From Heptranchias perlo (taxonomy: Eukaryota), in assembly GCF_035084215.1 (NCBI RefSeq), contig NC_090370.1:26846001-26910000 (forward strand): DNA of 64,000 bases, in the 5' to 3' direction. Both the position numbers and the translations under genes were made by a program. How positions within the stretch are numbered: the stretch's first letter is position 1; every line of letters starts with the position of its first letter. Below are positions 1 to 64,000 of the stretch, in pieces. The notes under the pieces are model-generated. The model saw only the letters and a program-made list of their open reading frames with translations, made no database searches and was not told the DNA's origin.

Positions 1-3000
1 TCGGTGAGAGATATCTCGAATGGACCATCGGTCTCACTGGTATACGGTGAGAGATATCTCGAATGGACCATCGGTCTCACTGGTATTCGGTGAGAGATAT
101 CTCGAATGGACCATCGGTCTCACTGGTATTCGGTGAGAGATATCTCGAATGGACCATCGGTCTCACTGGTACTCGGTGAGAGATATCTCGAATGGACCAT
201 CGGTCTCACTGGTATTCGGTGAGAGATATCTCGAATGGACCATCGGTCTCACTGTATTCGGTGAGAGATATCTCGAATGGACCATCGGTCTCACTTGTAC
301 TCGGAGAGAGATATCTCGAATGGACCGTCGGTCTCACTGGTATTCCGAGAGAGATATCTCGAATGGACCATCGGTCTCAATGGTACTCGGAGAGAGATAT
401 CTCGAATGGACCATCGGTCTCACTGGTATTCGGTGAGAGATATCTCGAATGGACCATCGGTCTCACATGTACTCGGTGAGAGACATCTCGAATCGAACAT
501 CGGTCTCACTGGTATTCGGAGAGAGATATCTCGAATGGACCATCGGTTTCTCTGGTACTCGGAGAGAGATATCTCGAATGGACCATCGGTCTCACTGGTA
601 CTCGGAGAGAGATATCTCGAATGGTCCATCGGTCTCACTGGTACTCGGTGAGAGATATCTCGAATGGACCATCGGTCTCACTGGTATTCGGTGAGAGATA
701 TCTCGAATGGACCATCGGTCTCACTGGTATACGGTGAGAGATATCTCGAATGGACCATCGGTCTCACTGGTATTCGGTGAGAGATATCTCGAATGGACCA
801 TCGGTCTCACTGGTATTCGGTGAGAGATATCTCGAATGGACCATCGGTCTCACTGGTACTCGGTGAGAGATATCTCGAATGGACCATCGGTCTCACTGGT
901 ATTCGGTGAGAGATATCTCGAATGGACCATCGGTCTCACTGTATTCGGTGAGAGATATCTCGAATGGACCATCGGTCTCACTTGTACTCGGAGAGAGATA
1001 TCTCGAATGGACCGTCGGTCTCACTGGTATTCCGAGAGAGATATCTCGAATGGACCATCGGTCTCAATGGTACTCGGAGAGAGATATCTCGAATGGACCA
1101 TCGGTCTCACTGGTATTCGGTTAGAGATATCTCGAATGGACCATCGGTCTCACATGTACTCGGTGAGAGACATCTCGAATCGAACATCGGTCTCACTGGT
1201 ATTCGGAGAGAGATATCTCGAATGGACCATCGGTTTCTCTGGTACTCGGAGAGAGATATCTCGAATGGACCATCGGTCTCACTGGTACTCGGAGAGAGAT
1301 ATCTCGAATGGTCCATCGGTCTCACTGGTACTCGGTGAGAGATATCTCGAATGGACCATCGGTCTCACTGGTATTCGATGAGAGATATCTCGAATGGACC
1401 ATCGGTCTCACTGGTCCTCGGTGAGAGATATCTCGAATGGATCATCGGTCTCACTGGTACTCGGTGAGAGATATCTCGAATGGACCATCGGTCTCACTGG
1501 TACTCGGTGAGAGATATCTCGAATGGACCATCGGTCTCACTAGTACTCGGTGAGAGATATCTCGAATGGACCATCGGTCTCACTGGTATTCGATGAGAGA
1601 TATCTGGAATGGACCATCGGTCTCACTGGTACTCGTTGAGAGATATCTCGAATGGACCATCGGTCTCACTGGTACTCGTTGAGAGATATCTCGAATGGAC
1701 CATCGGTCTCACTGGCACTCGGTGAGAGATATCTCGAATGGACCATCGGTCTCTCTGGTACTCGGTGAGAGATATCTCAAATGGACCATCGGTCTCACTG
1801 GTACTCGGTGAGAGATATCTCGAATGGACCATCGGTCTCACTGGTATTCGGAGAGAAATATCTCGAATGCACCATCGGTCTCACTGGTAATCGGAGAGAG
1901 GTATCTCGCATGGATCATCGGTCTCAGTGGTACTCGGAGAGAGATATCTCGAATGGACCATCGGTCTCACTGGTACTCGGTGAGAGATATCTCGAATGGA
2001 CCATCGGTCTGACTGGTACTCGGTGAGAGATATCTCGAATGGACCATCGGTCTCACTGGCACTCGGTGAGAGATATCTCGAATGGACCATCGGTCTCACT
2101 GGTACTCGGTGAGAGATATCTCGAATGGACCATCGGTCTCATTGGTATTCGGTGAGAGATATCTCGAATGGACCATCGGTCTCACTGGTATTCGGTGAGA
2201 GATATCTCGAATGGACCATCGGTCTCACTGGTATTCGGTGAGAGATATCTCGAATGGACCATCGGTCTCACTGGTACTCGGTGAGAGATATCTCGAATGG
2301 ACCTTCGGTCTCACATGTACTCGGTGAGAGACATCTCGAATCGAACATCGGTCTCACTGGTAATCGGTGAGAGATATCTCGAATGGACCATCGGTGTCAC
2401 TGGTACTCGGTGAGATATCTCGAATGGACCATCGGTCTCACTGGTATTCGGGGAGAGATATCTCGAATGGACCATCGGTCTCACATGTACTCGGTGAGAG
2501 ACATCTCGAATGGACCATCGGTCTCACTGGTACTCGGTGAGATATCTCGAACGGACCATCGGTCTCTCTGGTACTCGGTGAGAGATATCTCAAATGGACC
2601 ATCGGTCTCACTGGTACTCGGTGAGAGATATCTCGAATGGACCATCGGTCTCACTGGTATTCGGAGAGAAATATCTCGAATGGACCATCGGTCTCACTGG
2701 TAATCGGAGAGAGGTATCTCGCATGGATCATCGGTCTCAGTGGTACTCGGAGAGAGATATCTCGAATGGACCATCGGTCTCACTGGTACTCGGTGAGAGA
2801 TATCTCGAATGGACCATCGGTCTGACTGGTACTCGGTGAGAGATATCTCGAATGGACCATCGGTCTCACTGGCACTCGGTGAGAGATATCTCGAATGGAC
2901 CATCGGTCTCACTGGTACTCGGTGAGAGATATCTCGAATGGACCATCGGTCTCATTGGTATTCGGTGAGAGATATCTCGAATGGACCATCGGTCTCACTG

Positions 3001-6000
3001 GTATTCGGTGAGAGATATCTCGAATGGACCATCGGTCTCACTGGTATTCGGTGAGAGATATCTCGAATGGACCATCGGTCTCACTGGTACTCGGTGAGAG
3101 ATATCTCGAATGGACCTTCGGTCTCACATGTACTCGGTGAGAGACATCTCGAATCGAACATCGGTCTCACTGGTAATCGGTGAGAGATATCTCGAATGGA
3201 CCATCGGTCTCACATGTACTCGGTGAGAGACATCTCGAATGGACCATCGGTCTCACTGGTACTCGGTGAGATATCTCGAACGGACCATCGGTCTCTCTGG
3301 TACTCGGTGAGATATCTCGAATGGACCATCGGTCTCACTGGTATTCGGTGAGAGATATCTCGAATGGACCATCGGTCTCACTGGTATTCGGTGAGAGATA
3401 ACTCGAACGGACCATCGGTCTCACTGGTATTCGGTGAGAGATATCTCGAATGGACCATCGGTCTCACTGGTACTCGGAGAGAGATATCTCGAATGGACCA
3501 TCAGTCTCACAGGGATTCGGTGAGAGATATCTCGAATGGACCATCGGTCTCACTGGTATTCGGTGAGAGATATCTCGAACGGACCATCGGTCTCTCTAGT
3601 ATTCGGTGAGAGATATCTCGAATGGACCATCGGTCTCACTGGTACTCGGAGAGAGATATCTCGAATGGACCATCAGTCTCACAGGGATTCGGTGAGAGAT
3701 ATCTCGAATGGACCATCGGTCTCACTGGTATTCGGTGAGAGATATCTCGAACGGACCATCGGTCTCTCTAGTATTCGGTGAGAGATATCTCGAATGGACC
3801 ATCGGTCTCACTGGTATTCGGTGAGAGATATCTCGAATGGACAATCGGTCTCTCTGGTACTCGGAGAGAGATATCTCGAATGGACCATCGGTCTCACTGG
3901 TACTCGGAGAGAGATATCTCGAATGGACCATCGGTCTCATCAGTATTCGGAGAGAGATATCTCGAACGGTCCATCGGTCTCACGGGTATTCGGTGAGAGA
4001 TATCTCGAATGGACCATCGGTCTCTCTCGTATTCGGTGAGAGATATCTCGAATGGACCATCGGTCTCTCTAGTATTCGGTGAGAGATATCTCGAATGGAC
4101 CATCGGTCTCACTGGTACTCGGTGAGAGATATCTCGAATGGACCATCGGTCTCACTGGTATTCGGAGAGAAATATCTCGAATGGACCATCGGTCTCACTG
4201 GTAATCGGAGAGAGGTATCTCGAATGGACCGTCGGTCTCACTGGTATTCGGTGAGAGATATCTCGAGTGGACCATCGGTCTCACTGGTACTCGGTGAGAG
4301 ATATCTCGAGTGGACCATCTTTCTCACTGGTACTCGGTGAGAGATATCTCGAATGGACCATCGGTCTCACTGGTACTCGGTGAGAGATATCTCGAATGGA
4401 CCATCGGTCTCTCTAGTATTCGGTGAGAGATATCTCAAATGGACCTTCGGTCTCACTGGTATTCGGTGAGAGATATCTCGAATGGACCATCGGTCTCACT
4501 GGTATACGGTGAGAGATATCTCGAATGGACCATCGGTCTCACTGGTATTCGGTGAGAGATAACTCGAATGGACCATCGGTCTCACTGGTACTCGGTGAGA
4601 GATATCTCGAATGGACCATCGGTCTCACTGGTATTCGGTGAGAGATATCTCGAATGGACCATCGGTCTCACTGGTATTCGGTGAGAGATATCTCGAATGG
4701 ACCATCGGTCTCACTGGTATACGGTGAGAGATATCTCGAATGGACCATCGGTCTCACTGGTATTCGGTGAGAGATATCTCGAATGGACCATCGGTCTCAC
4801 TGGTATTCGGTGAGAGATATCTCGAATGGACCATCGGTCTCACTGGTACTCGGTGAGAGATATCTCGAATGGACCATCGGTCTCACTGGTATTCGGAGAG
4901 AAATATCTCGAATGGACCATCGGTCTCACTGGTAATCGGAGAGAGGTATCTCGCATGGATCATCGGTCTCAGTGGTACTCGGAGAGAGATATCTCGAATG
5001 GACCATCGGTCTCACTGGTACTCGGTGAGAGATATCTCGAATGGACCATCGGTCTGACTGGTACTCGGTGAGAGATATCTCGAATGGACCATCGGTCTCA
5101 CTGGCACTCGGTGAGAGATATCTCGAATGGACCATCGGTCTCACTGGTACTCGGTGAGAGATATCTCGAATGGACCATCGGTCTCATTGGTATTCGGTGA
5201 GAGATATCTCGAATGGACCATCGGTCTCACTGGTATTCGGTGAGAGATATCTCGAATGGACCATCGGTCTCACTGGTATTCGGTGAGAGATATCTCGAAT
5301 GGACCATCGGTCTCACTGGTACTCGGTGAGAGATATCTCGAATGGACCTTCGGTCTCACATGTACTCGGTGAGAGACATCTCGAATCGAACATCGGTCTC
5401 ACTGGTAATCGGTGAGAGATATCTCGAATGGACCATCGGTCTCACTGGTACTCGGTGAGATATCTCGAATGGACCATCGGTCTCACTGGTATTCGGGGAG
5501 AGATATCTCGAATGGACCATCGGTCTCACATGTACTCGGTGAGAGACATCTCGAATGGACCATCGGTCTCACTGGTACTCGGTGAGATATCTCGAACGGA
5601 CCATCGGTCTCTCTGGTACTCGGTGAGATATCTCGAATGGACCATCGGTCTCACTGGTATTCGGTGAGAGATATCTCGAATGGACCATCGGTCTCACTGG
5701 TATTCGGTGAGAGATAACTCGAACGGACCATCGGTCTCACTGGTATTCGGTGAGAGATATCTCGAATGGACCATCGGTCTCACTGGTATTCGGTGAGAGA
5801 TAACTCGAATGGACCATCGGTCTCACTGGTACTCGGTGAGAGATATCTCGAATGGACCATCGGTCTCACTGGTATTCGGTGAGAGATATCTCGAATGGAC
5901 CATCGGTCTCACTGGTATTCGGTGAGAGATATCTCGAATGGACCATCGGTCTCACTGGTATACGGTGAGAGATATCTCGAATGGACCATCGGTCTCACTG

Positions 6001-9000
6001 GTATTCGGTGAGAGATATCTCGAATGGACCATCGGTCTCACTGGTATTCGGTGAGAGATATCTCGAATGGACCATCGGTCTCACTGGTACTCGGTGAGAG
6101 ATATCTCGAATGGACCATCGGTCTCACTGGTATTCGGAGAGAAATATCTCGAATGGACCATCGGTCTCACTGGTAATCGGAGAGAGGTATCTCGCATGGA
6201 TCATCGGTCTCAGTGGTACTCGGAGAGAGATATCTCGAATGGACCATCGGTCTCACTGGTACTCGGTGAGAGATATCTCGAATGGACCATCGGTCTGACT
6301 GGTACTCGGTGAGAGATATCTCGAATGGACCATCGGTCTCACTGGCACTCGGTGAGAGATATCTCGAATGGACCATCGGTCTCACTGGTACTCGGTGAGA
6401 GATATCTCGAATGGACCATCGGTCTCATTGGTATTCGGTGAGAGATATCTCGAATGGACCATCGGTCTCACTGGTATTCGGTGAGAGATATCTCGAATGG
6501 ACCATCGGTCTCACTGGTATTCGGTGAGAGATATCTCGAATGGACCATCGGTCTCACTGGTACTCGGTGAGAGATATCTCGAATGGACCTTCGGTCTCAC
6601 ATGTACTCGGTGAGAGACATCTCGAATCGAACATCGGTCTCACTGGTATTCGGTGAGAGATATCTCGAATGGACCATCGGTCTCACTGGTATTCGGTGAG
6701 AGATAACTCGAACGGACCATCGGTCTCACTGGTATTCGGTGAGAGATATCTCGAATGGACCATCGGTCTCACTGGTACTCGGAGAGAGATATCTCGAATG
6801 GACCATCAGTCTCACAGGGATTCGGTGAGAGATATCTCGAATGGACCATCGGTCTCACTGGTATTCGGTGAGAGATATCTCGAACGGACCATCGGTCTCT
6901 CTAGTATTCGGTGAGAGATATCTCGAATGGACCATCGGTCTCACTGGTACTCGGAGAGAGATATCTCGAATGGACCATCAGTCTCACAGGGATTCGGTGA
7001 GAGATATCTCGAATGGACCATCGGTCTCACTGGTATTCGGTGAGAGATATCTCGAACGGACCATCGGTCTCTCTAGTATTCGGTGAGAGATATCTCGAAT
7101 GGACCATCGGTCTCACTGGTATTCGGTGAGAGATATCTCGAATGGACCATCGGTCTCTCTGGTACTCGGAGAGAGATATCTCGAATGGACCATCGGTCTC
7201 ACTGGTACTCGGAGAGAGATATCTCGAATGGACCATCGGTCTCATCAGTATTCGGAGAGAGATATCTCGAACGGTCCATCGGTCTCACGGGTATTCGGTG
7301 AGAGATATCTCGAATGGACCATCGGTCTCTCTCGTATTCGGTGAGAGATATCTCGAATGGACCATCGGTCTCTCTAGTATTCGGTGAGAGATATCTCGAA
7401 TGGACCATCGGTCTCACTGGTACTCGGTGAGAGATATCTCGAATGGACCATCGGTCTCACTGGTATTCGGAGAGAAATATCTCGAATGGACCATCGGTCT
7501 CACTGGTAATCGGAGAGAGGTATCTCGAATGGACCGTCGGTCTCACTGGTATTCGGTGAGAGATATCTCGAGTGGACCATCGGTCTCACTGGTACTCGGT
7601 GAGAGATATCTCGAGTGGACCATCTTTCTCACTGGTACTCGGTGAGAGATATCTCGAATGGACCATCGGTCTCACTGGTACTCGGTGAGAGATATCTCGA
7701 ATGGACCATCGGTCTCTCTAGTATTCGGTGAGAGATATCTCAAATGGACCATCGGTCTCACTGGTATTCGGTGAGAGATATCTCGAATGGACCATCGGTC
7801 TCACTGGTACTCGGTGAGAGATATCTCGAATGGACCATCAGTCTCACTGGTACTCGGTGAGAGATATCTCGAATGGACCATCGGTCTCACTGGTATTCGA
7901 TGAGAGATATCTGGAATGGACCATCGGTCTCACTGGTACTCGTTGAGAGATATCTCGAATGGACCATCGGTCTCACTGGTACTCGGTGAGAGATATCTCG
8001 AATGGACCATCGGTCTCACTGGTACTCGGAGAGAGATATCTCGAATGGACCATCGGTCTCACTGGTACTCGGAGAGAGATATCTCGAATGGACCGTCGGT
8101 CTCACTGGTATTCGGTGAGAGATATCTCGAATGGACCATCGGTCTCACTGTATTCGGTGAGAGATATCTAGAATGGACCGTCGGTCTCACTGGTATTCGG
8201 TGAGAGATATCTCGAATCGACCATCTGTCTCACATGTACTCGGAGAGAGATATCTCGAATGGACCATCGGTCTCACTGGTACTCGTTGAGAGATATCTCG
8301 AATGGACCATCGGTCTCACTGGTACTCGGTGAGAGATATCTCGAATGGACCATCGGTCTCACTGGTATTCGGTGAGAGATATCTCGAATGGACCTTCGGT
8401 CTCACTGGTATTCGGTGAGAGATATCTCGAATGGACCATCGGTCTCACTGGTATACGGTGAGAGATATCTCGAATGGACCATCGGTCTCACTGGTATTCG
8501 GTGAGAGATAACTCGAATGGACCATCGGTCTCACTGGTACTCGGTGAGAGATATCTCGAATGGACCATCGGTCTCACTGGTATTCGGTGAGAGATATCTC
8601 GAATGGACCATCGGTCTCACTGGTATTCGGTGAGAGATATCTCGAATGGACCATCGGTCTCACTGGTATACGGTGAGAGATATCTCGAATGGACCATCGG
8701 TCTCACTGGTATTCGGTGAGAGATATCTCGAATGGACCATCGGTCTCACTGGTATTCGGTGAGAGATATCTCGAATGGACCATCGGTCTCACTGGTACTC
8801 GGTGAGAGATATCTCGAATGGACCATCGGTCTCACTGGTATTCGGTGAGAGATATCTCGAATGGACCATCGGTCTCACTGTATTCGGTGATAGATATCTC
8901 GAATGGACGATCGGTCTCACTTTTACTCGGAGAGAGATATCTCCAATGGACCGTCGGTCTCACTGGTATTCCGAGAGAGATATCTCGAATGGACCATCGG

Positions 9001-12000
9001 TCTCAATGGTACTCGGAGAGAGATATCTCGAATGGACCATCGGTCTCACTGGTATTCGGTTAGAGATATCTCGAATGGACCATCGGTCTCACATGTACTC
9101 GGTGAGAGACATCTCGAATCGAACATCGGTCTCACTGGTATTCGGAGAGAGATATCTCGAATGGACCATCGGTTTCTCTGGTACTCGGAGAGAGATATCT
9201 CGAATGGACCATCGGTCTCACTGGTACTCGGAGAGAGATATCTCGAATGGACCATCGGTCTCACTGGTACTCGGTGAGAGATATCTCGAATGGACCATCG
9301 GTCTCACTGGTATTCGATGAGAGATATCTCGAATGGACCATCGGTCTCACTGGTCCTCGGTGAGAGATATCTCGAATGGATCATCAGTCTCACTGGTACT
9401 CGGTGAGAGATATCTCGAATGGACCATCGGTCTCACTGGTACTCGGTGAGAGATATCTCGAATGGACCATCGGTCTCACTAGTACTCGGTGAGAGATATC
9501 TCGAATGGACCATCGGTCTCACTGGTATTCGGTGAGAGATATCTCGAATGGACCATCGGTCTCACTGGTATTCGGTGAGAGATATCTCGAATGGACCATC
9601 GGTCTCACTGGTACTCGGAGAGAGATATCTCGAATGGACCATCGGTCTCACTGGTACTCGGAGAGAGATATCTCGAATGGACCGTCGGTCTCACTGGTAT
9701 TCGGTGAGAGATATCTCGAATGGACCATCGGTCTCACTGTATTCGGTGAGAGATATCTCGAATGGGCCGTCGGTCTCACTGGTATTCGGTGAGAGATATC
9801 TCGAATCGACCATCGGTCTCACATGTACTCGGAGAGAGATATCTCGAAAGGACCATCGGTCTCACTGGTACTCGGTGAGAGATATCTCGAATGGACCATC
9901 GGTCTCACTGGTACTCGGTGAGAGATGTCTCGAATGGACCATCGGTCTCACTGGTATTCGGTGAGAGATATCTCGAATGGACCATCGGTCTCACTGGTAT
10001 TCGGTGAGAGATATCTCGAATGGACCATCGGTCTCACTGGTATACGGTGAGAGATATCTCGAATGGACCATCGGTCTCACTTGTATTCGGTGAGAGATAA
10101 CTCGAATGGACCATCGGTCTCACTGGTATTCGGAGAGAGATATCTCGAATGGACCATCGGTCTCACTGGTACTCGGAGAGAGATATCTCGAATGGACCAT
10201 CGGTCTCACTGGTATTCGGTGAGTGATATCTCAAATGGACCATCGGTCTCACATGTACTCGGTGAGAGACATCTCGAATCGAACATCGGTCTCACTGGTA
10301 TTCGGAGAGATATATCTCGAATGGACCATCTGTCTCACTGGTACTCGGAGTGAGATATCTCGAATGGACCATCGGTCTCACTGGTACTCGGTGAGAGATA
10401 TCTCGAATGGACCATCGGTCTCACTGGTATTCGATGAGAGATATCTCGAATGGACCATCGGTCTCACTGGTATTCGGTGAGAGATATCTCGAATGGACCA
10501 TCGGTCTCACTGGTATTCGGTGAGAGATATCTCGAATGGACCATCGGTCTCACTGGTATTCGGTGAGAGATATCTCGAATGGACCATCGGTCTCACTGGT
10601 ATTCGGTGAGAGATATCTCGAATGGACCATCGGTCTCACTGGTACTCGGTGAGATATATCTCGAATGGACCATCGGTCTCACATGTACTCGGTGAGAGAC
10701 ATCTCGAATCGAACATCGGTCTCACTGGTATTCGATGAGAGATATCTCGAATGGACCATCGGTCTCACTGGTACTCGGTGAGAGATATCTCGAATGGACC
10801 ATCGGTCTCACTGGTACTCGGAGAGAGATATCTCGAATGGACCATCGGTCTCACTGGTATTCGGGGAGAGATATCTCGAATGGACCATCGGTCTCACATG
10901 TACTCGGTGAGAGACATCTCGAATGGACCATCGGTCTCACTGGTACTCGGTGAGATATCTCGAACGTACCATCGGTCTCACATGAACTCGGTGAGAGATA
11001 TCTCGAATGGACCATCGGTCTCACTGGTACTCGGTGAGATATCTCGAACGGACCATCGGTCTCTCTGGTATTCGGTGAGAGATATCTCGAATGGACCATC
11101 GGTCTCGCTGGTATTCGGTGAGAGATATCTCGAATGGACCATCGGTCTCATTTGTATTCGGTGAGAGATATCTCGAATGGACCAGCGATCTCACTGGTAT
11201 TCGGTGAGAGATATCTCGAATGGACCATCGGTCTCACTGGTACTCGGAGAGAGATATCTGGAATGGACCATCGGTCTCACTAGTACTCGGAGAGAGATAT
11301 CTCGAATGGACCATCGGTCTCACTGGTACTCGGAGAGAGATATCTCGAATGGACCATCGGTCTCACTGGTATTCTGTGAGAGATATCTCGAATGGACCAT
11401 CGGTCTCACTGGTATTCGGTGAGAGATATCTCGAATGGACCATCAGTCTCACAGGGATTCGGTGAGAGATATCTCAAACGGACCATCGGTCTCACTGGTA
11501 TTCGGTGAGAGATATCTCGAATGGACCATCGGTCTCACTGGTACTCGGTGAGAGATATCTCGAATGGACCATCGGTCTCACTGGTACTCGGTGAGAGAGA
11601 TATCTCGAATGGACCATCAGTCTCACAGGGATTCGGTGAGAGATATCTCGAACGGACCATCGGTCTCTCTAGTATTCGGTGAGAGATATCTCGAATGGAC
11701 CATCGGTCTCACTGGTATTCGGTGAGAGATATCTCGAATGGACCATCGGTCTCATCAGTATTCGGAGAGAGATATCTCGAACGGTCCATCGGTCTCTCTA
11801 GTATTCGATGAGAGATATCTCGAATGGACCATCGGTCTCACTGGTACTCGGTGAGAGATATCTCGAATGAACCAGCGGTCTCACTGGTACTCGGTGAGAG
11901 ATATCTCGAATGAACCAGCGGTCTCACTGGTACTCGGTGAGAGATATCTCGAATGAACCAGCGGTCTCACTGGTATTTGGTGAGAGATATCTCGAATGGA

Positions 12001-12120
12001 CCATCGGTCTCACTGGTATTCGGTGTGAGATACATCGAACGTTCCATCGGTCTCACTGGTATTCAGTGTGTGATATCTCGAACGGTCCATCGGTCTCACA
12101 GGTATTCAGTGAGAGATGTC
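1..12120. repeat. 43-bp tandem satellite (consensus TCGGTGAGAGATATCTCGAATGGACCATCGGTCTCACTGGTA[T/C]), ~280 units, extends beyond window start
   Basis: Direct 43-nt periodicity; variant units recur in blocks (offsets 687 and 3305 nt); last units (11850-12120) degenerate. Confidence 0.99.
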
Positions 12121-12490
12121 TCTCATGTTTTGGAATCCTCTCCCCTTCACCCCGATTCATGGTATAAATTCGCCTTTGCTCTTGAACGACAGCAGTATAC
12201 TTGGACCGTTTTACCTCAAGGTTCTCACAACAACCCCGCTATTTTCCCTGCTCACATGGATGGAAATTTGACAGGGCTGTGAATCCCCCGGCTGTCATCC
12301 AATATGTGGATGAAACACGAATACATACATTTTCGAGGCACGGAAAGAGCACGTGCGAATGGTGAGTGAGGTTTTGAATCGATTGGAGTCCTCTGGAGTC
12401 CCTTTACTAAGACCACCAACTCGGTGAAAGAGACCCTTTAGTCCCCCCGAAACCTGCTGGTCTTCCACTGATGGAGCTGTCCACGACCGA
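12103..12490 (+). mobile_element. Decayed retroviral/LTR-element reverse transcriptase fragment, possibly followed by an RNase H start
   Basis: Translation YSVRDVSH..PLHPDSWYKFAFALERQQYTWTVLPQGSHNNPAIF (motifs A-B, LPQG at 12211), then after frameshifts AVIQYVDE (YxDD-like, 12303-12314), KEHVRMVSEVLNRLESSG, and weak xTDGA near 12468. Confidence 0.85.
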
Positions 12491-12769
12491 GAAATTGTGT
12501 GATGTGTAATTTCCACTGTACATCGTCCTATGATGTCCCCAGTAAACCTTGAGTTAACCAAGGGATCCCAAACTGGGGAATCTGAGGTTTCTATGAAAGA
12601 ATTAAGTGATAACAATGAAATAAAAACTGACCTCAATAAGAGAAAGACACAGATGAATTATACTAAAGTGAGCAATAAACGGAAACTAAAAGATTACAAA
12701 TTAAACTCATCTACTAATCAATGTTTAATATCAAAGGGGAGTCCGTTCGCTCTTGAACTAGATAAATAA

Positions 12770-14105
12770 TGAACAGGAAATAAAGAATGAAATCTCCAGG
12801 ACCTGATGGTTTCCACCCCAGGGTATTAACGGAAACAGGTGGGGGAACTACATATGTATTAGTCATAATTTCCCAAAGCTCTCTAGACTCAGGAATTGTG
12901 CCGTTGGATGTGAAAATTGCAAATGTCACTCCGTTATGTAAGAAAGGAGAGAGGGAGAAACCAGGAAAAAACAGACCTGTCAGTTTAACGTCAGTTGTGG
13001 GGAAGTTACTGAAATCTATCATCAGAGACAAAATGATTGAACACTTGAACATGTCTGAGCTGAACACAGAGTGTCAACATGGATTTGTGAAGGGCAGTTC
13101 ATGTCTGACTGATCGAGTTGATGTTTTTGAAGTCACTAACAAGGTGGACAAGGAGTGTCTATGAATGTTGTCTATATGGATTTCCAGAAGGCATTTGATA
13201 AGGTTCAGCACAAGGAATTAAAAGAATAAATAAAAGTGCACATAATTGAAAGTGACCTTGTGACTTGGTTGGAATTGGTTGGGAGGTCGGAGAAGAGAGT
13301 AGGGACAAAGGGAACGTTCTTTGATGTGACAAGTGGTGTCCCCAGAGATCTGTAATGGGGCCTAAGCTTTTCACCATATTTACCAATAACTTGGATGAAG
13401 GAATGGAGAGTTGTCGATCCAAGTTTCCTGATGACATTAAGTTAGGAGGCACTGTAAGTTGTGTAGATGGGAACAGAAGGTTACAAAGGGACAGTTTAAG
13501 TGAATGGACAAACTGGCAGATGGAGTTCAATGTGGGGAAGGGTGAGATCATTTACTTTGGATGCAAAAAGGAATTATTGGAGTAATTTCTTCAATTGAGA
13601 GACTGGGAACGGTGGAGGAGCAAAGGGATTTGGGGTGTCCATGTACACAAATCACGAAAAGCTAGTGTACAGATTCAAAAAGTAATCACAGACTAATGGA
13701 ATGTTGGCCTTTATCTCCAGGGCTGGAATACAAAGGGGAGGAAGTGATGCATCAGTTCTATAGAGCTTGGTCAGAGCCCATCTTGAGTACTGATCATCAC
13801 CAAGAATATATTGGCCTTGGAGGGGAGACAGTGCAGATTCACCAGAATGATTCTGGGGTTTGAAGGGTTCAATTTTGAGGACCGATTGCATAAACTTGGT
13901 TTGCATTCTCTTGAGTTTAGAAGGTTGAGGGGTGATCTGATCCAGATATTTAAAATGATCAAGGGATTTGATAGGGTAGAAATAGAAACTATTTTCTCTG
14001 GTGGGGGAATCCAGAACAAGAGGACGTAACCTTAAATTTAGAGCTGGGGCGTCTCGGAGTGAAATCAGGAAGCTCTTTTTCACACAAGGATAGTGGAAAT
14101 CTGCT
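12770..14105 (+). mobile_element. CR1-clade LINE ORF2 (RT) fragment, degenerate
   Basis: KSPGPDGFHPRVL, ANVTPLCKKG, RPVSLTSVVGKLL, QHGFVKG, YMDFQKAFDKV, SLEFRRLRGDLIQ; stops and frameshifts. Confidence 0.92.
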
Positions 14106-14628
14106 GAAGCTGATTGAAGTGGACCCTGTGATATAATAGAATTTTCTGTCCTGTCGGACTTGGACTTCTTGTAGATCCATATTTTTAAAAGATGCAGGAA
14201 CTCAGTTCTAAGAAAGCTTACACTCACTACATCATAACTCCTCAATCAGCTTTTCTTATCATCGTGATATCAAGGACTAGACACACTGGGGTTGAATTGG
14301 ATAACCCCCAAAACCGGGCGGGGGAGCTTCAATCTCTGAAAGGAAGGGTGCTTCTTACAATCTCTTAAATGTAACCGGTACCTGTTATTTGCTAAAAAAA
14401 TAACAGTCTGCTGTCTGCACGGAGTCTGAACGGATATCAGACACCGCACACGTACAACACAGATACCGGTTCCGTCCCTGTGTTTACAAACTGATGAGTT
14501 GTGTTAAAACTTTGAATAAAGGTTGCGTGCACTACTAAATCCCACATCCTCCAATCTGGATGACTGACCTCACCAATCTGCCGATCTGAGTTGGTACCAG
14601 GCCTGAGAGAATGCATGCACCAGGGTTC

Positions 14629-15432
14629 TTTTTTGTATTCGTTCATGGGCTGTGGGCGTCGCTGGCGAGGCCGGCATTTATTGCCCATCCGTAATTGCCC
14701 TTGAGAAGGTGGTGGTGAGCCGCCTTCTTGAACCGCTGCAGTCCGTGTGGTGAAGGTTCTCCCACAGTGCTGTTAGGTAGGGAGTTCCAGGAATTTGACC
14801 CAGCGACGATGAAGGAACGGCGATATATTTCCAAGTCGGGCTGGTCTGTGACTTGGAGGGGAACGTGCAGGTGTTGTTGTTCCCATGCGCCTGCTGCCCT
14901 TGTCCTTCTAGGTGGTAGAGGTCGCGAGTTTGGGAGGTGCTGTCGAAGAAGCCTTGGCGAGTTGCTGCAGTGCATCCTGTGGATGGTACACACTGCAGCC
15001 ACAGTGCGCCGGTGGTGAAGGGAGTGAATGTTTAGGGTGGTGGATGGGGTGCGAATCAAGCGGGCTGCTTCATCCTGGATGGTGTCGAGCTTCTTGAGTG
15101 TTTTTGGAACTACACTCATCCAAGCAAGTGGAGAGTATTCCATCACACTCCTGAATTGTGCCTTGTAGATGGTGGAAAGGCTTTGGGAAGTCAGCAGGTT
15201 AGTCACTCGCTGCAGAATACCCAGCCTCTCACCTGCTCTCTTCGCCACAGTATTTATATAGCTGGTCCAGTTAAGTTTCTGGTCAATGGTGACCCCCAGG
15301 ATGTTGATGGTGGGGGATTCAGCGATGGTAATGACGTTGAATGTCATGGGGAGGTGGTTAGGCTCTCTCTTGTTGGAGATGTTCATTGACTGGCACTTAT
15401 CTGGCGCGAATGTTACTTGCCACTTATGAGCC
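14629..15432 (-). mobile_element. 5'-truncated CR1/L2-group LINE 3' end
   Basis: ORF 14643-15515(-): KWQVTFAPDKCQ, LGVTIDQKLNW, IYKAQFRSVMEYSPLAW, WNSLP; 3' tail ...CCCATGAACGAATACAAAAAA. Confidence 0.9.
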
Positions 15433-15900
15433 CTGCTGATACACCTTAGTGCAACAGGTGGACAGAAGGAGGGACATCCGACATCCACAGGGGGTGCAAG
15501 AGGCCCTCCAGACATCTGACCAAAAGGCAGTGGGAGGCAGCAGGGGACGAAGTCAATGCCAGGTGCCTAGCACCAAGAATAGTGATGCAGTGCAGGAAGA
15601 AGTTAAAGCTGAGTGAGGTCAACTGTCAAGTGGCAATTCCTACCAACTGCACCATTAGCCTCATCCACTGATCCACGCATTACACCTCCCATCACCCACA
15701 TACCGACAAATTCTTTCCATCAGTATTCAACTCTTCAAATCAGGTACTTCGTCTCACCATCACACATTACCACTGTTGCAAGCTGCCCACCCACAGCTCA
15801 CAGATCAAACACACTGGTGGCTATTCAACCATGACAGGCACATCACCCAGATACACACCCCGCTTTCTTGCAGGAGAAGGTGGCGCATAACAGGAGGCAG
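15433..15900 (+). pseudogene. Harbinger Myb/SANT-like (NAIF1/MSANTD-type) DNA-binding gene remnant
   Basis: LVQQVDRRRDI..KRPSRHLTKRQWEAAGDEVNARCLAPRIVMQCRKKL; after acceptor TTCTTGCAG, EKVAHNRRQ (15874-15900); N-terminal HAPGF lies left of the LINE at ~14613-14628. Confidence 0.7.
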
Positions 15901-15998
15901 TAAGTGGCAGTGGCATTTATTCCCTCGAACCTGTTCCGCCATTCACTGTGATCATGGTGGAACTGTGATCTAACTCCATGTACCCGCCTTAGCCGCAT

Positions 15999-17075
15999 AG
16001 ACAGAAGACAGAGGGTGGTTGTGGAGGGTTGTTTTTCAAACTGGAGGCCTGTGACCAGCGGTGTGCCTCAGGGATCGGTGCTGGATCCGCTGTTATTTGT
16101 TATTTATATTAATGATTTGGATGAGAATTTAGGACGCATGGTTAGTAAGTTTGCAGAGGACACCAAGATTGGTGGCATTGTGGACAGTGAAGAAGGTTAT
16201 CTAGGATTGCAACGGGATCTTGATAAATTGGGCCAGTGGGCCGATGAATGGCAGATGGAATTTAATTTAGATAAATGTGAGGTGATGCATTTTGGTAGAT
16301 CGAATCGGGCCAGGACCTACTCCGTTAATGGTAGGGCGTTGGGGAGAGTTATAGAACAAAGAGATCTAGGAGTACAGGTTCATAGCTCCTTGAAAGTGGA
16401 GTCACAGGTGAATAGGGTGGTGAAGACGGCATTCAGCATGCTTGGTTTCATTGGTCAGAACATTGAATACAGGAGTTGGGATGTCTTGTTGAAGTTGTAC
16501 AAGACATTAGTAAGGCCACACTTGGAATACTGTGTACAGTTCTGGTCACCCTATTATAGAAAGGATATTATTAAACTAGAAAGAGTGCAGAAAAGATTTA
16601 CTGGGATGCTACCGGGACTTGATGGTTTGACTTATCGGGAGAGGTTGGATGGACTGAGACTTTTTTCCCTGGAGAGTAGGAGGTTTAGGGGTGATCTTAT
16701 AGAAGTCTATAAAATAATGAGGGTCATAGATAAGGTAGATAGTCAAAATCTTTTCCCAAAGGTAGGGGAGTCTATAACGAGGGGGCATAGATTTAAGGTG
16801 AGAGGGGAGAGATACAAAAGGGTCCAGAGGGGCAATTTTTTCACTCAAAGGGTGGTGAGTGTCGGGAACGAGCTGCCAGAGGCAGTAGTAGAGGCGGGTA
16901 CAATTTTGTCTTTTAAAAAGCATTTGGACAGTTACATGGGTAAGATGGGTATAGAGGGATATTGTCCAAGTGCAGGCAATTGGGACTCGCTTTGTGGTAT
17001 AAACTGGGCGACATGGACATGTTGGGCCGAAGGGCCTGTTTCCGTGTTGTAAACTTCTATGATTGTATGATTCTA
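15999..17075 (+). mobile_element. Relatively young 5'-truncated CR1 LINE (open 345-aa ORF2 C-terminus plus 3' tail)
   Basis: ORF 16015-17052: SGVPQGSVLDPLLFVIYINDL, KFAEDTK, RPHLEYCVQFWSP; tail TTCTATGATTGTATGATTCTAT typical of CR1. Confidence 0.95.
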
Positions 17076-17265
17076 TCCCTTAATACCTTTGGTTCACAGG
17101 AATTTATCAATCTCAGATTTAGAATTCACAACTGAGCTCGCATCAACTGCCGTTTGCGGAAGAGCGTTCCAAGCTTCTCCCAACCTTTGCGTGTAGAACC
17201 ATTTCCGAACTTCACTCCTGTACGTCAGGGCTCTAAATGTTGGGCCATGTCCCCGCGTCCTAGTA
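17076..17265 (-). mobile_element. CR1 3'-end fragment, continuation of 15920-15998, split by the + strand CR1
   Basis: Minus-strand TRGHG..RSEVRKWFYTQR..WNALP..KSEIDKFL; matching 3' UTR part (CCTGTTCCGCCATTCA..GATCATGG) at 15920-15998. Confidence 0.75.
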
Positions 17266-17842
17266 TTCAAGTACTCAAGACCTCCATAAACAGTTACAAA
17301 TGCATCAGCAGCCAGAAGCAATAATCCAGCCGCTAGCCTGTACATCCTGCATTGTGCTTTTTAATAGCGCTGGTGGGGGGTCCTCCATGCAGTCTAAGAC
17401 ATGTTCAGATGGTCGTGGTTACGGCTGCGTTGATTTGAGCCTTAAGTTCCAAAATGTTGTCTATCACTTTAAATCAGCATTGCACACTGATTGTATCCAT
17501 TTTCTCCACACTTGACATGCTGCCAGCGTTTGGTATTTGCGCACGTGCTAATAACTAGTCCAAGATGGCGTCCGGCACACGTCACGCTGGAAATGTGCGC
17601 ACGCAGCCAAGACGCGATCTTGACACTTCGAGAGGCCACTTAGTGCAGAAATAACTGGCGCAACAAGACCCAATTTGGAGCCCACTGTGTTTAAAAGAAA
17701 GCTGATTTATTTAACACTTGTACAGAATACCAAACTCCAGCCCAGTTAAACGGATTATTAACATCAGAAACAAACCCCAACTGTCAGAATGAACACGGTT
17801 CAGTCCTGGATTTGATTAACAGCAGAATCCAACCCCTGCAGT

Positions 17843-18745
17843 CACAGGTGGTGTGTCAGCAGGTGGGATGATCGAGTGAATCCCTTCCCACACACAGAGC
17901 AGGGAAATGGCTTCTACCCAGTGTGAGTGCGATGATGTCTCAGCAGATCCCCCATTCTTTTAAAGCTCTTTTCACATTCAGAACATTTAAAGGGTCTCTT
18001 AGCAGTGTGAGCAAGTTGGTGTTCAATGAGTCTGGATGACCGAGTGAATCCCTTCTCACACACGTAACATGTGAACGGCCTCTCCCCAGTGTGAGTACAT
18101 TGGTGTGTTTGAAGATGCCTTTTACTTTTGAAGCTCTTCTCACAGTCAGAACATTTTAAAAGTTTCTTATCAGTGTGAACAAGTTGATGCTCAATGAGGT
18201 AGGATGAACGAGTGAATCTCTTCCCACACACGGAGCAGGTGAACGGCCTCTCCCCAGTGTGAACTTGCTGGTGTGTCAGCAGGTGGGATGGCTGAGTGAA
18301 TCCCTTTCCACACGCGGAGCTGGGGAGCGGCCTCTCTCCAGTGTGTCTGCGTCTATGAGTTTCCAGCTGTGACGGTTTCTCCGGGTTGCGGGTGTCCTTG
18401 TGTCTCTCCAGGTTGGACGGTCAGTTGAAGCCTCGTCCACACAAAGAACACGTGTACGGTTTCTCCCCACTGTGAATGGTGTGATGTTTTTATCAGGCTG
18501 TGTAACTGGTTAAAGCTCTTTCCACAGTCAGTGCACTGGAACACTTTCACTCGTGTGTGTGTCTCGGTGCTTTTCCAGTCTCAGTGATGTTTGAAATCTT
18601 TTCCCACAGACAGAACAGACAAACATTTCTCCTTCTATATTCAAAGGCCGATGATCTTCAGGTGCTGGTGAATCGAGTGACTGTCAAATCTTGACGTGAT
18701 GTTTGCTTTGAGTTTCTCGTCTGCAAATCCTCCGCTTCTAATACC
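17843..18745 (-). pseudogene. C2H2 zinc-finger gene, terminal exon, disabled
   Basis: CxxC..HxxxH fingers with HTGERPF linkers (ORF 17914-18231); premature TAG in linker (TG*KP) at 17914; frameshifts and stop upstream; acceptor TTTTACAG at ~18746. Confidence 0.85.
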
Positions 18746-19199
18746 CTGTAAAAGGAGATAACAAGAGTCCTCACTGTGAATACAGGATAGAAATTCAGAA
18801 CAGGCAATTCTAGTTTCTATGGAATATTCTTCCCGCTCATTTCCCCAGATTGTAAATCCCCGTCCCACACACTCACTCCCCTTCCTCTGCTGTAATCCAA
18901 ACCCATCGCACCATCAACAACATTTTTCCTTATATTTAAGTTTTTTCTCTCCCTGAAAGTCCTGAATCTAACTGGGATCAGTTCTACACTCACTGGTTCC
19001 CCTCCCTCTCCTCCCCTGAAGGTCCTGACTCTGGCTGGGTTCAGTTCTACCCTCATTGGTACCCCTCCTTCTCCTCCCCTGAAGATGCTGACACTGGCTG
19101 GGTATATATGCTCTCCCCCTCATTTCGACACTACTGCCCACCCTATTGCTGCCGGTAAGCTGTCCATCTGTGGCATCTCCCAATTTTGGTGATGGACTC

Positions 19200-20385
19200 T
19201 CTCTGACCAGTCACCATTACTCCTTCATTTAAAGACGGTCCCTGATCTGTCACTATTTTCCTTCATTTGCAGATTCTCCCTGACCCGTCACCATTTTTCG
19301 TTCAATTACAGACACTCCCTGACTAGTCACTATGTCTCCTTCATTTGCAGATTCTCCCTGACCTGTCATTATTCCTCCTTCATTTAAAGACTCTCCCTGA
19401 CCGGTCACCATTTCTCCTTCATTTAAAGACTCTCCCTGACCCGTCACCATTTCTCGTTCATTTAAAGACTCTACCTCACCAGTCACTATTTCTCCTTCAT
19501 TTAAAGACTCTCCCTGACCCGTCACTATTTCTCCTTAATTTAAAGACTGTACCTGACCTGTCACTATTTCTCCTTCATTTAAAGACTCTCCCTGACCCGT
19601 CACCATTTCTCCTTCAGTTACAGACGCTCCATAACCCGTCACAATTTCTCCTTCATTTAAAGACTGTACCTGATCTGTCACTATTTCTCCTTCATTTAAA
19701 GACTCTCCCTGACCCGTCACTATTTCTCCTTCATTTAAAGACTCTGCCTGACCCGTCACCATTTCTCCTTCATTTAAAGACTCTCCCTGACCCGTCACCA
19801 TTTCTCCTTCATTTAAAGACTCTCCCTGACCCGTCACTATTTCTCCTTCATTTAAAGACGCTCCCTGACGTGTCACTTTTTCTCCTTCATTTGCAGACAC
19901 TCCATGACCCGTCACTATTTCTCCTTCATTTACAGACACTCCATGACCCGTCACAATTTCTCCTTCAGTTACAGACTCCACCTGACCAGTCACTATTTCT
20001 CCTTCAGTTACAGAAACGACCTGACCTGTCACCATTTCTCCTTCATTTAAAGACTCTACCTGACCAGTCACGATTTCTCCATCAGTTAGAGAAACGACCT
20101 GACCTGTCACAATTTCTCCTTCATTTAAAGACTCTCCCTGACCCGTCACCATTTCTCCTTCAGTTACAGACACTCCCTGACCCGTCACCATTTCTCCTTC
20201 TTTTAAAGACTCTACCTGACCCGTCGCTACTTCTCCTTCATTTACAGTCACTACCTGACCTGTCACCATTTCTCCTTCATTGAAAGACACTGTCTGACCA
20301 GTCACCATTTCTTCTTCATTTACAGTCACTACCTGACCCATCAACATTTTTCCTTCATTTACAGACACTCCCTAACCAGTTACTT
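19200..20385. repeat. 39-bp minisatellite (CCCTGACCCGTCACTATTTCTCCTTCATTTAAAGACTCT), ~30 units
   Basis: Direct periodicity; 13-aa repeat ORFs on both strands. Confidence 0.95.
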
Positions 20386-20469
20386 CCTCTCTCCGCATCT
20401 CCCTCCAGATGTCCGTTCACTTGTGAACAAGGCCTTTGCCATTCACAACCTTATTGCGGGTGGCTGCAT

Positions 20470-20910
20470 CTGGAAACAAAGGAACAGGAGTAAACCATTC
20501 CGCCCCAGCCTGTTCCGTCATTCAATTAGACCATGGCTGATCTGTATCTTAACTCCATCTACCTGGCTTGGTATCGAAAACCTTAATACCCTGGCCAAAC
20601 AAAAATCTATCAATCTCAATTTTCAAATTTTCAATTGACCCCCAGCCTCAACAGCATTTTGGAGTGAGGAGAGTTCCAGATTTCCACTACCCTTTGTGTG
20701 AAGAATTCCTTCTGACATCACCCCTCAACGGCCCAGCTCTAATTTTATGGTGATTCCCCCTTGTTCTTGACTCTCCCAACAGAGGAAACAGTTTCTCTGT
20801 ATCTACCCTATCAAATCGTTTAATCATCTGAAACACCTCAATTCGATCACCCCTTAATCTTGTATATTGAAGTGAATACAAGCCTAGTCTATGAGTCGAA
20901 CCTCATAATT
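20470..20910 (-). mobile_element. CR1 3'-end fragment
   Basis: YSLQYTRLRGDRIEVFQMIKRFDRVDTEKLFPL.GESRTRG on minus strand, plus CR1 3' UTR. Confidence 0.85.
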
Positions 20911-21329
20911 TACATAATTGATCACTGTAAGTACAGGATAGAAATTCAGAACAGAGAGTTTTAGTTTCTCTGGAATATTATTTTCGCCATAGCCCCTAAA
21001 AAGCTGTAAATCCCTGTTCCCACACTTCCCCTCCTTGCTCCTATTATGCTGTAAATCCCCCGTCCCACACTCTCGCTCCTTGTTCCTATTCAGCTGTAAT
21101 TTCCCCAGTCCCACACTCTCCCTCCTTGCCCCTATTAAGCTGTAATTTCCCCGTCCAACACACTGTTCCTCCTTGACACGTCCTCACTGTTTGAAATCCA
21201 GATTCATCGCAAGCTCTAATTTTCTCCCTTTCTCTCCTGAAGGTGCAGCGTGATGGTGGGGTTCGGCCCCAGTCACTGTCTGCCCTCCAGTATTCGGCCA
21301 AGTGGTAATTCTGCACTTGTCAGCCAATA

Positions 21330-21850
21330 CAGCGAGCTGCCGGTATTTCGACCATCGGTAGCCGCCGTCTCTGGCTGATTCTCTCCGGCAAAGCTGAGGC
21401 CAACGGTGACAGATCTACAATAACCTGCATTCACACTGAGCGGAGTCTCAGCAACACCGAGTGCGGCTCAGGGCCCGAATCAGAGCAGGGGGACCCGGCG
21501 GACTGGCGGGCGGGGGGCCCGGGCACCATTAAACCGACCACCCAGCGCCTCTCACGTCCAACCCGCCGCTTCCCGATTTCTTCTCCCGTTTCCACCGAGT
21601 CCGACTCGAGACAAGAGACAGGGCAGAGGCGCTCCCAGAATGTGGGGCGGGCCTGGGGAGCTTGCGCCGTCTGAGCGGAAATGCAGCGCCTTGGAGAGAT
21701 AGAGGGGTTTCTTTGGCGCGGGGGATTGTGGGGCCGACGGCCGCCATTAGTCGCCGGGCGTCGTTCAGTTTTTTATTGCCCGCGTCGCGCACAGAACCGT
21801 TTCTCGAAATGCAGACTGAGGAGTTCAGAGCCGGTTTGCTGAACAGACAA
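21330..21850 (-). promoter_or_regulatory. CpG island, likely promoter/first exon of the ZNF gene
   Basis: High GC/CpG, GC boxes; candidate donor GTGAG at 21555-21551 on minus strand pointing toward the ZNF exon. Confidence 0.5.
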
Positions 21851-21868
21851 TGACCGGAAAATGTAGAA

Positions 21869-24450
<2,582 letters not shown>

Positions 24451-24849
24451 CCCTTTTCTTATTTAATGTCCAGTTATGGTTCATTTGATTTTCTTGGGTT
24501 TGTATTGTGACCGTACCCATTTAATGGCAGTGAGCTGATATTGCCAATCGGGCTCAGCATTCTCTGGCGAGCAGTGACCTGCCCTATGAGCTCCGCTGAT
24601 AACCTGATATCTGACGAATCTCCTTTCCATGTTCCATTACATTTATGCTTTTCTTTTTAGGGTTCAAAAGAGGGGGCACAAAGTTAAACACAAAACAATT
24701 TGGCAACATGCAGATCTCCCTATCAATGCAAGAGCACGCAGAAGAAATCCCAATGGACCAAACCCCTTCACATTCACTGCCACTGGAAAAAAAATCCAAA
24801 CAGACCAAACCCTTTCCTATTCCCTCCCATTGCATAGAATCAGAAAGAG

Positions 24850-25810
24850 AAAAACCCCTTCACAGTCCAAGCCATTGCGGTGCCCTGAACTGAACACAGT
24901 TCTCGAAATGAGGTCTAACCAGAGCTCTGTATAACTGTGACATAACTTCCACTCCTTTTTATTCCAGTTCCCTTGAGATAAAGATCAAAATTTAATCTCC
25001 ATTTCACCTTATATTTTTTTGTGAATTCTGTACTTGGACCCCGAAATCTCTCTCCTCCCCCACAGTTCCTAGCTTCGTGCCATTAAGAAAATACTCGGAT
25101 CTATCTTTTTAAGGTCCCTAGTGGATGACCTCACACTTTCCCACGTTGAACTCCATCTGCCACTGTCTTGCCCACTCACTTAATCTATCAATGTCCCTTT
25201 GCAACTTTCTGCTCCCATCTATAATGCTTACTGTGCCACCTAACTTAGTTTCGTCAGCACACTGGGTTATAAGGTTCTCTACATAAGAACAGAACAAAGA
25301 GGAGCAGGAGTCGGCCCGACGGCCCCTCGAGCCTGTTCCGCCATTCAATCAGACCATGGCTGATCTTCAACCTCAACTCCACTTTCCCGCCCGATCACCA
25401 TATCCCTCGATTCCCCTAAAATCCAAAACTCGATCGATCTCAGACTTCAATATACTCAACGGCTGAGCGTCCAAAGTCCTCTGGGTGAGAGAATTCCGAA
25501 GATTCACAACCCTTTGAGTGAAGATTTTTTTCCTCATGTTGGTCCTAAATGGCCGACCCCTTATCTTGAGACTATGACCTCTAGTTCTTGACTCTCCAGC
25601 CAGGGGAATCAGCCTCTCAGCAACTACACTGTCAAGCCGTCGAAGAATTTTATACATTGCAATGTGATCACCTCTCTTTCTTCTAAACTCCAGCGAATGT
25701 CGGCCAATTTTACACACTATCTCCTCACAGTAAAATTGCAGTAAGTCCTGCTTACTCTTATATTCCAACACCCTTGCAATGAAGACGAATATTTTATTTG
25801 CCTTCCTCAC
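24850..25810 (-). mobile_element. CR1 fragments (at least two, nested)
   Basis: CADETKLGG..LQRDIDRLSEWARQWQMEFNVGKCEVIH; SLEFRRKRGDHI..GESRTRGHSLKIRG; 3' tail near 25283. Confidence 0.88.
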
Positions 25811-25984
25811 TCTCATTAGACCCTTAGTAACTCACTATTTCCAGTATGTTTTTCCTCTATTCCTTCTGTTGGGAAAATAAATCATTTCACTCCAATTATA
25901 CCAGTTTATGTTTGGGGGAAAAAAAACAGCTGAACTGCAAACTTAGAGTTTTCTGTGGAAAGCGGATTAATGTGAACATCGAAT

Positions 25985-26056
25985 TGCGATGGCTGGGAAT
26001 CGAACCCGGATTGACTGCTTGGAAAGCAGCTATACTCACCACTACACCACCATTGC
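25985..26056 (-). tRNA. tRNA-Gly(TCC), full length but with stem mismatches (possibly a pseudogene)
   Basis: GCAATGGTGGTGTAGTGGTGAGTATAGCTGCTTTCCAAGCAGTCAATCCGGGTTCGATTCCCAGCCATCGCA; A and B boxes intact; A:C mismatch in acceptor stem, C:A in T stem. Confidence 0.85.
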
Positions 26057-26653
26057 TGAAAAAAGTTATCAATAAAATGGTTCCCAACCATCAGATCCTG
26101 ACCAGCCACTGCAGGCTGTTGCATTTTGTACTTCATTTGAACTGGTTTCTGACGGATCCTTTCTCGCTCTGTCGCAGTTCCCGTTTCCGTCCAGTAGATG
26201 ACGCCAAGCCCCAATCAATGGAAATTACACAACAGCCAGTAATTCTTCACCTGATATCGGACTGAAGAGATAGTCGATCCCTGCAATACTTGACCAGCTG
26301 GAAATACACATTGCTGTATCTCACATCAGCCATTGTGTAAAATTAAGTCATTTCATTAAATCATTCTGGAGACCTGACCACCAACTGGGCACAAATGGCA
26401 ACTTAATATTCAAGTCTATAAGATCTTTAGAAAGGACCGAGAAGGAGGGAAAGGAGGAGGAACAGCAATATTGCTGATGGAAAATATTACAACAGTTGAA
26501 AGATAGAATATCAGTGAGGATGAGGGGGCAGTGTAAACACTCTGAGAGAGACTGATCAAAAGTGGCCCCACTGCACAACTCCAGAAGGTATAAGAAGGGC
26601 GAGTTGGGGAGGATTTCTTCATTCTTTGTGAAAGTGTTTGTGAGATTGTGGAA

Positions 26654-27048
26654 ATGTCTGAAAGAGGAAAATCCGGTGGAAAAACTCGGGCCAAGGCCAA
26701 GTCTCGCTCATCCTGGGCAGGACTGCAGTTCCATGTGGGCCGTGTTCACAGGTCCTGTGAAAGGGGAACAATGCTGAATGTGAAGGTGCCGGAGCTCCGG
26801 TCTATCTGGCTGCTGTGCTCGAGCACCTGACGGCTGAAATCCTCGGGCTGGTTGGTAATGCGGCCCGCGACAACAAGATGACGCGCATCATCCCCAGACA
26901 CCTGCAACTGGCCGTCCGCAACGACGAGGAGCTCAACAAGCTGCTGTGAGATGTGACCATCGCTCAGGATGGGGTGCTGCCTAATATCCAAGCCTGTTTC
27001 TGTGCCGTAATTTCGATGTAACTCGATGTAAATGCTCTTTTCAGAGCC
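26654..27048 (+). pseudogene. H2A: Histone H2A pseudogene
   Basis: [33 protein letters not shown], then frameshifts; [28 protein letters not shown]; damaged stem-loop TGCTCTTTTCAGAGCC 27033-27048; TATA at ~26590. Confidence 0.95.
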
Positions 27049-27554
27049 ACCCACTGTATCTGTGAAAGGGCTGGTTACTGTCTGAAGGGAGACGCTGATA
27101 TCATGCTACCAGTGCTGCTTTGAGCTGCTTTTTTCTCGTTGTGGACGAGATGGGGTATTAATGGGACTGGAGTCGGGGCACCGACCACATTCCGGTACAT
27201 TAAACGGTAACTTATGGACCCCAGTCCACACATCACCAGATTTGTTGCATTTATTTAAATTACTTGTCATGCTGGGCTCGAAAAGCATCACCAGAACTGC
27301 TCGACTAAACTTTCCACATCTGTGGGATTCAGCGCTTCGCTCCGTTTCTGTTCTATTTTGTTGGATTATTCAAATAACTCATCAAACTCACTGGGGAATC
27401 ACTGAAATGTAACTCTGTACAGAAACAAATAACAGTGAACGGCCTGGTGCCCAGGAGATCAGAAATATTATTGCCCTTTCGCCTTGTTGACAAGTAAACC
27501 GTGTTTCGAGTCCACCAACCCGCGTTGGTTCCACATGGGAATCAAATAGAGAGG

Positions 27555-28100
27555 GCGGGAGGGGAGGAGTCAGAGTGATGGACAGAGCAGAGAGCGGCCT
27601 CTGATCTTCCAGCTCCACCTCCAGCTTTCTCCACTCGCCAATTTCAAACCGTATATTGATAATAGAACCGAAACACAGCGGTCCGCACAAACCCTTGCAG
27701 ACTCGGGCTTCATATTCAAGGATTCCCAGGAACCCGGAGCTTTCAAATAAGCCCCGTTACAATTAACAGACAGTAATATTCCTGCCTAAATACAGTCCCT
27801 TCGATAACAAGTCAACCCGTCTCCTTCCATTTCAGTCCCACACCCGATTCTATCTCCCCACACATCCCCTCCCAGACGGGTTCAGCGTTTTACAAACACC
27901 TTATTCCAGCTGATTTGGAGAATCTCATGTGTTGGGGTTTGAGTTATGACGCGGAGTTTCTCCGCCAGTGTTACCGTCTCACAGAGACTCTCGCCCTGAA
28001 TCTGTGAAAAGAAAATGACCATGAACTGGGAGTGGAGCCGAACACATCCCCAGTTACAGTGAGGCTCGGACACCCCATTCTCTCTGTTTTATATCAGACA
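27555..28100 (+). repeat. Orphan duplicate of the H4-H1 intergenic spacer (38915-39450)
   Basis: Shared text, e.g. CTGATCTTCCAGCTCCA, CCGGAGCTTT.AAATAAGCCCCGTTACAATTA, TTATTCCAGCTGATTTGGAGAATCTCATGTGTTGGGG. Confidence 0.85.
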
Positions 28101-29899
28101 GTATCCCACCTTCATGTCCAGCACTTGAGAGAGACACACACTTTCAGTCTTACGCTTCCGATCAGTGTGTTCATATCACCCTCAATAACTGTATCCAACC
28201 TTCAAATACAGCACCAGAGAGTGAGAGAGAAAGGGAGACAGATACGGTGAGAGAGCGAGCGGAGAGGCACAATGCCACAGTATCAGTTCCAGACTGACCT
28301 GTAAAGTTGCGTTTTATCCAGAAAATCCCGTTGGAGAGAAAGAAGATGCATTCTTATCTCTCATGGATAGACCAGAGACGGACACACTGTTAATCCCACA
28401 CTCAAGGACAGTACAGAGAGTGAGAAAATCAATGTGGGCCGAATTTAACCCTCTCTTGCCTGTTGTACTATATTCGGTTTTGCAGATCAGGTCCGTTCGT
28501 TATTACTCTCAGTGTCCGAGAGTTTCACTCTGATTATATTAATCTGGGACTGTTGCTGTCTGATATTAATCCTACACGATCCCAGCAAATACACCGACTC
28601 CCGCTTTCCTCCCATGTTTCTCCAGGATTGGTTTGAGAAATCCTCCCTTCAGGGGGAGTCCGGGGGCTGTTTGTAAGAGGCGGAGTGGATCAGGAACTGG
28701 TCCCGGAACATGGAGTGAGCGGGGGAAGGGAGAGGTCAATCTCGGGCTGTGTGTGTACAGGGTGTGTCCAGGGTGAGGGAGACAGAATGGGAAGAGCAGG
28801 TTGTTTCAAATCATTGCTGCTTTGTCTCCCCAAACCAGTGGTGAATTGTTCCTGGTTTAGTTCCAGTCTCATCCTGTTTATTGTTATTGGACAGTGAACA
28901 GTGGAAACAGAGCCGGACAGTCAGGATGTGGGGAGTTAAACAAAGAGCATCTATTGCAGGCACCAGGTGACAAGTGTGAATACATTTTAAACAGCGGCTG
29001 TTATGTTTCGGTTGAACGGTTAGTTCCATGGTAGAGGGTATTAGAAACCTGACCTGTACAAAGGTCCCTGCCCCATCGGGTAGTCCCATTCATGGATCAG
29101 TGCAGGGGTTGTGTTGTGTCTGGATGTCACCAAATTGTTGTCAAACAGCCCAACACACCTGGTGTGCAGAAGCTGAGAGCTGCAGTACTGCAGTGGAGTC
29201 AGACACTGACACTATTTGTATGTTTGTATCCCTGGTTTTCATTTGTGGTTATTGCAATGATTATTAACGGAGAGATTCAATTGATCACTTTTGTTTTTTC
29301 TACTTCACCTGTTCTTAAGTTACAAGAGATAATTTTTCTTCCTACAGTCAAATCCTTGAAGGACCCAGAATCAGTGTGATGTTTACTCCACCCGAGCCAC
29401 AAGGAGCAGTCAGTGCAGCCAGCTCCTTCTCACACACAGTAAGTACATTATCACTCACAGAGCACAGAGACACAGACAGGTCATCAGTCCCACAGTCTCA
29501 GACAGCGGAAGTAGTCAGTCCCACACTGACCCCAATCCAACAGTGAAACAGAGCAGGAGAGACAGACGTAATTTCCATTTCACAACGACTCAGTACTGCT
29601 GACCGGCAGATAAATAATTCCCAGTCCAAAATCACACCCAGTATCAGATTGAAAGGTACTGTGTCAATCTCTCTTTATTTTAGCCTTAGCTACAAATTAA
29701 ATACCAGATAGAACTGACACATGGTACTGATTGATCGGTACAGAATGAATCAGAATAGTGTGCTCCAAGATTCAAATTAAATACCAGCCCACAACTCTCA
29801 CACATTATGAGTTTAAAGATGCAGTATTCATGCCACTATTGTGCACTGAGATACAAATTAGATACCAGTTCAGATGTTACCCATTTTTGACTCACATAT

Positions 29900-31620
29900 A
29901 TGTCCAAAAACTTCATAGTGTCAGAATGAAATGTACAGTTTCAATTCATTCACTGCAGACTGAGGTACACATTAGATACCAGTCCAAAATTCTCATACAG
30001 TATAAGACTGAAAGAGAGAGTATCAAACACATTAGTGCAGACTGAGCAACACATCACATACCAGTCCATAAATCTCAGTGTCAGGTTGAAAGATACAGTA
30101 TCAATTCCATAAGTGCAGATTGAGCTCCACATTATAGACCAGTCCAAAATTCGCATAAAGTATCGTACTGGAAGATACAGTATCAATCCCATTAGTGCAG
30201 ACTGAGGTGTACATTGGATACCAGTCCAAAAGTCACATTCAGTGTCAAATTGAAAGATACAGTATCAATCCCATTAGTGCAGACTGAGGTATACATTAGA
30301 TACCAGTCCAAAAGTCACATTCAGTGTCAAATTGAAAGATACAGTATCAATTCCATTAGTGTAGACTGAACTACACCTTACAAACCAGTCTAAATATATT
30401 ACACAGTATCAGACTGAAAGTTACAGTTTGAATTCCATTCGTACAGACTGAGCTACACATTTTATATCGTCCAAAAATCTGATATATTATCATACTGAAA
30501 CACACAGTATGAATCCTTTTAGTGTAGACTCAGCGACACATAACAAAGCAGTCCAAAAATCCCTCGCTGTGTCTGTCTGAAAGTTAGAGTGTCAATTCCA
30601 TTGGTACAGACAGAACCACACATCACATACCAGTCCAAAAATCTCATACAGTGTCAGCCTGAAACATACAGTGTCAATTCCATTAGTACAGACTGAGCTA
30701 CACCGAACGCACCAATCCAAAAATCTCATACAGTGTCAGACTGAAACATACAGTATCAATTCCATTAGTACAGACTGAGCGACACCGAACACACCAATCC
30801 AAAAATCTCATACAGTGTCAGACTGAAAGATACAATATCAATTCCATTAGCCCAGACTGAGCTACACAATAAATACCAGTCCAATAATTTCACAGTAAAA
30901 GGTTGAAGTGAACATTATCTTCACAGAGATTAAGATAAAATCACACAACAAAACTCACACATTTTTTTGATTAAAACAAAATCCAAAATCGTATACATAT
31001 TTACACATTAATGCTGGACAAAAGATTTGCATACATTTGTGAATTAAAGACACAGTTTCAAGCACCATACTGCAACCTGAAATAAGAATACAGAACGAAT
31101 CCAGACTTGCACTTTGCCCAGAGACTGAGTTACAGAATGAATCCCACACTGAGATAAAATACCAGAGATCGAGAGACACCGAATGAATCCCACACTCACA
31201 GATAGCACCAGAGATTGACAGATACCGAATGAATCCCACACTCACACACATTCCCAGAGATTGACAGATACCAAATGAATCCCACACTCACACACATTCC
31301 CAGAGATTGACAGAAACAGAATGAATCCCACACTCACAAATAGCAGCAGAGATTGACAGATACCGAATGAATATCACACTCACACACAGTACCAGAGACT
31401 AACAGATACAGAATGAATCCCACACTCACACACAGTATCAGAGACTGACAGATACAGAATGAATCCCACACTCACACACAGTACCAGAGACTAACAGATA
31501 CAGAATGAATCCCACACTCACAGACTGTACTGGAGACTGACGGATACAGAATGAATATCACGCTCACATACAGTATCAGAGACTGACAGACAGAGAATTA
31601 ATCTCACACTCTTATACAAT
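29900..31620. repeat. Compound minisatellite: ~81-bp units (29900-30890) then 46-bp units (31130-31620)
   Basis: CAGTCCAAAAATCTCATACAGTGTCAGACTGAAAGATACAGTATCAATTCCATTAG.. and CAGTACCAGAGACTGACAGATACAGAATGAATCCCACACTCACACA periodicities. Confidence 0.9.
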
Positions 31621-31994
31621 CTGACATCTACTGGCCATAAGTGAGAACTGTAACAAAGTGGAACAAATTCACATTATCTGTCGTTGTTATAGATTCAGGA
31701 CAATGTGCAATGTGAGGAAATAGTTTCTCTCTGTAACTTCTACTCTCGTATTTTTTCATATTTTGTCAGTGAAAAATTGGACAATTGATTCATAATAAAG
31801 TTTTTGTTTTGCTCATTCGAAAGTTGCCCCATTGTATTTCACTCTGCATTGCGCAATATTTCTGTCTGATTTCTCAGGACACGATTTATATTAATCCAAA
31901 TAAACCAAACTGAAACACAAATAAAAACTGAGTGCAAATCTGGAAGTTTCAATGGCGACCGTCAAAAGTGAAAGGGATAAAATATAGAAAAAAT

Positions 31995-32100
31995 TAAAAC
32001 CGAAAATGCTGGAAAGACTCAGCAGGTCCGGCAGCATCTGTGGAGAAGGGAAGCTCGGGTTAACGGTTCAGGACAATAACCCTTCTCTCGATCAGAAAGG
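31995..32100 (-). mobile_element. Short Penelope-type terminal-repeat fragment (inverted copy at ~55140-55250)
   Basis: GAAAATGCTGGAAAGACTCAGCAGGTCCGGCAGCATCTGTGGAG, recalled as a common chondrichthyan PLE-derived repeat; ribozyme core eroded. Confidence 0.5.
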
Positions 32101-32377
32101 TTAATCCGACAAAAATTTAAATAAGGAACGGGAATCAGCAGAGGGAAAACCTTCAGAAAATCAATTAATTTCACTGAATCCGAGGAATTGAGTCCCGTAT
32201 CCACCATTCAGATCAGGGCAAATAATAATACAAAGGAACAGAGGTAAATTCAACGTTATGGGGGAAATAAATGAATTTTAGAAGTATTTTTACATGAATT
32301 AAACCCGTTTGTGTTTTGGCAACACTATCCCTCTGAACATCATCAAATTCAGTTCCAATCTTGGTGTTTCTGAATTC

Positions 32378-32447
32378 AGCGTGCTGGGATTCAAACCATT
32401 TGGAATTAACTGCTTGGAAGGCAGCTATACTCACCATTATAGCGCCT
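32378..32447 (-). pseudogene. Degenerate tRNA-Gly(TCC) copy
   Basis: Minus strand TGGTGAGTATAGCTGCCTTCCAAGCAGTTAA..GGTTTGAATCCCAGC; acceptor stem lost. Confidence 0.75.
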
Positions 32448-32609
32448 TATTTCACCAGGAGGGAGAAGTGGAGTGTTTCTGTGGAGTTTCGGACTGAATT
32501 GCTCCCTTTGGGTTTCTGGCACTTTAATCATAGACAATAAATAGTTCCCAAACATCAGTCCCTGAACAGACACAACAAGCTGGTGGAATTTCTCATTCAT
32601 AGATATTAA

Positions 32610-33545
32610 ATAAGAGGATGGCAAAAACGAATAGGAAGAGGTTCGGAAGAAGTCACAAAAACAATTAGGGAAGCAAACAGGAACCAGGAAATCAAATTAT
32701 CAAGGAATATAAAAATAAATGGTAAATTATTCCACTGACCCAAAAATATCAAAAAGAAAATCAGAATTGATTGAGTGCCACTAAGGGATGCACAAGATAA
32801 ACTCACAGGTAACGTCAGCGAAATGGCAGAAATATTGAATTGTTACTTTGCCTCAGTATTTACCCGAGAGATTAACAGGGTGAATATATTAGAAAGGGTG
32901 GTTAAACTCCTGGTCCAGATAGATTGCATCTGTGCATATTAAATGAAGCAAGGGGAGAGATAGCAGAGGCACTGTTACATATATAGGAAAAAATCATCAC
33001 AAAAAGGAATAGTGCCAGAGGACTGGATGACAGCTAATGTGATTCTTATATTTTAAATCAGGTGATAGAACAAGTCCAGGGAACGATAGACCAGTTAACT
33101 AAAGGTCGGTGGTAGGATTGATCATGGAATCCTTCACTCAATGAAGCAACAGAAAAACATCCAGAAACCGAAAATACAATAAAACAGTTTGACAGAAGGT
33201 TGACAGTTTAATTTACAGTTCAACATAACTTATTTGCTTTTCAATTCTATTCCGCTAGAAATAAACCCCAGTGCTGTGTTCGATTTTATGTCCTTATCAT
33301 CCTGTGCTGCTACTTTTAATGATTTGTCAATCTGTACCCCGAAATCCCTTTGCTCTTTTACCCCATTTAGACTCTTATTTTCCAAGCAGTATGTGGCCTC
33401 CTTATTCCCCCAAGCAAAATGCACCACCTCACACCTTTCAATATGGAAATTCAATGGCCATTTACACCGCCTTTCGGCAAGCTTATTAATTCTTCTTGTA
33501 TTTTGTCGCTTTCTTCCTCAGTATAGGCTATGCCCCCTAAATTAA
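32610..33545. mobile_element. Old CR1 fragments (+ strand 32610-33190; - strand 33230-33545); inverted copies at 53640-54630
   Basis: PLRDAQDKLTGNVSEMAEILNCYFASVFT; MNFHIERCEVVHF..VKEQRDFGVQIDKSLK. Confidence 0.8.
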
Positions 33546-34007
33546 TTACAAGAATTTAACACAGCATTACAACTAATGTTTGGTCCAACAAAATGTACTT
33601 GCAGCTCGTCTCCATTCCCAGTTTTTCTAAATCCCACTCGTGCAATATAATGTGAAGAATTAGTTTCTGTTCTGTCCCTCTCTCATCTGCAAACTTCACT
33701 GTCCCGGGGTTTGGGGACATCTACTGGCCGGAAGCAGAACTGCAACAGTTCGGAACAAATTGCTGAAACCGGACAATGTGCAGTGTGAGCGTGTTTGTGA
33801 TTGGTGGCAGGTACTAAATCTGATTGGATATCTGAAGAAACCAATCAGAGAGTTACAGTTAATAATTATTGTGACCTCACTCCCAATGACCCAATCACAA
33901 TCATTGCCTTCACCCATCCCTCATTACCATAGGGCTGTGGGGCTGCCGATTTAATCCGAGCTCGGAGCAGATTTCGGTCATTTCTGGGTCTGAAATTGAG
34001 TTTGAAA

Positions 34008-34382
34008 ATGCCTGAGGACAAGAAAGCAGCTCCCAAGAAGGGCGCCAAGAAAACCTTGAATAAAGCACCGGGCAAGGGCGGCAAGAAGCGGAGAAAGTCG
34101 AGGAAGGAGAGTTACTCCATCTACATCTACAAAGTGATGAAGCAGGTTCACCCCGACACCGGCATCTCGTCCAAGGCCATGAGCATCATGAACTCCTTTG
34201 TGACCGATATTTTCGAGCGCATCGCAGGTGAGGCTTCCCGCCTGGCCCATTACAACAAGCGGGCGACGATCAGCTCCCGGGAGATCCAGACCGCCGTGCG
34301 CCTGCTGCTGCCTGGGGAACTGGCCAAGCACGCCGTGTCAGAAGGGACAAAGGCGGTGACCAAATACACCAGCTCCAAGTAA
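34008..34382 (+). CDS. H2B: Histone H2B (replication-dependent, 124 aa)
   Basis: [46 protein letters not shown]; intronless; CCAAT boxes upstream. Confidence 0.97.
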
Positions 34383-34409
34383 AACTCCACAATGAAGTGA
34401 AAAAAAAAC

Positions 34410-34450
34410 GGCTCTTTTAGGAGCCACCCACAACCTCTCTGAAAGAGCTG
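34410..34450 (+). terminator. Histone 3' stem-loop (variant with top U-G pair) plus HDE
   Basis: GGCTCT TTTA GGAGCC ACCCA..GAAAGAGCTG. Confidence 0.9.
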
Positions 34451-35041
34451 CATTTTCTCTATATTTACTTAGGATCATTTTATTGCAGCAATATTATTAT
34501 TCCAATCGAAAAGTGACTCGAACTGGCCCCAAGAATGAACACGAGTTTATGATCCGCTCCTTCCCATTTGCTTTGTTCTTAAAGCATTACTATTCTGGCC
34601 TCTCATCCTCTTGATGACCCCCTTCGCTGTTCCGTTCTATGAATGCAGTTTCTGAAATGTTTCTGGACTGACGTGAAAATCCCCAGATTAACAGTAACCC
34701 CACCCCTTGCAGTAACAGCGGAATCGGGGCAGAATGAGAGCTCCGTCCTGGTCCCTCTTTTCACAGAAGCTCTCCCGGCTCTGAGAAGGGAACAATGCAT
34801 AAAGTGTCACTTTTATAAAGACTAAATTCAAATGTGTCCTTTCACGGAATGCTGTGAATGGGGCTTTAGTCCCGTCCGGTGCAGTTTGAAAGCGATGGTC
34901 GAATGAGCCATAATTTGAAGCAGATTTTAAAACAGAGGAAGCGATTAGTGACGGGGAGCGCTGAATAAGACAAGATAAAAAGAACGGGTTTAAAATCTTG
35001 TGCTCAGGGCGACATTGATCGAAATCCGATCCTTCACTGCA

Positions 35042-35067
35042 CTGAAATTGGCGGGCTTTTTGAAATT
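35042..35067 (+). promoter_or_regulatory. E2F/CDE-CHR-like composite element upstream of H2A
   Basis: GGCGG-GCTT-TTTGAA within a 26-mer that is identical to one upstream of H3. Confidence 0.65.
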
Positions 35068-35211
35068 CATAAAATTCCTGGTCTGATCGTTGAGGCCGGT
35101 AAATCCCGCCCTCTTCTAATTTCCAGCTATCTGATTGGTTAACGAAATAGGCAAATGAGGTGTAATAAGGTACAACCAATCAGATGCTCTTTCAGACCAT
35201 AAGAAGGGTAA

Positions 35212-35640
<429 letters not shown>

Positions 35641-35670
35641 AGCGGCCAAGATTTAATCTGATAACCCAAA

Positions 35671-35686
35671 GGCTCTTTTCAGAGCC
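35671..35686 (+). terminator. Histone 3' stem-loop
   Basis: GGCTCTTTTCAGAGCC followed by ACCCA and GAAAAAGCTG. Confidence 0.95.
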
Positions 35687-36794
35687 ACCCACTGTATCTT
35701 TGAAAAAGCTGATTACTGTCTGAAGAGTCAGGAATCAATTTAATAAGGACTTGATTCCGATTCTGGAACTAACAATAACTTGTTAATTGCAAATGATCCA
35801 GATCGGTCTGTTGAAGTACTCGCTTCCGGACAGCAGATGTCGCCAACCTCCAATAGATTGATATTTGCAGTTTGTGTGGTGAATGAGACAAAATATCAAA
35901 ATTGTCATTAAACTGGGCGGGTGGGACACAGAAATACCTGGGACGTTTGATCATCGGCATCAAGAGGCATTCTGTTGTGTTCCACCCAATATCATTTACA
36001 GTCTCATCCTCCGACAACACTTGCTCGGTCTGTGTTATTTTACCCAGATTTGTGCAACAGAAGCTGACTGATGTGTTGAATCTTGTGTCAGCGATTGCTG
36101 AATCAAGAATGTGAGTGAAATTTGCCCGTGTTATTGGATGTGCTTGAGGGATTGATTCTGTCCCTGTATCAGTTACGAGTGTTCGTGAATGTCACACTAA
36201 TGTTTTACACTGCTTCTGATTCTAGCGCTGATAGAGAGCAAGACACACTGCCTTTCGATCTATTAGTGCGAGTTACATTGAAACAGCCTCTGCCACTATA
36301 TCTGCAGGGGGACAACAGACTGAAACGTTATTTAATCCGAGTCTGGTTCCTTACATCCAGCATGGGTTTTCGGTCCCGTCCGATTGCACCTGTCCTTTCT
36401 GCAGCTGTTTGCCAGAACTTTCTCTGTCCGAATGAGGCACTGGTGGTGATGAGAGTCAGTCTGGTGGAATTCACCTCCCTCCAGTCCTGCGTGTGTGTGA
36501 AAATGAAACTGTCTCCGTTTCAAATTCCTCATGTTGGTTAGTCTGGAATTGGCACTCCTCTCTGGTGCTGAATCTTCGTCCAAAATGAACAGCTGCTGTT
36601 TCTGCCACAAAACGTGGATCGGCTCATGTTCCCATCTCTCCACTTTTATGATGGGCCAACAGATTGTCAGGCCTTCCCGTCTGACATCCGCTCACTCCCC
36701 TTTATGCATTTCCCATTTAATCAAATTTCTGTGAACTACACGGCCCTGCGATTTCAACCCCAGAGATCACAGCTCTTTCCTTTGCTGATTTGGT

Positions 36795-36810
36795 GGCTCT
36801 GAAAAGAGCC
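36795..36810 (-). terminator. Histone 3' stem-loop (H3)
   Basis: Minus strand GGCTCTTTTCAGAGCC, HDE GAAAGAGCTG downstream. Confidence 0.95.
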
Positions 36811-36843
36811 TTTGTTGCACTTGGTGCTGAAGCCGGGTCGGGT

Positions 36844-37383
<540 letters not shown>

Positions 37384-37497
37384 TCAGGGAGGGACCGCCC
37401 CTGGCCTGTGATTGGCAGATTTGAACCGAAGTCTGACAGTCAGAACGAAACGGCGGGAGGTCTTGGGCCCCAATTGGCTGAGCTGAATTTAATCATC

Positions 37498-37523
37498 AAT
37501 TTCAAAAAGCCCGCCAATTTCAG
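37498..37523 (-). promoter_or_regulatory. E2F/CDE-CHR-like element upstream of H3 (second copy 37732-37746)
   Basis: Reverse complement CTGAAATTGGCGGGCTTTTTGAAATT. Confidence 0.65.
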
Positions 37524-38117
37524 AGCATCAAATAACAGTTTGAAGAAAATCTCATTTCGCTCCAACAATTTAAGAATCTCTCTCTTTATAATCTCCATTA
37601 TTTCCTACTCCTCAGCACAAATCTCAGGCTGTTTCACATTCCGGTTCATTCTCTGACCTGTCTGTGAACGGGCGGGAATAAAGTCCCGGTCATTGCTTTC
37701 CGTCGGAAGCGGGACAAAGTCCAGCTTCGATTTCAAAAATCCCGCCAGTTCCGGCCCGGTGAACGGCTCCTCAAACAGAAACTTCACATCGAACTGATAT
37801 TTGAATGAGGGCAAGAAATAAACACCGAGCAGAGAGAACACAGCGGGAGAGGGAGTGAGGAGGGATTTTACTCTGAGTGAAGAATGTAATGTCTGTGGAA
37901 AGACTCTGCATCCCCGCCTGTTCATTTATACCGTGAAACCGGGAATTCCGCTCCTTCTCTCGGGATGGCCGAGAACCCCGGCCATTTTTCTGATCTCCCT
38001 GTAACGAGTGCTGGAGAAATCTCCCCATATTAATAGAATATCGGAAACTACTTCCCCACCCCGAGATCGTCCCACTCCCCCTTCCCAGGTCACTGCTCTC
38101 TCTGTGAGGCGGTGGGT

Positions 38118-38133
38118 GGCTCTTAGAAGAGCC
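38118..38133 (-). terminator. Histone 3' stem-loop (H4)
   Basis: Minus strand GGCTCTTCTAAGAGCC ACCCA. Confidence 0.93.
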
Positions 38134-38168
38134 TTTGTTTTGTGTTTGGTTGGAAAGGGTCGAGTCGT

Positions 38169-38489
<321 letters not shown>

Positions 38490-38574
38490 TCACTGAAATG
38501 AACAGCGAACTCGTGCTGGTTCCCTTTTTTATGCAGACTGCCCCGACCTGACTGAAACATGCACAGAGTGAAAG

Positions 38575-38915
38575 TGGGAGGGGAGGAGACAAGTGAGATA
38601 TTAAACAGGGAGGGGAGGAGACAGAGTGAGATATTAAACAGGGAGGGGAGGAGACAGAGTGAGATATTAAACAGGGAGGGGAGGAGACAGAGTGAGATAT
38701 TAAACAGGGAGGGGCGGAGACAGAGTGAGATATTAAACAGGGAGGGGCGGAGACAGAGTGAGATATTAAACAGGGAGGGGAGGAGACAGAGTGAGATATT
38801 AAACAGGGAGGGGCGGAGACAGAGTGAGAAATTAAACAGGGAGGGGCGGAGACAGAGTGAGAAATTAAACAGAGAGGGGAGGAGACAGAGTGAGAAATTA
38901 AACAGGGAGGGGCGA
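38575..38915. repeat. 33-bp minisatellite in the H4 promoter (~10 units)
   Basis: GAGACAGAGTGAGATATTAAACAGGGAGGGG(A/C)G repeated. Confidence 0.95.
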
Positions 38916-39594
38916 GAGAGTCATAGTGATGGACAGGGCGGAGAGCGGTCTCTGATCTTCCAGCTCCAACTCCAGCTTTCTCCATCCGCCAATTTTAAAC
39001 CGTTCATCGATAATAGAACCGAATCACAGCGCTCCGCACAAACCCTTACAAACTCGGGCTTCATATCCAAGGATTTACAGAAACCCGGAGCTTTTAAATA
39101 AGCCCCGTTACAATTATCAGTCAGTAATATTCCTGCCTAAATACAGTCCCTTCTATAACTGGTCAACCCGCCTGCTTCCATTTCAGTCCCAGACCCGATT
39201 CTATCTCCCACACATTCCCTCCCAGACGGATTCAGCAGTTTACAAACACATTATTCCAGCTGATTTGGAGAATCTCATGTGTTGGGGTTTGAATTGTGAT
39301 AGCGGCGGATCTCCGCCAGTTTTCCCCTGTCACGTACCCTGGCCCTGAATCTGTGAGAAAAAGAATGAACTGGGACTGGAGGTGAACACGCCCCCAGTTA
39401 CAGTGAGGCCCGGCCCGGGTATCCCATTCTCTCTATTTTATATCAGACAGTGGGAGTGGGGCGGGGGGAGCGAATGTCAGCGAGTCACCAGGACCCTGGG
39501 TTTATTGTAAATGATTTCTATCTGAAATCTGAGCCCGGCCCCGGGACAGGAATCATCTGATTCCGGGATCAGCTCTTTTCTGAGAGACGTGGGT

Positions 39595-39610
39595 GGCTCT
39601 GAGAAGAGCC
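39595..39610 (-). terminator. Histone 3' stem-loop (H1)
   Basis: Minus strand GGCTCTTCTCAGAGCC ACCCA..GAAAAGAGCTG. Confidence 0.93.
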
Positions 39611-39646
39611 GTTGGGTTCAGATGTTCATAAGTTGCACTTGATTTT

Positions 39647-40218
39647 TTACTTCTTTTTGCCTGCTGCTTTCTTCGGTTTGGGCTTGGCGCTCGGTTTTTG
39701 TACCTTCTTCGCCTTCGCCTTCACTGGCTTGGGGGTCTTGGGCTTCTTCACAGCCGCTTTCTTCTTAATTGGTGATTTCGCCCCCTTCTTTGTGGTCGAT
39801 TTCTTGACCGCTGGTTTCTTGGCCGTTAATTTCCTGGCCGCTGGTTTCTTTCCGGGAGATTTCTTGGTTCCTTGTTTCTTCACCTTCTTTCCCACTTTTT
39901 CCTGGGCTTCCTTCTTAGCGACTCTGAAGGAGCCCGAGGCGCCCGTGCCCTTGATCTGCACCAGGGAGCCTTTTTCCACATTTCTCTTGATACTTAATTT
40001 GATCTGGGTCCGGTGCTTCTCCACATCCAGGCCTTTGGTAGCCAGAATCTTCTTTATCGCGGCCAGGGATATCCCCTTGCGATCCTTGCAATCTTGAGGA
40101 TCTGTTCGCCCAATTTGGGACCGGCTGTCTTGGGTCGGTGAACCGCCTTCTTCTTCTTCGGAGCATTGGTTTGAGCGGCAGCGGGAGGTGCGGTTTCGGC
40201 GGCTGCAGTATCTGTCAT
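39647..40218 (-). pseudogene. H1: Histone H1 with a frameshift near 40090
   Basis: [23 protein letters not shown] in one frame; [29 protein letters not shown] and the Lys-rich tail in another; ATG-to-stop length 572 nt is not a multiple of 3. Confidence 0.9.
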
Positions 40219-40294
40219 GTCCGGGACTCTGAAGAAAATCTCTCTGACAGTCAGAGCTGGGTCAGAAATGAAACGAGAGGCGGCGGCACAGAGC

Positions 40295-40370
40295 AACTTA
40301 AAGGCCCAGAGCGGACGGGGCGGAGACAACCTGCTGTCAGCTCTCGGCACCTCCAGCCTCTCTGTGTTTC
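40295..40370 (-). promoter_or_regulatory. H1 promoter: AC-box AAACACA (40363-40369), GC box, TATA-like TTTAAG
   Basis: Motif matches upstream of the H1 ATG. Confidence 0.65.
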
Positions 40371-41756
40371 TCTCTCCTCTTAAACTACCCGATTCTAATT
40401 ATAATAGGGCACTCCAGAGTCCCAGACTAGCCCCTTCCCATCTCAAACACCGGAATGTTTGCTGTCGAAAAACTTTCACCGGAATTAAAAGCACCAGTTT
40501 CGATTTAAACCCGTTTCATTGCTGCACTGATCGCGCTCTCTCACCCGATCGCTGACATGATTTCTGTTTTTCGGCTGAAATCTTGAATTGGACAAAAACC
40601 GTACCTTAAATTTTCACTTCGGGTCTCGGCAGGGGAGGAGGGCGATCCTTTGACAGGGATTTAAAAAAAAATACTCAAAAGGGACTCGGACATCCGGCGA
40701 TGAGACCGGCCACACAAACACAGTGACATTAATCTGACCCGCCCGCCCATTTCACACACTCTCTCTGACACAATGTTCACATCTGTACATTCACAGGACA
40801 AACTGTTCGCCACATTGACAATTCCCGGGACAAGCTTTCCTCCCCGCTCGGCCTGTGCTGCGGATTCTCGGGGGTTGGTTGTAGTTTCCCAGCTCAGTAA
40901 CTGTTAAACACTCTGAGGCCGGCGCTCCTCACAGTGTCCGGTCTCCAGATTCAGGGACAGGAGCCAATCACAGCTCTGGCTGTGATAATCCACATCTGCT
41001 TTTACATTATTATATTGTTCGCACACAGAAATATGTTTGGTTAAGTTGAAAATTCAAATTATCCGCTCTGGGCTCCTCCAGTCTCTCTGTGTTTCCTTCT
41101 CCTGCTAAACTGACTGACAGGCAATAGTAACTGGCGTCCGATCCATCCCATTCTCCACACCCAGAGACGGCGAGTCACTGAATAAATTCAACACTCACAG
41201 ACAGTCCGGAGTCAGACTGTTACAGGCTGTTTCTCGCCACCTTTACTTTTCGGCGGATAAATGCACCGTCAGACCGGCTCATATACAGTAGAAGGGAGAG
41301 TAATCGTCTCACCAACAGCACACAGACACAGAATCAGTCTTTCACATTCCATCAGTGGGTCTATATTACGCTCAGTAACAGTGTCCCGCATTCATGTGCA
41401 GAACTAAAGAGAGAGAGAGAGAGACGGAGCGGCTGATAAACGGACAGACAGAGACACAGTCAGACAGACGCAGAATCAGTCTCACACATCCCATCAATGT
41501 GTCCGTTTCACGCTCAGTAAACATTATCCCAGCTTCATGTACAGCACTAGAGAGAGAGAGATACAGACAGGCACAGTATCAGTCTCACACTTCCCATCAG
41601 TGTGTCTGTATCATGCTCAATAACAGTATCGCACCTCCATATAAAGTACAAGAGAGACAGAGAAACTGAGCTGTAATGAGCGGTATTCGCCCAGTAACAA
41701 ATAGGGAACTATTCCATTCCAATTGCTGTTCCAAGGTTGAATAATTTTAATTGAAA

Positions 41757-41795
41757 ATCACAAACTTTCGGAGGCTTCCTCCTTCCTCAGGTGAA
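41757..41795 (-). ncRNA. Minimal hammerhead-ribozyme motif (inverted pLTR copy)
   Basis: Minus strand TTCAC CTGAGGA A GGAGG AAG CCTCC GAAAGTTT GTGAT. Confidence 0.6.
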
Positions 41796-42112
41796 TGTGG
41801 AAATGAAATCCTCGAAACTTTCGCATTTATAAATCACAGAACAATAGCTGGTGATTACAGAAAGTCTTTCCAACTGCCCGTTGCCAAGGCAATCAAAGTG
41901 TTCAGACAGAGAGGTGTTACCTACAGGGCCATCGAATATAGGGGATGGCCTCTTTGACATGGTTCGGGTGGAAGCTGGAAAAGTGGAGCATCGTGAGGTT
42001 GTCCGTGGGCTTGCGGTGGAGTGAGGTGCTGAGGTGCCCGTCTTTGATGGAGATTCGTGTGTCCAAGAAAGAAACTGATTCTGAGGAGTAGTCCAAGAAA
42101 GAAACTGATTCT

Positions 42113-43031
42113 GAGCACCTCACTCTCCCGCAAGACCACGGACAACCTCACCATGCTCCACTTTTCCAGCTTCCACCCTAACCACGTCAAAGAGGCCATC
42201 CCCTATGGACAGGCCCTGCGAATACACAGGGTCTGCTCAGACGAGGAGGAACGCGATGGACACCTACAGACGCTGAGAGACGCCCTAGTAAGAACGGGAT
42301 ATGACGCTGGACTCATCGATCGACAGTTCCGACGGGCCACAGCGAAAAATCCCAGAGACCTCCTCAGAAGACTAACACGGGACGCAACCAACAGAGTACC
42401 CTTCGTCGTCCAGTACTTCCCCGGAGCGGAGAAACTACGCCATGTTCTCCGCAGCCTTCAACATGTCATCAATGACGACGAACACCTCGCTATGGCCATC
42501 CCCACACCTCCACTACTCGCCTTTAAACAGCCACCCAACCTCAAACAGACCATCGTTCGCAGCAAATTACCCAGCTTTCAGGAGAACAGCGTCCACGACA
42601 CCACACAACCCTGCCACGGTAACCTCTGCAAGACATGCCAGATCATCGACACAGATACCACCATCACACGAGAGGACACCACCCACCAGGTACATGGTTC
42701 ATACTCCTGTGACTCGGCCAACGTTGTCTACCTCATACGTTGCAGGAAAGGATGCCCCAGAGCATGGGACATTGGCGAGACCATGCAGACGCTGCGACAA
42801 CAGATGAACGGACACCGCACAACAATCGCCAGACAGGAGGGTTCCCTCCCAGTCGGGGAACACTTCAGCAGTCAAGGACATTCAGCCACCGAACTTCGGG
42901 TAACCGTACTCCAAGGCGGCCTTCGAGACACACGACAATGCAAAATCGTCGAGCAGAAATTGATAGCCAAATTCCGCACCCATGAGGGCGGCCTCAACCG
43001 GGATCTTGGGTTCATGTCACACTACACGTAA
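42113..43031 (+). CDS. Penelope ORF C-terminus: RT thumb plus GIY-YIG endonuclease (partial, TE-encoded)
   Basis: LHFSSFHPNHVKEAIPYGQALRIHRVCS; CKTCQII; CDSANVVYLIRC..WDIGET..R..HR; EHF; EQKLI..GLN. Confidence 0.88.
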
Positions 43032-43294
43032 CCCCACCAGCGAACAAAAGTTATCTGTTTTTAATATAACGGGTCATTTGCTGTCTTTCTCTTCCTTCCG
43101 GATGTTTCTATGTTTCTGCCACTCTCTCTCTGTTTTTTTTTGGTTGTTTGTATATTCTGTGGCCCTGTAGGTAACACCTCTCTGTCTGAACACTTTGATT
43201 GCCTTGGCAACGGGCAGTTGGAAAGACTTCTGCAATCACCAGGTATTGTTCTGTGATTTATAAATGCGAAAGGTTCGAGGATTTCATTTCCACA

Positions 43295-43333
43295 TTCACC
43301 TGAGGAAGGAGGAAGCCTCCGAAAGCTTGTGAT
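43295..43333 (+). ncRNA. Minimal hammerhead-ribozyme motif in Penelope pLTR
   Basis: TTCAC CTGAGGA A GGAGG-AAG-CCTCC GAAAGCTT GTGAT: CUGANGA and GAAA cores, stem II, palindromic AGCT. Confidence 0.75.
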
Positions 43334-44074
43334 TTTCTAATAAAATTGTTGGACTATAACTTGGTGTTGTAAAATTGGTAACAATTGTCAACGCCAGTCC
43401 ATCACCGGCATCTCCACACCAAGGTTGAATGACAGAAGATGCAGTCTCATCTCTAACTGATCTTATTCCAGAGACAGACACGTTATTAATCCCACTCTCA
43501 GGGACAGTGTCACACATTTAACCCTCTCTTGCATATTGTACCCTCTGTAATCTTGCAGCAGAGGACAGTTCGGTATTACTCTCAGTGACCGAGAGTTTCA
43601 CTCCGATTGAAATAAACTGGGACTGTTGCCGTCAGATATTCATCCTGCACAGTCCCAGCAAATACACCGAGTCCCACTTCTCTCCCATGTTTCTCCATGA
43701 TTGGTTTGAGAAATCCTCCCTCCAGTTTCGGGTTCACGCGTTACTTTATCATTAGAGGAACCAAGAATGAACAGAACCCATTGGCTCATTCCACAGCCGC
43801 CCACGTTATCTCTGATAGACCCTTTACCATCAAAAGATACCGAGAGAAACAGCAGGGATGGAAACATCCAGTTTAATGGTTGGAGATTGTAAAGTCAGTC
43901 TGGATTCCAGCGTTCGGCACTGGTGGAATCGCATCTGTTTCCCATTCTGCTGCCTGTTCCTGCACTGCCTGTGGACCCCATTCCCTCTGACCTTTCCCCC
44001 ACTTCCTTTGCTCAGACTCTGAAAAATTCCAACTGGGGAAAGTTTCCATCGATTTTTGTGTTGGGAATTAAACC

Positions 44075-44340
44075 AGATATCTGCGCATGCGTAACTCAGC
44101 CCCGCCCCCAGCGCTGCTTGCTGGTGAGCAGAAGAGCGCATGCGCGCTCCCCTCCCCCAGCTCGGCCTGTGGGCGCCATTCCCTCAGTGAGCGGAAGAAG
44201 ATGGTTTAAAACAGCCGGGAATGGAGAGATCACGGCCCCCGGGGGAAGGGAGCAAAGAGCAGCCTCGTTGCAGCAGCTCATCGCTTCGGGACCGTGTCCG
44301 CAGATGGGCTCAGAGATCGGCATTGAGTCCAGGGGAAGGT
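44075..44340 (+). promoter_or_regulatory. CpG-rich promoter-like segment with two NRF1 motifs and a GC box
   Basis: TGCGCATGCG 44082-44091, GCGCATGCGC 44136-44145, CCCCGCCCC ~44100. Confidence 0.6.
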
Positions 44341-45649
44341 CAAGGGGAGTCCGAGGGCTGTTTGTAAGAGGCGGAGTGGATCAGGATCTCGTCCCGGAAC
44401 ATGGAGTGAGCGGGGGAAGGGAGAGGTCATTCTCGGGCTGTGTGTGTCCAGGGTGTGTCCAGGGTGAGGGAGAGAGAATGGGAAGAACCTGCTATTAAAA
44501 TCATTGCTGCTTTCTCTCCCCAAACCAGTAGTGAAATGTTCCTGGTTTAGTTCCAGTCTCACCCTGTTTATTGTTATTGGACAGTGAACAGTGGAAACAG
44601 AGCCGGACAGTAAGGATATGGGGAGTTTTACAAAGAGCATCTATTGCAGGCACCAGGTGAGAAGTGTGAAGGGCACAATTTAAACAGCGGTTGTTTGGTT
44701 TTGGTTGAACGGTTAGTCCCATGGGAGAGGGGATTAGAAACCTGACCTGTACAAAGGTCACTGCCCCATCGGGTCGTCCCATTCATGGATCAGTGCAGGG
44801 GTTGGGTTTTTTCTGGATGTCACTAAATTGTTATGAAACAGCCCAACACACCTGGTATACAGAAGCTGAGTGCTGCAGTACTGCAGTGGAGTCAGACACT
44901 GACACTCTTTGTATCACTGGTTTTCATTTGTGGATATTCAAAATAATTATTAACAGAGATATTAAATTGATCACTTTTGTATTTTCTACCTCACCTGTTC
45001 TTGAGTTACAAGATATAATTGTCTTTCTACAGGCAAATCCTTGAAGGACCCAGAATAAATGTGATGTTTCCTCCACCCGAGGCAGAAGGAACAGTGCGGC
45101 CAGCTCCTTCTCACAAACAGTAGGTACATTATCACACACAGAGACACAGACAGGTCATCAGTTCCACAGTCTCAGACAGCAGAAGTGGTCAGTCCCACAC
45201 TGATCGCAAGTTCCAGAGACACATTTTCAATCCAACAGTCAAACAGAGCAGGTGAGGCAGACGCTGTTTCCATTTCCCCCGAACTCAGTCCCGCTGACAG
45301 GAAGATACAAAAATCCCAGTCCAAAATCACATTTCCAGATTGAAAGACACTGTGTCAATCTCACAAGAGGGCAACATTAGCTCTGAATTAAATACCAGAT
45401 AGAAATCACACATGGTACCCGATTCAAAAGTGCAGAATAAACCCCAATAATGTACCTCGAGATTCCAATTGAATACTAGCCCAGAACTCACACATGTGAG
45501 TTTAATCGATGCAGTATCGATTTGATTCGTGTATCAAGAGATACAAATTGCAGGCAAGTCTAAAACACATGTACAGTATCAGATTGAGAAATGCTGTGAC
45601 ATTGAAACCTGAGAAACAAATTAGAAACCAGTTTATAATACACTCATTG

Positions 45650-48600
45650 TATGAGATGTAAAGATAGAGTATCAATTCTATTAGTGCAGACTGAGATATA
45701 CATTACATACCAGTCCAAAAATCTCATACAATATTAGATTGAAAGACGCAGTATCGATTACAATAGTACAGACAGAGCTGCACATTATATATCAATTCAA
45801 AAATCACCATATCAGTTTGAAATATATATTATCATTCACAATATTACACAGAAATATAGATTTAATAGTGGTCAAGTTTATCAATATTTACCAATTAAAT
45901 AATGATAAATACTATTTAAACATGAAGCTATTAAAGCTACAGTATTGTATGTCATAAGATAATCTGAGAGAACAATTATAGACAGACACAGAATGAATCT
46001 CACACTCATGTATGGTACCAGAGTTGACAGATACAGAATGAGTCCCACACTCTCATAATGTACCAGATACTGGCAGATAAAGTATGAATCCCACACTCAC
46101 ACACAGTACCAGAGAATGTATCGACAGAATGAATCTCACAATCATAGAGTACCAGATTACTGATTCAATCCCACACTAACATACATGATGAGAAACTGCA
46201 TATATAAAGTGAATTCAACATCCACATACAGTACTGGAAACTGACAGACACAGAATGAATCCCACACAGTATCACGGAGTGAGAGATACAAAATGAATCT
46301 CACAGTCACCTACATTACTGCTGGCTGAGTTACAAATTACGTACCAGTCCAAAAATCTCAGTGTCAGATTGAAAGATACAGTATCAATTCCATTAGTGCA
46401 GATTGAGCTACATATTAAAACCACTACAAAAAATATCTGATGCAGATTGAGACTGAAATATACAGTGTTCCATTCATGCAGACTGAGCTCCACATTATAT
46501 ACAAGTTCAAAAATGTCACCATATCAGTTTGGAAGATAAACTAAATCACAGTTGTGTTCACATTGATGCAGATTTAATAGTAGCCCAAAAAGTGCACTCA
46601 TTCTCTGATTATAACCTACAGCATCACATGTTAAAGTGTATGATTATCTACCAGTTAAATACTGGGAAAAATTATTTATACATTTAGGTATGAAAGATAC
46701 AGTTTTGAACGCCATACTTTAAACGGAGATACAAATTAGATACAGATAAAGAATGAATCTCATACTCAGATCCAGTGCCAGAGACTGACAAATAGAATGA
46801 ATCTCACACTCACACAATGTACCAGTGATTGATAGACACAGAACAAATCCCACACTCTGATACAGTAGCACAGACTGACAGATACAGAATTTATATCACT
46901 CACATACAGCATCAGAGACTGACAGATATGGAATGAATCCCAAATTCACACACAGTGTCAGAGACTGACAGGAACAGAATAAATCACAAAGTACCACAGT
47001 CAGACAGATACAGAATGAATCTCACTCACATACAGTACCAGGGACTGACATATATAGAATGAATCCCACACTCACACACAGTACCACAGTCAGACAGATA
47101 CAGAATGAATCTCACAGTCACATTATTGCAGACTGAGTTACACATAAATCAGTCCAAAAATCTTATTGTGTCATATTGGAAGATAATGTTTCAATTCGAT
47201 TAGTGCAGACTGAGCCAAACAATACATAGCAGTCGAACAATTTCATACCATATCAGACTCAAAGATACAACATCAATTCCATTAGCATGCACTGAGCTAC
47301 ATGTTACACACCAGTCCAAAAATCTCATACAGTATCAGACTGATAGATTAGTGCAGGGTGAGCTACATTTTACATTCCAGTCCAAAAATCTCATACAATG
47401 TCAGACTGAGATACAGAATTAATTCCATTATTATAGACTGAGCTACACATTATATACCAGTCCAATAATTTCACCGTGAACGGATTGAAAGGTACATTAT
47501 CATTCACACTAGAGTTCAGAGATTAAGATGTAATACTACTCTGAAACTCACACACATTGTTTGATTTAAGAAAATCCAAAAGTGTATCCATATTAACAAA
47601 TTAAATACTCGACGAAGAACTGTATATACTTTGAAGTGGAAAAGATACAGTTTCAAATAAGATACTGTAAACTGAAATAAGAATCCAGACTGAATGCAGA
47701 CTTGCACATTATCTCAGAGACTGAATTACTGAATGAATCCCTCACTGAGATAAAGTAGCAGAGAATGCCAGATACTGAATGTATCCCCCCCACACACAGA
47801 CAGTGCCGGAGACTGACAGATCCAGAATAAACCCCACACACATGTACAGTACCAGAGAATGACAGGCACAGAATAAATCCCAAATTCAGATACCGTACCA
47901 GAGACTGACAGATACAGAATAAATCCCACACTCGCATACCATATCAGAGACTGACAAATGCAGAATGAACCCCAATCTCTGGTACAGTATCAGAGACTGA
48001 CAGATACAGAATAAACCTCACACTCATGTACAGTACCAGAGACAGACAGATACAGAATTAATCCCACATGCACACACAGTATCAGAGACTGACAGATACA
48101 GAATAAACCCCACACTTGCATACTGAACCCAAGATTGACAGATCTAGAGTAAAACCCACACTCATATACTGGACTAGAGACTGACAGATACAGAATAAAC
48201 CCCACACTCATATACAATACCAGAGACAGACAGATACAGAATAAACCCCACATTCATGCACAGTAACAGAGACTGACAATTATAGAGTTAATTCCACACT
48301 TGTTAACAGTACCAGAGACAGACAGATACAAAATAAACCCCACTGTCATGCACAGTACCAGGGACTGAGAGAATACAGAATAAACCCCACTGTCATATAC
48401 AGTACCAGGGACTGACAGAATACAGAATAAACCCCACTCTCATACACAGTACCAGGGACTGACAGAATACAGAATAAACCCCACTCTCAGATACAGTACC
48501 AGGGACTGACAGAATACAGAATAAACCCCACTGTCATACACAGTACCAGGGACTGACAGAATACAGAATAAAGCCCACTCTCATACACAGTACCAGAGAC

Positions 48601-48650
48601 TGACAGAATACAGAATAAAGCCCACTCTCATACACAGTACCAGAGACTGA
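45650..48650. repeat. Compound ~81-bp and 46/47-bp minisatellite arrays
   Basis: Same unit families as 29900-31620; most regular at 47770-48650. Confidence 0.9.
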
Positions 48651-49412
48651 CCTCTACGACTGACCTCTACTGGATACAATCGAGAACTGTGAACGAGCGG
48701 AACAAATTCACATTCTCTGTCGTGGTTCCAGAAACAGGACAATGTGCAATGTGAGGAAAATTTCTGTCTGTAACTTCTACTCTCGTATTTTTGCACATTT
48801 TGATAGTGGAAAATGAGGACAATTTATTCATTAAAGTTTTGTTTCACTCATTCAATAGTTGTGAATTTGCCCCATTATATTTCACTGTACATTGCGCAGT
48901 ATTTCTCTCTGATTTCTCAGGTCGATTTACATTACTCCTCTACCCCTTTCAGACTCTTTTTTCCAAGCAGTATGCGGCCAACTTGTTCCCCTGGCAAAAT
49001 GCACCAGCTCACACCTTTCTATATTGAAATTCAGTGGTCATTTGCACAGCCGTTCTGCAAACTTATTTTTTGCAGTCTTCCTCAGTATTGACTATAACCC
49101 CTAAATCAATTATAAGAATGTAACACAGCATTACAACTAATGTTTGGTCTAACAAAATGTATTTGCAGCTCGTCTCCATTCCCAGTTTTTCTAAATCCCA
49201 CTCGTGCAATATAATGTGAAGAATTAGTTTCTGTTCTGTCCCTCTCTCATCTGCAAACTTCACTGTCCCGGGGTTTGGGGACATCTACTGGCCGGAAGCA
49301 GAACTGCAACAATTCGGAACAAATTGCTGAAACCGGACAATGTGCAGTGTGAGCGTGTTTGTGATTGGTGGCAGGTACTAAATCTGATTGGATATCTGAA
49401 GAAATCAATCAG

Positions 49413-50305
49413 TGAAAGGAACAGGTGTGTCTTTAGGGATGTCTTACTGCTGTTATACAGGCCTTGGTGAGACCACATCTGGAGTATTGTGTGCAGTTCT
49501 GGTCTCCTTATCTGAGGAAGGATGTCCTTGCCATGGAGGGAGTGCAACGAAGGTTTACCAGACTGATTCCTGGGATGGCAGAACTGACGTATGAGGAGAG
49601 ATTGGGTCGACTCGGCCAGTATTCACGAGAGTTAAAAGAATGAGAGGTGATCTCATCAAAACATATAAAATTGTAACAGGTCTAGACAGACTAGATGCAG
49701 GGAGGATGTTCCCGATGGCTGGGGAGTCCAGAACCAGGGGTCACAGTCTCAGGATACGGGGTATGCAATTTAGAACCGAGATGAGGAGAAAATTCTTCAC
49801 TCAGAGGGTGGTGAACCTGTGGAATTCTCTACCACAGAAGGCAGTGGAGGCCAAGTCATTAGATGTATTCAAGAAGGAGATGGATATATTTCTTAATGCT
49901 GAAGGGACCAAGTGATATCAGAGCCAGACCTTTCAGGAGCGAGATTAGAAAAAATTTCTCCACACAAAGGGTGGTAGAAATTTGGAACTCTCTTCCGCAA
50001 ACGGCAATTGATACTAGCTCAATTGCTAAATTTAAATCTGGGACAGATAGCTTTTTGGCAACCAAAGGTATTGAGGGATATGGGCCAAAGTCGGGTACAT
50101 GGAGTTAGATCACAGATCAGCCATGATCTTGTCAAATGGCAGAGCAGGCAGGAGGGGCTGAATGGCCGACTCTTGTTCCTATGTTCTTATATGGGGAAAA
50201 AGCGGGAACAGGGTACTGAATTAGACGATCAGCCATGATCATTTTGAATGGCGGAACAGACCCGAAGGGCGGAATGGCCGACTCTTACTCATATTTTCTA
50301 TGTCA
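49413..50305 (+). mobile_element. Composite CR1 3' fragments inserted in an H2B promoter
   Basis: LYRALVRPHLEYCVQFWSP; MRGDLIKTYKI..GESRTRGHSL; second 3' end IRARPFRSEIRKNF; absent from the paralog at 33840-33880. Confidence 0.9.
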
Positions 50306-50443
50306 GGTGGCATCACTCTCATCAGTCCAATCACAATCATTGCCTTCCCCCATCCCTCATTAGCATAGGGCTGTGGGGCTGCCGATTTAATCCGAGCTCG
50401 GAGCGGATTTGGGTCATTTCTGGGTCTGAAATTGAGTTTGAAA

Positions 50444-50527
50444 ATGCCTGAGGACAAGAAAACAGCTCCCAAGAAAGGCGCCAAGAAAACATTCAGTAAA
50501 GCACCAGGCGGCGGCAAGAAGTCGTAA
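50444..50527 (+). pseudogene. H2B: Truncated H2B (27 codons) at an inversion breakpoint
   Basis: [27 protein letters not shown]; proximal promoter/5' UTR as in 33890-34007, with octamer-like ATTAGCAT at 50359. Confidence 0.9.
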
Positions 50528-51008
50528 CTGACACAGGAACAGAATAATTCCCTCGCTCACATCCAATAACAGACAAATGTGATTCACTGATTCAGTAATC
50601 GCTGACACAATAATCAACACATCAGTCAGCTTCTGCTATACAAATCTGGGTAAAATAATAAAGAGCGAACAAGTGTTGTCGGAGGATGAGACTGTAAATG
50701 ATATTGGGTGGAACACAACAGAATGCCTCTTGATGCCGATGATCAAACGTCCCAGGTATTTCTGTGTCCCACCCGCCCAGTTTAATGACAATTTTGATAT
50801 TTTGTCTCATTCACCACACAAACTGCAAATATCAATCTATTGGAGGTTGGCGACATCTGCTGTCCGGAAGCGAGTACTTCAACAGACCGATCTGGATCAT
50901 TTGTTATCAACAAGTTATTGTTAGTTCTCGAATCGGAATCAAGTCCTTATTAAATTGATTCCTGACTCTCTTCAGTCAGTAACCAGCCCTTTCATAGATA
51001 CAGTGGGT

Positions 51009-51024
51009 GGCTCTTAAAAGAGCC
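51009..51024 (-). terminator. Histone 3' stem-loop (H2A)
   Basis: Minus strand GGCTCTTTTAAGAGCC ACCCA. Confidence 0.95.
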
Positions 51025-51054
51025 TTTGGGTTATCAGATTAAATCTTGGCCGCT

Positions 51055-51561
<507 letters not shown>

Positions 51562-52324
51562 TCATTGGGCTGTTCGTTGAACCAATCAGAGAGCTGCTTT
51601 ATTCACCAATCAATAGCCGGCAATGAGAAAAGGGCAGAAAATACCGAACTGAACAGTTTATGAAATTTGAAAAGCCCGCCAATATATTTCCAACACAAGA
51701 AGCCGATTTAGTAAATAATGTCGCGTAAAGACAAAGATTTAAAAATCTCTCTCCTTTTACTCTGTTATTCCACATTTCCCGTCACAACTTCCAGAATCTT
51801 TTACAATCCGGTTAAAATCCGCCTTCATTCACCTTTCGCTTTCAATCGGGCGGGAATAAAGCCCCATTTTGTAACGGGACAGATTCCAGCTCAATCTTTG
51901 TAAAAGTAACAAACCACAGATTGTGGATTGATCCCTGTTCACAGGAGCTGCAGCGCGATCGAAACCGGAGCCGAGACTCCTGGTGTAAGAAGTCGAACAG
52001 TGACAGAGTCTTTAGACTGTTCTGCACTCGGTGTGAACACCCTTTCGGGATTGCTGCTTTACAAAGGATTGCGGTTCTGAAAGTGATATTCCCGAATAAT
52101 GAGCAAACAAAGGTGAAAAGGAGAAAGAAATGACTGAAGTGTAATCCACCGCCTTAAAACCGCTCTGATGGGGCAGATGCGGGGGAAGGGGCGGAATATG
52201 AGCGGGAATGAGAGGATCAAGGACACGTTTTTAGTTATTGGGACTGAATAAAAAAGCGATCCACTGATTATACCGGGCAGTGATTGAGAGAATCTTACAG
52301 ATTTCAACAGAAATTTCAAAAGCA

Positions 52325-52512
52325 CAAGAACATAGGAACAGGGAGTCGGCCATTCAGCCCCTCGTGCCTGCTCCGCCATTTGATAAGATCATGGCTGATC
52401 TGTGATCTAACTCCATACACCTGCCATTGGCCCATATCCCTTAATACCTTTCGTTGCCAAAAAGCTATCTATCTGATTTAAATGTAGCATTTGAGCTCGT
52501 ATCAATTGCCGT
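52325..52512 (-). mobile_element. Short CR1 3'-end fragment
   Basis: CACAAGAACATAGGAACAGGGAGTCGGCCATTCAGCCCCTCG..GATCATGGCTGATC, a CR1 3' UTR signature. Confidence 0.75.
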
Positions 52513-52598
52513 TAGAGAGAGAGTTAGGATCAAACTATCTCCAGTAAAATGATTCCATACAGAGGTGTCGTTACAGCGTCTTCAGAGAGACTGTGGGT

Positions 52599-52614
52599 GG
52601 CTCTTAAAAGAGCC
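52599..52614 (-). terminator. Histone 3' stem-loop (H2B)
   Basis: Minus strand GGCTCTTTTAAGAGCC ACCCA. Confidence 0.95.
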
Positions 52615-52647
52615 TTTGTGTTGTTTTTTTCAGTTCAATGTGGAGTT

Positions 52648-53022
52648 TTACTTGGAGCTGGTGTATTTGGTCACCGCCTTTGTCCCTTCTGACACGGCGT
52701 GCTTGGCCAGTTCCCCGGGCAGCAGCAGGAGCACGGCGGTCTGGATCTCCCGGGAGCTGATAGTCGCCCGCTTGTTGTAATGGGCCAGGCGGGAAGCCTC
52801 AACCGCGATGCGCTCGAAAATATCGCTCACAAAGGAGTTCATGATGCTCATGGCCTTGGAGGAGATGCCGGTGTCGGGGTGAACCTGCCTCATCACTTTG
52901 TAGATGTAGATGGAGTAACTCTCCTTCCTCGACTTTCTCCGCTTCTTGCCGCCCTTGCCCGGTGCTTTATTCAATGTTTTCTTGGCGCCCTTCTTGGGAG
53001 CTGCTTTCTTGTCCTCAGGCAT
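52648..53022 (-). CDS. H2B: Histone H2B (124 aa) with K46R, G75V, R99L (human numbering)
   Basis: [41 protein letters not shown]. Confidence 0.93.
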
Positions 53023-53110
53023 TTTCAAACTCAATTTCAGACTGAGTAATGACCCAAATCCGCTCCGAGCTCGGATTAAATCGGCAGTCCCACAGCCCTA
53101 TGGTAATGAA

Positions 53111-53277
53111 TTTCGAATTCTCATTTCGAGGATTTCATTTTCACATCGTTCACCTGACGAAGGAGGAAGCCTCCGAAAGCTTGTGAATTTAAAATAAAAT
53201 TGCTGGACTATAACTTGGTGTTGTAAAATTGTTTACAATTGTCAACCCCAGTCCATCACCGGCATCTCCACACCACA
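53111..53277 (+). mobile_element. Solo Penelope pLTR fragment with hammerhead motif (53149-53187), 13-bp TSD CTATGGTAATGAA
   Basis: Matches 43270-43418; TSD at 53098-53110 and 53278-53290; empty site in paralog ~33920. Confidence 0.92.
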
Positions 53278-54796
53278 CTATGGTAATGAAGGATGGGTGA
53301 AGGCAATGATTGTGATTGGGTCATTGGGAGTGATGGAACGCTATCTGAAGAAACCAATCAGATTTAGTACCTGCCACCAATCACAAACACGCTCACACTG
53401 CACATTGTCCGGTTTCCGCAATTTGTTCCGAACTGTTGCAGTTCTGCTTCCGGCCAGTAGATGTCCCCAAACCCCGGGACAGTGAAGTTTGCAGATGAGA
53501 GAGGGACAGAACAGAAACTAATTCTTCACATTATATTGCACGAGTGGGATTTAGAAAAACTGGGAATGGAGAACATTTTGTTCGACAAAACATTAGTTGT
53601 AATGCTGTATTAAATGCTTTTAATTAATTTCGGGGTTATAGCCTATACTGAGGAATAATGCAACAAAATACAAGAAGACTTTAATAAGCTTGCTGAAAGG
53701 CGGTCAAAATGGCCATTGAATTTCCACATAAAAAGGTGTGAGGTGGTGCATTTTGCGAGGAGAAATAAGGAGGCCACATACTGCTTGGAAATTAAGAGTC
53801 TAAATGGGGTAAAAAAGCAAAGGGATTTAGGGGTACAGATTGATAAATCATTAAAAAGAGCAACTCAGGATGATAAGGCCATAAAAAAGCAAACACAGAG
53901 GTTTATTTCCAGAGGAATAAAATTGTCAAGCAGATAAGTTGTGTTGAACTGTAATTTAAACTGTCAAACCTTTGGCCAAACTGTTAAACTTTCCTTTTCT
54001 GAAATCCGTGCTGACTATTCTTTGTTATATTTTCGGTTTCTACATGTTTTTCTGTTGCTTCATTGAGTAAAAGATTCCATGATCAATCCTACCACCGACC
54101 TTTAGTTAACTGGTCTTATGTTCCCTGGACTTGTTCTATCTCCTGTTTTAAAATATAAGAATCACATTAGCTGTCATCCAGTCCTCTGGCACTATTACCT
54201 TTTTTGATGATTTTTTCGTATACATGTAACAATGCCTCTGCTGTCTCTTCCCTTGCTTCATTTAATATGCACAGATGCAATCTATCTGGACCAGGAGTTT
54301 AACCACACTTTCGAACATAAATACCTTGATATCTTTATTGACCTCTTCCTCTAATATATTCACCCTGTTAATCTCCCTGGTAAATACTGAGGCAAAGTAA
54401 CAATTCAATATTTCTGCCATTTCGCTGACGTTACCTGTGAGTTTATCTTGTGCATCACTTGGTGGCACTCAATCAATTCTTATTTTCCTTTTGTTATTTT
54501 TGTGTCTGTGGAATAATTTACTATTTCTTTTTATATTCCTTGATAATTTGATTTCCTGGTTCCTGTTTGCTTCCCGAATTGTTTTGGTGACTTCTTCCGA
54601 ACCTCTTCCTATTCGTTTTTGCCATCCTCTTATTTAATATCTATGAATGAGAAATTCCACCAGCTTGTTGTGTCTGTTCAGGGGCTGATGTTTGGGAACT
54701 ATTTATTGTCTATGATTAAAGTGCCAGAAACCCAAAGGGAGCAATTCAGTCTGAAACTCCACAGAAACACTCGACTTCTCCCTCCTGGTGAAATAA

Positions 54797-54865
54797 GGCG
54801 CTTTAATGGTGAGTTTTGCTGCCTTCCAAGCAGTTAATTCCAACAGGTTTGAATCCCAGCACGCT
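54797..54865 (+). pseudogene. Degenerate tRNA-Gly(TCC), inverted paralog of 32378-32447
   Basis: TGGTGAGTTTTGCTGCCTTCCAAGCAGTTAA..GGTTTGAATCCCAGC. Confidence 0.7.
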
Positions 54866-57800
54866 GAATTCAGAAACACCAAGACTGGAACTGAATTTGA
54901 CGATGTTCAGAGTGATCGTGTTTCCAAAACACAAAAGTGTCTAATTTATATGAAAAATACTTTTAAAATTCATTTATTTCCCCCATAAAGTTGAATTTAA
55001 CTCTGTTCCTTTGTATTATTATTTGCCCTGATCTGTACGGTGGATACGGGACTCAATTGCTCGGATTCAGTGAAATTAATTGATTTTCTGAAGGTTTTCC
55101 GTCTGCTGATTCCCGTTCCTTATTTAAATTATGTCTGATTAACCTTTCTGATCGAGAGAAGGGTCATAGTCCTGAACCTTCAACCCGAGCTTCCCTTCTC
55201 CACAGGTGCTGCCGGACCTGCTGAGTCTTTCCAACATTTTCGGTTTTAATTTTTTCTGTATTTTGTCCCTTTCACTTTTGACGGTCGCCGTTGAACCTTC
55301 CAGATTTGCGCTCAGTTTTTATTTGTGCTTCAGTTCGGTTTATTTGAATTAATATAAATCGTGTCCTGAGAAATCAGACAGAAATATTGTGCAATGCAGA
55401 GTGAAATACAATGGGGCAACTTTCGAATGAGCAAAACAAAAACTTTATTATGAATCAATTGTTTTATTTTTCACTGACAAAACATGAAAAAATACGAGAG
55501 TAGAAGTTACAGAGAGAAACTATTTCCTCACATTGCACATTGTCCTGAATCTGTAACAAAGACAGATCATGTGAATTTATTCCACTTTGTTACAGTTCTC
55601 ACTTATGGCCAGTAGGTGTCAGATTGTATGTGAGTGTGAGAGTAATTCTCTGTCTGTCTGTCAGTTTGTGGTACTGTATGTGAGTGTGATATTCATTCTG
55701 TATCCGTCAGTCTCCAGTACAGTCTGTGAGTGTGGGATTCATTCTGTATCTGTCAGTCTCTGGTATTTTATCTCAGTGTGGGATCCATTCTGTAACTCAG
55801 TCTCTGGGCAAAGTGCAAGTCTGGATTCGTTCTGTATTCTTATTTCAGGCGACAGTATGGTGCTTGAAACTGCATCTTTAATTCACTAATGTATGCAAAT
55901 CTTTTGTGTAGTATTAATTTGTAAATATGGATACACTTTTGGATTTTGTTTTAATCAAACAACGTGTGTGAGTTTTGTTGTATGATTGTATCTTAATCTC
56001 TGTGAAGATAATGTTCACTTCAACCTTTTACTGTGAAATTATTGGACTGGTATTTATGGTGTAGCTCAGTCAGTACTAATGGAATTGATATTGTATCTTT
56101 CAGTCTGGCACTGGATGAGATATTTGGACAAGTGTGTAAGGTGTAGCTCAGTCTGTACTAATGGAATTGATATTCTATCTTTCAGTCTGACATGGTGTGA
56201 GATTTTTGGACTGGTGTGTAAGGTGTAGCTCAGTCTGTACTGATGGAATTGACACTCTTTCTTTCTGTCTGACACTGTATGAGATTTTTGGACTGGTGTG
56301 TAAGGTGCAGCTCAGTCTGTACTGATGGAATTGACACTCTTTCTTTCAGTCTGACATGGTGTGAGATTTTTGGACTGGTGTGTAATGTGTGGTTCAGTCT
56401 GTACTAATGGAATTAACACTCTTTCTTTCTGACACTGTATGAGATATTTGGACTGGTGTGTAAGGTGTAGCTCAGTCTGTGCTAATGGAATTGACACTCT
56501 TTCTTTCTGTCTGACACTGTATGAGATTTTTGGACTGGTGTGTAATGTGTGGTTCAGTCTGTACTAATGGAATTAACACTCTTTCTTTCTGACACTGTAT
56601 GAGATATTTGGACTGGTGTGTAAGGTGTAGCTCAGTCTGTGCTAATGGAATTGACACTCTTTCTTTCTGTCTGACACTGTATGAGATTTTTGGACTGGTG
56701 TGTAATGTGTGGTTCAGTCTGTACTAATGGAATTGACATTCCAACATTCAGTCAAACACTGCAAGAGATTTTTGGACTCGTTTGTCATGTGTAGTTTAGT
56801 CTACATTAATAGGATTTATACTGTATGTTTCAGTATGATAATGTATTAGATTTTTGGATGGTATATAATGTGTAGCTCAGTCTGCACGAATGGAATTCAT
56901 ACTGTACCTTTCAATCTGATACAAACCAGCCTAAATATATTACACAGTAAGGTGTCGTTCAGTCTGCACTAATGGAATTGATACTGTATCTTTCAATTTG
57001 TCACTGAATGTGACTTTTGGACTGGTATCTAATGTTTACCTCAGTCTGCACTAATGGGATTGATACTGTATCTTCCAGTCTGATACTGTGTGAGATTTCT
57101 ATACTGGTATGTAACGTGTAGGTCAGTCTGTACTAATCACATCGATAACAAATCTTTCAGTCTGATACTGTACCTGATTTTTGGACAGGTATCTAATGTG
57201 AACCTGTCTGCAGTAAAGGAATTGATACTGTGCCTTTCAGTTTGACACAATGTGATTTTTGGGCAGGTAACTAATGTGTACCTCAGTCTGCACTAATGGG
57301 ATTGATACTGTATCTTCCAGTACGATACTTTATGCGAATTTTGGACTGGTATATAATGTGTAGCTCAATCTGCACTAATGGGGTTGATACTGTATCTTTC
57401 AACCTGGCACTGAGATTTTTGGACTGGTATGTGATGTGTTGCTCAGTCTGCACTAATGGGGTTGATACTGTGTCTTTCAGTCTTATACTGTATGAGACTC
57501 TTGGACTGGTATCTAATGTGTACCTCAGTCTGCAGTGAATGAATTGAAACTGTACATTTCATTCTGACACGATGAAGTTTTTGGACATATATGTGAGTCA
57601 AATATGGGTAACATCTGAACTGGTATCTAATTTGCATCTCAGTGTACAATAGTGTCATGAATACTGCATCTTTAAACTCATAATGTGTGTGAGTTGTGGG
57701 CTGGTATTTAATTTGAATCTTGGAGTACACTATTGTGATTCATTCTGTACCTATCAATCAGTACCATGTGTCAGTTCTATCTGGTATTTAATTTGTAGCT

Positions 57801-58619
57801 AAGGCTGAACTAATGTGAGATTGACACAGTACCTTTCAATCTGATACTGGGTGTGATTTTGGACTGGGAATTATTGATCTGCCGGTCAGCAGTACTGAGT
57901 CGTTGTGAAATGGAAATTACATCTGTCTCTCCTGCTCTGTTTGACTGTTGGATTGGGATCAGTGTGGGACTGACTACTTCCACAGTCTGAGAGTGTGGGA
58001 CTGATCACCTGTCTGTGTCTCTGTGCTCTGTGAGTGATAATGTACTTACTGTGTGTGAGAAGGAGCTGGCTGCACTGACTGCTCCTTGTGGCTCGGGTGG
58101 AGTAAACATCACACTGATTCTGGGTCCTTCAAGGATTTGACTGTCGGAAGAAAAAGATTCTCTTGTAATTCAAGAACAGGTGAAGTAGAAAATACAAAAG
58201 TGATCAATTGAATCTCTCTGTTAATAATCATTGTAATAACCACAAATGAAAACCAGTGATACAAACAGTGTCAGTGTCTGACTCCACTGCAGTTCTGCAG
58301 CTCTCAGCTTCTGCACACCAGGTGTGTTGGGCTGTTTTACAACAATTTAGTGACATCCAGACACAACCCAACCCCTGCACTGATCCATGAATGGGACTAC
58401 CCGATGGGGCGGGGACCTTTGAACATATCAGATTTCTGTTTCCCACTCCCTTGGGACAAACCATTGAACCGAAACAAAACAGACGCTGTTTAAAATGTGT
58501 CCTTCAATCTTCTCACTTGATTTCTGCCATAGATGCTCTTTGTATAACTCCCCGCATCCTTACTGTCCGGCTCTGTTTACTGTTCAATAACAAACACTAA
58601 AGGTTAATGGGCAGGTTTA

Positions 58620-61600
58620 AAAAATCAGATTTAATTGCTGCCACCAATCACAAACACGCTCACACTGCACATTGTCCGGTTTCAGCAATTTGTTCCGATC
58701 TGTTGCAGTTCTGCTTCCGGCCAGTAGATGTCCCCAAACCCCGGGACAGTGAAGTTTGCAGATGAGAGAGGGACAGAACAGAAACTAATTCTTCACATTA
58801 TATTGCACGAGTGGGATTTAGAAAAACTGGGAATGGAGACGAGCTGCAAGTACATTTTGTTAGATCAAACATTAGTTGTAATGCTGTGTTAAATTCTTGT
58901 AGTTGATTTAGGAGGTATAGTTAAACAGAGGAAGCCTGCGGCAAAATTAACTTGCTGAACGGCAGTGCAAATGGCCATTGAATTGCAATATAGAAAGGTT
59001 TGCGATGCTTCATTTCGCGAGAGGGAATAAGGAGGCCACATACTGCTTGGAAAATTACAGTCTAAATGGGATAGAGGAACAATGTAAATCATGACCTGAA
59101 GAATTTGAGAGAAATACTGCGCAATGTACAGTGAAATATAATGGGGCAAATTCACAACTATTGAATGAGTGAAACAAAAACGTTATTATGAATAAATTGT
59201 CTTCATTTTTCAGGATCAAAAAGTGCAAAAATACGAGAGTAAAAGTTACAGACAGAAACTTTCCTCACATTGCACATTGTCCGGCTTCTCCAACCACGAC
59301 AGATAATGTGAATTTGTTCCGCTCTTTTACAGTCTCAGATACTGTATATGAGAGTGGGGTTTATTGTGTATCTGTCTGTCTCTGGTACTGAGTGTGAGCA
59401 TGGGGTATATTCTGCATCTGTCAGTCTTAGCTACAATACAAAAGTGATGGATTCGTTCTGTATCTGTCAGTCTCTGGTGCTTTATGTGAGTGTGGGCATA
59501 ATTCTGTGTCTGTCAGTCTCTGGTACTGTCTGTGTGTGTGGGGGATACATTCTGTATCTGCCATTCTCTGCTACTTTATCTCAGTGAGGGATTCATTCTG
59601 TAATTCAGTCTCTGAGACAATGTGCAATTCTGGATTCATTCTCGATTCTTATTTCAGTTTAGAATATCGTATTTGAAACTATATCTTTACAACTTCAAAG
59701 TATATACAGTTCATTGTCGAGTATTTAATTTGTTAATATGGATCCACTTTTCGATTTTCTTTAATCAAACAATGTGTGTGAGTTTTGGAGTAGTGTTACA
59801 TCTTAATCTCTGAACTCTATTGTGAATGATAATGTACCTTTCAATCTGTTCACGTTGAAATTATGGACTGGTATGTAATGTGTAGTTCAGTCTGCAATAT
59901 TGGGATTAATTCTGTATCTGAGTCTAACACTGTATGAGATTTTTGGACTGGTGAGTAACACATAGCTCAGTCTGTGCAAATGGAATTGATATTGTATCCA
60001 AGAGTCTGATTGGCCAATGAGATTCTTGGACTGTTGTATAATGTGTGGCTCAGTCTGCACTGATGGAATCGATACGGTATCTTTCAGTCCAATATTGTAT
60101 GAGATTGTTGGACTGTTATATAATGTTTAACTCAGACGGTGCGAATAGAATTTAGAGTATATCTTTCAGTCTGATCATTTATTGATTTTTGGACTCGTAT
60201 GTAATATATAGCTCAGTCTGTACCAATGGTATTGAAACTGTTTATTTCAGTATATCACGAGTATTTACCAATATATCGAAAATGTACCTCAGTCTGCACC
60301 AATGGAAATGATACTGTATCTTTCAATCTGACCCTATTCCAGACTTTGGGACTGGAATGTAATGTGAAGCTCAGTCTGCAGTAATGTGACTGTGAGATTC
60401 ATTCTGTATCTTTCAGTCTCTGGTACTGTTTGAGTGTGAGATACATTCTGTATCTGTCAGTCTCAGGTACTGTGTGTGAGTGTGAGATTCATTCTGCATC
60501 TGTCAGTCTCTGGTACTGTTTGTGAGTGTGAGACTCATTCTGTATCTGTCAGTCTCTGGTACTGACTGTGAGCATGGGGTATATTCTGCATTTGTCAGTC
60601 TCAGGGGTACGATACATAAGCAATAGATTTATTCTGTATCTGTCAGTCTCTGGTGCTATATGTGAGTGTGGGATTCATTCTGTATCTGCCATTCTCTGCT
60701 ACTGTATCTCAGTGTGGGATTCATTCTGTAATTCAGTCTCTGAGACAATTTGCCAGTCTGAATTCATTCCATATTCTTATTTCACTTCACAGTATCATAT
60801 TTGAAACTGTATCTTTAATACTTTAAAATATATACAGTTCTTTTTTGAGTATTTAATTTGTAAATAGGGATTACTTTTCGATTTTCTTTAATCAAACAAT
60901 GTGTGTGAGTTTTGGAGTAGGATTACATCTTAATCTCTGAACTCTATTGTGAATGATAATGTACCTTTCAAAATGTTCACAGTGAAATTACTGGACTGGT
61001 ATGTAATGTGTAGTTCAGTCTGCAATAATTGGATTAATTCTCGATCTGAATCTGACACTGTATGAGATGTTTGGACTGGTATGTGATATGTAGCTTATCC
61101 TGCACTAAAGGAATTGATACTGTATCTTTCAGTTTGATACTGTAAGAGATTTTTGGACTGGTGAGCAACATACAGCTCAGTCTGTGTTAATGGATTTGAT
61201 TTTGCATCTTTGAGTCTGATATGGTATGAGATTGTTGGACTGCGATATAATGTGTGGCTCAGTCTGCTCTCTTGGAATCGATTCTGTATCTTTCGGTCTA
61301 ATATTTTATGGGATTTTCAGTCTGGTGTGTAATATACAGCTGAGGCTGAGCAAATAGAATTGAAATTGTATCTTCCAGTCTGAACATTCATGAGGTATTT
61401 GGGCAAGTATGAAATATGGAGCTCAGTCTGTACCAATGGTATTGAGACTGTTTATTTCAGTATAATACTCTATGAGTATTTACCAATATAACTAATATGC
61501 AGATCAGTCTGTGCTAATGGAAATGATAATGTATCTTTCAATCTGATTCTGTGAGATTTTTGGACTGGTACCGAATGTGTAACTCAGCCTGCATTGATGG

Positions 61601-64000
61601 AATTGAGATGGTAACTTTCATTCAGCACCTGTGAGATTTTTGCTCTGGTATGTAATTTGTAACTCAGCCTGCACTAATATAGGTGACGATGAGATTCACT
61701 TTGTATCTCTCAGTCTCTGGTACTGCGTGTGAGTGTGGGATTCATGCTGCATCTGTCACTCCCTGGTACTCGATTTGACTGTGGGATTCATTCTGTTTAC
61801 ACATTCTCTCGTACTGTGTGTGGGTGTTGAATTATTTCCAAATATGCAGTTTCTCATAGTCAATGTTAGGATGGGATTCATTCTGTATCTGTCATTCTCA
61901 GGTACTGTGTGTGAGTGTGGGATTCATTCAGTATCTGTCAGTGTCTGGTACTGTGTGTGAGTGTGGGATTCATTCTGTATCTGTCAGTCTCTGGTACTGT
62001 GTGTGAGTGTGGGATTCATTCTGTGTCTGTCAGTCTCTGATACTGTGTGTGAGTGTGGGATTCATTCTGTATCTGTCAGTCTCTGGTACTGTGTGTGAGA
62101 GTGGGATTCATTCTGTATCTGTCATTCTCAGGTACTGTGTGTGAGTGTGGGATTCATTCAGTATCTGTCAGTGTCTGGTACTGTGTGTGAGTGTGGGATT
62201 CATTCTGTATCTGTCAGTCTCTGGTACTGTGTGTGAGTGTGGGATTCATTCTGTGTCTGCCATTCTCTGCCACTTTATCTCAGTGTGGGATTCATTTTGT
62301 AATTCAGTCTCTGAGACAATTTGCCAGTCTGAATTCAGTTCATATTCTTATTTCAGTTTACAGTATCTTATTTGAAACTGTATCTTTAATACTTTAAAAT
62401 ATATACAGTTCTTTTTCGAGTATTTAATTTGTAAATAGGGATTACTTTTCGATTTTCTTTGATCAAACAATGTGTGTGAGATTTGGAGTAGTATTACATC
62501 TTAATCTCTATTGTGAATGATAATGTACCTTTCAAAATGTTCACAGTGAAATTACTTGACTGGTATGTAATGTGCAGTTCAGTCTGCAATATTTGGATTA
62601 AATCTCTATCTGAGTCTGACACTGTATGAGACTGGTATGTAATATGTAGCTTATCCTGCACTAAAGGAATTGATACTGTATCTATCAGTTTGATACTGTA
62701 AGAGATTTTTGGACTGGAATGTGATGTGTAGCTCAGTCTTCAATAATGGAAGTGATACTTAATCTTTCATTCTGAAACTGTATGAGATTTTTGGACTGGT
62801 GAGTAACATGCAGCTCAGTCTGTGTTAATGGATTTGATTTTGTATCTTTGAGTCTGATATGCTATGAGATTGTTGGACTGCGATATAATGTGTGGCTCAG
62901 TCTGCTCTCTTGGAATCGATTCTGTATCTTTCAGTCCAATATTTTATGAGATTTTCAGTCTGGTGTGTAATATACAGCTGAGGGTGAGCTAATAGAATTG
63001 AAATTGTATCTTCCAGTCTGAACATTTATGAGGTTTTTGGGCTAGTATTTAATGTATAGCTCAGTCTGTACCACTGGTATTGAGACTGTTTATTTCAGTA
63101 TAATACTCTGAGTATTTACCAATATAACTAATATGCAGATCAGTCTGCGCAAATGGAAATGATAATGTATCTTTCAATCTGACTCTGTGAGATTTTTGGA
63201 CTGGTACCGAATGTGTAACTAAGCCTGCATTGATGGAATTGAGATGGTAACTTTCAATCAGCAACTTTGAGATTTTTGCTCTGGTATGCAATTTGTGACA
63301 CAGCCTGCACTAATGCAGGTGACGATGAGATTCACTTTGTATCTCTCAGTCTCTGGTACTGCGTGTGAGTGTGGGATTCACGCTGCATCTGTCACTCCCT
63401 GGCACTCGATTTGACTGTGGGATTCATTCTGTTTATACATTCTCTCGTACTGTGTGTGGGTGTTGAATTATTTCCATATATGCAGTTTCTCATAGTCTAT
63501 GTTAGGATGGGATTCATTCTTTATCTGTCATTCTCTGGTACTGTATGTGAGTGTGGGATTCATTCTGTATCTGTCAGTCTCTGATACTGTGTGTGAGTGT
63601 GGGATTCATTCTGTATCTGTCAGTCTCTGATACTGTATGTGAGTGTGGGATTCATTCTGTATCTGTCAGTCCCTGGTACTTTGTGTGAGTGTGGGATTCA
63701 TTCTGTATCTGTCAGTCTCTGGTACTGTGTGTGAGTGTGGGATTCATTCTGTATCTGTCAGTGTCTGGTGCTGTGTGTGAGTGTGGGATTCATTCTGTAT
63801 CTGTCAGTCTCTGATACTGTGTGTGAGTGTGGGATTCATTCTGCATCTGTCAGTCTCTGGTACTGTGTGTGAGTGTGGGATTCATTCTGTATCTGTCAGT
63901 CGCTGGAACTGTGTGTGAGTGTGGGATTCATTCCGTATCTGTCAGTCTCTGATTCTGTATCTGTCAGTCTCTGATACTGTGTGTGAGTGTGGGATTCATT
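58620..64000 (-). repeat. Inverted paralog of ~45600-49390 with internal tandem duplications and 46-/81-bp minisatellites
   Basis: 58640-59330 mirrors 48690-49380; ORFs at 61733 and 63369 are near-identical (offset 1636); regular 46-bp array 63530-64000. Confidence 0.88.

Follow-up and report, generated by a model that had tools for sequence, protein, structure and literature searches.

The window, as we call the stretch of 64,000 nucleotides of Heptranchias perlo DNA analysed here, opens inside a 43-bp tandem repeat (positions 1-12122, 282.4 copies, 93% matches) whose last unit joins a remnant of a reverse transcriptase (RT) gene (Table 1). A sequence-only reading of the same DNA had described a 43-bp satellite of 12 kb reaching position 12314; the array is real, but it ends at about 12129 and exceeds the window, measuring 46,562 bp (46.6 kb) in all, or about 1,086 head-to-tail units of a single 43-bp monomer. 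It starts 34.4 kb to the left of the window (G000:C49:26811568), on a contig of 28.3 Mb, one end of which is about 1.5 Mb away. Inspection of its far end, proposed in that reading, uncovered the upstream half of the same RT (about 360 bases, with stops, outside the window), and the two RT halves thus flank the array in register, upstream half at the far end and downstream half at the near end. Further left, also outside the window, an open 308-codon frame encoding a GPR139-like receptor ends 1.6 kb before the array (L024:3014-3937).

Table 1. Positions of the array and of the elements at its right edge within the window
Feature	Position	Strand	Remarks
43-bp tandem array, part within window	1..12129	+	282 units; unit = RT motif-A segment
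Last unit, most diverged	12087..12129	+	motif-A Asp codon at 12115; joins downstream RT
Downstream RT remnant, motif B region to YxDD region	12130..12397	+	one stop, one frameshift
Piece of tail common to other copies	12409..12491	+	

The unit is exactly 43 bp long in 1,002 of the 1,085 units measured, and the array is non-coding, its longest stop-free stretch in six frames spanning 185 codons. Multi-unit block duplications are irregular and kilobase-sized, and identical stretches as long as 1,280 bp recur 0.7-22 kb apart; a fixed higher-order repeat in the 46.6-kb array was rejected, the best lag accounting for <10% of rare units. Unique units make up 10 of 20 at the near (window) end against 8% inside, and merely 3 of the first 20 at the far edge, so that edge divergence is one-sided. 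The window stretch is present in four DNA runs of one sample, possibly the source sample, and the contigs built from two DNA runs of a single sample show zero differences across the junction (12003-12678); the run listing for this stretch held no RNA run and no other organism, and is silent on expression and range.

The repeat unit and its donor element

Several details of the sequence-only reading hold at the near end of the array. TAT TCA GTG AGA GAT (12103-12117) does read in frame into PLHPDSWYKFAF..QYTWTVLPQGSHNNPAIF, the Asp lies nine codons before the Pro at 12142, the TTT TGG of 12128-12133 lies out of frame, and QYVDE follows a frameshift, beginning at 12300 in a different frame. The window copy keeps the nine-codon spacing thanks to a pair of small, mutually compensating indels past the Asp; in other copies the same stretch reads DISNGFWNLP in one frame. 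The translation proposed for the unit has to be amended, given that 43 is not a multiple of 3 and the frame shifts from unit to unit: translated in the RT frame, the unit gives HRSHWYSVRDISNG, and the 'PSVS' of the earlier translation is the out-of-frame start of the next unit, not RT. The window copy is also without about 1.4 kb of pol that other copies have. Its peptide matches RVT_1 weakly, below the cut-off (E 1.5e-4), and its best PDB match is a foamy-virus RT, with the Asp aligned on the D of DLANGFWAHP (E 1.2e-6).

Comparison of a single-unit copy (L031/L137) with an open-frame RT of the same genome (L033) yields an alignment that is gap-free over 90 residues, in which the unit supplies ISNG and the preceding residues; the unit is therefore native motif-A DNA and not an insertion. 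In the suggested alignment of related motif-A DNA to the unit, this same-family copy agrees with it at 39 of 43 bases with a gapless motif A. Open-frame relatives belong to other families and share just 20-23 of 43 bases, agreeing at the protein level (W..V.DISNGFW..P); a copy with an open frame did not turn up in the donor's own family. Exact matches to two unit patterns fall inside RT-flanked loci in 148 of 148 and 146 of 147 cases, 21 of the 1,110 exact matches to one unit pattern being without a located position, and none of the located loci carried an array without RT flanks. The array unit is homologous to, and in register with, the RT of the element. The proposal that the catalytic-Asp segment of an RT grew into a satellite is thereby supported: the same-family motif-A DNA resembles the unit, and no array was seen unlinked to the element. 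The array edge does preserve the donor RT halves, as had been supposed, but as one of about 90 paralogous cassettes rather than as a unique donor locus.

The foamy-virus likeness noted earlier stands in part, in that the 59-residue fragment matches foamy RT best. The full pol of relative L033, however, scores 254 bits against Ty3, 253 against MLV and 229 against foamy virus, and the Gag of relative L032 carries a zf-CCHC domain, whereas the Gag of foamy viruses (Spumaretrovirinae) lacks a CCHC knuckle. Judged on these relatives rather than on the donor itself, neither a pol closest to foamy viruses nor a knuckle-free Gag is found. The donor RT falls in a 21-row clade (93/89) with L033, L039, L040, L051 and NYNRIN-like pol proteins, in a tree without labelled lokiretrovirus references, and swallow rows and single-RNase-H rows stand apart from that clade. 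Frog and coelacanth 'NYNRIN-like' pol proteins (NYNRIN being CGIN1) are also the best database matches of the relatives' RT region (55-58%). A dual RNase H (tether plus RNase H) is present in L033, and the donor remnant stops in the tether region. Judged by its sequence, the donor groups with dual-RNase-H elements and is better called lokiretrovirus-like than foamy-like, a statement of likeness and not of membership. In the accessible part of PMC7947760, lokiretroviruses resemble the open-frame relatives in a zinc-knuckle gag, the order PR-RT-tether-RNase H-IN and a third frame whose C-terminal part includes a hydrophobic stretch; cartilaginous fish are not named there as hosts. Lokiretroviruses are further marked by an RT sister to that of all other retroviruses, an integrase closest to CGIN1, LTRs, and an Env resembling the Mononegavirales fusion protein PF00523. 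The third frame of L033, in two pieces, gave no Pfam match to PF00523, and its first piece no env match in the PDB or the protein collection.

Paralogous copies and their common flanks

Including the window, 91 copies were located, a figure that may overstate the number of loci since some small contigs may be alternative haplotypes. The other 90 hold 1-99 units at the same RT position (one single-unit copy and 89 copies of 2-99 units), and all located copies together total <0.1 Mb. A family-motif search returned 80 other matches, 78 of which carry 2-99 units (median 5.5) in arrays that end 176-223 bases before the motif; the remaining two have no array, LINE-like sequence truncating them on the downstream side of motif A. 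In 12 further loci the upstream RT flank and the receptor are present in every case. Nine small contigs carry 78 of the 81 family-motif matches, with copies in both orientations; the open-frame relatives, by contrast, are spread over large contigs.

The old lineages have about 10 kb of flank in common at 80-87% identity, receptor gene included, with homology reaching up to 5.5-7 kb upstream and, downstream, to the end of the fetched 3.6 kb. These flanks carry lineage-specific insertions and deletions. A same-strand receptor match above 70% identity occurs in 69 of 80 loci (one a 20-residue piece), 57 of 59 full-length matches are without a stop, and receptor dN/dS is 0.59 at a dS of 0.16 (91 pairs, 14 lineages). 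Sharks and rays have many GPR139-like genes, most of them only 57-70% identical to the cassette's receptor clade; the literature searched, with most subscription papers outside its reach, held no description of such a shark expansion. The downstream tail common to the copies, which we take to resemble a Tx1-type LINE end, had no Pfam match and was not assigned as such.

The copy tree is star-like, with about 15 old lineages, long end branches and a backbone without resolution. In it the single-unit copy groups with a two-unit clade (93/89) instead of standing clearly at the base, and it may represent contraction rather than the ancestral state. A dating attempt was discarded: about 0.08 changes per site per lineage at 7e-10 per generation (a rate available from PMC10587355) gives an implausibly long ~1e8 generations. 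Because of that estimate, and because small shark chromosomes show higher synonymous rates (reported in the accessible part of PMC10620051), the age of the radiation is given merely as 'old'.

Unit divergence between lineages is 0.127 against 0.148 in the flanks, where 41-column windows range over 0.077-0.25, and units are the less diverged in 95 of 136 pairs, which are not independent. These values do not support special conservation of the unit; being no more conserved than its flanks, the unit is probably a neutral passenger, and nothing points to a function for the array. The most variable positions in small arrays include CpG sites. Arrays have a CpG observed/expected ratio of 1.1-1.2 and flanks one of about 0.5, which together with the lower unit divergence leaves room for inter-locus exchange or weak constraint. 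The unit folds into a hairpin (z -2.1 as monomer, -3.3 as dimer); for terminal units, 3-28% of flank 43-mers fold at least as well. The hairpin is a weak candidate for what triggered the initial duplication, the single-unit copy ranking 249 of 1,300 43-mers and its 81-mer having z ~0. Microhomology at that duplication was judged by eye: across the junction classes, the sequence just ahead of the unit has little in common with that at its end, and slippage on a pre-existing repeat is not supported.

Origin of the array

We consider it highly probable that a dead, retrovirus-like pol fragment gave rise to the array, its motif-A segment recurring about 1,086 times head to tail between the two halves of the gene; this tract is likely functionless and would have been spread and enlarged by host recombination. 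The 10 kb common to old lineages, with a mostly intact receptor, argue for a single pol fragment, a single duplication and host segmental spread. One element would have inserted downstream of a GPR139-like receptor gene and decayed to an RT-plus-tether fragment, the RT frame of which a single 43-bp tandem duplication would have broken. The cassette would then have spread by segmental duplication of the receptor gene, not by retrotransposition, in an old radiation and again recently, and slippage together with unequal exchange or break-induced replication would have produced 1-99 units among the copies and about 1,086 here, runaway growth being confined to the window locus.

That the RT gene was invaded or converted by an older satellite resembling motif A by chance is barely credible: the low base-level agreement of open-frame relatives and the degradation of the window's last unit after the Asp would suit it, but it is refuted by the gap-free alignment of the single-unit copy, in which the unit gives ISNG; the location of all but one of the exact matches to the two unit patterns in RT-flanked loci also speaks against it. 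It is improbable, too, that the short array, possibly along with the receptor, was carried to many sites by a transposing non-autonomous retroelement, much as legume Ogre elements carry arrays. Such mobility would fit the star-like tree, the uninterrupted receptor frame and the two orientations, but Ogre-type spread implies independent insertion sites with unrelated flanks, and here the flanks beyond the pol remnant are common to lineages on both sides, with their own indels; the copies are clustered on few contigs, and the 80 loci gave no gag, second RNase H, integrase or env match.

It is unlikely that the array has been co-opted, for instance to serve next to the receptor gene as a CpG-rich element with a regulatory or heterochromatin role, or to drive expansion of the receptor family as a substrate for recombination. 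At least one unit is kept in every old lineage retaining the region, CpG observed/expected exceeds 1 and the unit forms a hairpin, but copy number varies a thousandfold, two copies are without the array, unit divergence lies within the flank range, terminal units fold unremarkably, and the abundance of GPR139-like genes at mostly 57-70% identity indicates an expansion independent of the cassette. There is a slim chance that the RT-derived minisatellite was a recombination substrate that launched or sped duplication of the receptor clade, in which case a broken retroviral active site would have become both a satellite and the driver of a host gene family.

Comparison with known systems

How a satellite was born usually has to be deduced from partial similarity, its donor context already gone. 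Here the seed is preserved with its flanks on either side, and about 90 paralogues sharing one origin hold 1, 2, 3 ... 99 and 1,086 units. What keeps one short tandem duplication at minisatellite size and lets another grow into a satellite, a long-standing question, becomes testable in one genome, with unit purity, chromosomal position and a length threshold as candidate deciders. Even an RT catalytic motif can seed a vertebrate satellite after the death of its element.

The HERV-K proviruses K111 and K222 reportedly spread by host recombination. Like the cassette, they represent one provirus in many copies in repeat-rich regions, having multiplied at human centromeres and acrocentric arms (accessible parts of PMC3759726, PMC4425911); they differ in being human and younger and in having no internal satellite seeded from pol. 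A close parallel is CficCl-61-40 of Chenopodium, which derives from the tnp2 transposase domain of the CACTA element Jozin (PMC7320549, as far as accessible). There, too, a ~40-bp piece of a conserved transposon coding domain is the monomer and the donor adjoins the array, but in a plant DNA transposon, with the fragment as the start monomer and the satellite at 0.25-3.8% of the genome; the present array arose in a vertebrate from an RT catalytic motif and still has one half of the gene on either side, and the located copies, amounting to <0.1 Mb, spread apparently via host segmental duplication. Ogre satellites of Lathyrus sativus are alike in that many short arrays sit in element copies and few grow long (PMC7004042, accessible part), whereas those copies are dispersed genome-wide and ours have host flanks in common. 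In pea, PisTR-A arrays lie in the Ogre 3' UTR (review PMC9659126), unlike the present array, which breaks the RT frame. In its accessible part the same review lists chicken HinfI (CR1), PROsat (L1 ORF2) and rye E3900 (gag) as monomers holding retroelement coding sequence, with no monomer of retrovirus-like pol RT motif-A codons and no graded paralogue series. No satellite from RT motif A was described in the titles and abstract openings searched, nor this shark repeat in the literature searched (most subscription papers lying outside reach in both cases), and a term search of the accessible part of PMC9040795 gave no mention of sharks. Satellites from transposon coding DNA are thus already known; what is new is an RT catalytic motif as the seed, with the series from 1 to 1,086 units preserved.

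Array edges and reverse-transcriptase origin of the unit

The window starts within a 43-bp tandem array (282.4 copies, up to 12122) that the sequence-only reading had derived from the motif-A codons of a retroviral reverse transcriptase (RT), citing codons that are present at their positions when the window sequence is re-read. For the 59-residue frame starting at 12103, the Pfam match is a weak one to RVT_1 (E 1.5e-4, short of the cut-off), and the best match among solved structures is foamy-virus RT, with the unit's Asp aligned on the motif-A Asp. Retrieval of 100 kb leftward of the window, aimed at the array's far end, revealed an array unbroken over 46,562 bp (G000:C49:26811568-26858129, in the source assembly; ~1,086 units). 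The upstream RT half, stop-interrupted and reading KSNGSW..NCRQLIKY..PLVASYPEML, directly adjoins its left edge, so the key prediction of the earlier reading holds. The junction at 12003-12678 recurs with zero differences in contigs from two DNA runs of one sample, which makes an assembly error less likely but cannot count as independent confirmation, since the sample may be the source sample.

Used as a DNA query, the downstream remnant scored 40 places, and the 43-bp repeat lies just upstream of the match in 19/19 other loci inspected. A pattern for the one-unit state matched a single locus, L031, whose reading frame runs across the unit and aligns gap-free over 90 residues with the RT of an open-frame relative (L033); the unit therefore takes up precisely the interval of motif A plus the preceding residues. 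Unit identity is 39/43 bases in L031 versus only 20-23/43 in the open-frame relatives (9 of 15 scored, the remainder lacking the anchor), which agree in protein. These relatives are of families other than that of the donor, the dead pol fragment that supplied the unit, and the loci retrieved from 150 scored places include no open-frame copy belonging to the donor's family. We conclude that the array is real and its RT origin established.

A receptor-linked cassette family

A family-specific motif yields 81 matches at <=2 mismatches, 78 of them on nine small contigs. All 80 loci outside the window were retrieved; 78 contain 2-99 units at the same RT position, and the remaining two are truncated downstream of motif A. 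A protein search, together with the one-unit pattern and patterns of the unit, led to twelve further loci, each with the upstream RT flank and receptor (12/12). For three patterns of the unit, the located loci explain 148/148, 146/147 and 1,089/1,110 exact matches. Unit-bearing loci thus number 91 including the window, among which there may be haplotype duplicates, and RT sequence adjoins the unit in every one. Near-identical cassette copies across contigs C1275/C1499, C1317/C1445/C1370 and C1456/C1562 point either to duplicated haplotypes or to large duplications that happened very recently.

The pol remnant extends from RT to tether RNase H, its loci giving no match to gag, second RNase H, integrase or env, and a rhodopsin-family receptor gene lies upstream. 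Among the 120 receptor relatives listed, of 2,491 at E<=1e-40, the named ones are all from sharks or rays and nearly all probable GPR139. The receptor was found in 69/80 loci, with 57 of 59 full-length matches stop-free (dN/dS 0.59, dS 0.16); our literature search found no account of a shark GPR139-like receptor expansion.

Flanks common to old lineages reach up to 5.5-7 kb upstream and up to 3.6 kb downstream at ~80-87% identity, lengths bounded by the DNA retrieved. The upstream-flank tree kept 70/80 copies (65 distinct), dropping ten for rearranged flanks, with the 98-99-unit copies among those dropped; it comprises ~15 old lineages joined by an unresolved backbone, with recent near-identical copies in most. 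Only L031 has a single unit and every other lineage at least two, which probably places the first duplication before the radiation. Within the tree, 37 units or more are reached in the window, its sister L128 (97/95) and the L088 lineage. Probably a single element inserted once and then spread as a passenger while a selected host gene underwent segmental duplication.

Coordinates of features in the window and at related loci
Feature	Location	Strand	Remark
GPR139-like receptor frame	L024:3014-3937 (locus left of the window's array)		clade members in cassette copies 81-87% identical in protein
L032	G000:C49:15852500-15862400		open-frame relative of donor
L033	G000:C2:53640000-53649900		open-frame relative of donor
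C2H2 zinc-finger array frame	window 17914-18420	-	
39-bp minisatellite, 30 copies	window 19195-20377		frame open on both strands
hAT-type transposase remnant (presumed, by resemblance)	window 23001-23669	-	
related 46-bp and 82-bp AT-rich minisatellites	window 29902-31611, 45981-48651, 55671-63958	both	recurring across histone region
H3-, H4-, H1-, H2A-like frames (presumed histone genes)	window 36844-37383, about 37700, 39647-40261, 51055-51561		near array

Growth and function of the array

The array on C49, eleven times longer than the next-longest, contains 194 distinct units, with a mean distance of ~2 differences to the most frequent one, and, at a wide variety of lags, exact repeats of up to 1,280 bp; no fixed higher-order period was found in it. 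This combination fits repeated block duplication, which may have enlarged the array through unequal exchange or break-induced replication, mechanisms reviewed in PMC8122249. One junction variant occurs 679 times in this array and in none of 88 other loci, indicating homogenisation within the locus. At L053, L107, L079, L090 and L138-L143, other sequence inserted inside the array or at its edge cuts the array off from one half of RT; a free satellite may begin in this way.

No function is indicated for unit or array, which are probably neutral; between-lineage divergence is 0.127 in the unit and 0.148 in the flanks, the unit falling within the range of equal-sized flank windows. Arrays nevertheless keep a CpG o/e of 1.1-1.2 versus about 0.5 in the flanks, and the unit folds as a modest hairpin, both of which count against strict neutrality.

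Donor class and known parallels

Lokiretrovirus-like elements that have dual RNase H and long, open pol frames form a dispersed family at L032, L033 and many more places. Both named loci encode gag with a zinc knuckle, dual RNase H and integrase; L032 has one stop ahead of pol, L033 a third frame, and the proteins that match them best are NYNRIN-like pol proteins of amphibians and coelacanth. The donor groups with such relatives and NYNRIN-like pol proteins (93/89) in a tree built without labelled lokiretrovirus references, and the third frame of L033 gave no env match. On this comparison the donor group appears lokiretrovirus-like, L032 and L033 resembling lokiretroviruses (PMC7947760) in gene make-up; cartilaginous fish are not among the hosts given in the portion of that paper available.

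Satellites derived from element coding DNA are already known (PMC9659126). Our literature search, which most subscription papers fell outside, found no case seeded by an RT catalytic motif. The value of the array lies in the preserved series. A close parallel is the ~40-bp, tnp2-derived satellite of Chenopodium (PMC7320549), and Ogre elements likewise contain short arrays that sometimes expand (PMC7004042).
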